45,141 nucleotides of DNA. It comes from a virus. This document shows, in pieces, positions 1 through 45,141 of the stretch (the stretch's first letter is position 1; every line of letters begins with the position of its first letter). Both the position numbers and the translations under genes were made by a program. The notes beneath the pieces are model-generated. The model did no database searches. It had not been told where the DNA came from and worked only from the letters and a program-made list of their open reading frames with translations. Location of the stretch: the IMG/VR virus record IMGVR_UViG_3300028831_000169, positions 1-45,141 of that record. One strand, written 5' to 3'.

Positions 1-100
1 CACGCAGCCCGCGCAGCCCACGCATCCCGCGCAGCCCGCGCAGCCCACGCATCCCACGCATCCCACGCATCCCACGCAGCCCACGCAGCCCACGCAGCCC
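1..100. repeat. Terminal direct overlap: bases 1-100 are identical to 45042-45141
   Basis: Unit-by-unit comparison of the 9-mers at both ends. The overlap lies wholly inside the tandem array. It therefore suggests a circular or terminally redundant assembly but cannot fix the copy number. Confidence 0.85.
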
Positions 101-644
101 GCGCAGCCCGCGCAGCCCGCGCAGCCCGCGCAGCCCGCGCATCCGGGTACTCCTCAAGTTTCCAATCTAGTCCCCGATTTTTAAGAGCAATTTCGAGCGA
201 TTCAGTGACTTTGTTTATGTCTCTGAGTGGACGGCCTAGTGCTTCCCGCCACAAAATTTGCTCACGCGCCATTTCGTTTTCAAAGCCCTTGAACACCTTT
301 GAAAAGCGTTCGATTACGGAGTTGATTTCATCAGTTGTAGCGAATCGTTCAATAGTGAGCTTGGAAGATCGCCATTTGTTCCCACGTTGGATTTTGTCGC
401 GTGAAGGATGAACGGCTAGAACCGCTGATGGTCGGCCAGTCGGCCACATTCCAACGATCTTGAACCCTGTCTCGATTGAATCGACGAAGTTCCAACCAGG
501 CGCGCACTCTTGATCGCCTTTGTCTAGGGTTACGCCGTTAAGCTTGAAGGGGAAAGTTTTGCCGTCCCATATCGGTTCCCCGCCTTGGATTGGGGATCGG
601 AAGTCGTGAGTGAGCAGCTTCCAGAATTGTTGTTTAGGGTTCAT
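1..644 (-). CDS. Tripeptide-repeat protein, N-terminal part. The ORF is open to the window edge and is absent from the supplied ORF track.
   Basis: ATG at 644..642 ([29 protein letters not shown]...[13 protein letters not shown]). I checked every codon of this frame down to base 3 and found no stop. From base 146 downward the frame reads [48 protein letters not shown]. Confidence 0.75.
2..145. repeat. 9-bp tandem array NCGCAKCCC (N=A/G, K=G/T), 16 units
   Basis: Direct reading. The units are perfectly phased, and the last unit (137-145) ends in G instead of C. Confidence 0.95.
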
Positions 645-697
645 TTTTTGGGTTTAGGTCGTGGCTGTTGGGTGGTGGTTTACGTGGACTGCGAGGC

Positions 698-937
698 TTA
701 GAGTAATCCTTTGGCGTCCAGTTCTTTGAGGTTGTTTAGCAATTCGGTAAACGCATCAACTTGGTATTTCACGCCGCTTATTACGCTTTGCCAATCTTTG
801 CGCTCAACGTCGCTACGGATCAAATCCATATCACGTTTTGCTTGCTCGGTAACTTGTCCGATTGGCGTATTTTCGTACCGCCAACTTCGCCCGATATGTC
901 CTGCTATTAGATACTCGCTGTCTTGCTGTGTTTTCAT
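698..937 (-). CDS. Hypothetical early protein (79 aa)
   Basis: Track ORF in the co-oriented leftward gene string. No domain recognised. Confidence 0.6.
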   Translation of the reverse strand: MKTQQDSEYLIAGHIGRSWRYENTPIGQVTEQAKRDMDLIRSDVERKDWQSVISGVKYQVDAFTELLNNLKELDAKGLL

Positions 938-958
938 GTTGTATCTCTTTCTTTGTTG

Positions 959-1009
959 GGGTTGTCTGTCTCTAAGGTTTCAATTCAGTCTGTGGATGTG
1001 CTGCTGCGC
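959..1009 (-). promoter_or_regulatory. Recurrent motif, partial copy E (GCGCAGCAGC...ACAGAC...GAGACAGACAACC)
   Basis: Intergenic between 1015 and 937. Shares GCGCAGCAGC with copy B and GAGACAGACAACC with copy D. Confidence 0.35.
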
Positions 1010-1014
1010 ATAAA

Positions 1015-1428
1015 TCATCCGTCTGTAAGTCTTTGAAGTAGAGCTTGTTCATTCATAGCTCTTTCTTCTTCTTGTCGCTCGTTTTCTATTCTGTCTCTTT
1101 CTCTTAGCCAGTCGCAGTAGGATTCTTCCGAGTCCTTTGGTATGTTTTCTTGTGAATCCAGAGACGCAGGAGCTTTTCCAGCCGTGGACTGCGAGGCAAT
1201 ACTTCTGTCGTATTTCGGGTCTCCCTTTCCACACTCACGGCAGCGTGCGCGTTGGCCTCCGTAACTTCTTCCATCGTGGCCGCACTCAAGTTTGACATGA
1301 TCGAAGTCGAACAGATTAGTTGCGTGCGAGTAATAGCCTACAATCTTTCGGAGTGGCCCTTTATGTTTTCCCGTGCGACCTCCGATTGAATGTCCGGTAC
1401 GGTGACAACGTTCAGTAATCCAGCCCAT
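1015..1428 (-). CDS. Hypothetical Cys/His-rich protein (137 aa)
   Basis: Track ORF. Cys/His pairs (CH..GH, ECGHDG, CRECG) suggest Zn binding. No family recognised. Confidence 0.6.
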   Translation of the reverse strand: MGWITERCHRTGHSIGGRTGKHKGPLRKIVGYYSHATNLFDFDHVKLECGHDGRSYGGQRARCRECGKGDPKYDRSIASQSTAGKAPASLDSQENIPKDSEESYCDWLRERDRIENERQEEERAMNEQALLQRLTDG

Positions 1429-1633
1429 ATGCCTGTCCTTTCCGTGTTGATTGGTCTGTAGTGTGCGCTACTGCATCAGAATAAGGAAGTTGTTCGGCGT
1501 TCGCCGGAAACCCTGATTGCGTGGAGTCATGGTGATCCTTGGGGACAGGCAGCAAGTAGTCTGATCCGTCGTCTTTGGTTGCCTCAAACAATGCTCTACG
1601 CCTAAACATCTCAGGATCGATGTAATGTTTCAT
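1412..1633 (-). CDS. Hypothetical protein (73 aa)
   Basis: Track ORF. Its start overlaps the upstream gene's stop (ATGA at 1630-1633). Confidence 0.55.
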   Translation of the reverse strand: MKHYIDPEMFRRRALFEATKDDGSDYLLPVPKDHHDSTQSGFPANAEQLPYSDAVAHTTDQSTRKGQAYGLDY

Positions 1634-1962
1634 TTGTTGACTCCTTCCAATATTTTGAGTGCGGATTGAGCGGCCTTTAAATGGGCTAAACTAATCCCGT
1701 TGGTTTCACGTTTATTGTTGCTCGGCTTCCACAGCCAAACATGATCATCAGGAATCGTACTTACGCCGAACGCTTCTGAACAAGCTATGGCAAAAGGACT
1801 CAGAGCTTCAGCTAATTTGTCGGCTTGTATCGTTTTACGTCTTAGAAGCTCGTTGAGTTTTTCAGCGTGTGCTTTCCAAAACTTGGCGTCATATCCTTCG
1901 CCTGTCTCGTTGCGTGGCAAAGGTTTATTGGTGTCCACGCTTGCAGAATTAGTTGTGTCCAT
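1630..1962 (-). CDS. Hypothetical protein (110 aa from ATG 1962; the track start at 1974 is TTG)
   Basis: ATG 1962 (MDTTNSASV...) is preceded by GAGG. Motif copy F lies inside its 5' end. Confidence 0.55.
   Translation of the reverse strand: MDTTNSASVDTNKPLPRNETGEGYDAKFWKAHAEKLNELLRRKTIQADKLAEALSPFAIACSEAFGVSTIPDDHVWLWKPSNNKRETNGISLAHLKAAQSALKILEGVNK
1898..1937 (-). promoter_or_regulatory. Recurrent motif, partial copy F (GACACCAATAAACC...CAACGAGACAGGCGA)
   Basis: Close match to copy B (GACACCAATAGACC...CAACGAGACAGGCTA). Lies inside the predicted CDS 1630..1962. Confidence 0.3.
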
Positions 1963-2089
1963 ATTTAGCCTCAAATTGTACTCTAGTTAGTCCTCCGTGA
2001 GTATATTTGTAAGAAGGGAAGAGGTAATTGCGGCTGTCAACGGTGCAGCCGGTCGTGATTAAGGTGAGCAACGCCAAGATGGTTTTCAT
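1949..2089 (-). CDS. Small putative lipoprotein (46 aa), not in track
   Basis: MKTILALLTLITTGC... The ATG overlaps the upstream stop (ATGA at 2086-2089). Signal-like N-terminus with Cys15; the lipobox is non-canonical. Confidence 0.35.
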   Translation of the reverse strand: MKTILALLTLITTGCTVDSRNYLFPSYKYTHGGLTRVQFEAKYGHN

Positions 2090-2268
2090 TGGTTCTCCTC
2101 CCAATCTGCGAGAGCCGCCTTGGCTTCGTCTCCTATGCGGTGATAGTTAAGCCTCAACGCTTCTGCCAGTTTTTCGGCGTGCGGGTATGCGTTGACAGCT
2201 TTGACGATTAGCTCGGCGTTGGCTTTATCTTCATCTTCGGTCGTGACTGCTAGTTGGTTGTGTCTCAT
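2086..2268 (-). CDS. Hypothetical protein (60 aa)
   Basis: Track ORF in the leftward string. Confidence 0.5.
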   Translation of the reverse strand: MRHNQLAVTTEDEDKANAELIVKAVNAYPHAEKLAEALRLNYHRIGDEAKAALADWEENQ

Positions 2269-2294
2269 GCAGGCAATTTGACACTAGCTTGACG

Positions 2295-2516
2295 CTAAGC
2301 GCAAGAACTTTCTTCAACTATTTTTTGTGACATTTGTTTGTTAGACCGCGAATTGGCCTCAGAAATGCTGCTTGCCGATAAGCGATGCGATTTACTGATC
2401 GGAGAAGCGATATAACCTAAACGTGCAATTTCCTTGCGCCTATGCTCCGAAAGCTTAGCTGCACGCGCTCTGCCGCCCTTGCGTCCGGCCTCTGATACCG
2501 TCATTGCCTTCCTCAT
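2295..2516 (-). CDS. Small basic protein with a KGG-like motif (GRKGGRARAAKLSEHRRKEIARLG)
   Basis: Track ORF. First gene of the leftward arm, next to the divergent control region. Confidence 0.5.
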   Translation of the reverse strand: MRKAMTVSEAGRKGGRARAAKLSEHRRKEIARLGYIASPISKSHRLSASSISEANSRSNKQMSQKIVEESSCA

Positions 2517-2552
2517 TAATGGACACGCTAAACGCCAAGCGCAATCACGTCA

Positions 2553-2589
2553 AGTGTGGCGTCGCAGTGTGCGTTTTCAATTCAGTGTG
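2553..2589. promoter_or_regulatory. Three direct (C)AGTGTG repeats in the divergent control region 2517-2660
   Basis: AGTGTG at 2553, 2566 and 2584, between the first leftward gene and the first rightward gene. Confidence 0.3.
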
Positions 2590-2660
2590 TGGCCGCATCA
2601 TGGCATGAAACAGAAGAATTTGTGTTGCTTTAGTGGTTCCTAAAGTTTATCAAGTTTTCC

Positions 2661-3185
2661 GTGGCGTATAATAGAGCTACCGGCAATCAGATAAAGGAAC
2701 CGCAACGGACGAAGATAGTAGAATCACTGGCAGCTGGTATATCGACGCGGACAATTGCCAAACGCTACAAGATTGGACTGGCAACAATCGGAGCGATAAG
2801 GCAAGCCGAATGGAACCGGGTAGAATCGCGTAAATCAGTCTTGGCAGCGCAGGCCGAGCACGGCGCGACGTTGGCCGCAGACCTTATCAACGCGAAGCTT
2901 GAGCAGTCCAACGTCAACGACATCCCCCTGAACAATCTAGTGCCAATCTACGGCGTTTATGTGGATAAACTGACGCTCTTAAGAGGCGATCCAAGCTTAA
3001 CCATCCGCCACGAGCACACCCACAGCCACCAGGTAGAACTCATCAACACCCTAAATGCCGCCATAGACAGAGCCGAGAAACGTGCCAATGCGCAGCCTGT
3101 CTCCAACGGCTTGCAAGCTTCCTCGGATGCCGCCTTCAGGCAAACAGAAGTCTTATTGCTCCAAGATCAACCAGACATCACTTGA
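2661..3185 (+). CDS. HTH protein, possible small terminase subunit (174 aa, GTG start)
   Basis: N-terminal HTH-like segment (LAAGISTRTIAKRYKIGLATIGAI). First gene of the rightward arm, upstream of TerL. The function is positional inference. Confidence 0.4.
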   Translation: MAYNRATGNQIKEPQRTKIVESLAAGISTRTIAKRYKIGLATIGAIRQAEWNRVESRKSVLAAQAEHGATLAADLINAKLEQSNVNDIPLNNLVPIYGVYVDKLTLLRGDPSLTIRHEHTHSHQVELINTLNAAIDRAEKRANAQPVSNGLQASSDAAFRQTEVLLLQDQPDIT

Positions 3186-3347
3186 TAAACTCTTCTGTAC
3201 TGTCTGGGAATTTCATCCGTACACCCAAACACAGACAGAGTAAAAGGATGATCGGGATTAACCTGCAAGAGTCGAGCCTTAGCCGCGATAGAGAGAGCCA
3301 ATGTTGTGTAAGTCGTTGGTAATCAGTGGTCAATAGCGTTACACTAT

Positions 3348-3363
3348 CTGTTCACCTGAACAG
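3348..3363. promoter_or_regulatory. Perfect palindrome CTGTTCA-CC-TGAACAG
   Basis: Read directly. Lies in the 400-bp non-coding gap 3186-3585. Confidence 0.4.
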
Positions 3364-3447
3364 TCGAAGGTCTAACGAGTCATAAGTGGTTCAGTATCAA
3401 CGCTGTTAATACTACCGTGTACAGTCTGATGTTATCGATTAGACCCT

Positions 3448-3494
3448 GGGGGGGGGAGGGGATGGGCGCAGGTGCGGTTGCGGGAAGGGGCGGG
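3448..3494 (+). other. G-run tract with G-quadruplex potential (G9 A G4 AT G3 ... G3 AA G4 C G3)
   Basis: Read directly. The only overlapping ORF is a spurious antisense poly-Pro ORF. Confidence 0.5.
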
Positions 3495-3541
3495 ACTCTT
3501 TCGGTGAGAAGAAACTATGTAGATAAAAAGATTTGATATTT

Positions 3542-3584
3542 GGTAATAACGGTGTTAACGATGGTAATAACGCGGTAATAACGG
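3542..3584 (+). repeat. Three direct GGTAATAACG(G/C) repeats immediately upstream of ATG 3586
   Basis: Copies at 3542-3552, 3563-3573 and 3574-3584. Confidence 0.8.
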
Positions 3585-3585
3585 T

Positions 3586-4062
3586 ATGGATAGGACGAAC
3601 GCGCAGAGACAGAAACGATGGCGGGACAAGCATCGAGCGTTATTCAATTTGCGGCGACGGAATTTGAGGAAGAAGAATTTGAGCGGCGGCGTGGAAAGCA
3701 GACACGCAGTCCAGCCGAGCATCGGAAAGGAGGTTAATCGCGGCGTGCACCCTGCGACTGACCAAGCATCCGGGGTATTGACAGATGAGCCAATAGTAAG
3801 ATCAGAGTCGGTTGGGATACGGAGTGGGACAGATAGCGGGAGTAGCGACCCGCCCGCTCAACCTTTCGAGACAAAGAAGGTAGGAGAGTTCAGGATGGTA
3901 ATGCTACCGGAATCGACCAAATCGGTAGTAGTCGATAGCAAGCCTTCAATCTTCCGCGACGATTACGGTCGGGTGATAACCGAGCGTACGTGGAACATCT
4001 TGCAAGAAAAGAAGCGCAAGGCAGAAAAGGGCGGCTACTTTTTGGATGACTATTCGCAATGA
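3586..4062 (+). CDS. Hypothetical protein with a basic N-terminus (158 aa)
   Basis: Track ORF. Its stop overlaps the next start (ATGA). Confidence 0.6.
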   Translation: MDRTNAQRQKRWRDKHRALFNLRRRNLRKKNLSGGVESRHAVQPSIGKEVNRGVHPATDQASGVLTDEPIVRSESVGIRSGTDSGSSDPPAQPFETKKVGEFRMVMLPESTKSVVVDSKPSIFRDDYGRVITERTWNILQEKKRKAEKGGYFLDDYSQ

Positions 4063-4463
4063 ATAAGCTCGAACAAATGTTTCCCCGTGGCTCCAAATCA
4101 TTTTTTGAAGCTAACGATTTTCCTGTGAAAGAGCGAGCAATCATTAGGAGATTCAGGCGGATGAATAAGACGGAAGAATCGTTTACGGTGATATTGGAGG
4201 CGTGGAAGAAGAAGGATGAGATTAGCCGCTACGTTTATGAAGGGATTACGCTTCGATGGAACGGGGTCAAATACACGCCGGATTTCATTACGTTTCCGGG
4301 GATGAACGGTGGGGACATTCGGTTGATTGAGTGTAAGGGGGCGTTTTTCAAGGGGAAATTTGAGCGGGCGGTTGAGAGGTTTCGACATGCCCGAACGTTT
4401 TGGCCGGAGTTTATGTTTGAGCTTTGGCAAAAGAAACAAGGTCAATGGCGGCGACTCGAATGA
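4059..4463 (+). CDS. PD-(D/E)xK-fold nuclease (DUF1064/VRR-NUC-like)
   Basis: Motif order E(TEES)...YTPDF...LIECKG is typical of the restriction-endonuclease fold. Confidence 0.55.
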   Translation: MNKLEQMFPRGSKSFFEANDFPVKERAIIRRFRRMNKTEESFTVILEAWKKKDEISRYVYEGITLRWNGVKYTPDFITFPGMNGGDIRLIECKGAFFKGKFERAVERFRHARTFWPEFMFELWQKKQGQWRRLE

Positions 4464-4669
4464 TTCGAGACGAGTTTACAAATATTCTTTCGCGCGAGCG
4501 CCGTTATCAACTGAGGCATCAGAGGGATGGGCTTTGTCATTTGTGTTCGAGAAAGAAGGTAACGGCGTTCCATTGTTTGGAGCACGCTATAAACGTGCGT
4601 GAAGCGCAACGCACCAGAAACAAACATAAGCGTCGAAACGTAGGCGCTCTGACCTACCGTATCGCATGA
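4460..4669 (+). CDS. Hypothetical basic protein (69 aa from ATG 4460)
   Basis: ATGA overlap with the upstream stop. Its own stop overlaps the TerL start. Confidence 0.5.
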   Translation: MIRDEFTNILSRERRYQLRHQRDGLCHLCSRKKVTAFHCLEHAINVREAQRTRNKHKRRNVGALTYRIA

Positions 4670-6351
4670 ACGTCCAAGACATCACGGGGTTAGAGGAGCA
4701 CCCGGTTCTTCGTCAGATTCCCGATATTTTGCAGGGGGAAGAACGCGAAGCCGCGATCAACGTTCGTAAACAGATTTTAATAAACGAAGTACTCGATCCA
4801 CTCAGGAACGGGTTTGAGTTAGACATCTGGAAACTGGCTGACGATTGGCGCTCTAAGAAACGACTTCAATATCCTAAAGGGGTAATTTGGGAGATTGACC
4901 TTGGTGGAAATCGCAGCGGCAAAACAATGCGCGCGTCAAAAAGGGTAGTGGAAGATTGCGTTGCTAACCCCGGCCATATTTGGTGGTGTTGCGACGCTAC
5001 TGAGACACAGAGCAGGGCGAATCAACAGCGGTATATTTTCAAGCATCTGCCCTACGAATGGAAGCCTGGTGAGACAGGGAGACTGACAAAAAAGAATAGC
5101 CGGGTAACAAAGGTGACATACTCGGTGGCCGGAGGATTTACTGAGAACAACCTGATTCTTCCGAATGGGAGCGAGATTCACTTTAAGTTCTACGAAATGA
5201 ATGTGGCGAACCTGCCCGGTGTAGAGTTGGATGGGATTTGGGCAGATGAGTTGATACCGTTGCCATGGATTGAGACTCTCGTTTATCGCCTAACGAATCG
5301 TAACGGCATCTTTAATATCACCTTCACACCCGAACAAGGATACACCCCTACGGTTGCAAAGTTTCTTGATGGCGCGACAACATTGCAATGGGCTGACGCT
5401 AAACTGTGTCCACATTTTAATGAGGCCGGAGATTTATGCGGCTACGAACGAATCCCAAAAGTTCAACAACCTCTCGACGATAAAGCCATCGTGATCTACT
5501 TCTACAATGAAGATAATCCCTTCGGGAACTACGAGGGACTCAAAATGGATTTGAAGGGTAAGAGTAAAGCGGAAGTGTTGATGCGCGCATATGGAATAGT
5601 GAGCAAAGCCGCGCACGCGCAGTTCCCTTCGTTCAGTGAGGAGATACACGTAGTTGATCCTGATAAGATTCCCAAACAAGGCACGAACTTTCATGTAGTC
5701 GATCCTGCTGATGGCCGGAATTGGTTTATGATATGGGTGCGGATAGATGAGAAAGGTAGATGGTGGATTTACAGGGAATGGCCGTCACATGGACATTTAG
5801 GCGCGTATGTACCGGGGATAGGCGATCCGGGGCCTTGGGCGATACATGGGGCAGCGGCAGACGGCGAACGTGGCCCGGCGCAAAGTCCGTTCGGGTTTGG
5901 ACTGGACAGATACAAAAATGAAATCGAACGACTTGAAAAAGAAGGGGGCGACGAAACGGTTGAGCGTTGGATGGATTCGCGCTACGGAGCTTCCCCTACA
6001 ACTATTGAAGAAGGCACAACTACGCTTATCGAAAAAATGTCGGAAATCGGCATGGATTTTCTTGCGGCAAGCGGGAAGATGATTTCTGAGGGAGTAGATT
6101 TGATTGCAGATAAACTCGATTACGACAGAGACGTAAAGATTGGCGAATTTTCAGCTAGACTTGCGCGCCTCAATGAGCCACGTCTTTACGTATCGCGTAA
6201 TTGTCCCAACATGATTTTCGCTTTCAAGAATTGGACAGGCAAAGACAAGAACCACGGCGCGTGCAAGGATGGAATCGACTGCGCGAGATACGCGGTTCTG
6301 GCGGGAATAGACTACATTGGCGAGGACTCCTACACATGGAAACGATTTTGA
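4666..6351 (+). CDS. terL: Terminase large subunit
   Basis: Walker A GGNRSGKT and Walker B LDGIWADE. C-terminal RNaseH-like nuclease segment (FHVVDPADGRNWFMIWV). 561 aa. Confidence 0.9.
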   Translation: MNVQDITGLEEHPVLRQIPDILQGEEREAAINVRKQILINEVLDPLRNGFELDIWKLADDWRSKKRLQYPKGVIWEIDLGGNRSGKTMRASKRVVEDCVANPGHIWWCCDATETQSRANQQRYIFKHLPYEWKPGETGRLTKKNSRVTKVTYSVAGGFTENNLILPNGSEIHFKFYEMNVANLPGVELDGIWADELIPLPWIETLVYRLTNRNGIFNITFTPEQGYTPTVAKFLDGATTLQWADAKLCPHFNEAGDLCGYERIPKVQQPLDDKAIVIYFYNEDNPFGNYEGLKMDLKGKSKAEVLMRAYGIVSKAAHAQFPSFSEEIHVVDPDKIPKQGTNFHVVDPADGRNWFMIWVRIDEKGRWWIYREWPSHGHLGAYVPGIGDPGPWAIHGAAADGERGPAQSPFGFGLDRYKNEIERLEKEGGDETVERWMDSRYGASPTTIEEGTTTLIEKMSEIGMDFLAASGKMISEGVDLIADKLDYDRDVKIGEFSARLARLNEPRLYVSRNCPNMIFAFKNWTGKDKNHGACKDGIDCARYAVLAGIDYIGEDSYTWKRF

Positions 6352-6512
6352 AAAAACGGAAGCCTAGAAAGACGCAAATGCAAAAACTAGAAGAATACAT
6401 CGACAAAGCTCTTGTGCTGCCTGATAGAAGAATACAATGGCCTGACGATTTATTCTTAGCTGATGTTCGTAATACACCGTTTTTCCCTAGCGTGAATAAG
6501 CCAAAGGTTTAA
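6336..6512 (+). CDS. Possible small protein (58 aa)
   Basis: Internal ATG of track ORF 6201..6512, overlapping the TerL end. Weak support. Confidence 0.3.
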   Translation: METILKKRKPRKTQMQKLEEYIDKALVLPDRRIQWPDDLFLADVRNTPFFPSVNKPKV

Positions 6513-6519
6513 TAATTGT

Positions 6520-6786
6520 TTGAACTTGCGCTTGTTCAGCGGATACGCTACAAAGCGAAACCAAATGGGCGGAAACACTTCTCAACAAAAGAACATGACC
6601 CCGCAGTTGCAGCCGGTTAATCCATTCCTGAACCAGCCGCCACCGCCAGTCCAGATTCAACAGCCTAACGTGATGTCGCAACGAGGCGATCTAAACAGGG
6701 ACATTGAATCTTCATTTTACGGTGGTGTAGCACCGACTCCCACCCCTACTACTAGACCGTGGTGGGCGTCTTTGTTAGGCCAATAA
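6520..6786 (+). CDS. Hypothetical Gln/Pro-rich protein (88 aa; start uncertain)
   Basis: Track ORF directly upstream of the portal gene. Confidence 0.45.
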   Translation: MNLRLFSGYATKRNQMGGNTSQQKNMTPQLQPVNPFLNQPPPPVQIQQPNVMSQRGDLNRDIESSFYGGVAPTPTPTTRPWWASLLGQ

Positions 6787-6787
6787 C

Positions 6788-8905
6788 ATGTCAGCCGGTT
6801 CCGATGAACGTTTGGAGCTAGTGACTGCTCCAAATCTTGAACAAGTCGTCAAGGAACTTAATACCGCTCGCGCCGACGCCGATCAATATTGGCAGGACGC
6901 CCAGAGTGCTCACGCATATTTTAATTGCCTGTGGAAAGGGCAATCAGACGATTTACGTAAACATAGCGATGGTGAAGAGGAAGCGTTCCCGTGGGACGGT
7001 GCGAGCGATGCGCGAGTCCGAGTAGTCCAGCCGTTAATCCGTGAGCACGTTTCTTTCGCTATGTTTACGTTTTTACGTAGCAAAGTTCAGGCACGCGCTG
7101 TTCGTCCGTTGATAGAGGGGAGAGACAGTAATATTGCCGAGCGCATGTTGAAATGGCGCGTGTTTACGCACATGCGCCAGGAACTTTTAACCGAGCTTCC
7201 CCTTGCGTGGACGTGGATGTTTACGCGCGGCATCGTGATGATGCGAATCGAGTGGGAACAGCAACGCACGATTGAGGAAGTCCCTGTTACAGCGCAGGAC
7301 GCTCAGGCACTTTTACAATCAGTTGGAGGCGACGTGTCCGATCTTTTCGGTGATAGCGAACCTACCCCGCAACTGCTGGATATTATTCAGATGTTTTCGC
7401 CGGTGATCGACCGTGATCGTGCTCGAAAAATCGTAAAAGAACTTCGCACCGATCTGATGACAACGGTTCCCATAGTATTTCTGATCCAGAACAAACCCAA
7501 ATGGACGGCAAGACGTTTGGTGCATGACGTTTTGGTGCCGTCAAGTTGCAGCAATGTTCAGAATGAACGCTGGATTTGCGACCGCGAACTTGTGACTGAA
7601 TCAGAATTAACCGACAGAATCACGACCGAAAATTATGATGAAGACTTTGTTGAGGAAGCGATAAAGCACAAGGGCGAATTTGCAGGGTGGCATGTGCAGG
7701 ATCGTTATCAGGCGACAGCAATTGGCGGCGAACGCGATCTAATCGAGCTTCAACATTTTTATTCGCGTAGATTAGTAAAGGGTACGCCCTGTGTTTACCG
7801 GACAATATTTAACGAACCAACTGCCGGTCTATTCCCTGAGCTTGTAGGGGTACACGAAGTTCATCGTTACCGGCACAAACAATATCCGTTTGTAGCGTGG
7901 CGATGGCAGGCCGAACACCGGATGCTTCTGAACGAGCGCGGAATCGCTCACGAAGCGTGGAGCGATGAACGAGACATCAAACGGCAACAGGACGGACTCA
8001 ATGACAGAGGCGATTTAATCAATCGCCCGGTCATGTTTATTCCTACACTTCGATATGAAGCGTTGAAGGGACGGTTCAAGCCTGGTCATTACGTTGGGAT
8101 AAATCGGCCTAACGAACTTAATTTCGGGCCGATTCCGCCTTCAGACGGTACTCCGTTAAAGATAATGGAGCTAGTCAAAATGCGGTTGGAAGAACGCTTC
8201 GCGCTATTCGGAAACACTGTTGATCCAGCATTAAAACAGATTCGACGCGAACATTTGGCGGGACATTTACTTTCGCAGATGGAACAAGTCTTAGAACAAA
8301 CGTGGCAACTACAACAACAATACGAAACGAACGAGGAAGTTCAGAGAGTAGCGGGTAGAAGTTCAATGAATTTTCCTGCCACCACAAAAGAGATTCAGGG
8401 CAAATACGAAATCACGGCCACGATTGATACGCAGATGCTTAACGAAGCGTATGCGGAACAGAAGATAAATCTTCTTGAGAGAGCAATGGCGTTCAAACAA
8501 GAAGGATTACTTTTCAGAATGGCAGTTGAATTGATTGATCCCGATGCCGCCGACGCCATAGCTCAAGACCAGTCTAGTCCTGACGCGATGGAGAAAGAAC
8601 GAAAAGATGAGAAGCACGCTTTTGGATTGATGCTCGCGGGCGTAGAACCGGACTTCCCCGTTTTAGGAAACCACCAATTACGGATGCAAGTGATGCAACA
8701 GATAATGTCGCAACCGAACATGGCGCAACGTTTGGCAAATCTTCCCGACAGTCAGAAGCTTATTCAAAATCGGTTTCAGACGTTCCAACGCCAGATACAG
8801 CAACATCAGGTCAATCCGACAATAGGGAGAACACTTGCCACGCGCGCTTTCCAGCCGAACGCTGCTGCTGACGTAACAGTTTCAAGCAATGGCAGCGAAG
8901 CCTAA
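6788..8905 (+). CDS. Portal protein (705 aa)
   Basis: Size and position after TerL and before the scaffold and capsid genes. No motif verified. Confidence 0.65.
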   Translation: MSAGSDERLELVTAPNLEQVVKELNTARADADQYWQDAQSAHAYFNCLWKGQSDDLRKHSDGEEEAFPWDGASDARVRVVQPLIREHVSFAMFTFLRSKVQARAVRPLIEGRDSNIAERMLKWRVFTHMRQELLTELPLAWTWMFTRGIVMMRIEWEQQRTIEEVPVTAQDAQALLQSVGGDVSDLFGDSEPTPQLLDIIQMFSPVIDRDRARKIVKELRTDLMTTVPIVFLIQNKPKWTARRLVHDVLVPSSCSNVQNERWICDRELVTESELTDRITTENYDEDFVEEAIKHKGEFAGWHVQDRYQATAIGGERDLIELQHFYSRRLVKGTPCVYRTIFNEPTAGLFPELVGVHEVHRYRHKQYPFVAWRWQAEHRMLLNERGIAHEAWSDERDIKRQQDGLNDRGDLINRPVMFIPTLRYEALKGRFKPGHYVGINRPNELNFGPIPPSDGTPLKIMELVKMRLEERFALFGNTVDPALKQIRREHLAGHLLSQMEQVLEQTWQLQQQYETNEEVQRVAGRSSMNFPATTKEIQGKYEITATIDTQMLNEAYAEQKINLLERAMAFKQEGLLFRMAVELIDPDAADAIAQDQSSPDAMEKERKDEKHAFGLMLAGVEPDFPVLGNHQLRMQVMQQIMSQPNMAQRLANLPDSQKLIQNRFQTFQRQIQQHQVNPTIGRTLATRAFQPNAAADVTVSSNGSEA

Positions 8906-9173
8906 CAAAGTCCGGGTTTACACAGTTAAACCGCTCAGTGAATCGGAACTGGAATCCGGCTTTGCTATTGCGGATTCGCATCCGTTCTGGAAAGCGTTGA
9001 TGTGTTTTTTGGCAAGTGTCCGAGAAGAACAAGGTGCGCTTGCGGCAACTCTAAACGAACAGGAAAAAAGGGGTGCAACATCAGCCGCGATTGGCGCTCA
9101 CGATATATTAGGACAAGTGATTTACGATCTGGATTCAAAGCGTAAATCTGCTCTCAAGAAATCGAGCGGGTAA
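8889..9173 (+). CDS. Hypothetical head-module protein (94 aa)
   Basis: Track ORF, co-oriented. Confidence 0.5.
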   Translation: MAAKPNKVRVYTVKPLSESELESGFAIADSHPFWKALMCFLASVREEQGALAATLNEQEKRGATSAAIGAHDILGQVIYDLDSKRKSALKKSSG

Positions 9174-9409
9174 GTCGTCGTTGTCTCTGGGCGCAAAACC
9201 GTTCTAAATGTTGTCGTAACATCTGGCGACAATACATTCTGTCTGGACTAGGCAGCGCGTAATACATCTGTTTGAGAGAGAGCGTGACCGGAAGTTGGAC
9301 AACTTCAATTCGCTTCTCGTAAACTAACGGTCGCTCCACCGGATCAGAATAATTACTAATCAAATGCTATTGTCAAGTGTTGAGGTTGCGGTGTATCCGT
9401 CGCAGCTAA

Positions 9410-10336
9410 ATGGCAGAAGAAACCTTAGCGGCGCAAATCCTTTCGGACTCGAAAGATAATCCCGATATTCTTCACGAGGAACAAACTCCCACGGATGAAT
9501 CCAAGCCAAAAGTCACCGACGAAACGCCGGAGGTTACGGAGGAAACTAAAACTCCTGAAACAGTTGAGACGGAAGAAACAACTGAGAAGCCGGAAGTAAA
9601 AGCTGAAACGAAGCCGAGCGTTGAAGATCAGATCAAAGCCCTCTCCGATCAGTTAAAAGATTTACAAGCCAAACTTTCGCAGCCGGAAAAACCCGTTCAA
9701 CCAACAATCGACCCCGACAACGACGATCTGTTGGCTAACGTGTATGACGAGCAAGGATTTCAACGAGCAGAAAAAGATTTGGAAGAATTGGTTCGATTCG
9801 CTGAAACGCATCGTGACGGCGCTTACGATTACGAAGTTAAAGACGCCAAGGGCAACGTTACAAAACGAGATTATACGCCTGAGCAAATCACGAACATAAA
9901 ATTACGCGCGGAGGCGGCGCTTCGCGCCATCCCGAAGCGCCGCGAATACGTTGCTTTGAGAGCACGCTGTGACGCCAGAGCGGTTGAAGTGTATCCCGAT
10001 CTTGCAAAAGAGGATTCGAACTGGCGAAAAGACGCCGCACAAATGTTGGCCGCAGTTCCGCAACTGGCGCAAATCCCTGATTTTATGATCTGGATCGGCC
10101 ATGCGTTACGAGGGCGCGACGAATTTTTGAAAGAACAAGCCGGTAAAAGTAACGGACACTCAACTGCGGTGGACAGAATCAAAGCCGCCCCGAAAGAAGT
10201 CGCCCCGGCTACTGCAAGTACTCGCGGAACAATCCCGCACACGGAAGCCAAAAAGAAAGAAGCCGCGTTAAACCGATTGAAAACCGAGCGCAGCGAAGAT
10301 GCCGCAGAAGAATATTTAGCAACGTTAGGATTCTAG
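9410..10336 (+). CDS. Scaffolding-like protein (308 aa)
   Basis: Highly acidic E/K/T-rich N-terminus and predicted coiled coil. Lies immediately upstream of the capsid gene. Confidence 0.55.
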   Translation: MAEETLAAQILSDSKDNPDILHEEQTPTDESKPKVTDETPEVTEETKTPETVETEETTEKPEVKAETKPSVEDQIKALSDQLKDLQAKLSQPEKPVQPTIDPDNDDLLANVYDEQGFQRAEKDLEELVRFAETHRDGAYDYEVKDAKGNVTKRDYTPEQITNIKLRAEAALRAIPKRREYVALRARCDARAVEVYPDLAKEDSNWRKDAAQMLAAVPQLAQIPDFMIWIGHALRGRDEFLKEQAGKSNGHSTAVDRIKAAPKEVAPATASTRGTIPHTEAKKKEAALNRLKTERSEDAAEEYLATLGF

Positions 10337-10355
10337 TAAAACAAGGAGAAACCAC

Positions 10356-11447
10356 ATGCCAGCCGTAACAACCAAGGATGAAATCGTAAGGGAAGATATT
10401 AGCAACGTGTACCTGAACATTGACGTTCGGGACACGCCGCTTCTCAACGACATCAAACGCGGAGAAAAACTTAAAAACGTCGATCTGTTTTCGTGGGAAG
10501 TCGAGAAGTACACCGACAACTACGACACGGTAGGAGTACCGGAAAACAAGGATGTCGATCAGTTCGAGGGCAACAAACAGTATCAACTTTACAATCGCTC
10601 CATGAAATTCTGGGGCAAACCGCATGTCACGACCGAATCCAACGACATCAACGTTACCCCTGCTGATTTCGGTAAGATGCGGAAAGAAATCACGAACAAA
10701 ACGATTGAAGCCAAGCGCAAAATCGAGAAACGCATCGCTTCCGATAACGACAGTAAAACCGATGACGGCGTATCACAGGGACGCGAGTTCATGGGGCTTG
10801 GCCGGATCATCAACGATACTACTTCGGTTGGTAGTTCGGGAGCGGCGCTTCCATTCACCGATACGCAGACTGCGATCAATTCACTTTTTAGGACGCCCAC
10901 CGCGCAGATTTACGTTGGCGCGTTGACGGACGTAAACGGAAGCGGTGATGTCACTGCGACTTTTGATGACGCTACGTTCATCGGAATGTTAAAGAGCCGG
11001 TTCGATAACGTAGGCCAAATGAACGAACTGGTTTGCTATTGCGATTCGGTTCTGAAACAGCATTTCTCACAATACATTTCCGGCAGGTACGCGGCGAATG
11101 TGCGGGGATTTACGGCAATAGCCCGGACACCGCAGCAAGCGATTTCGCAAAAAGAATATGCGCTCTACGGAGCGGATATTCTTCAGACCGATTTTGGCAA
11201 TATTCAGATTAAACTGATGAGCTTTATGCCGCGTCGCGCGGATGACGGCACGGTTGCTGGACGCGGCTACTTTCTGGACATGACAAAGATCATGCTTCGT
11301 CCGAGCGGCCTATGGCTGACTTACATGCCGTTGGAGGACAAGGGCGCAGGCCCGCGCGGGTTGATCCAGTCGATCTTGGGATTCCAATACGGCGATCCCA
11401 GAGGACACATGAAAGTTGATCCGAACGTTTTGCAGACAACTAGTTAA
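10356..11447 (+). CDS. Major capsid protein (DUF5309 / SU10-type, HK97 fold)
   Basis: The N-terminal pattern DISNVYLNIDVRDTPLLNDIKRGEKLKNVDLFSWEVEKY matches my recollection of that family. Strong SD. 363 aa. Confidence 0.7.
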   Translation: MPAVTTKDEIVREDISNVYLNIDVRDTPLLNDIKRGEKLKNVDLFSWEVEKYTDNYDTVGVPENKDVDQFEGNKQYQLYNRSMKFWGKPHVTTESNDINVTPADFGKMRKEITNKTIEAKRKIEKRIASDNDSKTDDGVSQGREFMGLGRIINDTTSVGSSGAALPFTDTQTAINSLFRTPTAQIYVGALTDVNGSGDVTATFDDATFIGMLKSRFDNVGQMNELVCYCDSVLKQHFSQYISGRYAANVRGFTAIARTPQQAISQKEYALYGADILQTDFGNIQIKLMSFMPRRADDGTVAGRGYFLDMTKIMLRPSGLWLTYMPLEDKGAGPRGLIQSILGFQYGDPRGHMKVDPNVLQTTS

Positions 11448-11460
11448 AAGGAGAAAATAA

Positions 11461-11922
11461 ATGGACGTACATCCACAGGTTCAAGAAGAAATTATCAGTA
11501 GCCGATACTCGCATTTGTGCGTGATTCGAGCGGGAGATTTAACCGACACGGTTGACGCGGAAGCGCAAACCCTGACGTTGTTCAGTTTACCTACAGGCGC
11601 GCAAGTGAGACACGTTCAGGTACAGTTGCCGACTGCTTTTCAGAACACCGGCGAAGCTGGCAACGATACGACGACTGTTCAAATCGGAACGGACGATGAC
11701 GACGATAATTTCATTACCGCGACTCAGATTAACGCTAACAGTGGAAGCCCAGCGATTTTCCCGATCTACGATACCGGCGATGCGCTTCCGACAAAGATCG
11801 CTGCCGCTCATCCGAATGTAGTTGCGACGTTTACACCAAAATCTGCCACGAAACTTTCGGAACTCAACGAGGGCGTGTTGTTCATCTTCTTCGACATCTT
11901 CGTTCCGAGCACGGGAATCTAA
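11461..11922 (+). CDS. Hypothetical head protein (153 aa), possibly decoration
   Basis: Track ORF with a strong RBS (AAGGAG) just after the capsid gene. Confidence 0.55.
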   Translation: MDVHPQVQEEIISSRYSHLCVIRAGDLTDTVDAEAQTLTLFSLPTGAQVRHVQVQLPTAFQNTGEAGNDTTTVQIGTDDDDDNFITATQINANSGSPAIFPIYDTGDALPTKIAAAHPNVVATFTPKSATKLSELNEGVLFIFFDIFVPSTGI

Positions 11923-11923
11923 T

Positions 11924-12211
11924 ATGCGAAAGGCTCTAGTAATTGTTATTATCGGAGTTGGAATACCAGGTCTGATGTTCAGCGGGATTTTCGAGGGCAA
12001 AACCGGAACGCACATCGGACAAAAGGCAACCGATAACATTGGGTTCTGGGGCGCTTCGCCGGTTCCTAAACAGATCATTGCAGGGACGCCCTCCGCAGCA
12101 AACCTTGAAAGTGCTTTGGCAAAAGCTGGACTCGTGGCGACAGCTACGCCAACAGCGACGGCAACCGCAACCGCAACGGCTACTCCAACGCCAACTCCCG
12201 GTGGTGAATAA
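11924..12211 (+). CDS. Small protein with an N-terminal TM/signal segment and a C-terminal (TA)n/(TP)n tail (95 aa)
   Basis: Internal ATG 11924 of the track ORF (MRKALVIVIIGVGIPGLMF...[24 protein letters not shown]). Confidence 0.5.
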   Translation: MRKALVIVIIGVGIPGLMFSGIFEGKTGTHIGQKATDNIGFWGASPVPKQIIAGTPSAANLESALAKAGLVATATPTATATATATATPTPTPGGE

Positions 12212-12586
12212 GTGAATGAACAGGTTGCCGATCCTCTTAATGTTCAAGTAGCGTTGATGCTACGTTCGGCGGGCGTCAATAATCCGCTGGTAGAAGATTG
12301 GGTTCTCAATTCGCAATGCGACGAAGCGAAAGCTTGGCGCGAGTACCTTAAAAAGCTCAAAATCTACGAGCAAGAAGCCGCGATTGAACGGCAACGTAAG
12401 CTTCGAGAGATAGCAGTCGCACAGGAAGAACAAAAGAAAAAGGGCGAGGTACGCCGGATAGCAGTAGTCGATCCAGTCATAAACGATGATTGGACGGCCA
12501 GATACGGGTTAGATTGCTGGAATAACGCGGATTGGGTAGCTGACACTCGAAAGAAAGCGCCTGAGGTTTTCGTAGATAAAAAATGA
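12212..12586 (+). CDS. Hypothetical protein (124 aa, GTG start)
   Basis: Track ORF. Its stop overlaps the next start. Confidence 0.5.
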   Translation: MNEQVADPLNVQVALMLRSAGVNNPLVEDWVLNSQCDEAKAWREYLKKLKIYEQEAAIERQRKLREIAVAQEEQKKKGEVRRIAVVDPVINDDWTARYGLDCWNNADWVADTRKKAPEVFVDKK

Positions 12587-13551
12587 CGACCATCGTTTTC
12601 AAGAAAGTCGTGGATCGCATATTTCGCCGGTGCGGGCTTGATCCTACCGATAGCGATGTAAACGGAGCGACGTTTCGATCTCTAGTCGAACACATTAACG
12701 ACCGTCTTTATTCTGCATGGTTCTCTTGGGAATGGCGGTTCATCGAGTTCCTAGAACAAAGGGCATGGCGTCAGGTGTGGAACGTCAGCTTCAGTTACGA
12801 TAACGGAACTGAAGTATTTTTTCCTACTGACGGTACTACGCCGGATGGATATTATCAGGCGATTCAAAATGTGCCGGGTTCAACTGCGATAACGAACACC
12901 GCGTATTGGAAAAACATCGACCCGCTTCAGGATATTTATTTGGAATACGCGCAACCGTTCGAGAACGTGATTGGTCAAGTAGTAGAACTGTACGACACCG
13001 ATCCACGAACCAATCATCACGCGCGACTGTTGGATTTTCAGCCGTCCACAAAAGGAATCGACGTTTCGTATCGGAATTGTCCGGGAATACCGAAACAGGT
13101 GTGGGTAAAATATAAACCGCCACCGCCAGAGTTTACCGCAGTGCCATACGTAGTAAAAACCTACAGTATTGGCGACAAAGTATTTCAACCTTCAGACGGC
13201 CAATGTTACTTGAAAGCGTTTCCACCAATATCTACGCCGCCCGGCCCCACGCCGCCTACGCCTCCTCCGCCTTCAATCGAATGGCAGTTAATAGAGTTTC
13301 CCGAACGCTTTTCACGATTCGTGACTGCTGGTGCTTATGCTGATCTGATTCGAGACATGGAAAAAGGTGTATCCGATCCGAGTCCTAAGCTTGTCCTTGC
13401 GCAAGCTGCCGAAAACGAGGCAATGAATTTCTTGCTTAGAGAAATCGACATCGAACTGGCTCAGGGACAGAAGATGTATTTCAGCATCAAAACGCCTCGA
13501 CGCAGAAGGCACGACATCAGGGTAACTTCAACCGCAATCACAACAATATGA
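12583..13551 (+). CDS. Virion structural protein, paralogue of 18828..20315
   Basis: Shared N-terminus (F..VV......GLDP) and shared C-terminus (Pro-rich stretch, then FP......V..GAYAD). CBM5/12-like mini-motif (TYSIGDKVFQPSDGQCY). Confidence 0.6.
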   Translation: MTTIVFKKVVDRIFRRCGLDPTDSDVNGATFRSLVEHINDRLYSAWFSWEWRFIEFLEQRAWRQVWNVSFSYDNGTEVFFPTDGTTPDGYYQAIQNVPGSTAITNTAYWKNIDPLQDIYLEYAQPFENVIGQVVELYDTDPRTNHHARLLDFQPSTKGIDVSYRNCPGIPKQVWVKYKPPPPEFTAVPYVVKTYSIGDKVFQPSDGQCYLKAFPPISTPPGPTPPTPPPPSIEWQLIEFPERFSRFVTAGAYADLIRDMEKGVSDPSPKLVLAQAAENEAMNFLLREIDIELAQGQKMYFSIKTPRRRRHDIRVTSTAITTI

Positions 13552-13561
13552 AAGGAATTTT

Positions 13562-13978
13562 ATGGCAGAAGGCGTACTTGTAACCAACACCAAACATACC
13601 CCCGTTCAGACGGAGATTGTCAATTCAAGTCTCCAACCAGTACCCGTAACTGGCGAAGATATATCGTTAGTTGTTGATCTGACTCACATCGTTGCTGCTC
13701 CGGGCGACACGCCACCTTCCCCGGCAGAAGCAATGTGCGTGCAAGGGATAACGGGCATGACGCCGGTAGTCGTGGAAGTCGCTAACGGAGCGTCCTTCTC
13801 AATTCCGCCGTTTGATTACATAGGGTTTACCTACGTTGGATCGACTAATAATATCGCTACCCAAGTATTCAAATCTGGCGGGTCAGGAGGAACTACCGTA
13901 GCTACACTGACCTATGCGTACGTAGGCGGCACACCTTCAACAGACGACGCGCTCATAGCGTCAATAACACAAAGCTAA
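13562..13978 (+). CDS. Hypothetical structural protein (138 aa)
   Basis: Track ORF with an RBS. Confidence 0.55.
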   Translation: MAEGVLVTNTKHTPVQTEIVNSSLQPVPVTGEDISLVVDLTHIVAAPGDTPPSPAEAMCVQGITGMTPVVVEVANGASFSIPPFDYIGFTYVGSTNNIATQVFKSGGSGGTTVATLTYAYVGGTPSTDDALIASITQS

Positions 13979-13982
13979 TTTT

Positions 13983-15740
13983 ATGGCTCTAAAACCTATA
14001 CTTCCATCGGGCGTAGTAAACATCCCCATCACGCATTACACCGCAACTAATACGGCAAGGGTAGATCAGCCCAATGGAAATGATGATAAAGGCCAGATAA
14101 ATGATCTGACCAAACCTTTTCAGACTGTTGCGGCTGCGCTTGCGGCGCTCGAAGCCAACGGTGACCCGACAATCCTGTGTGTCGTTATCCTGAGTGGCGA
14201 TTCGAGCGATTTCGATGAGGACTTAACCACTTCGCTTAACGACATCGCTTTTGTATCAAACAATGTATTGAATGTTTACAATTCATTAACTTTGACAGGT
14301 TCAGGCGGTAAATCCGTAATAGGAATCAATGTGTCTCTAAGCACAATTACGGCTACTACTTCCAATCTGATAGTAGATGTCAAATCAGGATCATCCATTG
14401 TTGGCAACATCACCAATAGTGGAGCGATAAATTTGTTCGGCAGCGTGTATAGTGGACATCCCCCTCAAGGAACTTTACTAACTGGTAGCAATATCAGGGT
14501 GGATGGATTCCCTTCTCAGGACGATACCATTGATGTCAACGCTACCGGGAACGTAAACGCATACTTCTCACTGCTTCACGATGTCACAGCGGTAGATGTC
14601 ACGATGAACGACAGCCGGTTTAAGTCTGGCGGAACTCTGAATATATCAGGGACGACAACGTACGCGGACGAATTTCTTACTGATCGAGGCGGTGGCGGTG
14701 GCGGCGGGCTCACCGTTTGGGATTCAGGAGCAACGTATCAGACTGGCACGATTGTTATTGATCGCGGCGGTCAATGGAAATCACTGATTAACGATAACAC
14801 TAATTCTCAACCAGTATCCGGCAACGCTAATTGGGAACTGGTCGGCGGCACGCCTTACATAGATGTGATTCTCGACCCGCCCGCTATTATTACTACTCCA
14901 TTTTATGATCCCAGCCAGACCGGGCCGGGAGTGCTAGTCATTCCTGCTCCCGGGGCAGGGAAGTGGTTATACGTGCCTTGTGTAGCAACTAGAATGTCGG
15001 ACGGAGATAATTGGAGTTCCTCAGCGCCCAACACGATACTGACTTACGGAGATACTTCGGGCCTGGATGCATTCGCCGGTAACGTTATAGGCGATGGATT
15101 AGACAGTGGTTTCCCGTTTTCAAGTTATCCGGCACCAGTTGTCCCGGGAGACACTGCCAAATCGGTCATCAATAAACCCTTGGTATTGAGTACCGGCACT
15201 TTCCTCTCTCTTGGATCACGCTCAATCATTTACAGGGTGTTCTATCTTCCGTTGCCCGTTACCGCCGGTTTTCCTGACGCGAACTTCTACACCATAACTG
15301 CCGTAGATCAGGGTAGCAAAACATTCAGTATCAATGGCGACCATCGCGAAATATCCGGCTCGATAGCAGTTGCGGGAAATACTGGAGGAAATGACGGTGA
15401 TTACACAGTCGTTTCTGTGAATCCTAACCCGCCTTCAAGTCCGCGCACAATAACGGCAGCCGATCCTAATACAGACTCGGTAACTATAAGCGGAGATCAT
15501 ACTGATGAGTTTTCCGAGTTCGGTGGAAATTGCGTCATTCAAGGATCGCCAGCTAATGATGGTAATTACAGTTATACTACAGCGGTATTCGACACCGATC
15601 ACACTGATATTTTCTTTGGTGCTGGGGTACCGCCCGACGGAACCGCAGGAGGAACGATTCTCGCATTGGCGAACACGACTGACATCGTAGTAAGTGAAGC
15701 CATCCCCGATTCCACCGCTGACGGATGGGTAAAACAATGA
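13983..15740 (+). CDS. Tail fibre/spike-like protein with a CBM5/12-like carbohydrate-binding motif
   Basis: WDSGATYQTGTIVIDRGGQWKSLINDNTNSQPVSGNANWELVG fits W..g..Y..G..V....G..(Y/W)........P......W. Contains a poly-Gly hinge (GGGGGGG). Confidence 0.6.
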   Translation: MALKPILPSGVVNIPITHYTATNTARVDQPNGNDDKGQINDLTKPFQTVAAALAALEANGDPTILCVVILSGDSSDFDEDLTTSLNDIAFVSNNVLNVYNSLTLTGSGGKSVIGINVSLSTITATTSNLIVDVKSGSSIVGNITNSGAINLFGSVYSGHPPQGTLLTGSNIRVDGFPSQDDTIDVNATGNVNAYFSLLHDVTAVDVTMNDSRFKSGGTLNISGTTTYADEFLTDRGGGGGGGLTVWDSGATYQTGTIVIDRGGQWKSLINDNTNSQPVSGNANWELVGGTPYIDVILDPPAIITTPFYDPSQTGPGVLVIPAPGAGKWLYVPCVATRMSDGDNWSSSAPNTILTYGDTSGLDAFAGNVIGDGLDSGFPFSSYPAPVVPGDTAKSVINKPLVLSTGTFLSLGSRSIIYRVFYLPLPVTAGFPDANFYTITAVDQGSKTFSINGDHREISGSIAVAGNTGGNDGDYTVVSVNPNPPSSPRTITAADPNTDSVTISGDHTDEFSEFGGNCVIQGSPANDGNYSYTTAVFDTDHTDIFFGAGVPPDGTAGGTILALANTTDIVVSEAIPDSTADGWVKQ

Positions 15741-15830
15741 GTCGCCGCCGTTCAATGTGACCCCGTAAAAGAATTTCTTGGATGCAGTAGCGACGCCAAT
15801 ATACCAGATTACGCAACGAGACAGTGATAC

Positions 15831-18077
15831 ATGTCGCTACAAAACAGAAAACGGTTACTGAACAGTCTGCAAACTGTTCCGGTAAATGGCGCTGAACCGG
15901 CTTCTGTTAAGACGCTAGTTGACCAGTTAGAGGCCGAACTGACAGCATTAGGCACTCCAACAATAGCGCATACAACCAATCTTCTGAAGGGAAGCGGTTC
16001 TGGTAACGCTTCTGATTCGGGGATTGCTGCTTCGGATGTAGTAGTCAAATCCAACGCCACAAGGCCGACTACTCTCAACCAGGTTATTACGATTTTAGTA
16101 AACGCTGGGCTGTGTTCACTGTTGATGGTTAGCTCTGCGTTCGGAACTCAATTTGGAGATATTCCCGCTACGACTGATGTTTCTACGCTCTGGGAATCTC
16201 CAATAGGATATACGCCGGGTAACGTCCTAAATTCCGGTACGCCGCTTGCAGGTCAGTCGGCGCGATGGATTGATGCCACGCATATTGAGGGAGTGCCAAC
16301 ACCTACACCGAGCGCGACTTTTACGCCTACGGCCACAGCTACATCGACAGCAACGGCAACTTCTACCGCCACTTCCACCCCCACCGCCACAGCGACACCT
16401 ACGGCTACGCCTGCTGGAAATGTTTACGCAAGCGCGACTCCGTTAGCCAATCAGTTTGCCGTTTTCACAGACGCCAATCACATCACAGGCGCAACCGCAA
16501 CCGCTACTTTCACGCCAACATCAACCGCGACTTCCACTGCAACTTCGACTGCTACATATACCCCTACTCCCACGGCGACAGAAACGCCCACTGCTACTCC
16601 GGCTGGCAATGTTTATGCGTCAGCAACGCCATTGGCTAATCAACTGGCTATTTTTACCGACGCGACACATATCACCGGAGCGACAGCAACAGCGACGTTC
16701 ACTCCTACCGCGACCGCCACAAATACTTCCACGCCAACAGCAACCGCAACCGCTACCCCAACAGCAACCGCTACGCCCTCAGCCACCCCAGCGGGAAATG
16801 TTTACACAAACACTTCAAACACATACTCCACTGGTACACAAGATTTCACTGGCGCGACCAATACCCTTGTCACTACTCAATCCGCGTCCGACAACAGCAC
16901 CAAAGCCGCGTCAACGGCATATGTCACTACTGGAATATCAAATGCTATTGCTGGCGTAAATCCAGCGGTAGCGGTTCAAGCAGCGACAACTTCTGCATCG
17001 AACACCAGCGGACTTACGTACAATAACGGGATAAGCGGAATAGGCGCGACTCTGACCGGGCCGGCAAACACGGCTCTTACCGTTGACGGATACACATTCA
17101 CTGCTCTTGGACAACGGTTGCTTGTCAAGAACGACACGCAAAGTCCTTCAGGGGCGTTCAACGGAGTCTATTACGTCACTCAACTTCAGGCGCTTGGGTT
17201 GGGACTGGTTCTAACCCGCGTTTTGGATTACGACACTCTAAGCGACATTAATAATACCGGAGCGATTCCAGTCGTTAATGGAACGTCCAACGCGAATACG
17301 TCTTGGCTTCTGACTTCCACTGTAAACACGGTTGGAACTGATCCTCTGACGTATTCTCAATTCTCTATTGCTCCAACCAATTTACTTACAAGTGGCGGCG
17401 CTCTTGGAACGCCTTCATCTGGTACTTTGACGAATTGCTCAGGAACGGCGGCGAGTTTAACCGCTGGCAATGCAACCAAATGGACGACAGGACGTACAAT
17501 TTCACTTACAGGCGATGTTATCTATACCAGCGGCAGTCTAGATGGAAGTGCTAACGTCACAGGCACGGCCACGCTTGCAAACATTCCAGCAATATCAGGC
17601 GCTAATCTCACCGGTACAGCATCAAGTTTCACTGCCGGAAACGTGTCCACCGTACCGACCACGAATAGCAAGACGTTCAATCTCGGTGGAAATTTCGGAG
17701 TGGCTTGGGCGAAATATTCGTTTGCTACAGATGGCGGACTTGTTTCAACGATCACGCCCGGAGCAACGGCGAACACCACCATTCCAGCCAACGCGATCTT
17801 GGTTGGAGGCGTCGTCAACGTAACAACGGCGGTCACGTCCTCTGGTTCGGCCACGGTTGCGATTGGATGCGCGGGAACGGGCGGCAGCACGACTACGCTT
17901 TTGGCCGCAACCGCTAAAACATCCCTGACATTGAACGCGGTACTTGCGACGGTTACAACTTTTGCCGCTCCTAAAAAACTAACCGGGGCGGGAGGAATCA
18001 CTTTCACAATCGGAACCGCTGCGTTGACCGCAGGAGTCATTGAAGTCTGGGTGTTGTACTTTGTCGCAGCCGCTTAA
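15831..18077 (+). CDS. Tail fibre protein with tandem 63-aa repeats and Thr/Ala/Pro/Ser linkers (748 aa)
   Basis: [34 protein letters not shown]... is repeated. The C-terminal half is Gly/Thr/Ala-rich and beta-like. Confidence 0.65.
16212..16810 (+). repeat. In-frame tandem repeat of 189 bp: two full units (16410-16598 and 16599-16787), a degenerate unit before them and a truncated unit after
   Basis: The units start with CC(T/G)GCTGG(A/C)AATGTTTA(C/T)GC and are exactly 189 bp apart. They differ by many substitutions, so this is not an assembly duplication. Confidence 0.85.
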
Positions 18078-18079
18078 CC

Positions 18080-18511
18080 ATGAACCTTCAGGATTTAGAG
18101 CCTAATCACAATCCAAAAGGCGGTTCACCCAAGAGTCCATTACCGATACCCGTTAGCGAATACGACAATCCGATTAGTACAGATGGAAATACTGCTGTGT
18201 GGACACGAACGATTCTTCAACTTGTGGTAACACTATTTGCGGCTGCTGCTTTGTGGTTTGGGCTTGTAGGGCGTGTGGCGAAACTTGAGGATTCGCACAA
18301 GGAAGATCACGAAACGATCATTAGAATAGATACGCAGGGAACGCGGTTTAGCCAATCAGGAATCCGACTAGAAGATCAGATTATCAATCAACACGAATTG
18401 AGGATACGCGCCATCGAAGAAGAAGCCAAAAAGCTGGATGTTTTGATAGAGAAAGTGAACGGAATCGACTCCACTGTTCACGAGATAAAAAACGTCCAGA
18501 TAAGAAAATGA
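18080..18511 (+). CDS. Membrane-anchored coiled-coil protein (143 aa)
   Basis: One TM segment (ILQLVVTLFAAAALWFGLVG) followed by a heptad-like helical region. Confidence 0.55.
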   Translation: MNLQDLEPNHNPKGGSPKSPLPIPVSEYDNPISTDGNTAVWTRTILQLVVTLFAAAALWFGLVGRVAKLEDSHKEDHETIIRIDTQGTRFSQSGIRLEDQIINQHELRIRAIEEEAKKLDVLIEKVNGIDSTVHEIKNVQIRK

Positions 18512-18831
18512 AACGTGCGGTCTATATTTTGGTTCCTGCTCTTTCAGCTTGCTCAGTCACAATCGCGCCGATTACAAATCCTGAATATGCTCGACACGGC
18601 AAAAGCAAATCACATCCACATTTGGTTACGAAAAAGAGTCGTACAGTAGTTCATTATGTGGATGCGCGATGGCTGGATAATTATCTGCGACTCGAAAAAG
18701 AACATGGCAACTACACCGTCCCAGAGGACAAATACATCGACATCCAGAACGGAAAAGTCATTGTGCCGGACGCCGTTGTGCGCCATTATCACGATTTAAT
18801 GAGTGTTCCAACTCCAAGCCCTACCCCATGA
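18508..18831 (+). CDS. Lipoprotein (107 aa)
   Basis: Signal peptide plus lipobox: MKRAVYILVPALSAC. ATGA overlap with the upstream gene. Confidence 0.6.
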   Translation: MKRAVYILVPALSACSVTIAPITNPEYARHGKSKSHPHLVTKKSRTVVHYVDARWLDNYLRLEKEHGNYTVPEDKYIDIQNGKVIVPDAVVRHYHDLMSVPTPSPTP

Positions 18832-20315
18832 GAAGTGTTCCATTTCAAGAAGTCGTTTATGCGGTAGCTAGCAAGATCGGTTTAGACCCGCGCCGTGACC
18901 TGCAATCCAACCAAATGAAGGCCGCAGTGATCTTCATTAACCTCTGGGTGCGTAGACTATGGGACAAGGTAGATTGGAACGAGTGGACAACCGTAGAAGA
19001 ACGTACTCCTGTCGATCACGTTGTTTATTACGAGCAGGACAACAAAACCCCGCTTGGACGTGTGCTCAAGGTTTTCCTCAACGACCCGCTCTCGACTAAT
19101 GCTCCTGTTGATATTCCGTTTCGTTTGACAGATCAAGGTGTCCATTGCGGTTACGAACATGGCGCGACGGTCTGGATAAAGTTTATTCAACGCGAACCGC
19201 AATTTACATCTGACTTGTGGAACCCTGCCCGAACCTATAACGCTGGAGAATTAGCGTATCTAGCTGAGACAGGGGAGTGCTATTCAAGCATTGGCAACAA
19301 TAACCGTGGCAATTATCCGGGGCCGGTTGGACGAAGAATCCCAATCCCAACAGAACAAACGCAATCTTCGACACAAGATAGTCCGGGTGTTCCGGCAGTA
19401 AATAAAATCATCGACATCGACTTTAGCGGTCTGACTCCTGACGCAAGTGGAACCGTGAATTTCGCTTCCGTGTATGCCGATACCCCGCCAGTTACGCCGG
19501 TTGGTTCCGATACTTACAACGGCGCATCGAACGCAACCGCTTCTGATATTCGGGATGGTTTACTCGCCGCTCTACAAGGCGACGGAAGTTTGTCAGCATA
19601 TACGTTTACGAGTCTGGATGATCCAGTGCGGATACGGGTAGAAGGCGCGTCCGATTTTTCGATTTATCCTACGCCGTATTCGCAGAGCAACGCCATGTCG
19701 ATGCGCGACTTTTTGAAAGTGTCACAGGTACAAGCGTACTCTGCGGGAGCATCGGGAACAGCAGGGCAGGATCAATTCGTTAAGGTTACGTATAACGATA
19801 CGCTTGTTGTTCCCGGCGAGATTTATTCGCTAACTTTCGTTGATCTGAGTGGGGTAAGTCATACCGCAAGTTACACAAGTCTTTCAACCGACACTTTACC
19901 CTTGATACTTGCTGGCATAGCTGCGGCTGTATCGGGTTCGTCTGACACGTTCTTTAGCGGTATTGGAATCTCCATTGTCGATTCGACGCTGGTTATTAGT
20001 ACGAAGGGAAATGTTACTGTAGATGCGACTATGGAGCGCGGCCCGGTTCCGCCTGAGCCAATTCCTAATCCGCCTGTACCAGTGCCGCCTACGTTTTGGT
20101 TTTACGTTCCGTTCCCGCACGATCTGGCGTTACAAGTGATTCAAGGCGCGTATGCGGATTATTTGAAGATGGAAGGCCAAACTGATAAAGGTATGGCCGA
20201 AGAAAAAAGCGCATTAGATCAGCAAGTCGAAACTGTAGGAGCAAAGATTGCGCCTCCGTATCCGGCGTTGACCGATCAGCAACAACCGGCTCAACGATTT
20301 AGGGGGACTGGATAA
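18828..20315 (+). CDS. Virion structural protein, paralogue of 12583..13551 (495 aa)
   Basis: Shared termini (see 12583). CBM5/12-like motif WNPARTYNAGELAYLAETGECY. Confidence 0.6.
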   Translation: MRSVPFQEVVYAVASKIGLDPRRDLQSNQMKAAVIFINLWVRRLWDKVDWNEWTTVEERTPVDHVVYYEQDNKTPLGRVLKVFLNDPLSTNAPVDIPFRLTDQGVHCGYEHGATVWIKFIQREPQFTSDLWNPARTYNAGELAYLAETGECYSSIGNNNRGNYPGPVGRRIPIPTEQTQSSTQDSPGVPAVNKIIDIDFSGLTPDASGTVNFASVYADTPPVTPVGSDTYNGASNATASDIRDGLLAALQGDGSLSAYTFTSLDDPVRIRVEGASDFSIYPTPYSQSNAMSMRDFLKVSQVQAYSAGASGTAGQDQFVKVTYNDTLVVPGEIYSLTFVDLSGVSHTASYTSLSTDTLPLILAGIAAAVSGSSDTFFSGIGISIVDSTLVISTKGNVTVDATMERGPVPPEPIPNPPVPVPPTFWFYVPFPHDLALQVIQGAYADYLKMEGQTDKGMAEEKSALDQQVETVGAKIAPPYPALTDQQQPAQRFRGTG

Positions 20316-20491
20316 TGCATGTGCGCCTTTATCGCGGTGTTTTGTATAGCGTGGACGCTTCCATCACGAACGATTGGGTTACGCTTGGCGCGCAAGATTT
20401 GGATACGGGCAGTGAACTTACAGGGGACACGATTGACGGCGATGTAACAATCGAAAGCGCAGTTCTACTTGCGCCAAGGAGTGAAAGTTAA
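20315..20491 (+). CDS. Small hypothetical protein (58 aa), not in track
   Basis: The ATG overlaps the upstream TAA (TAATG). The gene fills the gap up to ATG 20492. Confidence 0.4.
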   Translation: MHVRLYRGVLYSVDASITNDWVTLGAQDLDTGSELTGDTIDGDVTIESAVLLAPRSES

Positions 20492-21289
20492 ATGAGCAGA
20501 GGCAAAGTCTATATTCGCAGCGGTACAGATCATATCGTTATTCCGAACATTCGCACTGCCATACGCCAGAAGTTTGCAGCCGGTACGTGGACGGATTTGC
20601 GGATTGGATTTTTTCTCAGCATCACCGCCGCTGCTAATGATGATGATCCGACTGGACTTGCTGAAACAATTTCGTCCGTACGCAGTCCGTATGATTGTTA
20701 TTGGTTGGGACTCAAAAGCGATGGCGACCCGTTCCCGTATGCAGGCGCATCAAGTTTTGTTGGGTTTACGAACGCGATAGGTTTACATCCTCCTGATTGG
20801 CGAGACTTGGGAGACAGTAAACTTATCAGTAGCGATGTTGGCGTAGGCACAACTAACGCATACTTTTGGCGGTCTATTGGAGGCGTTGCTACCCCAGCGT
20901 GGCCGGGAGGGTTTTGCGGGTTTTTAGCGTTGAATTACACCAATAACCAAAGTGCGCTAAGTAACGGCTGGGAACAGCATTTTTCTCAAGACCCAACTAA
21001 TAGCGGAGGGTATTCGATAGCGTTTGGGTTACGACTTACACGGCCTTCGCCGACTTCGCATCTGTTTACGGCTGAAGTTAACTCTAATGATTCGCACTCA
21101 TGCGACCTCGCGTTTTCAGATACGCCGACGCGCGAGGTGCTTTTATCGCTTCTTGAAGGTTGGCCGACCAGCGTGAGAACGAGTCCGCAATTCTTTTTAG
21201 ACGTGATTCCAACGAGCTTCTTTTTTTACTGGCCTTTTCATTCTTCAAGGCTCCGAATTTCTTCAAGAGGATTTGTTAGGGTGAGATAA
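20492..21289 (+). CDS. Structural protein, possibly tail tubular/adaptor A-like (265 aa)
   Basis: Position upstream of the 652-aa nozzle-like protein. No motif recognised. Confidence 0.4.
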   Translation: MSRGKVYIRSGTDHIVIPNIRTAIRQKFAAGTWTDLRIGFFLSITAAANDDDPTGLAETISSVRSPYDCYWLGLKSDGDPFPYAGASSFVGFTNAIGLHPPDWRDLGDSKLISSDVGVGTTNAYFWRSIGGVATPAWPGGFCGFLALNYTNNQSALSNGWEQHFSQDPTNSGGYSIAFGLRLTRPSPTSHLFTAEVNSNDSHSCDLAFSDTPTREVLLSLLEGWPTSVRTSPQFFLDVIPTSFFFYWPFHSSRLRISSRGFVRVR

Positions 21290-21294
21290 AATTT

Positions 21295-23253
21295 ATGCCA
21301 CACTATTTGTCTTACGGGAAGTTGGATACACCGATTGCTGAGGACGGCGATCAGCGGTTCCTGGGAATAGATATGCGGCGCGACAGAGGGATTTTACAGC
21401 CGGGTATGGTTGCGCGGAGCGAGAATAAACGGATGTGGACAGGCCGGATGGAAACACGAACCGGGATGTCGATGGCGATAGATTTTAATCCGGCGTTTGA
21501 AGGGCTGATTATTGGCACAGGCGTTTTTCAAAACACGATTTCAGGCGGTGAAATCTTACTGATAGCTACGCAAGGCGCAACGTATGTGTGGGCGTGCCAG
21601 GACGGCAAAGACCCGGTTAAGATTGACATTGACGATGATTCTCAACCGACGACTGGATTTGGGCCGTGCGAGTTCGTGCAATGTTTTACCAGTATTAGAT
21701 TACTCCGATACGGCGCGGGAGTGTATTACAGGCCGTTGGAATGGGATGGGGATATTACTCACGATTTTGAGCCTTCGCCTGCTGGACAGACTTCCGGTTC
21801 ACTGATTGTTGGTCATCAATACACTATCTTTCAATACGTCTCAGGCGACGATTTTACCAACGTTGGAGCCGGTTCAAACGCTACCGGAACATTGTTTACT
21901 GCTACCGGCACGACGCCTACTGATTGGACGCATGGCTCTGAACTGGTCGATATTATTACTGGATCATCCGTAGTGCCTCCGACAATTACAGGCGAACCGT
22001 TTGAGAACCGGATTTTGTTCTATAATCCGCGCTCGACTATTCAGAGTGAGCCGAGTCCGGGGCGCGACCAATTCTTAATGACCGATATTTTGGACTCGAC
22101 CAGTTACGATCCGGTCTTGGGAGTATTCAATATTAACACCGCGCAATCAGACATCATCATCCGTTTGTGGCCGTTCTTTCATCAAGGCGTGGTGATATTT
22201 TTGAAACGTTCTATCTGGTTACAGACCAATTTCACGATTGAACCGCTTTTAACGACTCAGCAACAATTAAATTCCGCTATCGGATTGGTCGCGCAAAAAG
22301 GTGTTCTCCTCGTAGGGGGCGACACGTTGTTTCTGTCGGAACCGGGCGGGATATATCGGTTGAGCGAAGTTATTCAGCAAAACATTACTACTGAACCCGT
22401 GCCGATTACCGAGCCGATTGATCCGCTAATAAGACGGATCAACTGGCAGAGCGCCTATCTTCCGTACGTGGTGGCGACTGCGCTTGTGGGTGATTACGCA
22501 TATTTCGCGGTGCCACTGGATGAATCCGCTGGCGGTTCAAATGCGCTCTTGGTTTACAACACTGTAAGCAGAATGTGGGAGAGCGTTGATACATGGCCTG
22601 AATCGGATTTCAGGATCAATTCGCTACACGTTATTCAGGTGGCCGGTAGACAATCATGTTTAGCGGTCGATTTCTTCGGGCAACGGGTGATCCTATTAGA
22701 AAGCGGTTCGCTCACAGACGGAATTTCAGATGACGATTTTCCTATTCAAGACGTGGTAGAAACGCGCGGCTACATTCTGGGGAACCCGTTCGGGATGAAA
22801 AAATATCATCGGATGACAATGGCGATACGTTCGTTTGATCCGGGGTTCAAAGTGACCGCGCTCCGAGACGGTTACAACGATGAAATTCCATTGGCTAACG
22901 GAGACGTGAATACGAAGGATAAAACGAAATTTTATCGGGCGGAACACAAGGATTTCAATATTCTGACCGACGACCCGAATGAACCGTTGCGGGAAGATTA
23001 TTCGTTCAGCGACCTAAACGATTACATCGTGGATGATTTCAGGGATTTACCGGCAGGAAATAACGTCGATCTGCATCCGATATTCGAGAGCGAACCGCCC
23101 GGACAAAAACAGGAAACACTCGAACGCTTTGCGGTAGGAACGTATGCACGAGCGTTATCGTTGAGAATCGAAAACCAGCAGGGGCAATGCGATATTCTCT
23201 CGATTAGCATTGAAGGCCGTCCTATAGAAAATACCCAGAAGGTCATTGCATAA
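21295..23253 (+). CDS. Structural protein, possibly tail tubular/nozzle B-like (652 aa)
   Basis: Size and order resemble the T7-type gp11/gp12 pair. Weak N-terminal pattern similarity only. Confidence 0.4.
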   Translation: MPHYLSYGKLDTPIAEDGDQRFLGIDMRRDRGILQPGMVARSENKRMWTGRMETRTGMSMAIDFNPAFEGLIIGTGVFQNTISGGEILLIATQGATYVWACQDGKDPVKIDIDDDSQPTTGFGPCEFVQCFTSIRLLRYGAGVYYRPLEWDGDITHDFEPSPAGQTSGSLIVGHQYTIFQYVSGDDFTNVGAGSNATGTLFTATGTTPTDWTHGSELVDIITGSSVVPPTITGEPFENRILFYNPRSTIQSEPSPGRDQFLMTDILDSTSYDPVLGVFNINTAQSDIIIRLWPFFHQGVVIFLKRSIWLQTNFTIEPLLTTQQQLNSAIGLVAQKGVLLVGGDTLFLSEPGGIYRLSEVIQQNITTEPVPITEPIDPLIRRINWQSAYLPYVVATALVGDYAYFAVPLDESAGGSNALLVYNTVSRMWESVDTWPESDFRINSLHVIQVAGRQSCLAVDFFGQRVILLESGSLTDGISDDDFPIQDVVETRGYILGNPFGMKKYHRMTMAIRSFDPGFKVTALRDGYNDEIPLANGDVNTKDKTKFYRAEHKDFNILTDDPNEPLREDYSFSDLNDYIVDDFRDLPAGNNVDLHPIFESEPPGQKQETLERFAVGTYARALSLRIENQQGQCDILSISIEGRPIENTQKVIA

Positions 23254-23261
23254 TGAATATG

Positions 23262-23323
23262 ACACGCGGTACGACTAGTTCACCGGCTGACCCACAAAGT
23301 TGAAAGGTGGATTCACCGCGTGT
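23262..23323 (+). other. Intergenic long-range inverted repeat ACACGCGGT ... ACCGCGTGT (9 bp) enclosing an inner CCAC/GTGG pairing
   Basis: Read directly. No U-tract follows. Confidence 0.4.
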
Positions 23324-23342
23324 TCAAACTGAAAGGTAAACA

Positions 23343-23474
23343 ATGAGACAATACAAATATCGTCCGGCAAGCATGACGCCGAAGACCTCGGAAAAACCGC
23401 CCAAGATAAAACCGATTGCGCTTTCGAAGAAACCGAAGAAAAAGCATCAGACCTTGACCATGTACGGGGTATGA
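23343..23474 (+). CDS. Small basic protein (43 aa), not in track
   Basis: MRQYKYRPASMTPKTSEKPPKIKPIALSKKPKKKHQTLTMYGV. Its stop overlaps ATG 23471 (ATGA). Confidence 0.4.
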   Translation: MRQYKYRPASMTPKTSEKPPKIKPIALSKKPKKKHQTLTMYGV

Positions 23475-23887
23475 CAACTGATCCGGTAATCAGGGTTTCA
23501 GTGAAAGAACACGAGCCATTTTCTGTAGCACAAAAACTCTACGCGAAATGGTCTAAGATACCTTTTGAAGATGATCTGGCGGATTATCTGAGAACCGGCT
23601 GTGTCCTGTCGCTACCGACCTGTTTCGGGATGGCGAAGATCATTGACCTTGCTCCTTATCAAAACGGGGTACGGATTGGTAAAATGCAACCTGCGTGGTT
23701 TGTGCGGTGTGCGGTAGGTCAAATTTGGGACTTACTAATCAAGCTTCCTTGCTTTCTACCGCAGATTTGTTTTTGTCGGCGCGGTGAGGACAAACTGCGC
23801 GTGTACGACATGAAACGGTTTCTACAAGTTCTCAAATCAACACGAAAGATTTATGCTCCAAAAACAATGCAGACTATCGCTAGTTGA
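23471..23887 (+). CDS. Hypothetical protein (138 aa)
   Basis: Track ORF, translationally coupled on both sides. Confidence 0.55.
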   Translation: MTTDPVIRVSVKEHEPFSVAQKLYAKWSKIPFEDDLADYLRTGCVLSLPTCFGMAKIIDLAPYQNGVRIGKMQPAWFVRCAVGQIWDLLIKLPCFLPQICFCRRGEDKLRVYDMKRFLQVLKSTRKIYAPKTMQTIAS

Positions 23888-24725
23888 CAAGTTTTTCGGT
23901 GGGAGCGGTGGCGGCGGTGCGCCAAATCCGAATATCACACCGGAACTTCGGAATATCTATAAGGGATTCAATACCCAGACCGTTCCTACGTTTAATAATT
24001 TCGTTCAAGGTCAGCCGTTGTTGAGCACCGCGCAGGGTGGGGCGCTGGATTTCTTTAACCAAATCTCGCCGGTTTTACAGCAAACGTTCGGCTCACAAAT
24101 CTCTCCGGTTTTAGAGAGCGGCGGTGCGCTTACCGCTGAACAAGGGCGGGATGTCACCCAAGCAACACGAGCGGCGTTTGCGGCCAGAGGCAACATCGGT
24201 GGAAATCAAGCTATCGGGGCTGAACTCTTGAACCGCGATCAATACCGGCAGCAACGGTTTAATCAAGCTTTAGGTCAAGCAGGACAGATTCAAGGGCTGG
24301 AAACTGGCGGGTTAAATCAGTTGACCGGCGTAGAACAAGCTGAAACAAGCTCGTTCGCTACCCTTGCCAATCCACTTTACGGACTATTCGAAAACGCGCA
24401 AAACGCCGCGACACAACTCCAAATTGCTAGTGAAAACAAAAACGCGGGATTAGCTGGTGGCGCAATATCGTCAATCGGCAGTATTGCAGGGGCAGCAATC
24501 GGCGCGAGTGACGAACGGCTAAAGGAAAATATTCTGGATACGGGCGAGACTACGCCTGAAGGCATCCCGATTAAAACCTTCACATTCTACACAGACCCAA
24601 ACAAGGTCAGATACATTGGCGTAATGGCCCAGGACGTAGAAAAAGTCGATCCGTCGAATGTGATTACTGATCCGGTGAGCGGTATAAAATTCGTTCCACC
24701 AAAATACTTCCCAAAGTCGGTATAA
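23853..24725 (+). CDS. Gly/Gln-rich virion protein with a C-terminal intramolecular-chaperone (peptidase S74-like) domain
   Basis: SDERLKENILDTGE...YIGVMAQDVEKVDPSNV matches the S-D-x-R-x-K autoprocessing signature of endosialidase/fibre chaperone domains. Confidence 0.6.
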   Translation: MLQKQCRLSLVDKFFGGSGGGGAPNPNITPELRNIYKGFNTQTVPTFNNFVQGQPLLSTAQGGALDFFNQISPVLQQTFGSQISPVLESGGALTAEQGRDVTQATRAAFAARGNIGGNQAIGAELLNRDQYRQQRFNQALGQAGQIQGLETGGLNQLTGVEQAETSSFATLANPLYGLFENAQNAATQLQIASENKNAGLAGGAISSIGSIAGAAIGASDERLKENILDTGETTPEGIPIKTFTFYTDPNKVRYIGVMAQDVEKVDPSNVITDPVSGIKFVPPKYFPKSV

Positions 24726-24726
24726 C

Positions 24727-25566
24727 ATGCCTTCAGCCGGTGACATATACTACCACGCGCTGAGCGGCGCTGGTGAAGATATTGGCAAAGCGATTCAGCT
24801 AAATATTCTGCGTAATCAGAAGCAAAAAGCAGCGATCACGCAGGACATGGCGATTCTGGATAGATTATCGCAGATGCCCGACCCCACCGATCCGACCGGC
24901 AAAAAGACGTTGGTAGATCAAAAAAAGATGATGGCGCTACGCCAGTTAAAAGGCGCTCAACTCCAAGCCGCAGCGGAAGGCGAGATTGCTGCGATTGAAC
25001 TTGGCGATAAAATCTATAAGTCCAGTGCTCCGATTCGCGCACTCACGCAAGGCCCACAAACGACAACGGACGAATCAGGCCAAAAATGGCGGTGGTCAGG
25101 GAAAGAATGGATTCCGGTAGCCGGTTCGAACTCACAACAGAAAGCAGAAGCAGCAAAACAACGCACGCTCGATTCGCGCCTGAAACAATACAACCTGAAT
25201 CGCCGCCTCTTATTTGATTCGTCGCAACATGAAGGCGGCATCTTGCAGAAAGCTGATAAAAATAAGCCTGACAAAACGTTTGTACCTGAAGCTGATCCTG
25301 ATAAGATGACGCATATCAGAGTTGGCTACCAAGACGAAAAGAATCCCGGCAAAATAATTTCAAAATCTGATCTTGAAGGATTACAGGATTTAGCTGCTCA
25401 AAACACCGATGACCCTGAGTGGTCGCAGGGAGCTCTAAAATGGATACGTGACAACCCTCAAGACCCGCGCGCTGCAAAATGGCTGGACGTTCTCAAAAGT
25501 AAAGTCATGGGGAACGTTATCACTGAAGAACCTTTTGAAGCAACTCCTGACGAATCGCAGCCGTGA
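24727..25566 (+). CDS. Internal virion-like protein (279 aa)
   Basis: Track ORF in the ejection-protein block. Its stop overlaps the next start. Confidence 0.5.
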   Translation: MPSAGDIYYHALSGAGEDIGKAIQLNILRNQKQKAAITQDMAILDRLSQMPDPTDPTGKKTLVDQKKMMALRQLKGAQLQAAAEGEIAAIELGDKIYKSSAPIRALTQGPQTTTDESGQKWRWSGKEWIPVAGSNSQQKAEAAKQRTLDSRLKQYNLNRRLLFDSSQHEGGILQKADKNKPDKTFVPEADPDKMTHIRVGYQDEKNPGKIISKSDLEGLQDLAAQNTDDPEWSQGALKWIRDNPQDPRAAKWLDVLKSKVMGNVITEEPFEATPDESQP

Positions 25567-28500
25567 GCGCGTTCGATCCTGACGCAGACCCGCCAGTCAC
25601 GACGCTGTTACGCGGGCTAAATTACGGGCCGGTTGTAGGCGAATTTCATAGAGACGCCATGTTTGGGCCGCAAGGAAACAAGTTAGGCCCAAAAGATGTA
25701 GCGGTTTCACCGGATACAGGGTTGCAACTTGGCGACCTTATCAAAGCTAGAGGGAAAGATTATACCGTAGCGGATTGGAGCTATCACGCGCCGGGACGCC
25801 CAACAAGTCGCACAATCGAGTTTAGAGACGCGCCAGCATCGGGCATGATTCCGGTTCAATTCGTGTCACGCGGTAAACAGAAATCCAGAGTGTTTAATCC
25901 AGACGATCCTATTCCCGGTGAAACGAAACAGACCAAGTTCGATCCTAGCGCGCCGATAGAAACCGTCGATAAAAGCGTTGGAGTACGCGCTGCCGCTCCA
26001 CCGACTGCCGATTCCGAGATACGAAGGGCTGAACCGTTACCGCAATCCGAGCAACCGGGCGGCAAATCTCCGGTTCAGGCTACAGAACGTGAAAAAGCTA
26101 CTTTAGAACACCCGGAAGGTTCACCCGGTTACGATGCAGCGATACGCGATTTGCAGTTGCGCGCTCCGAACATGCTTGAAACCGCTGTCACCAGCGCACT
26201 ACCAAATCTTTACAAAAGCCCAACGCCACCGCTTGAGCCAGTCGAACAAGCCAATACGCCATTTGAAAAAGTAGCGCAATTTATCGAGAACCGCGTTGGA
26301 CTCACAGACGACGAAAGCGAAAAGATCGCTCAAGGTTTTGCTCATTACGTGGCGCGACCGGCAGCAGTGTTATCGGGTAAAGACCCTGACGAAGTAGAAA
26401 AAGGTTTGGTACAACCGTTGGCGGTACGGATAAAATCTCTTACGCGCCCGGAAATGTTAGTTGTTTACCCATTCCTATCAAATCCAGTAGGGCAAATGTG
26501 GATTGCGTCGCAGGTTCTAGCTAATTCGCCTGACAGAGTCAAAGAATGGGCGACAGCCAAAACAGACGAACAAAAAACAGGCGTGATACTGGATTTGGGT
26601 ACGGACGCGCTCATGCTCGTTCCGATAACCCACACGATGTTAAAAAAGACAGTCCTAAAAGGGGGTGTAACAGATGCCATCAAGCCAAGTGATGCACAAA
26701 TTCAAGCACGGGAAACTCCACTCAGGGAGCAAACACGGCCCGAAAGTGAAATCCCGAAAACAAGCGATAGCGATAATGTACAGCGAGCGGTACGCGGAGA
26801 GGAAACACGGACGCTACCCAGAGAAGCCGAAGCACCAACGGTAGCGGATGCTACCCGTTCGGCAGTAGATCGACATGGGGAACTTCTCAGTGAAGGTCAA
26901 CAATTAGGCGATCAAGTCCGGTTACTGCAAAAAGCCGGACTTCCTATCCCTGCCGTCTTACAAAACCGGATCAACACGATAAATGAAATGTTGCGGCAGG
27001 GGTATAATCCCGCGATTGTAGAAAACTTAGCAACCAAGGATATTCACGATGAGTTCGCAGAAATCGTCGCAGAAGAACGGGCAACCAACGGGAACGGCAT
27101 CGGGAAAAAACGGGAAACATCATCTCAAGTCCGATCCGCCAGTGTGGCAGAGCCAGCGGGGAAAACGGTTACTCAAGAAGTTGGAGAAACATTACCCCTT
27201 AACCTAATCGGCGGGCAACGTTCCATTAGAGAACCGCGTGCTCGCGCGTTTGGGTTAAACATCATCGAGAAAGAAGCGCGCCAGACTTGGGGCGACGCAT
27301 GGGATCAAGCCGCAGACCGCGAATCAACTGACCCCGGCGTATCTGAACGGTTGGCGATAGATATTTCAGAGCGTCCAAGAGCAGTAAACACCGTAGAGCA
27401 CGCCCAACTGTTACGGAACATGATCGCAGCGGAAGAAACGCACGCTCGCGCTGTTGATATGGTGAATGACGCCGGGGACGACCTATCCAGAGAACGCGCA
27501 CAAGAAACCCTCACTTCCGCCAGAGACAGATTACAGACCGCATACGACGCAATGGCAAAGAGCGGTACGGAACGTGGTCGCAGCTTGAACGCGATGAAAA
27601 TGGTTGCGGACAAGTATCAGAACTTGGCGCGCATGGAAGCGACAAGGCGCGCGGCCAACGGTGGACAGCCATTGTCACCGGGACAACTCGCGGAAGTTAA
27701 AACGTCGCACGATTCTCTTAAATCCATTCGTGAACGCATGGGAGACGTAGAGAGGGGCAGAGGCTTGGATAAGCAGTTTGCGCGGGCTGTGGCGCGTTCT
27801 GTGATGAACATGAACGAAGCTCCGAAGGGCAGTAAAGGGATTATTGAGTTTCTGGACAGTGAAGCGGATAAAGCCCGGCAACGAATCATTGCGCGCCGGG
27901 GAAGATTAAATGTCGGTTTTGATCCTACTGCGCTAACAGATGAAATCATTATCGGTGCGAGTCATGTTGCACGCGGACTACGGGATTTTGGACAGTGGTC
28001 AGCAAAAATGCTCGATGAGTTCGGAGAACGGATTCGCCCGTATCTGAAGGATATTTATGATCGAGCGGTTGCGATGCGATCAGCCGCACTCGAACGCGCG
28101 TCGGACTTGAAAAAGCTGTCAGCATATAAAACCCGGTTACGCGGGCAAACCGAAACCTTGAGAGCGAAGATTGACGAAGGCGATTTGACCCGAATTATTC
28201 GCAGGAAACTTCCGTTGGATAAAGAAGCGTTTGCGTTGCGTCAGGAATATCAGGCAATGAAGAAACGCTTTGACGACATGATCGAGAGAGACCGTGCCAA
28301 AAACCGTCCGGGCTGGCAGAAACTTACAGACACTTTTGTTGCGTTTGAGCGTGCTATTAAATTAACCGGAATCACAACGATTGGAAAAATAGCGGCAGCG
28401 GCAGGAACACGCATCATTCAATCAATCACTGAAAACGCCGTAGGCGCTATTCTATCGAAAGTGCCGGGACTATCTCGTATCGCCGCGCAAGCTCCAAGGG

Positions 28501-29621
28501 AAGGGCGTTTGTCGTTACCGGCAGAGCGCGCGGGTTTACGCGGTGTTGGTACGGGGATACGCGAGATGCCGCGAGTCGCTACCGGCCAAATCTCTACATA
28601 CGAAACTCGGATTCCATCTTCTAAAATTCTCGGAGCACCCGGACGGATACACGGCGTTCTCAAACGTCCGGCTTGGCGAAACGAGTTTGAACGCAGCAAA
28701 GTGATGTTCACCGAAAGCGCGGAGAAGTTAGGGAAAGACGTTAGCGATCCTGAAGTCCAACAACAAATTTACGATTCGTCGAAAGCCAACGCTGACCGGG
28801 CGATCTTCCTTCAAGACAATATCGCTTCTAGTGCGTGGAACTCTCTAATTCGATCATGGGAATCCAGCAAGAAATTCCCGATAGCCGGATTCGTTTTGTC
28901 GCGTATTGCACGATTCCTTTTACCGATTGTCCGCGTCCCTACAAACGTCGCTCTTGAAACTGGTACAATGATTGGCGGAACTCTCACCGGAACCGGGAAG
29001 CTAATTGGAGTCATGGGGAAAGGATTGGAGAACATTAAACCGGAAGAAGCCGACATGATCCTTCGCCACTACAAAAAGGGACTGATAGGCGCAGGACTGT
29101 TTCTCACAGGTTTTCTTAATCCTGACAATTTCGGTGGGTTCTTTGTACCGAAAGAAAAACGCGAAGGCACAATGCATTGGGGTGACGCGACGATCATGGG
29201 GGTTAGAATCCCGTGGTGGTTGCTTCATGCCCCGCCGTTTTTAGTTATGCAGGCCGGGGCTACTACCGCCAAACTGTTACCTCAACGTGGAGCAGTCGGA
29301 GCGTCATTAGCCACGACTCACGCGCTACTGGACGAAATACCTTTCATGCGGGAACTGAACTTTATCGACTCAGCATTGGGCGAAGGTTGGGGTTCGACTC
29401 GCGCTATCGGCCAATTACTTCAAGGCACAGTTGTACCGCAAGCGTTGAACAACGTTTCACAATGGACAGATCAAAAAGACACAAACGGAAATCCGATTCG
29501 GCGTTATCCTCGAACGGCGATTGATTACGTGAAATTGGGGATACCAGGATTACGCGAGCAAGTTCCGACTACTCCGGCGCGTAAAACTCACCGGAAACAG
29601 AACCTTCTCGCTACCCCGTGA
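25563..29621 (+). CDS. Giant internal virion/ejection protein (1352 aa) with a possible N-terminal 3D/DPBB-like muralytic domain
   Basis: GPKDVAVSPDTGLQLGDLIKARGKDYTVADWSY...TIEFRD resembles the 3D-domain pattern. Long helical middle region and hydrophobic segments near the C-terminus. Confidence 0.5.
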   Translation: MSAFDPDADPPVTTLLRGLNYGPVVGEFHRDAMFGPQGNKLGPKDVAVSPDTGLQLGDLIKARGKDYTVADWSYHAPGRPTSRTIEFRDAPASGMIPVQFVSRGKQKSRVFNPDDPIPGETKQTKFDPSAPIETVDKSVGVRAAAPPTADSEIRRAEPLPQSEQPGGKSPVQATEREKATLEHPEGSPGYDAAIRDLQLRAPNMLETAVTSALPNLYKSPTPPLEPVEQANTPFEKVAQFIENRVGLTDDESEKIAQGFAHYVARPAAVLSGKDPDEVEKGLVQPLAVRIKSLTRPEMLVVYPFLSNPVGQMWIASQVLANSPDRVKEWATAKTDEQKTGVILDLGTDALMLVPITHTMLKKTVLKGGVTDAIKPSDAQIQARETPLREQTRPESEIPKTSDSDNVQRAVRGEETRTLPREAEAPTVADATRSAVDRHGELLSEGQQLGDQVRLLQKAGLPIPAVLQNRINTINEMLRQGYNPAIVENLATKDIHDEFAEIVAEERATNGNGIGKKRETSSQVRSASVAEPAGKTVTQEVGETLPLNLIGGQRSIREPRARAFGLNIIEKEARQTWGDAWDQAADRESTDPGVSERLAIDISERPRAVNTVEHAQLLRNMIAAEETHARAVDMVNDAGDDLSRERAQETLTSARDRLQTAYDAMAKSGTERGRSLNAMKMVADKYQNLARMEATRRAANGGQPLSPGQLAEVKTSHDSLKSIRERMGDVERGRGLDKQFARAVARSVMNMNEAPKGSKGIIEFLDSEADKARQRIIARRGRLNVGFDPTALTDEIIIGASHVARGLRDFGQWSAKMLDEFGERIRPYLKDIYDRAVAMRSAALERASDLKKLSAYKTRLRGQTETLRAKIDEGDLTRIIRRKLPLDKEAFALRQEYQAMKKRFDDMIERDRAKNRPGWQKLTDTFVAFERAIKLTGITTIGKIAAAAGTRIIQSITENAVGAILSKVPGLSRIAAQAPREGRLSLPAERAGLRGVGTGIREMPRVATGQISTYETRIPSSKILGAPGRIHGVLKRPAWRNEFERSKVMFTESAEKLGKDVSDPEVQQQIYDSSKANADRAIFLQDNIASSAWNSLIRSWESSKKFPIAGFVLSRIARFLLPIVRVPTNVALETGTMIGGTLTGTGKLIGVMGKGLENIKPEEADMILRHYKKGLIGAGLFLTGFLNPDNFGGFFVPKEKREGTMHWGDATIMGVRIPWWLLHAPPFLVMQAGATTAKLLPQRGAVGASLATTHALLDEIPFMRELNFIDSALGEGWGSTRAIGQLLQGTVVPQALNNVSQWTDQKDTNGNPIRRYPRTAIDYVKLGIPGLREQVPTTPARKTHRKQNLLATP

Positions 29622-29655
29622 AATTCGCACTTCTAAGTATTGATGCATTTTTGTC

Positions 29656-30249
29656 ATGACTGAAAAACGCAGATTACATATCAAGAAATTGGCCATGCTT
29701 CCACGAACAGAACTGTGGAAACGGCATATTAAAGAATCTCTTGGCAGCTTCGAGCGTGATTGTCCAATTTGTGGTACTAGATTTTGGACAGCCAGAAGTA
29801 GAAATCACCGTTTTTGTTCTTGGAAGTGTTCGGCTGCTTCAAGAAAAGGCAAACCATTATCTCAATCTCACAAACTGAAAATTTCATTGGCAAATATTGG
29901 TAGATCATCTGCTTGGCATAAAGAGCATTGGGCTGGCTCTAAAAATCCAAAGTGGAAGCACGGTCTTGCAAGAACCAAAGAATATCACGCTTTTAAGGAA
30001 AAGATGCGTAGAGCCACTGTTAGAACTACTGGCAAATTCACTATATTAGATTGGAATAACCTAAAAGTTCGTTACAACTTTACTTGTCCTGCTTGCAAAC
30101 GACAAGAACCAGAAATTTCTTTAACACCAGACCACGTTGTTCCGATTTCTCGCGGTGGAACAAATCACTTATCCAACATTCAGCCTCTATGCGCTGAGTG
30201 TAATTCACGAAAGGGGAATCGCCATTCGCTTCGCTATAATATCTATTGA
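29656..30249 (+). CDS. HNH homing endonuclease with a NUMOD3-like DNA-binding motif
   Basis: C-terminal PDHVVPISRGGTNHLSNIQPLCAECNSRKGN (HNH). SQSHKLKISLANIG is NUMOD3-like. CxxC zinc knuckles. Visibly more AT-rich than the flanks. Confidence 0.85.
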   Translation: MTEKRRLHIKKLAMLPRTELWKRHIKESLGSFERDCPICGTRFWTARSRNHRFCSWKCSAASRKGKPLSQSHKLKISLANIGRSSAWHKEHWAGSKNPKWKHGLARTKEYHAFKEKMRRATVRTTGKFTILDWNNLKVRYNFTCPACKRQEPEISLTPDHVVPISRGGTNHLSNIQPLCAECNSRKGNRHSLRYNIY

Positions 30250-31597
30250 CGGACACGGTTTTCCGTTAGCCTACCATCTTCAAGAAGAAGGGATGGATGT
30301 TTGGGTAGGGCAAGTGTCGCGCTGGGAAAAGTTGAAGATGCATCATCCCGAAACGGACGATACACGCCATAAACGTCTCGCTCTTTACGATAACCTGTTT
30401 GAACGGAAATGGGATGCAGACAGACTTCTTTCGTTTCTGCTGGGACAACCGCGTAATTCGCGTGCGGACTGGTTTGTGTTTTGCGATTTTAATTATCTCT
30501 GGCCGTATGCGGACAAACTTCGCGCGGCTGGTTATCAAGGTTTGCTTCCCACCAAAACAGATTTCGACCTCGAAAAAGATCGACGGTTAGCGAAAAAACT
30601 GATCGCGCAACGTTACCCCGTTATCACCATCGGTGAGTACAAAGAGTTCAAGAAAATCGCAGACGGTCTAAAGTTCCTGAAAGACAATCAAGACGCACTA
30701 TTCGTTCTAAAAGGGTTTTACGAAGAAGCGTCAACGGTCGTACCGGAGAGCGACGATCCGAAGATTAACCGGATGATATTGGAAGATGCGTTGACCCGCG
30801 AGAAAAAGGAATACGAGCGGGAAGGATTCGTGTTGGAAGAAAAGATTCCTGACCTAATCGAGTTCACCCCTGAAGCAATTTCAGCCTTTGGACAAATCGT
30901 TGGAGTGAACGTTGACATTGAACATAAAATCATTGGTTCAAGACACGGTTATCTCTCAGGCTGCACGCTTGACCTTGTGATGTGGCAGAACGAGAACGAC
31001 GAGCTTTACAAAAAATTCCTCGCACCCCTCGAAGGGCTGATGCTCAGGGAGAACGAGATAAGTGTGTGGGATTTGTCGATTCTGTATTCACCGGAGAATG
31101 GGAAGTTTTATCCGGGCGAATTTTGCTCCAACAGGCCGGGCTACAACGCTCTCTATACGGAAATATCTACGCTACCGAGTGTTACGGATTATATTGAACG
31201 ATTGTTCCACGCGGAACATTTGGAGAAAGAAGATACGCAACCCATTGGCGTGTCGGCACGTATCTTCGATTTGACCGGAGAAGCTAGGCGCGAGCAGTTG
31301 ATGATTGCCGACATTGCTGACCCGAACATCTGGGCGTGGGATATTCAAAAGCAAGACGGCAAACTTCGGACGACCGCACTTGACCGCAATACCATGATCG
31401 TTACCGGAGCGGGCGGAACCGTCGATCAGGCGATCACGGCGCTATACGACAATTTAGAGAACGTGCATTACGACTCTGGATTCAACTTGGAGCGGCGGGA
31501 TTGGTATGATGTTGAGTTTCCTGAGAACATCCTGCACAGGCTAAAAGTCTTAACGGATAAAGGCGTCATACAGCCTCAAAAGAAAAAGCTTGCATAA
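30137..31597 (+). CDS. ATP-grasp enzyme, remote PurD (GAR synthetase)-like; start codon uncertain
   Basis: RFAIISIDGHGFPLAYHLQEEG resembles the PurD N-terminus, and FVLKG...VLEEKI...IEHK...G..GC has ATP-grasp-like order. The track ATG lies 113 nt inside the HNH gene. The conserved part begins near 30219. Confidence 0.5.
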   Translation: MFRFLAVEQITYPTFSLYALSVIHERGIAIRFAIISIDGHGFPLAYHLQEEGMDVWVGQVSRWEKLKMHHPETDDTRHKRLALYDNLFERKWDADRLLSFLLGQPRNSRADWFVFCDFNYLWPYADKLRAAGYQGLLPTKTDFDLEKDRRLAKKLIAQRYPVITIGEYKEFKKIADGLKFLKDNQDALFVLKGFYEEASTVVPESDDPKINRMILEDALTREKKEYEREGFVLEEKIPDLIEFTPEAISAFGQIVGVNVDIEHKIIGSRHGYLSGCTLDLVMWQNENDELYKKFLAPLEGLMLRENEISVWDLSILYSPENGKFYPGEFCSNRPGYNALYTEISTLPSVTDYIERLFHAEHLEKEDTQPIGVSARIFDLTGEARREQLMIADIADPNIWAWDIQKQDGKLRTTALDRNTMIVTGAGGTVDQAITALYDNLENVHYDSGFNLERRDWYDVEFPENILHRLKVLTDKGVIQPQKKKLA

Positions 31598-31628
31598 CTA
31601 ACTAACGTCTGAAACTATACCGCTCAAA

Positions 31629-31907
31629 GTGAGTACTCCGCGACCTATTATTTATGTGGTCGTTACAACTTTGGCGTTACTGTCGGCAATCGGCGTTTGC
31701 TCTTTGGCTGGCACGCTTTTTTACAAAAATTACGCTGATCCGGCTGTGCTCACAGCTTTCATTTCAATTACGAGCGGGTGCATCGGGGCGTTGAGTGCTT
31801 TGCTTGTGAACACTAGGCAACCTGCCGCTGACACGACTACGGTCACAACACCATCTTCGCCGGAACAACCACCAACAATTACTGTTGACCCGAATCAGCA
31901 TCAATAA
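31629..31907 (+). CDS. Two-TM membrane protein (92 aa, GTG start), holin candidate
   Basis: Two hydrophobic helices followed by a polar tail. Confidence 0.5.
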   Translation: MSTPRPIIYVVVTTLALLSAIGVCSLAGTLFYKNYADPAVLTAFISITSGCIGALSALLVNTRQPAADTTTVTTPSSPEQPPTITVDPNQHQ

Positions 31908-31924
31908 ACCAAAAGGAGAAAACC

Positions 31925-32086
31925 ATGTTACTAGCAATCATAATCGCAGTCGTCGGACTCTTAATGTACGCTCTGGCAGGGAACGCCAAAGTCGTTGAAA
32001 TTGGAAGGATAATGTTCTGGACAGGACTATTAGCCTTTCTGCTCGGTGGCGGTGCAAATGCCGCCGTAGGATTTTTTCATCACTAA
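31925..32086 (+). CDS. Two-TM membrane protein (53 aa), not in track
   Basis: Strong RBS (AAAAGGAGAAAACC ATG). MLLAIIIAVVGLLMYALAG...GLLAFLLGGG. Confidence 0.55.
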   Translation: MLLAIIIAVVGLLMYALAGNAKVVEIGRIMFWTGLLAFLLGGGANAAVGFFHH

Positions 32087-32107
32087 CTAAAAAGAAAGGA
32101 AACCAAA

Positions 32108-32302
32108 ATGCCAAACCCAAACATCAATCCAAATCCACAACCACGTCCGCAACCGCCGCCTACCCCGCGTCCGCATGTTGATTGCGCGAAAGTGCAACAT
32201 ACCTGCGAGATTCTGAAAGCAAAAGGCCCGGAGTACGCGCCGATTGCTCAGTTTCTACTCATGGTAACAGGCTGCTCACCGACCGTGCCGCCCGGAAAAT
32301 GA
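32108..32302 (+). CDS. Pro-rich small protein (64 aa)
   Basis: RBS AAAGGAAACC. MPNPNINPNPQPRPQPPPTPRP... Confidence 0.5.
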   Translation: MPNPNINPNPQPRPQPPPTPRPHVDCAKVQHTCEILKAKGPEYAPIAQFLLMVTGCSPTVPPGK

Positions 32303-32724
32303 GAAAACAACTTGCCCGTTTATTCGTTGCGGCATCCATCGTAATCGCGTCACTGGCAGTTGCACCAATCGGTTGCCAACCGCCTCCGGCTCTCTCGCAG
32401 CAAAACACTGACCAAGTAATCTTGCGCGCAGAACAGACGGCACAAACAGCGCGGCTGACGTTTGACACCTTCGTTCATTTGGAGCGGGACAACGAAGCAC
32501 TTTTAAAACAAGTGAATCCCGCGATTCACGATTACGCGAACACGATTCGTAGGCATGGACTGGATTGGGTAGATTCGCTGCGAACGGCAACCAAAACCTT
32601 CAAAGCGAATCGGACACCGGAGAACCAGTCCAACTTGAATACGTGGCTGACAACTTTGACCAACGCAGTTCAGCAAACCAACAAATACATCGCGCAAAGC
32701 AAAAGCGCAGTAGGAAACCCATGA
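32299..32724 (+). CDS. Helical lipoprotein (141 aa)
   Basis: Internal ATG of the track ORF, overlapping the upstream stop (ATGA). MRKQLARLFVAASIVIASLAVAPIGC carries a lipobox. Confidence 0.6.
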   Translation: MRKQLARLFVAASIVIASLAVAPIGCQPPPALSQQNTDQVILRAEQTAQTARLTFDTFVHLERDNEALLKQVNPAIHDYANTIRRHGLDWVDSLRTATKTFKANRTPENQSNLNTWLTTLTNAVQQTNKYIAQSKSAVGNP

Positions 32725-32924
32725 GTTCAATAATTCCAATCATCCTAAAATATCTTCCTTATCTTGTACAAGCTGCCGCTGAAATCCCGCAGATCACAAC
32801 GTTCCTTGCCGAACTGCAAGCGATCTTCAAACGCGACAAAGTTTGGACAGACCAGCAAGAAGCTGAGTTTGACGCGCAGACAGAAGCGATGCGTTCAGAC
32901 CCAGCTTGGCAAGTCATTGATTAG
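32721..32924 (+). CDS. Small protein (67 aa)
   Basis: ATGA overlap with the upstream stop. Confidence 0.5.
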   Translation: MSSIIPIILKYLPYLVQAAAEIPQITTFLAELQAIFKRDKVWTDQQEAEFDAQTEAMRSDPAWQVID

Positions 32925-32926
32925 GC

Positions 32927-33031
32927 GTGAGCATCGGACTTAAGATCACGTTTCACGCCATAGGTTTTCTGGCAGGCGTGTTTGCGGGATGGTTGACAGG
33001 ATTTTACCTTGCTCTGTTGCGGATTGGATGA
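32927..33031 (+). CDS. Single-TM peptide (34 aa, GTG start), not in track
   Basis: Hydrophobic (FLAGVFAGWLTGFYLALL). Its stop overlaps the next ATG. Confidence 0.35.
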   Translation: MSIGLKITFHAIGFLAGVFAGWLTGFYLALLRIG

Positions 33032-33195
33032 ACGAATATCTTCTCATAGCTGTACTGATCGGGCAGTTAATTACGATTGCGGTTTTGCTTTATCTGGTTA
33101 ATCATTTGTCGCCCGATTACTCAAAAGAGGATCGTGAAGTAAAAGAAGCCACAGACGAAATTAACGAAGCGCGAAACCATTTACCCCAGGACTAA
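33028..33195 (+). CDS. Single-TM protein (55 aa)
   Basis: MNEYLLIAVLIGQLITIAVLLYLV followed by a charged tail. ATGA coupling. Confidence 0.5.
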   Translation: MNEYLLIAVLIGQLITIAVLLYLVNHLSPDYSKEDREVKEATDEINEARNHLPQD

Positions 33196-33219
33196 ATCAA
33201 CCAAAAGGAAAAAACCACC

Positions 33220-33417
33220 ATGCCAGTAGATAAATCCCAATTCGACCAAGACCTACAAGCCATGCTCACGGCGCAGACCAATTACATCGCAGCGGTAAAC
33301 GCTTTCTTGCAGTTGCCGCCCGTGATTGATCTGACCTCGGAAGATAATTCAGTGAAATCCGCCGCTCAAGCCATTGCCGACGCGCAAGCACAACTTCCGC
33401 CACCGCCGCAGCCTTGA
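33220..33417 (+). CDS. Small soluble protein (65 aa)
   Basis: Strong RBS (AAAAGGAAAAAACCACC ATG). Confidence 0.55.
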   Translation: MPVDKSQFDQDLQAMLTAQTNYIAAVNAFLQLPPVIDLTSEDNSVKSAAQAIADAQAQLPPPPQP

Positions 33418-33593
33418 TTTGGCGCATCATATTTACAGTCGTCGTTGCGGCTGTTGGGCTATTCTCGGCGGGGATTGCGTTTCTGGCTGGGGCTAATACC
33501 CCGACCGGAGATAATCCCCAAGCTGTCAGGTTCTTTTTTGGGAGCTTGATCGTGACGGCGCTCGTCATCGCTGTGATATGGCTGATACGTTGA
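33414..33593 (+). CDS. Two-TM protein (59 aa, TTG start), not in track
   Basis: Codon-by-codon reading gives IWRIIFTVVVAAVGLFSAGIAFLAG...SLIVTALVIAVIWLIR. The start overlaps the upstream TGA. Confidence 0.4.
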   Translation: MIWRIIFTVVVAAVGLFSAGIAFLAGANTPTGDNPQAVRFFFGSLIVTALVIAVIWLIR

Positions 33594-33760
33594 GAAAATG
33601 GCGCACGGTAAATTCCCTGTCGATCTACCCGGATAGACCGACGATCTACCGGGACATCATGGAAGGGAAAGCCCTTATCGCGCAACGCATCGAGTTTCCG
33701 CAGGCCGATTACATTGTGAAAGTGCATAATGAAAGCCTCAAGCTGGGCAAAAATCGTTGA
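33578..33760 (+). CDS. Small protein (60 aa)
   Basis: Track ORF, co-oriented. I prefer it over the antisense 181-aa ORF. Confidence 0.45.
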   Translation: MADTLRKWRTVNSLSIYPDRPTIYRDIMEGKALIAQRIEFPQADYIVKVHNESLKLGKNR

Positions 33761-33866
33761 TGCGTTCCCTTTAGCGTACGTAATCTCGTGGCCGGTGATC
33801 GTTATCCTCATAGCCGTTATTCACGGGATAGCGTGTAAGTACGGATGGGGATGGGATTGCCAATAG
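33729..33866 (+). CDS. Single-TM peptide (45 aa), not in track
   Basis: MKASSWAKIVDAFPLAYVISWPVIVILIAVIHGIACKYGWGWDCQ. Confidence 0.35.
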   Translation: MKASSWAKIVDAFPLAYVISWPVIVILIAVIHGIACKYGWGWDCQ

Positions 33867-33878
33867 ATTTTGGGGTGA

Positions 33879-33923
33879 GAAACCCCACTTGCAATAGAGC
33901 TTGGTAAATCACGAGACAGGCTA
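33879..33923 (+). promoter_or_regulatory. Recurrent motif copy A (GAAACCCCACTTGCAATAGAGC...ACGAGACAGGCTA)
   Basis: About 70% identical to copies C and D on the other strand. Preceded by the hairpin TGGGGT-gagaa-ACCCCA, which is flanked by two CAATAGA boxes. Confidence 0.45.
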
Positions 33924-33945
33924 ATCTTTTCCTGAAAATAATTGT

Positions 33946-33972
33946 TTGACAGCGCAAGCTGGTTGCGCTAAT
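33946..33972 (+). promoter_or_regulatory. Sigma70-like promoter candidate TTGACA-N15-GCTAAT with an embedded inverted repeat AGCGCAA-gctgg-TTGCGCT
   Basis: Perfect -35 and a 4/6 -10. The predicted start falls 2-4 nt before RNA module 1. Confidence 0.35.
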
Positions 33973-33982
33973 CGTCCTTCAT

Positions 33983-34058
33983 GCGAGTGGTGAAGGAATC
34001 AGATACTTCATATGGAATGAATGCCGAAAGGCGTTTCTGAGTCCGCTTGTTCCCTCGC
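33983..34058 (+). ncRNA. Structured RNA module 1 (76 nt), Y-RNA-like candidate
   Basis: Closing stem GCGAG/CUCGC, bulged U, GG/CC, and an internal loop UGAA vs GCUUGUU. Then a 9-bp helix GGAAUCAGA/UCUGAGUCC with one mismatch at position 4. Apical hairpins UUCAU-AUGGA-AUGAA and GCC-GAAA-GGC. Confidence 0.55.
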
Positions 34059-34066
34059 TAAAACTT

Positions 34067-34131
34067 TGCCGTGGTGAAGGGCGCAGCTACTTCTTGCTAA
34101 GAAACCATGCTGCATCCGTTTGTTCCCGGCA
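34067..34131 (+). ncRNA. Structured RNA module 2 (65 nt), paralogue of module 1
   Basis: Closing stem UGCCG/CGGCA, bulged U, GG/CC, and an internal loop UGAA vs GUUUGUU. Then a 9-bp helix GGGCGCAGC/GCUGCAUCC with a mismatch at the same position 4. Apical hairpin UUCUU-GCU-AAGAA. Confidence 0.55.
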
Positions 34132-34168
34132 TCTCACTTTCGTTGGTTAAACAAGAAGGACGAAAATA

Positions 34169-35503
34169 ATGAAACTGAACGTAGCAAAACAAACTATTCG
34201 TACGCACGAAGGCGCTCCGGCTAAACACATCAATCCCGAACTACAGCTTCGCAGGTCTGTAATGTCCTGTATGCTGTGGGAAGGGGAGTTTTACGAGAAC
34301 GGAGAATCTATATCTAAACGCATTGGCGAAACTATTGCTAAGGTTCGACCTGAAGCAGTCGCCGCGATTGCAGTCGAGGCACGCGAGAAGATGAAACTCC
34401 GGCACGTTCCACTTTTGATCGTGCGCGAGATGGCGAGACTCGCATCCCACAAGGGACACGTTGCCGAAACTCTATCTCGCGTGATCCAGAGGCCAGATGA
34501 GCTTACCGAATTTCTGGCGATCTACTGGAAGGACAAGCGGCAAGCATTGTCCGCTCAGGTGAAGCGTGGACTTGCTGCTGCGTTTCAGAAGTTCAACGCC
34601 TATTCGCTTGCCAAGTACAATCGGGACGGCGCAATTAAACTTCGGGACGTGCTGTTTTTGTCTCACGCCAAACCCAAAGACGATGAACAGGACAAACTAT
34701 GGAAGCAGCTAATTGACGGCACACTTCCTACTCCCGATACTTGGGAAGTAGAATTGTCGAGCGGTAAGGATAAAAAAGAAGCTTGGGCGCGATTGCTCTC
34801 CGAAAACAAACTCGGCGCTCTAGCGTTGCTTCGGAATCTTCGGAACATGAAGCAAGCTGGAATTTCAGACGACGCCATGAGACACGCCCTGAACGTCATT
34901 AAACCTCAACGTGTTTTGCCGTTCCGATTCATTGCGGCTGCTCGGTTTGCTCCCAATCTTGAGCCTGAATTAGAGCAAGCAATGTTCAAATGTCTTACGG
35001 ACAAAAGCAAGATTCCTGGCCTAACCGTTTTGATGGTTGATGTATCTGGTAGCATGGACGCTTCAATTTCAGGCAAGAGCGATCTACAACGCCTTGATGC
35101 TGCTTGTGGACTTGCAATGCTGGCGCGGGAACTCTGCGAGAAAGTGGCCGTGGTGACGTTTTCGGAAAAACTGGTCGTAGTTCCTGCTCGTCGTGGATTC
35201 GCTTTGCGTGATGCAATAGTTCAGTCGCAATCTCACGGTGGCACATATTTAGGTGAGGCTGTATCTCAAATTAAGAATGAAGAGTTTGATCGGTTAATCG
35301 TAATTTCGGATGAACAGGCGCATGATCCTGTTCCTGATATTGGGCGAAAAGCCTACATGATAAACGTTGCCAGCAATAAAAACGGGGTTGGCTACGGGTC
35401 GTGGACGCACATTGATGGATGGAGCGAAGCCGTACTGGATTTCATAAAAGAATTGGATGGATCACAAGAAGTTCTTGCAGAAACAAGCTCGCAAGGGTGG
35501 TAA
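34169..35503 (+). CDS. TROVE-domain Ro60/Rsr-like protein with a C-terminal vWA domain (444 aa)
   Basis: N-terminal TROVE-like pattern (LQLRRSVMSCMLWEGEFYENG..., LALLRNLRNM). vWA MIDAS motif DVSGSM plus a downstream T and D. RBS AAGAAGGA. Confidence 0.8.
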   Translation: MKLNVAKQTIRTHEGAPAKHINPELQLRRSVMSCMLWEGEFYENGESISKRIGETIAKVRPEAVAAIAVEAREKMKLRHVPLLIVREMARLASHKGHVAETLSRVIQRPDELTEFLAIYWKDKRQALSAQVKRGLAAAFQKFNAYSLAKYNRDGAIKLRDVLFLSHAKPKDDEQDKLWKQLIDGTLPTPDTWEVELSSGKDKKEAWARLLSENKLGALALLRNLRNMKQAGISDDAMRHALNVIKPQRVLPFRFIAAARFAPNLEPELEQAMFKCLTDKSKIPGLTVLMVDVSGSMDASISGKSDLQRLDAACGLAMLARELCEKVAVVTFSEKLVVVPARRGFALRDAIVQSQSHGGTYLGEAVSQIKNEEFDRLIVISDEQAHDPVPDIGRKAYMINVASNKNGVGYGSWTHIDGWSEAVLDFIKELDGSQEVLAETSSQGW

Positions 35504-35639
35504 AGCAGGAAAAGGAAAATCCAAAGTGCGAGGAGATTCCAAATACTACCGTTCTTTAGCCAAGAAACGTTGCCTGTCCTCGGCACTTTCAACGACTCCA
35601 CGGCCTCATCGCGGCGCGAAAAAACAACCAAATGACTGA
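35457..35639 (+). CDS. Possible KGG-motif basic protein (60 aa)
   Basis: ARKGGKAGKGKSK..GDSKYYRSLAKKR resembles KGG stress-motif peptides. Overlaps the Ro60-like gene's end by 47 nt. Confidence 0.3.
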   Translation: MDHKKFLQKQARKGGKAGKGKSKVRGDSKYYRSLAKKRCLSSALSTTPRPHRGAKKQPND

Positions 35640-35732
35640 TCCGGTGCGTTTAATGGGTCAGAACGGAGAAATATGGCAAACGAACCGAATCCGAAACCGC
35701 AACCGCCGCCGCCTCCGGGCCGATAAAAAGAC

Positions 35733-35766
35733 TTACGGCTCGCTGGTTCAACGCCGGGAGCCGTAA
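35733..35766 (-). terminator. Intrinsic terminator for the leftward arm
   Basis: Perfect 9-bp stem TTACGGCTC/GAGCCGTAA with a 16-nt loop. On the minus strand it is followed by GUCUUUUUAUC. Lies at the convergence point of the two arms. Confidence 0.55.
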
Positions 35767-35822
35767 CCGCTATCCCTGGGTACTCCCGGTTTGGACGCGA
35801 TTTAAGGGGGTTTCTGAGCGTT

Positions 35823-36029
35823 CTAGGGGGTATTGGGCGTTGATGTTAGATGCCCGAAACGGTCGTGTTGTTCCCACCATAGTTTTTCCAGGTCGGGAAT
35901 CTGACTCTTTTTCCATCCTAACTCAGTCACGCAAAGGCTCACCCATTCTGCGCAGGCTTTTGCGGCTTGCAAAGTGGGGGTGATCTGTCCTTTGCGCGTA
36001 TTAGCTTCCACTGAATCAGTGTTTCTCAT
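35823..36029 (-). CDS. Hypothetical protein (68 aa)
   Basis: Last track ORF of the leftward arm. Confidence 0.5.
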   Translation of the reverse strand: MRNTDSVEANTRKGQITPTLQAAKACAEWVSLCVTELGWKKSQIPDLEKLWWEQHDRFGHLTSTPNTP

Positions 36030-36116
36030 TCCAAATCCTCAGGGGTCTGTAAGGTGTCGCTGCTGCTCACAGATAATTCTGTTTCTTTAGGTTAAGGTGA
36101 TACCGTGGAGTCATGG

Positions 36117-36767
36117 TCAGTTCTGAGGACAGGCTGCCCGTAAATTCCAATCCGGTAGATCAACGTCCACGACTACGCTTCCATGTCGTATCATACGGCT
36201 GGCAATTCGCTGATCGTATTTTTCAGCAATCGTTTCCATTGATACATTAGCGGTAATCATTGTCCATTTGTATTCCCTTCGTGTGAAAAACTCGCATAGC
36301 TTGGCGTCTGAAAACTCCGTTCTGTATTCGCTGAAAACGTCGTCAACCACTAGAAAATCCTCATCGCACAATGACAAAAACTGATCGTGCTCCCCGCCTC
36401 TAACGCTGGCCGCGATGTCCAACCACAACTCAAAATTGCATAAAGGAACCCGGCTGGCGACCTTCTTTGCGAGCATAGTCTTTCCAGTGCCGCTCGATCC
36501 GAGTAAACTTAGCCATCGTGGTTTGAATTTCGATTTACGCGGATGATCCAGTGAATAAGCATTGTGTGTTCGTCGGCAGTCCATCCAGTCGAACGCTTCT
36601 CGACCAAAGCGCAGGGATTCCTGCTTCATCTTCTCAAGCTGTTTGTCTCCGCAGGTTTGGAATTCAGGAAACCACTTTTCCCAATCCTCGATACTGACCG
36701 GATTTTCCGGCGTTGAGGGTGTCATCATTTCTATTGCTACGGGAATTATGTCTTTGACTTGTTGCAC
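36117..36767 (-). CDS. DnaC/IstB-like AAA+ helicase loader
   Basis: Walker A GSSGTGKT and Walker B FLVVDDV. Lies downstream of the replisome organiser. The start may be an internal Met. Confidence 0.7.
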   Translation of the reverse strand: MQQVKDIIPVAIEMMTPSTPENPVSIEDWEKWFPEFQTCGDKQLEKMKQESLRFGREAFDWMDCRRTHNAYSLDHPRKSKFKPRWLSLLGSSGTGKTMLAKKVASRVPLCNFELWLDIAASVRGGEHDQFLSLCDEDFLVVDDVFSEYRTEFSDAKLCEFFTRREYKWTMITANVSMETIAEKYDQRIASRMIRHGSVVVDVDLPDWNLRAACPQN

Positions 36768-37398
36768 TTGAACCTCCCTTCGTATTGCTGCGTTTCCAGC
36801 GCCGAGCGGCTGACTGCCAATCTTTCATGGGATTGCGACCTACCTTCCATCCGTTGCTCTCGTAGTAATCCCAAAAGTCATTTGCCATTGATTCTGAACC
36901 GATGAAATCGACAACTTCTTTGAGCGTTGGGCGACCTTTCCCCTTAACAATCCCCTTTTCTTCAGAAACAGAAGCATTCCCATTCCCAAGTACAGAGCAG
37001 GACATCCTTGACTCTCCTTGACTGTCATTGACAGTCTTTGACAATCGGTGCTCTCTTTGCTTCTCACGCCAGTAAGCTTTCATTTCCTCAGACATTCCAA
37101 GTTCCCGATAAAACTTATGTGTGACTAAATGCCAGCCGCCTTCGATTTCCGTTACCCTTCGGCCTTCCTGTTCCTTTCGGCCACTGTGAGGGTCAGGAGA
37201 GGCGAGTACGGCTAGGGCATTCTCGGTGTCTGACAGACTTTCCCGAGCTTGATGCGCTAAACCGACTATTGAAGCTTTCACGTCCCCGTTCTGATCGGCC
37301 ATAGCCAACATTGTAATCCATACGATGCGAACTTTATCTGGCTCATTCCAAACGGACGAAGCAATCAGAGAGGAACTGAGCTTCGTAAACCCTGACAT
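36664..37398 (-). CDS. Replisome organiser / DnaD-like replication initiation protein
   Basis: Start moved to ATG 37398, which is preceded by AGGAGG. N-terminal winged-helix-like FTKLSSSLIASSVW...VWITMLAMAD. C-terminal motif FWDYYESNGWKVGRNPMKDWQSAARRW. Confidence 0.55.
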   Translation of the reverse strand: MSGFTKLSSSLIASSVWNEPDKVRIVWITMLAMADQNGDVKASIVGLAHQARESLSDTENALAVLASPDPHSGRKEQEGRRVTEIEGGWHLVTHKFYRELGMSEEMKAYWREKQREHRLSKTVNDSQGESRMSCSVLGNGNASVSEEKGIVKGKGRPTLKEVVDFIGSESMANDFWDYYESNGWKVGRNPMKDWQSAARRWKRSNTKGGSSATSQRHNSRSNRNDDTLNAGKSGQYRGLGKVVS

Positions 37399-37526
37399 CA
37401 GCGCAGCCTCCTGAAGCGGAACGCCCGCGCTGCACAAGAAGCTAGACCGCTGAGGGTCAAACGACTTACGCGAACGCTCCGATTCAAGAGGCTGTTCGTA
37501 ATACGCTCCTTGTGCATCTGCCAGAT

Positions 37527-37554
37527 GTATCGCAAATCTCTAAAATCTTGTCAA
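37527..37554 (-). promoter_or_regulatory. Weak sigma70-like promoter candidate (TTGACA-N17-GATACA) for the replication genes
   Basis: Perfect -35 on the minus strand (plus-strand tgtcaa at 37549-37554). The -10 is poor. Confidence 0.25.
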
Positions 37555-37576
37555 CACCTAAATGTTGGGTAGTGTC

Positions 37577-38059
37577 CTAATTTGAATGAAGTGATTCGAT
37601 GAAAGCCCCGAGACTTATCTTTCCGACGCGCAAAACATAACGTTTTATCCTGCCCTTCGCGTAATCCATCCCCAGTTTGATGATCGTCCCTTGGGGAGCT
37701 GCGTAAATCGGCTCGATGTTACGCATAACCTCGTCAATCGCTTCTTGAATTTCGGTAGCCTTTGCTTGTCCAAGCTTGCCGGTGAATGCGACGCACGTCA
37801 CCTTGTACTCCACACACAATTCAGGAAGGCGGGGCTTGTCTATGGCGGAATGCTTGCCACGATCTTTCGTAACTACTATCCATCCGCCCTGTTGTGCCAA
37901 GCTAGGCACCCAAACTGAATCGCACCGTTTAGCCCTATATTCTTCAAATAGGTGGCGAACTTTCAGCGACGGATAAGCCGGGGTGTAGTAATGGAGCAAG
38001 CGTGCAGCAATCGGGTGAGCGACGCATTCATCCAGAAAGATTTTCGGGCTTAAAATCAC
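37577..38059 (-). CDS. DUF5615/Mut7-C-like PIN-type nuclease (toxin candidate)
   Basis: The pattern KIFLDECV...CDSVWV...GGWIVVTKDRG fits the FLaDEnv...D...ilvT.D signature. Confidence 0.5.
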   Translation of the reverse strand: MILSPKIFLDECVAHPIAARLLHYYTPAYPSLKVRHLFEEYRAKRCDSVWVPSLAQQGGWIVVTKDRGKHSAIDKPRLPELCVEYKVTCVAFTGKLGQAKATEIQEAIDEVMRNIEPIYAAPQGTIIKLGMDYAKGRIKRYVLRVGKISLGAFIESLHSN

Positions 38060-38760
38060 GCAGCCCGTTGCAAGCTGTTGAGATAGTCGATGGCCACTTT
38101 CACTGTTGAAAATTCTACGCCATAAGCGTCAGCAGCTTTCTGAGCGCCGCCCTCTATTGCCGCCGCGTCATACAGAGTTTGAGCGGTGTACCCGGAACTC
38201 TCCATCATGGGTATGCCGAAGTTGTAGTCGCGTGCAGCTATCACGCGCTCGCCGTCGTCCGAATATGCCACGTAAAGTTTCGCAACGTCCTGCTCATCGA
38301 ACTCCAGCTTCTCAATAAAATCTTCTAAAATGATTGAGTCAGAAGTTTGAAAAGAATCCGGGGCTAACGAAGTCAAAACGTCAGGCGAATCGCGCTCTTG
38401 AATTTGAATACTTTTACCAATGATAACCGTTCGAAAGTCGGGGTGCGCAAACGGATGGGGAACCCCCTTCAACTCGCGAGCCGTATCAATCGCCTTTCGA
38501 ATCCGATGAAAGCTGATGTGAAAGCGAGACCGCAATTCGCTTACGTACAAAGCCTCAACAAAATCTGTGAATGAAAGAAGCGGCGCACCCTCAAAGGTTA
38601 AAGTAGGGCGACGAAATCGAGGCGGTGCGTCTTCTCTAAAAAACCATGCCCGAATAGTATTCGGATGCAGGCGAGCATAGAAAGCCGTCTCTCGTACCGT
38701 GTAGATTCCGGTACCGGCTTCGAATGCTTCAATGATTTTTGGCATTTCAGAAGTACTCAC
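38056..38760 (-). CDS. HTH plus DUF433-like protein (antitoxin candidate, 234 aa)
   Basis: MerR/excisionase-like HTH near the N-terminus (YTVRETAFYARLHPNTIRAW). C-terminal GIPMMESSGYTAQTLYDAAAIEGGAQKAADAYGVEFSTVKVAIDYL is DUF433-like. 4-nt overlap with the downstream gene. Confidence 0.45.
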   Translation of the reverse strand: MSTSEMPKIIEAFEAGTGIYTVRETAFYARLHPNTIRAWFFREDAPPRFRRPTLTFEGAPLLSFTDFVEALYVSELRSRFHISFHRIRKAIDTARELKGVPHPFAHPDFRTVIIGKSIQIQERDSPDVLTSLAPDSFQTSDSIILEDFIEKLEFDEQDVAKLYVAYSDDGERVIAARDYNFGIPMMESSGYTAQTLYDAAAIEGGAQKAADAYGVEFSTVKVAIDYLNSLQRAA

Positions 38761-38990
38761 GTTGCCTCCTCTCCAAGAGGCACCATGTCGGGGTTACTAA
38801 TATATCGTTGCAGAAGCCTCTCTATGAGTCGAGAGACTTTGTGCTTTCCCCATAACTCCTTGGCAGCAAGGTAGATAAGCAAATCGACTGTTACGCATAG
38901 TGGCCTCTTAGTTCGGCCCGACTTCCGTCCGGTGTTGGAGCGAGCGCCACCCCAACCCGAATTTTTTCTTGATTTTTTTGGTTGACTCAT
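38757..38990 (-). CDS. Small basic protein, possibly RHH-type DNA binder (77 aa)
   Basis: First gene of the operon that diverges from the HTH gene. The predicted transcript is nearly leaderless. Confidence 0.45.
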   Translation of the reverse strand: MSQPKKSRKNSGWGGARSNTGRKSGRTKRPLCVTVDLLIYLAAKELWGKHKVSRLIERLLQRYISNPDMVPLGEEAT

Positions 38991-39025
38991 CTTGAAAAAT
39001 ATAATATATTATTCAAGTTAATCAA
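38982..39025. promoter_or_regulatory. Divergent back-to-back promoters overlapping a 27-bp near-perfect palindrome (38991-39017)
   Basis: Plus strand: TTGACT (38982-87), N17, TATATT (39005-10). Minus strand: TTGATT (39025-20), N16, TATATT (39003-38998), then 7 nt to ATG 38990. The palindrome is CTTGAAAAATATAATATATTATTCAAG. Confidence 0.55.
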
Positions 39026-39035
39026 GGAGATTTTT

Positions 39036-39272
39036 ATGGCAAACAAATTGAGCGTTGAGAAAAAAGCGGCAGCGGTCGGAATGCTCTGCGAGGGAAGCAG
39101 CATCCGCAGCGTGGAACGCATTACCGGCGTTCACCGCGACACGATCATGCGGTTAGGCGTACGAATTGGCGAAGGCTGTCAGCGCATCATGGACACGATG
39201 ATGCGCAATCTACCCTGCCGTTTATTGCAGGTGGATGAAGTGCTTTCGGAGCTAACCAAGCGCTCCACCTGA
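39036..39272 (+). CDS. HTH protein resembling the N-terminal DNA-binding part of IS1/IS1595-type transposases, ending at the first catalytic motif (78 aa)
   Basis: MANKLSVEKKAAAVGMLCEGSSIRSVERITGVHRDTIMRL...LPCRLLQVDEV, then a stop. RBS AAGGAG. It is the only rightward gene inside the leftward arm. Confidence 0.55.
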   Translation: MANKLSVEKKAAAVGMLCEGSSIRSVERITGVHRDTIMRLGVRIGEGCQRIMDTMMRNLPCRLLQVDEVLSELTKRST

Positions 39273-39368
39273 CCGCTCTCCGGCGTTTTGTTTTCGATTT
39301 CGGTTTCCATTCTCGTTTATTCCTTGTGTTTTTCACCCGCGCTCTCAGAGCGGCAGGTGAGCTTTTCG

Positions 39369-39593
39369 TTAGACGCTGGAGGCCACTTGGCCTGCTTGTC
39401 GGATTCTTTCTTCACAATGCTCTTCCAGCCAGCGTTGGTTTCTCTGTAATACATCGCGCAGGGATTTGGTGTCGGTTATTTCGTCTCGATACATTGCCTC
39501 GTATCCAGCCGCCGTCTCCCAGCGTCTAACCACGCGCTCCAGCGAACCTGCGGTTCGCGGTTGCGCTTTGGTTTTCGTCTTTGTCGTTTTCAT
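39369..39593 (-). CDS. Hypothetical protein (74 aa)
   Basis: Track ORF in the leftward string. Confidence 0.5.
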   Translation of the reverse strand: MKTTKTKTKAQPRTAGSLERVVRRWETAAGYEAMYRDEITDTKSLRDVLQRNQRWLEEHCEERIRQAGQVASSV

Positions 39594-39596
39594 ATT

Positions 39597-39941
39597 TTAT
39601 TCAGCAGGTCGCTGAGCTTGATTGTTCTGCGCAGAGCGACGATTCCACGCGGCGAGTCTTCTAGACTTCGGAACTACGCGGGCGATTTCCTGCATGAAGT
39701 ATTGTCTCGCCCATTTCGCGAAGTTGGAGCCAGTCAACGGATACCGAATTACGTGGATCGGCCATCCCCATGCGTTTAACTGGCACCAGATTTCCGCGAG
39801 CGTTTCCGAGTCCAGTGACTCAAGCACAACTTTAACCTCAGCCATAAAGTCGGCTTGCTCCTGAGTAATCAGCAATGATTCAAGCGCAGAACCAGACGAT
39901 GCAGCCAACGAGTTCGCGGATTGAGTTTGTTCTGTATTCAT
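39597..39941 (-). CDS. Hypothetical protein (114 aa; start may be the internal Met at 39845)
   Basis: Track ORF. A 62-nt overlap with the upstream ORF makes the start uncertain. Confidence 0.5.
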   Translation of the reverse strand: MNTEQTQSANSLAASSGSALESLLITQEQADFMAEVKVVLESLDSETLAEIWCQLNAWGWPIHVIRYPLTGSNFAKWARQYFMQEIARVVPKSRRLAAWNRRSAQNNQAQRPAE

Positions 39942-40308
39942 AGTTTTGGCCGCTCACTCGCGGCTGATCTTGTCGTGTAGAGGAACTTTCTGCGCACGCA
40001 CGAAGCTCCTCGATTAAGATTCGTAGTGTTTCTCGTATAGCGGCGTCGGCATCACCGCCCGCGAGCGGGATTTGTATTCCCGCCCTAAAGACAGGCTTGA
40101 TTCTCCGCTCCAGCCTTCTCGCCAGTTCCTCTACCCACTCACTGGAGGTAATCTCCACCGGCGCTACGCTTATTTTGCCGCCACGGTTATTGTCTGTAGA
40201 GCATGGATGATCCTCGATGGACTTTCCGCATTTTTCGCAGTGTAGGTTTATTCTTCGGATTTGCATTCTATGTATCCCATCGCGTAGCTCGCCGCACACA
40301 ACGGGCAA
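39880..40308 (-). CDS. Hypothetical protein with a CxxC motif (142 aa)
   Basis: Track ORF. Boundaries uncertain. Confidence 0.4.
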   Translation of the reverse strand: MPVVCGELRDGIHRMQIRRINLHCEKCGKSIEDHPCSTDNNRGGKISVAPVEITSSEWVEELARRLERRIKPVFRAGIQIPLAGGDADAAIRETLRILIEELRACAESSSTRQDQPRVSGQNYEYRTNSIRELVGCIVWFCA

Positions 40309-40364
40309 AAAGCAGCGAACGCCGCGATCTGCGTCTCCGAGGGGAGGCTCGCTTAGGTTTTGTC

Positions 40365-40733
40365 TTAGACTGCTTCATATACTTGGATTTTTCGCGCGTG
40401 TGAAGATCGGTCTTTGGGATTCACGTAGCGCCCGGTAGGCACGATCACCTTGCGCCGTACCAAGCAATTAATCAACGCTCCGTACGCATTGGGATGCCTA
40501 GGAGGATCGACGCCAAGGTTTTCAAGACAGAATCTAATATCCTCACCAGTGAAATCTTCTCCCTCTCGGCGGCTGACAAATAGCTCCGCAAATCGTAACG
40601 CTTGCTCCATCCATGACTCATTATTCGACATCACCTTTTTTATTCCTTCGTCTCGTAAGATTTCTCCGCTGAACAAGGGTAAATCTTCTGTTTCACAGCG
40701 TGGGATGCCGTGGACTGAATTGTTAGCGTTCAC
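40365..40733 (-). CDS. Hypothetical protein (122 aa)
   Basis: Track ORF. 4-nt overlap with the upstream gene. Confidence 0.55.
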   Translation of the reverse strand: MNANNSVHGIPRCETEDLPLFSGEILRDEGIKKVMSNNESWMEQALRFAELFVSRREGEDFTGEDIRFCLENLGVDPPRHPNAYGALINCLVRRKVIVPTGRYVNPKDRSSHARKIQVYEAV

Positions 40734-40984
40734 TGCGATGCCTCACTTTTCTTCGGGGATAGGCGGCGTAACCAGTCGCGCATTTCATCGAAATCTTTGA
40801 ACTCTTGAATGTCGGAAAGCAGTGGAATCGGTTCTGGGATTCCGAGTCGTTCCAACCACTTCAAAATACCCTCTACTTTCTCAGGTTTAGGTGGCCTTCG
40901 CCATTTTCCAGTGTGAGCACTATAAACTCCGCGATATTCCCGAATAGCGTTGCCCAACTTTGTGAGTTTTTGGTTTCGTGTCAT
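40730..40984 (-). CDS. Hypothetical protein (84 aa)
   Basis: Track ORF. Confidence 0.55.
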   Translation of the reverse strand: MTRNQKLTKLGNAIREYRGVYSAHTGKWRRPPKPEKVEGILKWLERLGIPEPIPLLSDIQEFKDFDEMRDWLRRLSPKKSEASQ

Positions 40985-40989
40985 GAAGG

Positions 40990-41262
40990 TTACTTGGTAA
41001 AGCCCATTTCACGCGCGTATCTGCCGTTCGCTGTTATGAACATGTGGCAAGCCCTGCAAATTGGAAGCCAGTCCGAAACGTCCAATAATCGCTTCCCTTC
41101 CCGATGATTCACATGATGTACGTCCACACTCTTACGGGTGCAACACGGTTCAAACACTTCGCATACCGGCCTACGCTTCAAAAACTCCGCTTTAAGCACA
41201 CGATACACACGCAGTTCTTTCTCTCGTTTCTTGCTTGTTTTTCTAAGAGGAGTTCTTTTCAT
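40990..41262 (-). CDS. Small HNH-type (beta-beta-alpha-metal) nuclease-like protein (90 aa)
   Basis: CEVFEPCC...DVHHVNHREG...LPICRACHMFI. Confidence 0.5.
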   Translation of the reverse strand: MKRTPLRKTSKKREKELRVYRVLKAEFLKRRPVCEVFEPCCTRKSVDVHHVNHREGKRLLDVSDWLPICRACHMFITANGRYAREMGFTK

Positions 41263-41477
41263 TGTCTTTTGGAGTCAGCCAACGCTTTGATTGTTGCGTC
41301 TATTTCCCAAGGCATTAATCCGATTGTTTGCCATTGGCTTCCATTATGCGTGATAGACAATGTTTTTTCTCCTTCAAAAGAAGGGTGACAGCACGGCTTG
41401 ACCTCAACAGTAAAATGTTTTTTACGATACTTAAGCAAGTCGTCGTTAGGTATGGTGGTCTGTCTCGTTGTGTCCAT
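41259..41477 (-). CDS. Hypothetical protein (72 aa)
   Basis: Track ORF. Its ATG lies inside motif copy C. Confidence 0.5.
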   Translation of the reverse strand: MDTTRQTTIPNDDLLKYRKKHFTVEVKPCCHPSFEGEKTLSITHNGSQWQTIGLMPWEIDATIKALADSKRQ

Positions 41478-41500
41478 AGGTCTATAGGAAGTGGGGTTTC
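41457..41500 (-). promoter_or_regulatory. Recurrent motif copy C (GAAACCCCACTTCCTATAGACC...AACGAGACAGACC)
   Basis: Starts at the stop of the 51-aa ORF and runs into ATG 41477. Confidence 0.45.
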
Positions 41501-41654
41501 AAGATAAAATCCAAATCACAAGAGAAATAGAAAGTAGAAAAAGTATCCCCAGAGAATACAACGCAGCCTTACGTTTCTCAGCCTGGGAGATTAAGTACTC
41601 CCTGTTTCTGTTCAGTAGGTACAAGGAGCAGTCTTGTGTGATTGTTTTTATCAT
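41499..41654 (-). CDS. Small C-terminal-TM protein (51 aa), not in track
   Basis: MIKTITQDCSLYLLNRNREYLISQAEKRKAALYSLGILFLLSISLVIWILS. The ATG overlaps the upstream stop (ATGA). Confidence 0.45.
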   Translation of the reverse strand: MIKTITQDCSLYLLNRNREYLISQAEKRKAALYSLGILFLLSISLVIWILS

Positions 41655-42223
41655 TTTGGTTGCCTTGTTGCCGTGGGGTTGTTGTTATCATTGGGGACAG
41701 GCTGCCTTCTTATAGGAAAAGTCTTTTGCACTATGGAAGGAACGTGGCAGCGCATCGCGTTTGGCAGCCAATCGGTGATTCCGTACGTTTCAGACGCCCA
41801 CGCCTTAGCTTTTGGAAACGACTCCGATCTATTGCCAGTGAATGTTTTGCTTCCGTAATCGTACCACGCAGCAGATGGGTCGGTCTTGAAAAACGGGCTG
41901 TAAACTTGGCATCCGACCGTTGTATTATCCACAACGGAGCTTCTCGCTAGACTTACGCGCAACGAGTGATACGCGGACAAAATAAAAGGGACGCAACAGA
42001 CCGGCTCACCAGTTCTATCGCGCCCCTCAAAAAGGATTTGCCCGAAAGCGGGATAATCACTTCCGGGCAACCTCTCAGCAACGGCTGAGCCATATTCTCG
42101 CTGACCGAAGCGCGTAGCGTCTCGGTGCGGGAGAATTCCTTTAGATTGTTCCGAGCAATCATCCTGCTCACGAACGAGATATTGGCAAAAGGGAATCATG
42201 TTTTCAAGACAATTTTTCATCAT
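41651..42223 (-). CDS. Hypothetical protein (190 aa) with a C-terminal tail paralogous to that of 43329..43613
   Basis: Track ORF, coupled to neighbours on both sides. Tail PVPNDNNNPTATRQPK. Confidence 0.5.
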   Translation of the reverse strand: MMKNCLENMIPFCQYLVREQDDCSEQSKGILPHRDATRFGQREYGSAVAERLPGSDYPAFGQILFEGRDRTGEPVCCVPFILSAYHSLRVSLARSSVVDNTTVGCQVYSPFFKTDPSAAWYDYGSKTFTGNRSESFPKAKAWASETYGITDWLPNAMRCHVPSIVQKTFPIRRQPVPNDNNNPTATRQPK

Positions 42224-42516
42224 TTTACCCCGGCCAACTCAAGAATGTGTTTAATTTCGTGGTTGGTCTTGGCAAGTCGTACCTTTTGAATTGCAATCGC
42301 TCGCTGGATTTCCTCTGGTGATTCAGTCCAATACGAGCCGTTGCTTGCTATCGTAAGTCCCCATCCACACTCGAACACTAGCGTCTTGCATCCAGCCGCC
42401 AAATCTGGACGACCGATAGGCAACGCATTTTTCAAAAGTCCTTTGACCGTGCAACCGATAAAGGTTCGGAAGCACTCACTGTTGTTCGATCCGCTACTAT
42501 GGTCATGTTTTCTCAT
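42220..42516 (-). CDS. Hypothetical protein (98 aa)
   Basis: Track ORF. Confidence 0.55.
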   Translation of the reverse strand: MRKHDHSSGSNNSECFRTFIGCTVKGLLKNALPIGRPDLAAGCKTLVFECGWGLTIASNGSYWTESPEEIQRAIAIQKVRLAKTNHEIKHILELAGVK

Positions 42517-42537
42517 GGTTTTGCTCCGTTATTGGCG

Positions 42538-42825
42538 CTACTTCTTGTTTTCTTGTTGCCTTGCTTCCACTGAACCTTTTCCATCCACTGAGACAGGCAT
42601 CCCCAGCGTTTTAAGAAGTTCCTTCTCCATTTTGTCGATCTGTTTTTGATGCTCGAATAACTGTGGGTGTTCGCTTGAAATCATGGCTCGCAAATATCCG
42701 TCCGCCAGTTCGTCGGCTGTGATCTTCGCAATATCTGTGGACTTGGATTTTCCTAGAAGCCATAATGCGCGAAATACTGACTTGGACACAAAGAGTTGCT
42801 TCTTGCTGTCGCGTTCGTAGGTCAT
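42538..42825 (-). CDS. Hypothetical protein (95 aa)
   Basis: Track ORF. Confidence 0.55.
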   Translation of the reverse strand: MTYERDSKKQLFVSKSVFRALWLLGKSKSTDIAKITADELADGYLRAMISSEHPQLFEHQKQIDKMEKELLKTLGMPVSVDGKGSVEARQQENKK

Positions 42826-43052
42826 ACGTCATCGTCCCAATGTGAACCGGCAGTAACGAGCTTTGACAGTTCTTCGTCCAATCGTAGCGGTTCGTTGCAC
42901 CAGGGGCATTTTAAATTGGCCTTGTTCGTTGTGGGAAGTATCTCGATCCATTCGTTACAAATCGGACATTGGAAGTCGTGATGTTTCATGTGAGGATGGT
43001 TGCGATGTTCACGCTCGCAAACGCGACGTTGATTGGTAACATGATTGCCCAA
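42822..43052 (-). CDS. Zinc-ribbon protein (76 aa)
   Basis: CPICNEW...CPWCNEPL. Confidence 0.55.
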   Translation of the reverse strand: MGNHVTNQRRVCEREHRNHPHMKHHDFQCPICNEWIEILPTTNKANLKCPWCNEPLRLDEELSKLVTAGSHWDDDV

Positions 43053-43153
43053 AGCAGGACATTTACTCCGTTGTAAATAAAATAAATGCTAAGTCCAATT
43101 AAGCAGCACTGGATTATCAATATCATGATTGCTACGACTTGGTATCTATTCAT
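42986..43153 (-). CDS. Two-TM membrane protein (55 aa from ATG 43153)
   Basis: MNRYQVVAIMILIIQCCLIGLSIYFIYNGVNVLLWAIML... The ATG overlaps the upstream stop. Confidence 0.5.
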   Translation of the reverse strand: MNRYQVVAIMILIIQCCLIGLSIYFIYNGVNVLLWAIMLPINVAFASVNIATILT

Positions 43154-43326
43154 TTTAGGTTGTCTGTCTCGTTGCATGTTTGGTCTGTAGCAGGTGGGGT
43201 TTCGTCCGAAAAACAAGTACAATCGTCATCCCATTCTCCGCACTCAGTACACCAATGTTCGCCTTGTGGCGGATCACTAGGGTCGAATCCTCTGTGATAT
43301 TTTACTCTCTCAGGTGCTTCTCTCAT
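43150..43326 (-). CDS. Cys-rich acidic small protein (58 aa), not in track
   Basis: MREAPERVKYHRGFDPSDPPQGEHWCTECGEWDDDCTCFSDETPPATDQTCNETDNLK. Contains motif copy D. Confidence 0.45.
   Translation of the reverse strand: MREAPERVKYHRGFDPSDPPQGEHWCTECGEWDDDCTCFSDETPPATDQTCNETDNLK
43158..43203 (-). promoter_or_regulatory. Recurrent motif copy D (GAAACCCCACCTGCTACAGACC...AACGAGACAGACAACC)
   Basis: Lies inside the 58-aa ORF, 9 nt upstream of ATG 43153. Confidence 0.4.
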
Positions 43327-43328
43327 TT

Positions 43329-43613
43329 TTAAGGTTGCCTTTCATCCGTGGAGTCGTTGTCAACGGCGGGGACAGGCCACCCGCTTTGCGCTACCCATTT
43401 ACCGTATCGCTCGCGTTCTTCGGGTGTGTATTGGAGTGCTTCAAGTTTGCCGTTCGAAACTCCGCGTCCATATTCTTCGGACAGTTGTTCATTGTGAAGG
43501 TCTTTTATCTCAGTTAGAAATTTACCTTCGTCCAAAGACGCTCGGAACATGACTGTTCCGCACCACAACCGAAATTCCTTTTCCTCAACGCTCGTTGTCC
43601 ATTCGGTGCTCAT
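43329..43613 (-). CDS. Hypothetical protein (94 aa)
   Basis: Track ORF. Tail PVPAVDNDSTDERQP. Confidence 0.55.
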   Translation of the reverse strand: MSTEWTTSVEEKEFRLWCGTVMFRASLDEGKFLTEIKDLHNEQLSEEYGRGVSNGKLEALQYTPEERERYGKWVAQSGWPVPAVDNDSTDERQP

Positions 43614-43762
43614 TTGATTGGTGATGTTGGCATTTTGGACTCAGGCTCGGCTTTCCGGCGTTTACGCCATTCGCGTTTCCTTGCATTGATCGTTTGACGA
43701 TTCGCTTTTGAGTACGCTTTCTGGTACTCTTTGCGTTCGGTGTAGTCAGCAATGTTTGTCAT
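43610..43762 (-). CDS. Small basic protein (50 aa), not in track
   Basis: MTNIADYTERKEYQKAYSKANRQTINARKREWRKRRKAEPESKMPTSPIK. Its stop overlaps ATG 43613. Confidence 0.45.
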   Translation of the reverse strand: MTNIADYTERKEYQKAYSKANRQTINARKREWRKRRKAEPESKMPTSPIK

Positions 43763-43767
43763 TGGTC

Positions 43768-44511
43768 TTAAAAAGGAATCTCGCCCTCGTCGTCCCTGCG
43801 TTGATCTAATTCGTCAGGCTGTTGAGATTTTGACGCTTGAATTTCGCGGTTCGCTTTTTCTTCGTCGTTTACAGGTTCAGCTTGCTCGACTCGTGTACGC
43901 TTAAAGTAATTCCTGAGATATTCCTGTAATTGAACATCGAGGCCGGTCGCGGCGTCGTTTACGTCCTGCGGTAGACCGAGAAGTTTGAATACCGGCGTCT
44001 GATATTTTATGCCGCCTTTTTTCCCGCTTTTGGATTCTACAATCTGGATGCCGCTTTTGTAGATGTTGGCGCGGTTCTCTTTTTCAAATTCCATCCATGC
44101 TTGAAGCGCCGAACCGTGAAACTGGATACTGCCAAGTGCAAGTTCGCGTTTCTCATCGGTAAAGGCCATGTAACAGTTGAGGGTGAACTTGCCGCCATTA
44201 GCTTTTACCTTGTCTTTGATGTCGGAGTAAAAGCCTTCTGCAATCGGTTCGCGCATCTTGAAGGATTTAACGATGAAGGGTTCGCTCCTAGTATCGTGAA
44301 CTTCGTTTGCGTAGATCGAGGCTTCGCTTGCATCATGCCAGCCTTTAACGGTTGCCAACCGATCTAGGAGAATGAAATCGAACGGGACAGTGACTTCTAC
44401 GTTGGTTTTGTTTTCCTTGTCGTAATACCGGAGGTTGCCGTTGCCTCCCTGCCACTCGAACCAGCGCGTGCAAGGGTTTGGAATGTTATCTATCGGGTTT
44501 GATCTGCTCAT
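43768..44511 (-). CDS. Single-stranded DNA-binding protein, T7 gp2.5-like body with a bacterial-SSB-type acidic ...DDEGEIPF tip
   Basis: The acidic C-terminal tail ends in IPF. The internal segment KFTLNCYMAFTDEK resembles gp2.5 FKFKCYASFQDKK (from memory). Confidence 0.55.
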   Translation of the reverse strand: MSRSNPIDNIPNPCTRWFEWQGGNGNLRYYDKENKTNVEVTVPFDFILLDRLATVKGWHDASEASIYANEVHDTRSEPFIVKSFKMREPIAEGFYSDIKDKVKANGGKFTLNCYMAFTDEKRELALGSIQFHGSALQAWMEFEKENRANIYKSGIQIVESKSGKKGGIKYQTPVFKLLGLPQDVNDAATGLDVQLQEYLRNYFKRTRVEQAEPVNDEEKANREIQASKSQQPDELDQRRDDEGEIPF

Positions 44512-44747
44512 GTTTGGGGTAGCCTGTCTCGTTGTTTACGTTGGTCTATTGGTGTCGCTGCTGCGCATACCTGAATTTTGTCCTGTTTCTGATCTGAAAA
44601 TTTGGCTGCTCTAAGTCTAGAAGCGTGCCAGTCACAAAGTACTGTGTCTTTTCCGTTTACTTGCTCTACTTGTGTTGCGGTGGTTAAGTCTGAGCATCGT
44701 TCACACCAAATGCGGTTACGAATTAAAAACCGTTCGTAGGCGTTCAT
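44508..44747 (-). CDS. Hypothetical Cys-containing protein (79 aa)
   Basis: Track ORF. Its ATG overlaps the stop of the repeat protein. Its 3' end carries motif copy B. Confidence 0.55.
   Translation of the reverse strand: MNAYERFLIRNRIWCERCSDLTTATQVEQVNGKDTVLCDWHASRLRAAKFSDQKQDKIQVCAAATPIDQRKQRDRLPQT
44520..44566 (-). promoter_or_regulatory. Recurrent motif, partial copy B (GCGCAGCAGCGACACCAATAGACC...CAACGAGACAGGCTA)
   Basis: Ends 10 nt upstream of the SSB ATG. Shares the 13-mer ACGAGACAGGCTA with copy A. Confidence 0.4.
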
Positions 44748-45141
44748 GGGTTTATTGAGAATCCAAGGGTGTTTTTTTCTGTTGGGATCGCGATTTCAAG
44801 CCCGTTGAGGTAAGCGTCCCTGATTCCTGCCGTGAGTAGATCGATAGGGTGTGTAATCCACTTGTTAAATGACGCGAAATTGATGGTGAGCGCATCCCGC
44901 GCATCCCGCGCATCCCCCGCATCCCCCGCATCCCGCGCAGCCCGCGCAGCCCACGCATCCCGCGCAGCCCACGCATCCCGCGCAGCCCGCGCAGCCCACG
45001 CATCCCACGCATCCCACGCATCCCACGCAGCCCACGCAGCCCACGCAGCCCGCGCAGCCCACGCATCCCGCGCAGCCCGCGCAGCCCACGCATCCCACGC
45101 ATCCCACGCATCCCACGCAGCCCACGCAGCCCACGCAGCCC
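44744..45141 (-). CDS. Tripeptide-repeat protein, C-terminal part. Open to the window end, absent from the track.
   Basis: Third minus frame: ...[71 protein letters not shown]-stop. The TGA (44746..44744) overlaps ATG 44747 (ATGA). The frame is consistent with 1..644 once the 100-nt overlap is removed (45041 mod 3 = 2). Confidence 0.75.
44890..45141. repeat. 9-bp tandem array NCGCAKCCC, 28 units (N=A/G/C, K=G/T)
   Basis: Direct reading. Units 9-18 and 19-28 have the identical variant order, which gives a 90-bp higher-order period. Confidence 0.95.

Follow-up and report, generated by a model that had tools for sequence, protein, structure and literature searches.

Introduction

The best-known tripeptide repeat in phages is the collagen-like Gly-X-Y repeat of tail fibres and prophage proteins, which is built of 9-bp units and varies in length. 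Units of 9 nt have also been amplified by slippage in the arrays of the antifreeze glycoproteins. In fish, these proteins consist of (Ala-Ala-Thr)n tripeptide arrays with a variable copy number (PMC6410882, PMC3441883). Borg elements carry nucleotide-perfect, in-frame tandem repeats with unit lengths divisible by three, which evolve fast, have independent origins and show selection on their amino-acid sequence (PMC9879509). In the DUF7666 (PF24703) proteins of phages and giant viruses, a beta-rich N-terminal domain of ~95 aa is followed by a repeat region.

Here we describe a phage gene, and the protein family to which it belongs, in which an array of (D/A)-A-(R/W) units separates a DUF7666-like core from a conserved C-terminal domain. 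Like the fish antifreeze glycoproteins, it contains an Ala-Ala-X tripeptide array encoded by 9-nt units of variable copy number; the likeness is one of analogy only, as those proteins are eukaryotic, secreted polyproteins, O-glycosylated at Thr, that lack Trp, Arg and Asp as well as any globular core beside the array. The class was rejected because position 3 of our unit is W or R rather than Thr and the N-terminus is a globular domain. The collagen-like class was likewise rejected (Gly at 6% of first positions, Ala at 80% of second positions): there is no Gly at every third residue, the array is predicted to be alpha-helical rather than to form a triple helix, and the gene lies among small non-structural genes. 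Pentapeptide repeats of the A(D/N)LXX type were dismissed as well, since the period is 9 bp, or three residues, and there is no Pfam match. Nucleotide-perfect in-ORF units divisible by three, rapid evolution, independent origin and selection at the amino-acid level are all shared with the Borg repeats; those, however, occur in many unrelated genes of one element, whereas here one conserved family carries the same tripeptide from phage to phage, in a binary code (D/A, R/W). Compared with the DUF7666 proteins, the repeats are three-residue units instead of ankyrin, DUF4116 or pentapeptide repeats, and the array is inserted, with a conserved domain after it.

A Gene Split Between the Two Ends of the Window

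The window (the whole stretch of DNA analysed, 45,141 nt, IMG/VR record IMGVR_UViG_3300028831_000169) represents a novel phage genome of ~45 kb and 49% GC, with a terminase at 4666-6351 and a major head protein at 10356-11447. Its first 100 nt are an exact copy of its last 100 nt (bases 1-100 are duplicated at 45042-45141), and Tandem Repeats Finder detects 9-bp arrays at both ends (3-141, 15.4 copies; 44891-45141, 27.9 copies). The only other exact end overlap is 10 nt long, while overlaps of 19 and 28 nt contain one and two mismatches, respectively. Because all four lengths (10, 19, 28 and 100 nt) equal 1 modulo 9, both the 9-bp register and the reading frame are kept whichever join is used.

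The initial annotation had proposed that a hidden gene joins the window ends, with the array translated as an (A/D)-A-(R/W/G) repeat in a frame running from ATG 644 to a TGA coupled to the next gene. We joined the ends in silico and translated them: the minus frame is open from ATG 644 to base 1 and, with the 100-nt overlap removed, continues in phase to the TGA at 44746..44744, as proposed. The product had been put at roughly 314 aa with a 167-aa N-terminal and a 48-aa C-terminal domain; the 167 aa stood, and the other two values became 313 and 47 aa. Between the two domains lie 33 triplets, the last of which is DAL. The ORF list supplied with the sequence gives only an MRG frame (44752..45111) and a GCV frame (44865..45134) at the right end, and lacks the repeat gene because ORFs that run off an end are unlisted.

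On the minus strand, residues 1-167 are encoded at 144..644. The array follows in two pieces: the N-proximal piece at 1..143 (-), with units of the form G[A/C]T-GCG-[C/T]GG that read DAR, AAR, AAW and DAW, and the C-proximal piece at 44888..45141 (-), whose 28 units bring the total to 33 after removal of the 100-nt overlap. A 90-nt higher-order repeat is present within the array. The conserved C-terminal domain (residues 267-313; 44747..44887, -) contains the motif T-x-G-I-R-D-A-Y-x-x-G-L, and its residues T285, G287, A291, G295 and P301 are invariant across the family. Bases 44744-44747 (-) read tcat, that is, ATGA on the minus strand, so that the TGA of the repeat gene overlaps the ATG of a downstream 79-aa gene (44508..44747, -). 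The same 4-nt overlap is present at the related loci L001 and L002, and the two genes are probably translated together. A second 79-aa gene of the same leftward block lies upstream (698..937, -); in L050 and L051 it immediately precedes the complete repeat gene.

The exact products of both flanking 79-aa genes led us to independent assemblies of this phage in other samples. Two of these, a 45,077-nt contig from JGI sample 3300039426 (L046) and a 45,069-nt contig from ENA soil sample ERZ923675 (L047), are linearised elsewhere and contain the gene uninterrupted, with the window's flanking genes on both sides, including the downstream 79-aa gene directly adjoining it. The DNA of the N-terminal domain (501/501) and of the C-terminal domain (144/144) is identical to that of the window, and the flanks are 99.4-99.9% identical. 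The intact gene in both contigs, with the same flanks, shows that the junction is real and that array length varies in the phage population.

These contigs also bear on whether the ends were falsely circularised through the repeat, which would make the joined gene a chimera. The 100-nt overlap does lie wholly within a tandem repeat, a classic source of false joins, and the copy number is ambiguous (33 units, or 43 if the 10-nt overlap is used). Against this, L046 and L047 hold the intact gene between the same neighbours, L001 keeps the N-terminal domain adjoining the neighbour gene from the window's right end, and all homologues pair the same N- and C-terminal domains. We therefore rejected an artefact for the join, its probability being negligible, and the uncertainty is confined to the exact number of units. 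The hidden gene of the initial annotation is thus borne out by the uninterrupted copies, by more than 60 homologues of the same architecture and by a peptide that is kept despite codon change: it is one real protein-coding gene, and the split arose only because the break that linearised a phage genome of ~45.0 kb, circular or circularly permuted, fell within the tandem array of this gene.

Short-read assemblies break at an array of this kind, which can itself act as the "direct terminal repeat" by which viral contigs are called complete; where contigs end inside it, gene callers miss the gene. Family contigs that end inside the array are L004, L009, L015, L029, L032, L033, L035, L036, L037, L048, L049 and L052-L056. 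In two database members (P0023 and P0042) the frame switches to GCV or MRG partway through the array, after which the frame of the C-terminal domain is lost or regained; these may be true frameshift alleles, or the repeat may have been misassembled.

Alleles of Different Array Length in One Phage

The assembled window does contain the 33 units that the initial annotation had given as a minimum; the number is, however, a property of the allele and of the assembly. The gene of L046 encodes 286 aa with 24 units and that of L047 280 aa with 22 units. The array of L048 (23 units) equals the window array minus exactly one block of 10 units (90 nt), and the L047 array equals that of L048 minus one AAR. 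L046, L049 and L054 have in common a different arrangement, ending in (DAR DAR DAG)x3, which recurs over independent samples and assemblers. One phage thus has alleles of 22, 23, 24 and 33 units, the last being 43 should the 10-nt overlap be correct. Elsewhere in the family, the N-terminal domains of P0036 and P0037 are identical (163/163), yet the arrays have 9 and 19 units, respectively.

The array gains and loses whole 9-bp units and blocks of units, always staying in frame; it is homogenised within each genome, and its length and order differ between otherwise identical copies of the same phage. Four alleles with identical flanks make this a clear case of population-level variation in repeat length in a non-structural phage gene.

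A Widespread Family in Uncultured Phages

We searched for relatives with the N- and C-terminal domains concatenated and the array left out of the query. This gave 44 proteins, 121-331 aa long and mostly 208-331 aa; the best cover 96-99% of the query, and in nearly all of the 44 a tripeptide array sits between the two domains. A scan of viral contigs added 36 further loci, mostly on contigs of 25-60 kb. In a profile search of 1.84e9 representative proteins, 300 matched at E<=1e-3 and 164 at E<=1e-30; clustered at 50% identity, the family amounts to ~300 clusters in which a DUF7666-like core is followed by 2-36 (D/A)-A-(R/W) units and then by the conserved C-terminal domain. In very divergent members the place of the array is taken by ~70-100 aa of non-repetitive, aromatic-rich sequence.

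Searches of described material gave little. No match was obtained by tblastn with the N-terminal domain, or with a homologue that is positive for DUF7666, against 50,697 deposited phage records, and the literature on such repeat strings and on DUF7666 yielded nothing. The repeat itself, which the initial annotation did not recognise from any characterised phage protein, is indeed absent from Pfam, PHROGs, NCBIfam, PADLOC, the 50,697 deposited phage genomes and the literature. Among 185,579 species genomes, a search by DNA pattern for T-x-G-I-R-D-A-Y-x-x-G-L found a single family member, in a metagenome-assembled genome (MAG) of the Solirubrobacterales; six other matches to the pattern were chance hits in aldehyde dehydrogenases and were discarded. 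The family is almost exclusively phage-borne, uncharacterised, widespread in uncultured phages and previously undescribed, and its ~300 clusters carry a distinctive signature that is easily spotted.

The gene of the Solirubrobacterales MAG (L041, chromosome OY970329.1, ~6226-7134) has 29 units and probably belongs to a prophage; if so, it would suggest that the high-GC members infect actinobacteria. Some contigs contain two family genes. In L017 the copies lie 4.3 kb apart, and L018 and L036 are on the same 113,660-nt IMG/VR contig, with near-identical flanks and different arrays; such pairs could be paralogues or the concatenated assembly of two strains.

Conservation of the Peptide and Change of the Codons

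Across the family the repeat region is 7-109 aa long (2-36 units), and the main units are DAW (185), AAW (155), DAR (140) and AAR (139). Besides Gly, position 1 is A in 36% and D in 35% of units, and position 3 is W in 40% and R in 34%. We compared each of 21 arrays (408 units) with its own consensus. Deviations at nucleotides 1-9 of the unit numbered 27, 160, 5, 2, 6, 0, 174, 22 and 0, so that nearly all change within an array is D<->A (nucleotide 2) or R<->W (nucleotide 7). Each position of an array uses one codon. Nucleotide 6, at which the central Ala codon is four-fold degenerate, did not deviate once within arrays; between arrays it is G in 8, C in 7 and T in 6. Between arrays, too, Arg is CGG or AGG and Asp is GAT or GAC. 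The DNA units of relatives differ (GCTGCGCGG, GCCGCCAGG, GACGCTAGG and others) and the peptide is kept, while in the other frames the peptide changes or stops appear, as with the unit GACGCTAGG.

A peptide that is kept while its codons differ shows selection on the translated frame combined with concerted evolution, and counts against a role at the DNA level. The peptide is under selection: Ala is invariant at position 2, with D or A at position 1 and R or W at position 3. The pattern fits concerted evolution by slippage or unequal exchange acting together with selection on the tripeptide. With no synonymous change within the array, different codons in different phages and only the D/A and R/W toggles free to vary, the family offers a clean natural example of the two processes. 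We regard the statements on the gene, on the family and on its mode of evolution as nearly certain.

The same data make it highly improbable that the repeats act as DNA (origin iterons, a packaging site or a terminal repeat) and that the open frame is incidental. The window does end within the array, and iterons inside a coding gene have precedent, as in lambda, whose ori lies within gene O. The repeats of relatives, however, share the peptide and no conserved DNA motif; the units are contiguous, without spacers; the sister assemblies of the same phage end elsewhere; and the gene is internal in most related contigs. On the absence of a conserved motif and of spacing the iteron or packaging-site reading was rejected. 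A diversity-generating retroelement target was also considered and set aside, since the window contains no second copy of the array and R<->W is C<->T in the CGG/TGG arrays, which is not adenine-specific.

Predicted Structure and Relation of the Core to Known Families

AlphaFold2 modelled the window protein with a mean pLDDT of 84.9 and a pTM of 0.77, and both residues 1-167 and residues 266-313 exceeded a pLDDT of 90. In this model, residues 1-167 open with a beta-rich, DUF7666-like part (~1-100); a three-helix subdomain follows (103-156), and then a strand (162-165) whose end lies immediately ahead of the array; the C-terminal domain is a helix followed by a beta-hairpin. The core is thus predicted to be a compact alpha/beta unit composed of the divergent DUF7666-like N-terminal domain, the three-helix subdomain and the C-terminal helix and hairpin, with the array inserted between the strand and the helix of the C-terminal domain. 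The array itself was modelled as long helices (169-209, 225-251 and 256-273), with pLDDT below 50 in its middle. A homologue with two units was predicted as a single compact unit (pLDDT 90.5, pTM 0.83), which places the anchor points of the array close together, so that a long array must loop out of the core. It may do so as an Ala-rich helical hairpin, for which model confidence is low; it may also be disordered or take another conformation. Tests for W/R and D/A autocorrelation, for helical periodicity and for D-W association found none in the arrays, nor was the antiparallel charge or Trp pairing expected of a packed hairpin detected; these negative periodicity and pairing tests leave the packed hairpin without positive support.

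The window protein does not match DUF7666 in Pfam at E<=1. Among 41 members, 12 match DUF7666 at E<=0.01, and relative to the gathering score of 27 bits P0029 reaches 27.4 and P0026 26.4. The two groups have motif types in common (K-x-x-T-H-D, C-x-x-G-W-N and G-x-W-P-x-G-R-P), and Foldseek against the BFVD library of viral structures retrieved DUF7666 proteins of phages and giant viruses (E 6e-4 to 4e-3) that join the domain to ankyrin, DUF4116 or pentapeptide repeats. Against PHROGs, NCBIfam and PADLOC, the joined protein matched only phrog_5193, at E 0.19. The sole hit in profile searches of PDB sequences, to the CW_7 cell-wall-binding repeat of the phage lysozyme Cpl-7 (PDB 5i8l), was not significant (E 0.2); it covers the three-helix subdomain (residues ~105-157, with the pattern W-R-x-A-L-x-R-P-x-x-D...V-x-x-L...R-G-L).

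Foldseek found no PDB match for the full model; for the compact model, the best PDB neighbour was the rifampin ADP-ribosyltransferase Arr (2hw2; E 0.026, probability 0.94, TM score of 0.41 for the target and 0.27 for the query over 143 columns). This raises the question of whether the core is a divergent Arr-like ADP-ribosyltransferase or NAD-binding fold, making the protein an enzyme effector with the array as a targeting or avidity domain. A phage model named "Rifampin ADP-ribosyl transferase" is among the BFVD matches, weak collinear motifs can be aligned (THD/LHGT, VEP/IVEP and W-x-x-HP...GL-x-IAI/DWVGHPPEQL...GLAVIY), and the ankyrin or pentapeptide repeats fused to DUF7666 in other viruses, where DUF4116 is also found, may play such a targeting role. 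The superposition of the core on 2hw2, however, has an rmsd of 8.3 A; hhalign of the family against Arr gives a non-significant probability of 0.5-3.2%; and neither the window protein nor any of the 41 members matches Arr (PF12120) in Pfam. The candidate catalytic triad is not conserved (H13 in 50/62, W50 in 54/62 and E78 in 37/62); in the window protein the E78 position is occupied by His. Unlike Arr, the family also adds the helical subdomain and the inserted array. An Arr-like enzyme is accordingly improbable, and we treat the link to ADP-ribosyltransferases as a lead, not a finding.

Possible Function of the Array

The composition of the arrays is tightly held, with ~46% W, ~46% D and a net charge of -0.06 +/- 0.22 per unit, and Trp makes up ~15% of the array residues, while the order of units is statistically random. 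Random order together with held composition suggests that the array probably works through its composition and the number of its units rather than through a fixed surface. The existence of homologues with 2-4 units indicates that a long array is not essential to the core.

Taken whole, we give our best explanation of this gene a probability of about 0.75. Its functional part is our best guess and is decidedly tentative: the array would be a Trp/Arg interaction module on the conserved DUF7666-like core, the number of binding units would change with array length, and the module might tether or cluster the core on a host target during infection. If this is true, an adjustable Trp/Arg interaction module (or a new fold) would be of interest to both phage-host biology and protein design.

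A plainer possibility, which we hold to be unlikely though less so than the other functional alternatives, is that the repeat expands passively in a permissive surface loop, as a spacer or a neutral repeat of variable length that does not itself take part in binding, and that only the core is functional. Random unit order, the lack of periodicity and of a pairing signal, the range from 2 to 36 units, with presumably functional homologues that nearly lack an array, and the non-repetitive segment that replaces it in divergent members would all agree with a passive loop. A neutral loop would degenerate, however, and the tripeptide pattern has been kept across lineages with different codons, with virtually no drift at the other sites within arrays, a Trp content of ~15% and D and R balanced to -0.06 +/- 0.22 per unit.

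A more specific version of the interaction module, which we consider doubtful, is a protein element that is coded by composition and independent of order: Trp/Arg cation-pi residues, spaced by Ala and charge-balanced by Asp, whose number is retuned by 9-bp slippage and which would drive condensate-like clustering of the core, or would adopt a period-3 Ala/Trp/Arg fold not seen before. Were this the case, phages would carry a genetically adjustable avidity module.

Genomic Context and Exchange of the Gene

The repeat gene lies within a leftward block of small, often overlapping genes. No partner or neighbour gene is conserved across 27 loci. One homologue (P0001, 78% identical) is found in an otherwise unrelated phage, at 10001-10741 of a 96.7-kb contig (L001, ENA ERZ27262780); its immediate downstream neighbour shares 73% identity with the window's downstream 79-aa gene, and the portal proteins are only 22% identical. 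Without a conserved neighbour and with such a homologue in an unrelated phage, the gene behaves as a stand-alone cassette that is exchanged horizontally. The sample of L001 also contains a fragment of the window phage (L056), which suggests cassette exchange between co-occurring phages.

These features could also be read as the signature of an arms race, in which the protein is sensed by host immunity or serves as an anti-defence decoy and the length and composition of the array are selected for escape or retargeting. Four alleles with identical flanks in one phage population, the movement of the gene between unrelated phages (78% identity for P0001 against 22% for the portal), its lack of a conserved partner and its location in the small leftward block would all be in keeping with such a history. 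Variation in repeat number is, however, expected from slippage without any selection, and the protein has no match to known defence-associated families, so that we rate an arms race as an outside prospect. The initial annotation had placed the gene in the early arm, where host-takeover and anti-defence genes usually lie; that placement is conjectural, drawn from the position of the gene in the small leftward block. A promoter scan found no sigma-70-like promoters, and scans for terminators, composition and tRNAs found nothing.

Other features of the window include a 160-aa gene in the same leftward block (37577-38059, -) with a PIN_10 (PIN-like nuclease) domain (E 2.4e-10), and a 444-aa gene at the boundary of the rightward and leftward blocks (34169-35503, +) that matches phrog_850, "RNA-binding protein" (E 7.5e-56). 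There are also three short tandem repeats with periods divisible by three, at 12137-12189 (18 bp), 16491-16543 (24 bp) and 16735-16771 (12 bp). The latter two fall inside a 748-aa ORF (15831-18077, +), and these short repeats may be in-frame repeats in a structural protein.

What the first reader, a model, noticed from the sequence alone, without database searches (positions are those of the whole stretch)
33946..34168. Two tandem paralogous structured RNA modules directly upstream of the Ro60/TROVE gene: candidate Y-RNA-like partners or a Ro-binding leader
Modules at 33983-34058 and 34067-34131 share one architecture:
- a 5-bp closing stem and a bulged U;
- a GG/CC pair;
- an asymmetric internal loop (5' UGAA against 3' G(C/U)UUGUU);
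- a 9-bp helix with a mismatch at the same fourth position;
- UAC followed by a 5-bp hairpin.

The loop sequences are conserved: UGGUGAAGG on the 5' side and CCG(C/U)UUGUUCC on the 3' side.

The helices differ in sequence but stay complementary. The pairs are GCGAG/CUCGC vs UGCCG/CGGCA, GGAAUCAGA/UCUGAGUCC vs GGGCGCAGC/GCUGCAUCC, and UUCAU/AUGAA vs UUCUU/AAGAA. This is covariation between paralogues.

The conserved strands resemble, from memory, the Ro-binding stem of metazoan Y RNAs (5' UGGUCCGAAGG... / ...CUUGACUA 3').

A TTGACA-N15-GCTAAT promoter candidate would start transcription 2-4 nt before module 1. I see no terminator between module 2 and the RBS of the TROVE gene. The modules could therefore be processed Y-like RNAs or an autoregulatory 5' leader.

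In bacteria, Y RNAs (for example YrlA) are typically encoded next to rsr and carry a tRNA-like domain. I see no T-arm or D-arm here, so the architecture would be atypical.
Basis: partly seen in the sequence, partly recalled or inferred. Interest (0 to 1): 0.85.

Follow-up and report, generated by a model that had tools for sequence, protein, structure and literature searches.

The report
Two minimal phage Y RNAs upstream of Ro60
Just upstream of a phage's Ro60-like gene lie two small RNA hairpins from a widespread family of Ro-partner "Y RNAs"; they are real and conserved but lack the usual tRNA-like part, so this is a new example of something already known.

Summary
Modules 33983-34058 and 34067-34131 (+ strand) fold as described and share one frame: a 5-bp closing stem, a bulged U, GG:CC, a UGAA / G(C/U)UUGUU internal loop, a 9-bp helix, then UAC and a UUC...GAA hairpin.

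The frame is not peculiar to this window. Around homologues of the window's TROVE/vWA protein (49-72% identity) I found 252 such modules on the gene's strand and 3 on the other. They form tandem arrays of 1-5. A covariance model built without the window's sequences finds only these two modules in the 45-kb window (E 6e-7 and 0.011).

In related arrays some modules carry a tRNA-like insert that hits Rfam YrlA below threshold (E down to 2e-10). The window's two have only short hairpins, like the described YrlB/Yrn2-type Y RNAs.

The protein's only solved relative is Thermus phage phiLo Ro60. That protein also has two upstream Y-like RNAs, shown to bind it and host PNPase.

Verdict: the modules are very probably Ro partners co-transcribed with rsr. 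This is a new member of a known kind. Whether they are released or act as a leader is unresolved. Interest is moderate to low.

The parts
33946..33951 (+). -35 box TTGACA of the candidate sigma-70-type promoter of the array
   Evidence: Read directly. About 12 non-redundant related arrays have a TTGAC(A) box at the same distance from their first module. Not called by the consensus scan because of the 15-nt spacer.
33967..33972 (+). -10-like hexamer GCTAAT (4 of 6, 15-nt spacer). It ends 10 nt before module 1.
   Evidence: Weak on its own.
33983..34058 (+). Module 1, a minimal Y-RNA-like hairpin of the two-hairpin type. Closing stem 33983-87/34054-58; bulged U 33988; GG 33989-90 : CC 34052-53; UGAA 33991-94 against GCUUGUU 34045-51; helix 33995-34003/34036-44; UAC 34004-06; hairpin 34007-21; GNRA hairpin GCC-GAAA-GGC 34023-32.
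   Evidence: MFE fold; structural scan; R1 hit 33991-34051 at 19.8 bits, E 0.011; nearest neighbours and RNAalifold of the two-hairpin type.
34059..34066 (+). 8-nt spacer UAAAACUU between the modules; a likely processing site if the modules are released
   Evidence: Spacers of similar length separate modules in related arrays. Processing is inferred.
34067..34131 (+). Module 2, a minimal Y-RNA-like hairpin of the single-hairpin type. Closing stem 34067-71/34127-31; bulged U 34072; GG 34073-74 : CC 34125-26; UGAA 34075-78 against GUUUGUU 34118-24; helix 34079-87/34109-17; UAC 34088-90; hairpin UUCUU-GCU-AAGAA 34091-34103; ACCAU 34104-08.
   Evidence: MFE fold; structural scan; R1 hit 34069-34129 at 37.2 bits, E 6e-7; RNAalifold with 10 relatives.
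34132..34168 (+). 37-nt leader with RBS AAGAAGGA (34153-34160). No terminator and no promoter call inside it.
   Evidence: In about 20 related loci the last module ends 36-48 nt from the start codon.
34169..35503 (+). rsr: Ro60-like TROVE + vWA protein, 444 aa, with the MIDAS DxSxS motif kept (VDVSGSM)
   Evidence: Pfam TROVE E 6e-20, VWA_2, vWA_Ro60; PHROG 850 E 7.5e-56; full-length match to Thermus phage phiLo Ro60 9KOP/9L5Y, E 1e-25.

Best explanation
The two modules are minimal Y RNAs, that is, non-coding partners of the phage's own Ro60/Rsr protein. They belong to a large conserved family of Rsr-linked RNA modules whose Ro-binding stem is homologous to that of YrlA-type bacterial Y RNAs.

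Proposed mechanism:
1. A sigma-70-type promoter (-35 at 33946) starts transcription a few nucleotides before module 1. With no terminator in between, one precursor carries M1, M2 and the rsr mRNA (inferred).
2. Each module folds on its own into a long hairpin (shown by folding and covariation).
3. The newly made Rsr ring binds the conserved lower part of the hairpin: closing stem, bulged U, GG:CC, and the (U/C)GAA / GYUUGUU loop. This corresponds to the published GNCGAAN0-1G Rsr-recognition motif (inferred from homology).
4. Nucleases cut in the 8-nt spacer and the 37-nt leader and trim back to the protein-protected stems. This releases RNAs of about 65-76 nt, as reported for M. smegmatis YrlA/YrlB (inferred).
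5. The apical part (UAC linker, UUC...GAA hairpin, A-rich 3' strand; in M1 also a GNRA hairpin) takes the place of the tRNA-like effector domain. It gates the Ro cavity and/or tethers Ro to a host protein. The most likely host protein is PNPase, as shown for D. radiodurans, Salmonella and Thermus phage phiLo (speculative here).
For: Family membership:
- A structural scan of 109 loci around homologues of the window's Rsr finds 252 modules with this frame on the rsr strand and 3 on the other. In the window it finds exactly these two on the + strand.
- 76 of 86 loci with at least 700 nt upstream have at least one upstream module.

Structure:
- In 117 distinct non-window frames, 97.1% of cells are paired, against 43-58% when the 3' partner is slid.
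- 14 of 15 pairs show changes on both sides. The covariation score is 0.87 against 0.21 when shuffled.
- Test free of selection on pairing: 59 Rsr-linked 5' arms were chosen by 5' sequence alone. 56 of them find an antiparallel complement of at least 12/13, against 13 under a parallel-pairing decoy.
- Unconstrained RNAalifold recovers the frame.

Independent detection:
- Covariance model R1, built without window sequences, hits only 34069-34129 (E 6e-7) and 33991-34051 (E 0.011) in 45 kb on both strands.

Link to known Y RNAs:
- tRNA-like sister modules in related arrays hit Rfam YrlA at 25-56 bits, E down to 2.4e-10.
- The 5' motif GG(C/U)GAAG fits the published GNCGAAN0-1G (PMC4201824).

Reverse association:
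- An IMG/VR scan with a 5'-arm pattern alone gave 80 loci. 58 had a complete module, and 44 of those had an Rsr homologue in the stretch held. None of the 22 loci without a module did.

Protein:
- TROVE + vWA. Its only solved relative is phiLo Ro60, which binds two upstream Y-like RNAs and host PNPase.
- Four of the eight phiLo RNA-contact basic residues are kept.

Precedent for co-transcription and processing:
- M. smegmatis YrlA and YrlB lie upstream of rsr and come from a single precursor.
Against: - There are no expression, end-mapping or binding data for this phage.
- Thermodynamic stability is only modestly above shuffles (z -1.7 to -2.6).
- No Rfam family (Y_RNA, YrlA) scores the modules even at E <= 10.
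- The motif has U where the published motif has C. In phiLo Yrl2 a C-to-U change lowered affinity about 3-fold, although U is common at this position in the family.
- The promoter's -10 is weak.
- The frames used for the main covariation count had been selected for pairing. That count is therefore partly circular and rests on the controls.
- R1 E-values are rough because calibration was shortened.
Confidence: 0.8

Rival explanations
1. The modules are never released. They act only in cis, as a structured 5' leader of the rsr mRNA through which Rsr autoregulates its own translation or stability.
For: - There is no terminator and no promoter call between M2 and the RBS. Any rsr transcript from the upstream promoter must therefore carry both modules.
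- The last module ends only 37 nt from the ATG. A 36-48-nt distance recurs in about 20 related loci.
Against: - The same modules lie downstream of rsr in 7 loci, and more than 200 nt (up to about 2.4 kb) upstream in many others. A fixed leader role does not fit those cases.
- Arrays reach 5-7 modules, including YrlA-like ones whose bacterial homologues are free RNAs.
- In M. smegmatis, upstream Y RNAs are processed from the precursor.
- The RBS is not predicted to be sequestered by the modules.
- The two roles are not mutually exclusive.
Confidence: 0.12
2. The modules are decaying remnants of YrlA-type Y RNAs that lost their tRNA-like domains and no longer have a function.
For: - The closest relative (L005, Rsr 72% identical) has five modules, including two tRNA-like ones. 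The window has only two short ones.
- Both window helices carry a mismatch.
Against: - Every conserved single-stranded motif of the frame is intact in both modules, and 12 of 13 scored pairs are kept in each.
- Arrays with only minimal modules recur in about eight other distinct loci.
- Both minimal subtypes are conserved across distant loci with compensatory changes.
- Hairpin-only Y RNAs are bound by Rsr in three bacteria.
Confidence: 0.05
3. The similarity is chance, or the element works as DNA (an operator or inverted repeat) rather than as RNA.
For: Both strands of each module fold with similar energies.
Against: - Strand asymmetry is 252 to 3 across the family.
- G.U pairs are frequent in the helices; for example 32 of 117 frames at one pair, and these would be A.C on the other strand.
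- Motif counts stand against 0.00-0.07 expected.
- The R1 hits have E 6e-7 and 0.011.
Confidence: 0.02

Closest known systems
YrlA (Rfam RF02553), the tRNA-like bacterial and phage Y RNAs of Chen et al. 2014 (PMC4201824)
   Same: - Encoded next to rsr on the same strand.
- The 5' and 3' ends pair into a long stem carrying the GNCGAAN0-1G-type motif (here GGUGAAG).
- A short unpaired linker (UAC; AUGCU in the Rfam consensus) leads to the apical domain.
- Sister modules in the same family of arrays hit RF02553.
   Different: - There is no T arm, D arm or acceptor-like hairpin. The apical domain is a 13-15-nt hairpin, plus a GNRA hairpin in M1.
- RF02553 gives no hit even at E <= 10.
- Even the tRNA-like relatives stay below the gathering score of 69 bits.
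YrlB (S. Typhimurium, M. smegmatis) and Yrn2 (D. radiodurans): Rsr-bound long hairpins without a full tRNA-like domain (PMC4201824)
   Same: - A second, smaller Y RNA formed by a long 5'/3' stem with a small apical loop.
- Encoded beside rsr. In M. smegmatis it lies upstream of rsr and is processed from one precursor.
   Different: - The published YrlB sequences found homologues only in close relatives, and no family model exists.
- In those species a tRNA-like Y RNA is also present. In the window none is.
Yrl1 and Yrl2 of Thermus phage phiLo with phiRo60 (PMC12135203; PDB 9KOP, 9L5Y)
   Same: - Two tandem Y-like RNAs immediately upstream of a phage Ro60 that is the window protein's closest solved relative.
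- A CGAA-type motif sits in a stem-bulge-stem. One RNA has two hairpins and the other has one.
- Both bind the phage Ro60 and host PNPase.
   Different: - No detectable sequence or structure homology: R1 finds nothing in the phiLo locus.
- The proteins share only remote sequence similarity (E 1e-25).
- The phiLo RNAs were defined by motif plus RNAfold, not by comparative analysis.
Metazoan Y RNAs (Rfam RF00019)
   Same: - Both have the layout terminal stem, single-nucleotide 5' bulge, 2 bp, internal loop, upper stem.
- The 5' strand UGGUGAAGG resembles UGGUCCGAAGG of the RF00019 consensus shown.
   Different: - RF00019 does not score the modules.
- The bulged base is U, not C.
- The alignment by sequence and the alignment by layout do not coincide.
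- There is no 3' oligo-U or La-binding tail.

Membership tests
YrlA (Rfam RF02553) | Scores at or above the family's gathering threshold (69 bits) | tested here: not met
   No hit in the window at gathering thresholds. No YrlA hit at E <= 10 in 33850-34250 or at E <= 5 in the whole window.
YrlA (Rfam RF02553) | tRNA-like effector domain (T arm, acceptor-like hairpin, D arm) | tested here: not met
   ARAGORN finds nothing in the window. There is no tRNA or YrlA hit and no T-loop motif within 1.2 kb upstream of rsr. The apical parts are hairpins with 5-nt and 3-nt loops.
YrlA (Rfam RF02553) | GNCGAAN0-1G motif near the 5' end, within the stem formed by the 5' and 3' ends | tested here: inconclusive
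   Both modules have GGUGAAG, with U in place of the C. U at this position is common in the family (for example TGAA in 49 and TGTA in 28 of 254 modules). Whether it is equivalent for binding is untested.
YrlA (Rfam RF02553) | Encoded within 4 kb of a Ro60 orthologue | tested here: met
   M2 ends 37 nt before the TROVE/vWA ORF, on the same strand.
Bacterial and phage Y RNAs in the broad sense (including YrlB, Yrn2, phiLo Yrl1/2) | Long stem formed by the RNA's 5' and 3' ends, containing a bulged helix with the Ro-recognition motif and supported by covariation | tested here: met
   Folds; family covariation with controls; RNAalifold.
Bacterial and phage Y RNAs in the broad sense (including YrlB, Yrn2, phiLo Yrl1/2) | Physically bound by Ro60/Rsr, with Rsr-dependent accumulation | not testable with these tools
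   Needs EMSA or co-immunoprecipitation and Northern blots. The only indirect support is that the closest solved homologue binds its own upstream Y-like RNAs.
Rsr-linked module family defined here (model R1, alignment A2) | Detected by a covariance model built only from other loci | tested here: met
   R1 hits at 37.2 bits (E 6e-7) and 19.8 bits (E 0.011) are the only hits below E = 1 in the window.
Rsr-linked module family defined here (model R1, alignment A2) | Full frame: 5-bp closing stem, bulged U, (G/A)G:C(C/U), YGNA loop, 8-bp helix, NUACUUC, 7-nt G-start 3' loop | tested here: met
   Both modules pass the structural scan with 12 of 13 scored pairs.
Metazoan Y RNA (Rfam RF00019) | Match to the family covariance model | tested here: not met
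   No RF00019 hit on the modules at E <= 10. The only RF00019 hit in the window is elsewhere (8563-8653, - strand) and is probably chance.
phiLo Yrl1/Yrl2 sequence family | Sequence and structure homology of the RNAs | tested here: not met
   R1 finds no significant hit in the phiLo rsr locus L110; the best is E 0.27, downstream of the gene. The arrangement is analogous, but RNA homology is not shown.

The most novel reading that the evidence does not exclude
The window belongs to a minority of phages whose Ro60 comes only with minimal Y RNAs. On this reading, tRNA mimicry is dispensable for a phage Ro ribonucleoprotein.

More broadly, the conserved Ro-binding frame would be a portable scaffold carrying interchangeable apical effector domains: tRNA-like, anticodon-arm-like hairpin, or GNRA hairpin. 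These are assembled in tandem arrays of up to 5-7 modules. The arrays would act as multi-adaptor sets that let one Ro ring engage several host targets during infection.

The minimal subfamily is absent from Rfam. As far as the papers I could read show, it has not been described as a family.
Probability: 0.45. Interest if true: 0.55.

Novelty: new member of a known kind. Interest (0 to 1): 0.35.

Why it matters
Y RNAs without a tRNA-like domain have been hard to find by computer. Chen et al. 2014 state that such RNAs eluded bioinformatic discovery and that YrlB searches found only close relatives.

This window, with the related loci, shows that the Ro-binding stem alone is conserved enough to be modelled. 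The conserved elements are the bulged U, GG:CC, the YGNA / GYUUGUU loop, the 8-bp helix and UACUUC. With such a model, minimal Y RNAs can be annotated next to phage and bacterial rsr genes.

The same loci show that some phage 'tRNA' annotations are pieces of Y modules.

For phage biology the window offers a compact test system of one Ro60 and two small RNAs of about 70 nt. It could be used to ask what a phage Ro particle does to host RNA decay. It does not open a new kind of system.

Tried and rejected
- **Near-identical DNA.** Searches in the phage and E. coli collections found nothing. Relatives had to be reached through the protein.
- **MAFFT alignment of whole minimal modules (A1).** It misaligned the 3' arms because the apical inserts vary in length. 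I replaced it with fixed-register frames (A2).
- **First pairing control.** Replacing antiparallel pairing with parallel pairing in the scanner still gave many hits at the permissive threshold (86 against 252). The reason is that the 5' arms are G-rich and the 3' arms pyrimidine-rich. I therefore relied on perfect-pair counts (113 against 2) and on a set chosen by 5' sequence only.
- **Consensus promoter scan.** Support for the promoter is only by analogy with related arrays.
- **R1 on the phiLo locus.** No hit, so the RNAs cannot be filed as homologues of Yrl1/Yrl2.
- **Rfam Y_RNA hit at 8563-8653 (-).** I considered it as a possible third Y RNA and set it aside. It is antisense inside a 705-aa ORF and folds no better than shuffles (z = -0.29).
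- **Intrinsic terminator after the second module of L015.** Not confirmed by the terminator scan.
- **Review PMC10870794.** Not available.

Full report
**1. What is in the window**

The window is a phage genome. It encodes a large terminase (4666-6351), a major head protein (10356-11447), a DnaC-like helicase loader (36117-36767, - strand) and other phage proteins. ORF 34169-35503 (+) encodes a 444-aa TROVE + vWA protein (Pfam TROVE E 6e-20, VWA_2, vWA_Ro60; PHROG 850).

The only solved structures that match this protein by sequence are those of Thermus phage phiLo Ro60 (9KOP, 9L5Y). The match has E 1e-25 and spans the full length, and the MIDAS DxSxS motif is kept.

RNAfold, without constraints, gives the proposed structures for each module alone and for the pair. 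The stability excess over shuffles is modest (z = -2.55, -1.74 and -2.0). The shared 5' strand GTGGTGAAGGNNNCAGNTACTTC occurs twice against 0.00 expected, and the 3' strand TCCGYTTGTTCCC twice against 0.07 expected.

The window has no tRNA gene and no Rfam hit at gathering thresholds. No Rfam family scores the modules even at E <= 10.

**2. Relatives**

No near-identical DNA exists in the phage or E. coli collections. By protein, the Rsr has homologues at about 55% identity in 43-kb Xanthomonas/Xylella phages. It also has homologues in Brevundimonas and Caulobacter jumbo phages, RsoM2USA, crAss-like phages and others.

In the Xanthomonas phages the 680-nt gap upstream of rsr holds five tandem modules with the same frame as the window's. 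Three of them carry inserts of about 80 nt that hit Rfam YrlA at 25-56 bits, with E down to 2.4e-10, below the gathering score of 69. The other two are short hairpins like those of the window.

I then fetched 14 IMG/VR, 80 metagenome and 11 GTDB loci around homologues of 49-72% identity. The closest (L005, 72%) has five modules, two of them tRNA-like. YrlA hits at 31-40 bits fall on the tRNA-like modules of seven close relatives.

**3. The family and its structure**

I wrote a scanner for the frame. It requires:
- a 5-bp closing stem;
- one bulged base;
- (G/A)G paired to C(C/U);
- a YGNA loop;
- a helix (8 bp in most modules);
- the motif N-U(A/U)C-N-YC;
- an insert;
- the 3' strand of the helix;
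- a 4-9-nt 3' loop.

It finds 252 modules on the rsr strand and 3 on the opposite strand in 420 kb of loci. In the window it finds exactly M1 and M2 on the + strand, plus one poor hit on the - strand. The bulged base is U in 250 of 254 modules. The GG:CC pair switches to AG:CU in 41.

On 117 distinct non-window frames the named structure is 97.1% paired, against 43-58% when the 3' partners are slid. Fourteen of the 15 pairs show changes on both sides. The covariation score is 0.87 against 0.21 in shuffles.

Those frames had been selected for pairing, so I added two controls:
- A decoy scanner with parallel instead of antiparallel pairing reaches perfect 13/13 pairing in 2 cases, against 113 for the real rule.
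- I took 59 distinct 5' arms from an IMG/VR scan that used a 5'-arm pattern only, keeping those in loci with an Rsr homologue. Of these, 56 have an antiparallel complement of at least 12/13 within 190 nt, against 13 under the decoy.

RNAalifold without constraints recovers the frame for each window module aligned with its nearest neighbours. Frequent G.U pairs and the strand asymmetry show that the element works as RNA on the rsr strand.

**4. Membership of the window's modules**

Covariance model R1 was built from the 117 non-window frames and run over the whole window on both strands with filters off. It returns 34069-34129 (37.2 bits, E 6e-7) and 33991-34051 (19.8 bits, E 0.011). Nothing else falls below E = 1. 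M1 scores lower because of the penalty for its 28-nt apical insert.

There is therefore no third module and no hidden tRNA-like module in the window.

**5. Subtypes**

M1's nearest neighbours share its apical design: a UUC-started hairpin followed by a GNRA-tetraloop hairpin. They are L092_548, L051_1200, L028_216, L005_2534 and the second module of L007. The GNRA hairpin covaries among them: GCC-GAAA-GGC, GCCC-GCAA-GGGC, CCC-GAAA-GGG.

M2's neighbours share UAC-UUC-N(3-9)-GAA followed by an A-rich 3' strand.

Both minimal designs are therefore recurrent, not accidents of this genome. Arrays with only minimal modules and no T-loop motif upstream occur in the window and in about eight other distinct loci. 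They are a minority: most arrays include at least one tRNA-like module. That agrees with the generalisation of Chen et al. 2014, to which the window is an exception.

**6. Transcription context**

The -35 box TTGACA (33946-33951) is perfect. The -10 (GCTAAT, 33967-33972) matches 4 of 6 positions with a 15-nt spacer and was not called by the consensus scan.

About 12 non-redundant phage-type arrays have a TTGAC(A) box whose -10 ends 5-9 nt before their first module. A dedicated promoter is therefore plausible by analogy.

No terminator-like or promoter-like site lies between M2 and the RBS. The rsr mRNA must then begin upstream of, or within, the modules.

The last module ends 36-48 nt from the start codon in about 20 loci; in the window the distance is 37 nt. 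In other loci modules lie hundreds of nucleotides away, or downstream of rsr (7 loci). This argues that the modules are not merely a translational leader.

**7. Comparison with the literature**

Chen et al. 2014 (PMC4201824) reported the following:
- YrlA-type RNAs lie near Ro60 in 254 bacteria and 22 phages.
- A GNCGAAN0-1G motif is probably recognised by Rsr.
- Second, hairpin-shaped Y RNAs exist (YrlB, Yrn2).
- In M. smegmatis, YrlA and YrlB lie upstream of rsr and are processed from one precursor.
- Such RNAs eluded bioinformatic discovery.

The YrlA structure paper (10.1101/312249) describes a Ro60-binding module joined by short unpaired loops to the tRNA-like effector module. The window modules have that layout, with a small hairpin in place of the effector module.

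A 2025 paper (PMC12135203) shows that Thermus phage phiLo has two Y-like RNAs upstream of its Ro60, one with two hairpins and one with a single hairpin. They bind the protein through a CGAA motif and basic residues, and they form complexes with host PNPase. Four of the eight basic contact residues reported there are conserved in the window protein (K141 to K, K142 to R, R169 to R, R178 to K in the alignment). The phiLo RNAs themselves are not detectably homologous to the window's family.

**8. Verdict**

The modules are very probably Y-RNA-like partners of the phage Ro60, of a minimal type without a tRNA-like domain. They belong to a large, well-conserved family that Rfam covers only in part.

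The kind of system is known: Y RNAs next to rsr, also in phages, also in pairs upstream of the gene. I therefore rate this a new member of a known kind, with moderate to low interest.

Not shown here:
- binding to the protein;
- release from the precursor;
- the effector engaged by the apical hairpins.

Noticed in passing
window 8563-8653 (- strand): This is the only relaxed-threshold Rfam hit in the window, and it is to the metazoan Y_RNA family RF00019 (33.1 bits, gathering score 38, E 0.005 for the whole window). It lies antisense inside the 705-aa ORF 6788-8905 and folds no better than shuffles (z = -0.29). It is probably chance, but a curious coincidence in a genome that encodes Ro60.
   Followed up: partly
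L001 2110-2179 and 2331-2398; L002-L004 2324-2394: The 'tRNA' features called by ARAGORN (tRNA-Glu, tRNA-Asn) or annotated in GenBank (tRNA-Thr) in the Xanthomonas/Xylella phages start within a few bases of the first base of tRNA-like Y modules. They are probably mis-annotated pieces of YrlA-like RNAs rather than decoding tRNAs.
   Followed up: partly
All fetched modules; window 34007-34021 and 34091-34103: In about half of the modules the hairpin right after UAC begins with UUC. The commonest loop size is 7 nt, and 26 of 38 such loops read YU-NNN-RN like an anticodon loop. The apical hairpin of minimal modules may therefore be a vestigial anticodon arm, in line with the published idea that Y RNAs derive from tRNAs. 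The window's loops are shortened to 5 and 3 nt.
   Followed up: partly
L005 2510-2900 (also L019, L020, L026): Consecutive modules of the closest relative's array are separated by a conserved spacer, CGAUC(U/C)CUUUGG. This may be a processing site. The window's spacer (UAAAACUU) does not share it.
   Followed up: no
L130 (IMGVR_UViG_2974566103_000001, 308-kb contig, same length as Caulobacter phage CcrPW), 1-1384: Seven modules with the full frame are packed into a 1.4-kb stretch. This is the largest array seen.
   Followed up: no
L007 450-2362 and 4524-5373: The rsr and Y-module array of this 55-kb viral contig is flanked on both sides by about 17 bona fide tRNA genes. The window has no tRNA gene at all.
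   Followed up: no
L015 2874-2960 (same as L018): The second of two minimal modules has an extended GC-rich closing stem followed by UUUUCUUUUUU. This could terminate transcription before rsr. The simple terminator scan did not call it.
   Followed up: partly
window 25563-29621 (+): This 1352-aa ORF has a region (residues 573-844) matching a DarB-like antirestriction PHROG (E 4.5e-13).
   Followed up: no

What the first reader, a model, noticed from the sequence alone, without database searches (positions are those of the whole stretch)
34169..35503. Phage-encoded short Ro60/Rsr-like TROVE-vWA protein placed as a separate unit at the end of the late arm
At 444 aa the protein is shorter than the roughly 500-540 aa I recall for cellular Ro60/Rsr, yet it keeps a MIDAS-type DVSGSM vWA motif.

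It follows the tiny-membrane-protein cluster. It is preceded by its own regulatory features (motif copy A at 33879-33923, hairpins, a sigma70-like box) rather than being translationally coupled as its neighbours are.

Motif copy A is otherwise found only in the early arm. This suggests the Ro module is expressed with the early genes.

Cellular Rsr works with exoribonucleases such as PNPase, and in some bacteria sits with RtcB/RtcA. None of those partners is encoded here. The phage protein would have to use host partners, or sequester host or phage RNAs (for example damaged tRNA/rRNA produced by host anticodon nucleases).
Basis: partly seen in the sequence, partly recalled or inferred. Interest (0 to 1): 0.65.

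Follow-up and report, generated by a model that had tools for sequence, protein, structure and literature searches.

The report
Phage Ro60 gene with two Y RNAs
The gene is a real phage version of the ring-shaped RNA-binding protein Ro60, and the "hairpins" in front of it are two small partner RNAs (Y RNAs); this protein-plus-RNA module is already known from other phages, so it is a solid but not surprising find.

Summary
The ORF at 34169-35503 (+, 444 aa) is real. It is a full-length TROVE + vWA (Ro60-type) protein with an intact MIDAS site (D291, S293, S295, T359, D381). Its length is normal for a very large family (PHROG 850; more than 8000 homologues, mostly 430-475 aa). The nearest solved structure is phiRo60 of Thermus phage phiLo.

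The main addition is that the upstream "hairpins" are two tandem Y-RNA-like genes (33981-34061 and 34065-34134). Each is helix / conserved internal loop (UGAA opposite CGYUUGUU) / helix / UACUUC apical region. A covariance model built from 15 such units finds only these two in the window (69 and 66 bits). It finds about 80 more beside TROVE genes in 30 related loci, with strong covariation. In relatives the same stem often carries a tRNA-like insert (Rfam YrlA); both window units lack it.

A conserved sigma70-like promoter (33946-33974) would start transcription at the base of unit 1. No promoter fits between unit 2 and the ATG, so RNAs and mRNA are co-transcribed. Motif A is real but lies outside the conserved cassette (33923-35565).

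Phage Ro60 with Y-like RNAs is already published (Chen 2014; Hu 2025). This is a new member of a known kind. The host-PNPase mechanism is inferred.

The parts
33877..33921 (+). Motif A: a ~45-nt phage-specific element (GAAACCCCAC..CAATAGA..ACGAGACAGGC) shared with four sites upstream of - arm genes. It lies outside the conserved Ro cassette. Function unknown; possibly an early promoter or 5' UTR element.
   Evidence: Core 11-mer exact 5 times, oriented with transcription each time. Alignment A1. Homology to L019 starts at 33923, right after it.
33946..33974 (+). Sigma70-like promoter: TTGACA (33946-33951), 17-nt spacer holding the palindrome GCGCAA-N5-TTGCGC (33952-33968), then TAATCG (33969-33974). 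Predicted transcription start at about 33981-33983.
   Evidence: The block is nearly identical in L019, where the flanks are diverged (A5). Comparable promoters end 3-9 nt before the first Y unit in many viral loci: score >=9/12 in 10 of 25 loci against 0.9% of background positions. The generic scanner did not call it because the -10 lacks the final T.
33981..34061 (+). Y-RNA-like unit 1 (81 nt): helix A (GCGAG/CUCGC plus GG/CC), internal loop UGAA opposite CGCUUGUU, helix B, then an apical AUACUUC region with two small hairpins. No tRNA-like module.
   Evidence: Model R1: 68.9 bits, E = 5.5e-17. Folds alone into the consensus structure, z = -3.05. Covariation.
34065..34134 (+). Y-RNA-like unit 2 (70 nt): helix A (GCCG/CGGC plus GG/CC), internal loop UGAA opposite CGUUUGUU, helix B (GCGCAGC/GCUGCAU), then an apical UACUUC region with a 5-bp hairpin. 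No tRNA-like module.
   Evidence: Model R1: 66.0 bits, E = 3.6e-16. Folds alone into the consensus structure, z = -2.51.
34155..34160 (+). Shine-Dalgarno-like GAAGGA, 8 nt before the ATG.
   Evidence: Read directly from the sequence.
34169..35503 (+). Ro60-like protein, 444 aa. HEAT-repeat/TROVE part at about aa 20-276, vWA at about aa 282-418 with MIDAS residues D291, S293, S295, T359 and D381, and a C-terminal helix at aa 421-431.
35457..35639 (+). Small, very basic ORF (60 aa, lysine/glycine-rich N-terminal part) overlapping the last 47 nt of the Ro60 gene in another frame. It may be part of the cassette in this lineage only.
   Evidence: First 38 aa are 76% identical in L019 and L020. DNA homology runs to 35565. 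No Pfam match. Absent from more distant relatives.

Best explanation
The locus is a self-contained Ro60/Y-RNA module carried by a tailed phage.

Transcription starts at a conserved sigma70-type promoter (33946-33974), right at the base of the first of two tandem ~70-80-nt hairpin RNAs (33981-34061 and 34065-34134). It then continues into the Ro60-like gene (34169-35503).

The two RNAs are short Y RNAs of the YrlB/Yrn2/Yrl type. The 5' and 3' ends pair, and a conserved asymmetric internal loop (UGAA opposite CGYUUGUU) provides the Ro-binding site. The apical part is a small hairpin, not the tRNA-like domain of YrlA.

The protein is a compact HEAT-repeat ring closed by a vWA domain with a metal site. 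After processing of the leader, protein and RNAs would form a ribonucleoprotein.

By analogy with D. radiodurans and Salmonella Rsr-Y RNA-PNPase and with phage phiLo phiRo60-Yrl-PNPase, the particle would engage a host 3'-5' exoribonuclease, most likely PNPase. That would change which RNAs are degraded in the infected cell, probably early in infection.

Shown here: protein family and fold, the MIDAS site, the RNA structure and its covariation, the conserved linkage to TROVE genes, the promoter conservation, and co-transcription geometry (no room for a separate promoter).

Inferred: protein-RNA binding, leader processing, the PNPase partner, timing, and the benefit to the phage.
For: Protein:
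- Pfam TROVE 6e-20 and VWA_2 3e-7.
- PHROG 850 "RNA-binding protein", 7.5e-56 over residues 7-430.
- Full-length match to phiRo60 (9l5y/9kop), E = 1e-25.
- AF2 model with pLDDT 86. Its 13 best PDB matches are all Ro60/Rsr structures, with phiRo60 first at E = 1e-18.
- All five phiRo60 metal-site residues and 4 of 8 RNA-contact basic residues are kept. The MIDAS residues are invariant in 33 homologues.

RNA:
- 15-unit alignment A3. RNAalifold gives 16 pairs, all with compensatory changes.
- 87.9% of cells paired against 36-50% in slid controls, covariation 0.79 against <0.2, 0 of 500 shuffles.
- Model R1 finds only the two units in the window; the next best hit is 10 bits.
- R1 finds 46 hits in 15 viral loci, 7 in the closest relatives and 27 in 11 cellular loci. 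All are on the gene strand and adjacent to the TROVE gene.
- 52-hit alignment: 92.9% paired, covariation 0.84.
- R1 hits with long apical inserts enclose the Rfam YrlA hits of relatives, so the stem is the YrlA basal stem.
- The YGAAG box corresponds to the CGAA motif needed for phiRo60 binding (PMC12135203).

Organisation:
- The closest relative, L019 (85% identity), has the same two-unit layout with different but still pairing helix B and a conserved promoter.
- Its ATG lies 12 nt after unit 2. In the window the gap is 34 nt.
- Promoter enrichment before first units.

Precedent: Chen 2014 (PMC4201824) and Hu 2025 (PMC12135203).
Against: - No experiment exists on this phage. RNA accumulation, processing and binding are all untested.
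- Global TM-score to Ro60 structures is only about 0.48 (rmsd ~13 A), so ring closure in the model is not demonstrated.
- Both window units have UGAA. In phiLo Yrl2, C-to-U at that position reduced affinity about 3-fold, although U is common among natural units (A3).
- R1 does not detect the published upstream Yrl1/Yrl2 of phiLo. The link to the only biochemically tested phage RNAs therefore rests on the shared motif and architecture, not on a model hit.
- The PNPase step comes from in-vitro data in a 26%-identical system. In that system the complex attenuated PNPase rather than specialising it, and no in-vivo phenotype is known.
- The host is unknown.
Confidence: 0.7

Rival explanations
1. 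The two hairpins act only in cis, as a leader element of the Ro60 mRNA, and are not released as trans-acting Y RNAs. The protein would bind its own leader to repress or stabilise its message.
For: The units lie between the conserved promoter and the ATG, with only 34 nt (window) or 12 nt (L019) before the start codon, so they are necessarily part of the mRNA leader. No terminator-like site follows unit 2.
Against: In relatives the same units form arrays of 3-6 copies. They also occur downstream of the gene (L003, L004, L008) and interleaved with tRNA genes, which fits independent RNAs better than a leader. Bacterial Y RNAs are known to be cut out of polycistronic precursors (PMC4201824). The two readings do not exclude each other.
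Confidence: 0.12
2. The module serves tRNA metabolism: quality control or protection of tRNAs, for example against host anticodon nucleases. PNPase control would not be its main role.
For: In relatives the TROVE gene sits inside arrays of 8-26 tRNA genes (L007, L008/L016, L011). L008 also has an RNase P RNA. Many of the accompanying Y RNAs carry tRNA-like T and D arms.
Against: The window has no tRNA gene and no tRNA-like Y RNA. Neither do L019/L020, L015 or the phiLo locus L022. The conserved core of the system therefore does not need a tRNA module. No RNA ligase or repair enzyme was found among the window ORFs tested.
Confidence: 0.13
3. The gene is a decaying or recently captured host fragment with no function in the phage.
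For: Relatives at 58-66% identity exist in Acidobacteriota genomes. The cassette looks like an insertion with sharp homology borders at 33923-35565.
Against: The ORF is intact and full length. 118 columns are invariant among 33 homologues, including the MIDAS site. Both RNAs keep pairing through compensatory changes relative to L019. Homologues are widespread in cultured phages (71 records). The best cellular match is only 66% identical, so any capture was not recent.
Confidence: 0.03

Closest known systems
phiRo60 with Yrl1/Yrl2 of Thermus phage phiLo (PDB 9KOP, 9L5Y; Hu et al., NAR 2025, PMC12135203)
   Same: - Phage-encoded TROVE ring plus vWA domain with the same five metal-site residues.
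- Best sequence and fold match among solved structures.
- Y-like stem/bulge/stem RNAs with a (C/U)GAA motif encoded upstream of the gene.
- No PNPase gene in the phage.
   Different: - Only 26% identity.
- The window protein is 58 aa shorter, through loop deletions at phiRo60 196-208 and 427-435 and at the termini.
- 4 of 8 RNA-contact basic residues are not kept.
- My RNA model does not hit phiLo's upstream region. It hits a hairpin just downstream of the phiLo gene instead.
- The host and temperature regime are unrelated.
Bacterial Rsr with YrlA/YrlB (Salmonella, M. smegmatis) and Yrn1/Yrn2 (D. radiodurans); RYPER complex with PNPase (Chen et al. 2014, PMC4201824)
   Same: - Ro60 orthologue encoded next to two or more Y RNAs on the same strand.
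- One class of Y RNA is a plain long hairpin with a small loop (YrlB/Yrn2), like both window units.
- In relatives the basal stem is shared with YrlA-type RNAs.
   Different: - Not an Rsr equivalog (27 bits against 900). D. radiodurans Rsr is found only by fold, not by sequence.
- No rtcBA operon.
- No tRNA-like Y RNA in the window, although Chen et al. found at least one per species.
- About 90 aa shorter.
Rfam RF02553 (YrlA, Y RNA-like)
   Same: Relatives' units with long inserts are sub-threshold YrlA matches (30-50 bits). They share the 5' GG.GAA / 3' UUCCC basal stem with the window units.
   Different: The window units give no YrlA match even at E <= 10, because the tRNA-like T-arm/D-arm core is replaced by a 20-45-nt apical hairpin region.
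PHROG 850 / TROVE proteins annotated in crAss001 (gp96), Caulobacter CcrColossus, Ralstonia RsoM2USA, Xanthomonas/Xylella phages
   Same: Same protein family, 41-55% identity over 95% or more of the length. Y-like units and/or tRNA genes lie beside the gene. The crAss001 homologue is an early gene.
   Different: The window phage is otherwise unrelated to these: its major head protein is 25% identical to a single record. Its cassette holds only two short units.

Membership tests
Ro60 / TROVE protein family | TROVE domain profile match above the curated threshold | tested here: met
   PF05731: 72.3 bits against a cut-off of 23, E = 6.1e-20.
Ro60 / TROVE protein family | C-terminal vWA domain with a MIDAS metal site (DxSxS...T...D) | tested here: met
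   VWA_2: 31.4 bits against 27. vWA_Ro60: 27.0 bits against 27.7, just under. D291, S293, S295, T359 and D381 align to the phiRo60 site D322, S324, S326, T391 and D416; the paper names D322, S324, T391 and D416 as the Ca2+ ligands. These residues are invariant in 33 homologues.
Ro60 / TROVE protein family | HEAT-repeat ring closed by the vWA domain (doughnut fold) | tested here: inconclusive
   AF2 model with pLDDT 86 and pTM 0.65: 17 helices, then an alpha/beta vWA domain, then a C-terminal helix. The 13 best PDB matches are all Ro60/Rsr with full-length alignments at probability 1.00. TM is only 0.38-0.51 and rmsd 12-13 A. Topology matches; ring closure is not verified.
Ro60 / TROVE protein family | Binds Y RNA or misfolded RNA | not testable with these tools
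   Indirect only: cognate Y-like RNAs are encoded upstream, and 4 of 8 phiRo60 RNA-contact basic residues are conserved.
Bacterial Rsr (NCBIfam NF041674, equivalog) | Score at or above the equivalog cut-off | tested here: not met
   27.2 bits against a cut-off of 900, and only a partial vWA-region match.
Phage Ro60 (PHROG 850; phiRo60-like) | Full-length profile or sequence match to phage TROVE proteins | tested here: met
   phrog_850: 7.5e-56 over residues 7-430. phiRo60: 1e-25 over residues 10-434. 61 phage records cover at least 80% of the query.
Phage Ro60 (PHROG 850; phiRo60-like) | Y-RNA-like stem/bulge/stem RNAs with a CGAA-type motif encoded beside the gene | tested here: met
   Two units at 33981-34061 and 34065-34134 with UGAA in the 5' side of the internal loop. 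Definition of the motif taken from PMC12135203.
Phage Ro60 (PHROG 850; phiRo60-like) | Forms a complex with host PNPase | not testable with these tools
   No PNPase domain in any window ORF tested. The host is unknown.
YrlA (Rfam RF02553) | Covariance-model score at or above gathering (69 bits), including the tRNA-like T and D arms | tested here: not met
   No hit at gathering or at E <= 10 in 33500-36300. ARAGORN finds no tRNA-like gene. The apical regions are 20-45 nt with no T or D arm.
Short Y RNA class (YrlB / Yrn2 / Yrl type) | 5' and 3' ends pair into a long stem with a conserved internal loop, a small apical loop, and a position next to a Ro60 gene on the same strand | tested here: met
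   Consensus structure with 16 covarying pairs. Each unit folds alone into it. About 80 further instances, all beside TROVE genes. No curated model of this class exists to score against.
Short Y RNA class (YrlB / Yrn2 / Yrl type) | Accumulates as a discrete RNA bound by Ro60 | not testable with these tools
   Needs Northern blot, RNA-seq or RIP.

The most novel reading that the evidence does not exclude
The 1.6-kb cassette (own promoter with a conserved palindromic operator, two minimal tRNA-less Y RNAs, compact Ro60, small basic protein) is a mobile host-takeover or anti-defence module that moves between unrelated phages and Acidobacteriota genomes. Expressed early, its RNP would titrate or retarget host PNPase or another RNase, either to protect phage transcripts or to block RNA-guided or RNA-cleaving immunity. 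The tRNA-less "mini-Y" RNAs would then define a functional subclass distinct from YrlA.
Probability: 0.15. Interest if true: 0.6.

Novelty: new member of a known kind. Interest (0 to 1): 0.3.

Why it matters
Ro60/Y-RNA particles are conserved from bacteria to humans and are a human autoantigen, yet their role in phage infection is unknown. There is only one in-vitro study of a phage Ro60, and it has no in-vivo data.

This locus adds a very compact example: a 444-aa protein and two 70-80-nt RNAs without the tRNA-like domain, all behind one promoter. That makes it a convenient minimal system for binding and structural work.

The covariance model built here recovers about 80 unannotated Y-like RNAs beside TROVE genes in phages and Acidobacteriota. 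It could seed a curated RNA family that current Rfam models miss. It does not change the current view of what these systems are.

Tried and rejected
- **Rfam on the window.** At gathering score and at E <= 10 around the gene it gave no Y-RNA family. Taken alone this suggested no Y RNA. Comparison with relatives and a purpose-built model overturned that.
- **Rfam Y_RNA (RF00019) match at 8563-8653 (-).** 33.1 bits against a gathering score of 38, E = 0.005. Rejected as chance: it is antisense inside a 705-aa ORF, has no folding signal (z = -0.29), and model R1 finds nothing there.
- **Downstream gap 35504-36116.** No structure signal (z = -0.32) and no R1 or Rfam hit. A T-loop-like hairpin near 35735-35765 was considered and dropped.
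- **Regex unit finder.** It produced mostly false positives and was abandoned for hand-picked seeds plus a covariance model.
- **R1 on phiLo.** The model did not find the published upstream Yrl1/Yrl2, so a direct model-level link to the tested RNAs could not be made.
- **Neighbouring genes.** PHROG and Pfam searches of 39 other window ORFs gave TerL, the major head protein, an HNH endonuclease, a DnaC-like loader, a PIN_10 domain, a collagen-like tail fibre, a weak DarB-like match, a Peptidase_S74 chaperone domain and three PHROGs of unknown function. Nothing else matched, and no PNPase, RtcB or RtcA.
- **Motif A as a sigma70 promoter.** No convincing hexamers at proper spacing. Its role stays open.
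- **Generic promoter scan.** It gave no more sites than in shuffles and missed the conserved promoter.
Full report
**1. The observation**

DVSGSM is at residues 291-296.

The window is a tailed-phage genome.
- The long + arm carries the large terminase (4666-6351) and the major head protein (10356-11447). It also carries a Peptidase_S74 chaperone domain typical of tail fibres or spikes (23853-24725).
- The convergent - arm starts at 36117-36767 with a DnaC-like helicase loader.
- The Ro-like gene is the last large + strand gene.
- It follows a run of small hydrophobic ORFs (31925-33866; translations). None of them has a PHROG match.
- A 302-nt ORF-free gap separates it from them.

The phage has no close cultured relative. 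Its major head protein is 25% identical to a single record.

**2. The protein**

Profile and sequence matches:
- Pfam: TROVE at 6.1e-20 (72 bits against a cut-off of 23), VWA_2 at 3.1e-07, and vWA_Ro60 just below its cut-off.
- PHROG 850 "RNA-binding protein" matches residues 7-430 at 7.5e-56.
- The NCBIfam Rsr equivalog scores only 27 bits against a cut-off of 900. The protein is therefore not a bacterial Rsr in the strict sense.
- Among solved structures, the only full-length sequence match is the "TROVE domain-containing protein" of 9L5Y/9KOP (E = 1e-25). Human Ro60 reaches only 0.007.
- Those entries are phiRo60 of Thermus phage phiLo (PMC12135203).

Structure prediction:
- An AlphaFold2 model built on 33 homologues has mean pLDDT 86 and pTM 0.65. 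It shows 17 helices, then an alpha/beta domain, then a terminal helix.
- Its 13 best Foldseek matches in the PDB are all Ro60/Rsr structures. phiRo60 is first (E = 1e-18), followed by human and Xenopus Ro60 and D. radiodurans Rsr. Isolated vWA domains come next.
- Global TM-scores are only about 0.4-0.5. I count the topology as matched and ring closure as not verified.

Residue mapping onto the full-length phiLo CDS (26% identity):
- The phiRo60 metal-site residues D322, S324, S326, T391 and D416 align to D291, S293, S295, T359 and D381. These are invariant in the 33-sequence alignment.
- Four of the eight basic residues whose mutation weakened RNA binding stay basic: K141 to K132, K142 to R133, R169 to R159, and R178 to K168.
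- The 58-aa length difference comes from short loop and terminal deletions, not a missing domain.

The family is very large. More than 8000 proteins score E <= 1e-10, and the top 120 are 416-495 aa long, mostly 430-475. "Short" is therefore the family norm.

Homologues at 41-55% identity occur in 71 phage records. These include Xanthomonas/Xylella siphoviruses, Caulobacter, Brevundimonas and Ralstonia jumbo phages, crAss001, and Microcystis, Rhizobium and Vibrio phages. Homologues at 58-66% identity occur in Acidobacteriota genomes (Candidatus Angelobacter, Terracidiphilus, Granulicella).

**3. The upstream "hairpins" are two Y-RNA-like genes**

Rfam gave nothing in the window, either at gathering score or at E <= 10 around the gene. 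ARAGORN found no tRNA.

The relatives looked different.
- Sub-threshold YrlA (RF02553) matches lie 100-400 nt upstream of the TROVE gene, on the same strand. Loci: Usme, CcrColossus, L005, L006, L007, L009, L010, L012, L013 and L014.
- In other loci the gene is embedded in arrays of 8-26 tRNA genes (L007, L008/L016, L011).

Reading the upstream sequences side by side revealed a repeated unit present in all of them and twice in the window. Its layout is: helix A, GUGGYGAAG, helix B, RUUACUUC, a variable apical insert, helix B', YUUGUUCC, helix A'.

Evidence for the structure:
- I aligned 15 short units from 10 loci (A3).
- RNAalifold predicted 16 pairs in two helices. Every pair has compensatory double changes.
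- In the controlled count, 87.9% of cells pair, against 36-50% when partners are slid by 1-3 columns.
- The covariation score is 0.79 against less than 0.2, and 0 of 500 shuffles reach it.

Searches with covariance model R1:
- With filters off, R1 finds exactly two matches in the whole window: 33981-34061 (68.9 bits) and 34065-34134 (66.0 bits). The next best is 10.3 bits at E about 1. Both window units were in the seed.
- Non-seed hits are the independent evidence: 46 hits in 15 viral loci, 7 in the closest relatives and 27 in 11 cellular loci.
- Every one of those hits is on the TROVE-gene strand and next to the gene.
- The 52-hit alignment is 92.9% paired, with covariation 0.84. It is fitted to the model, so it leans that way, but it agrees with the seed-only test.
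- R1 hits with 110-150-nt spans enclose the Rfam YrlA hits. Examples: L005 3755-3889 around 3770-3874, L012 1214-1346 around 1232-1337, and L010 3653-3792 around 3668-3777.
- The window units therefore share the basal stem of YrlA-type RNAs but lack the tRNA-like insert.
- Each window unit folds on its own into the consensus structure (z = -3.05 and -2.51).

This matches the second class of bacterial Y RNAs described by Chen et al. [quoted passage not shown] It also matches the stem/bulge/stem Yrl RNAs with a CGAA motif that bind phiRo60 (PMC12135203).

Both window units read UGAA at that motif. U and C alternate at that position among natural units (A3).

**4. Organisation and expression signals**

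The closest relative (L019, 85% protein identity) has the same two tandem short units. Its helix-B sequences differ from the window's but still pair.

DNA homology between L019 and the window is confined to 33923-35565. This defines a cassette made of promoter, two RNAs, the Ro60 gene, and the start of a small basic ORF.

Just upstream of unit 1 there is a nearly identical block (A5). It reads TTGACA (33946-33951), a 17-nt spacer with the palindrome GCGCAA-N5-TTGCGC, then TAATCG (33969-33974). That places the transcription start at about 33981-33983, the first bases of unit 1.

Similar promoters end 3-9 nt before the first unit in many loci. They score >=9/12 in 10 of 25 loci, against 0.9% of random positions, and 14 of the 16 viral loci score >=8.

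Between unit 2 and the ATG there are 34 nt in the window, including a GAAGGA Shine-Dalgarno, and 12 nt in L019. No terminator-like site is present. The RNAs must therefore be transcribed as the leader of the Ro60 mRNA and, if they act in trans, be cut out. Bacterial Y RNAs are cut out of polycistronic precursors in this way.

Motif A (33877-33921) is real.
- Its 11-nt core is exact at five sites. Four are on the - strand, and three of those sit about 10-15 nt before a start codon of a - arm gene.
- The copy before the Ro cassette is followed by no ORF. It lies immediately outside the region homologous to L019.
- It is therefore a feature of this phage, not of the cassette.
- It may add early transcription, but that is untested.

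Independent support for early expression comes from crAss001. Its TROVE gene belongs to the early module, transcribed 0-10 min after infection (PMC8375218).

**5. Mechanism**

The best-supported reading is a Ro60/Y-RNA ribonucleoprotein made from one transcription unit.

The partner step is inferred from precedent.
- Rsr, Y RNA and PNPase form a complex in D. radiodurans and Salmonella (PMC4201824).
- phiRo60 and Yrl form ternary complexes with host PNPase and slow its activity in vitro (PMC12135203).

No PNPase, RtcB or RtcA domain was found in any of the 39 other window ORFs scanned against PHROGs or Pfam. Any nuclease partner must therefore be host-encoded.

Rival readings:
- A purely cis-acting leader (autoregulation).
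- A tRNA-centred role. The tRNA arrays and tRNA-like Y RNAs of relatives suggest it. The absence of any tRNA or tRNA-like element here, in L019/L020, in L015 and in the phiLo locus weakens it.
- A decaying host fragment, which is essentially excluded.

**6. Comparison and novelty**

Ro60 orthologues with adjacent Y RNAs in phages were reported in 2014 ("most searched phage genomes"). One was characterised structurally and biochemically in 2025. PHROGs and several GenBank records already annotate the protein family.

The window is thus a new member of a known kind. Three things are new at the level of detail.
- The two unannotated, tRNA-module-less Y RNAs, which current Rfam models miss.
- A covariance model that recovers about 80 such RNAs.
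- The conserved promoter and cassette borders.

Interest is modest (0.3).

Noticed in passing
L008:1072-1347 (same contig family as L016); IMG/VR UViG_3300020583_000158 and UViG_3300050821_003619: A viral contig carries a shortened bacterial class A RNase P RNA (126.8 bits, above the gathering score of 100; 276 nt against a 367-nt model). It sits inside an array of 26 tRNA genes that also holds the TROVE gene and Y-like units. An RNase P RNA on a viral contig seemed unusual to me; I did not check the literature.
   Followed up: no
window 35457-35639 (+): A 60-aa, very basic ORF (MDHKKFLQKQARKGGKAGKGKSKVRGDSKYYRSLAKKR...) overlaps the last 47 nt of the Ro60 gene in another frame. Its first 38 aa are 76% identical in L019 and L020. 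It is absent from more distant relatives and has no Pfam match.
   Followed up: partly
window 33952-33968 (+): A perfect palindrome, GCGCAA-N5-TTGCGC, fills the spacer of the cassette promoter. It is almost unchanged in L019 (GCGCAACCTGCTTGCG). Because sequence rather than pairing is conserved, it may be a DNA operator for a dimeric regulator.
   Followed up: no
window 8563-8653 (-): A sub-threshold match to the eukaryote-type Y_RNA family RF00019 (33.1 bits against 38, E = 0.005). It lies antisense inside the 705-aa ORF 6788-8905. It has no folding signal (z = -0.29) and no R1 hit. Judged a chance match.
   Followed up: yes
window 1-198 and 44844-45140: Both ends of the window are the same 9-nt tandem repeat (CGCAKCCCR). 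It encodes a collagen-like Gly-X-Y tract in the - strand ORF 44752-45111, which matches PHROG tail-fibre and collagen-like families. The 45141-bp contig was probably cut inside this repeat and may be a complete, circularly permuted genome.
   Followed up: partly
L022:3986-4052 (Thermus phage phiLo, 13 nt after the phiRo60 stop): Model R1 finds a Y-like hairpin (25.2 bits, E = 9e-6) with a GGGUACUUCU box just downstream of the phiRo60 gene. It overlaps the annotated CDS phiLo_25. The 2025 paper describes only two upstream Yrl RNAs, and R1 does not detect those.
   Followed up: partly
window 37577-38059 (-): A 160-aa protein with a PIN-like domain (PF18478 PIN_10, 2.4e-10), a possible ribonuclease, is encoded in the - arm 2 kb from the Ro60 gene. 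No link to Ro60 is known.
   Followed up: no
L001 (Xylella phage Usme) and L002 (Caulobacter phage CcrColossus): In both phages the TROVE gene lies next to the lysis genes: a lysozyme directly downstream in Usme, and the spanin, holin and endolysin genes nearby in CcrColossus. In the window it follows a cluster of small membrane proteins. This may only reflect insertion at module borders.
   Followed up: no
L021:96-2640 and 6866-7308 (JGI contig Ga0395908_0000242, 65 kb): A 73%-identical TROVE gene with three Y-like units sits directly after YcaO and TfuA genes and before a very large protein with an ART-PolyVal domain.
   Followed up: no
window 16296-16798 and 12136-12201 (+): Degenerate 12-nt periodic repeats rich in ACN/CCN/GCN codons (family D3) lie inside the 748-aa ORF 15831-18077. 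They probably encode a low-complexity linker in a structural protein.
   Followed up: no
window 29656-30249 (+): An HNH endonuclease (PHROG 8660, 8e-19) is embedded in the late arm between the 1352-aa ORF and the 486-aa ORF.
   Followed up: no
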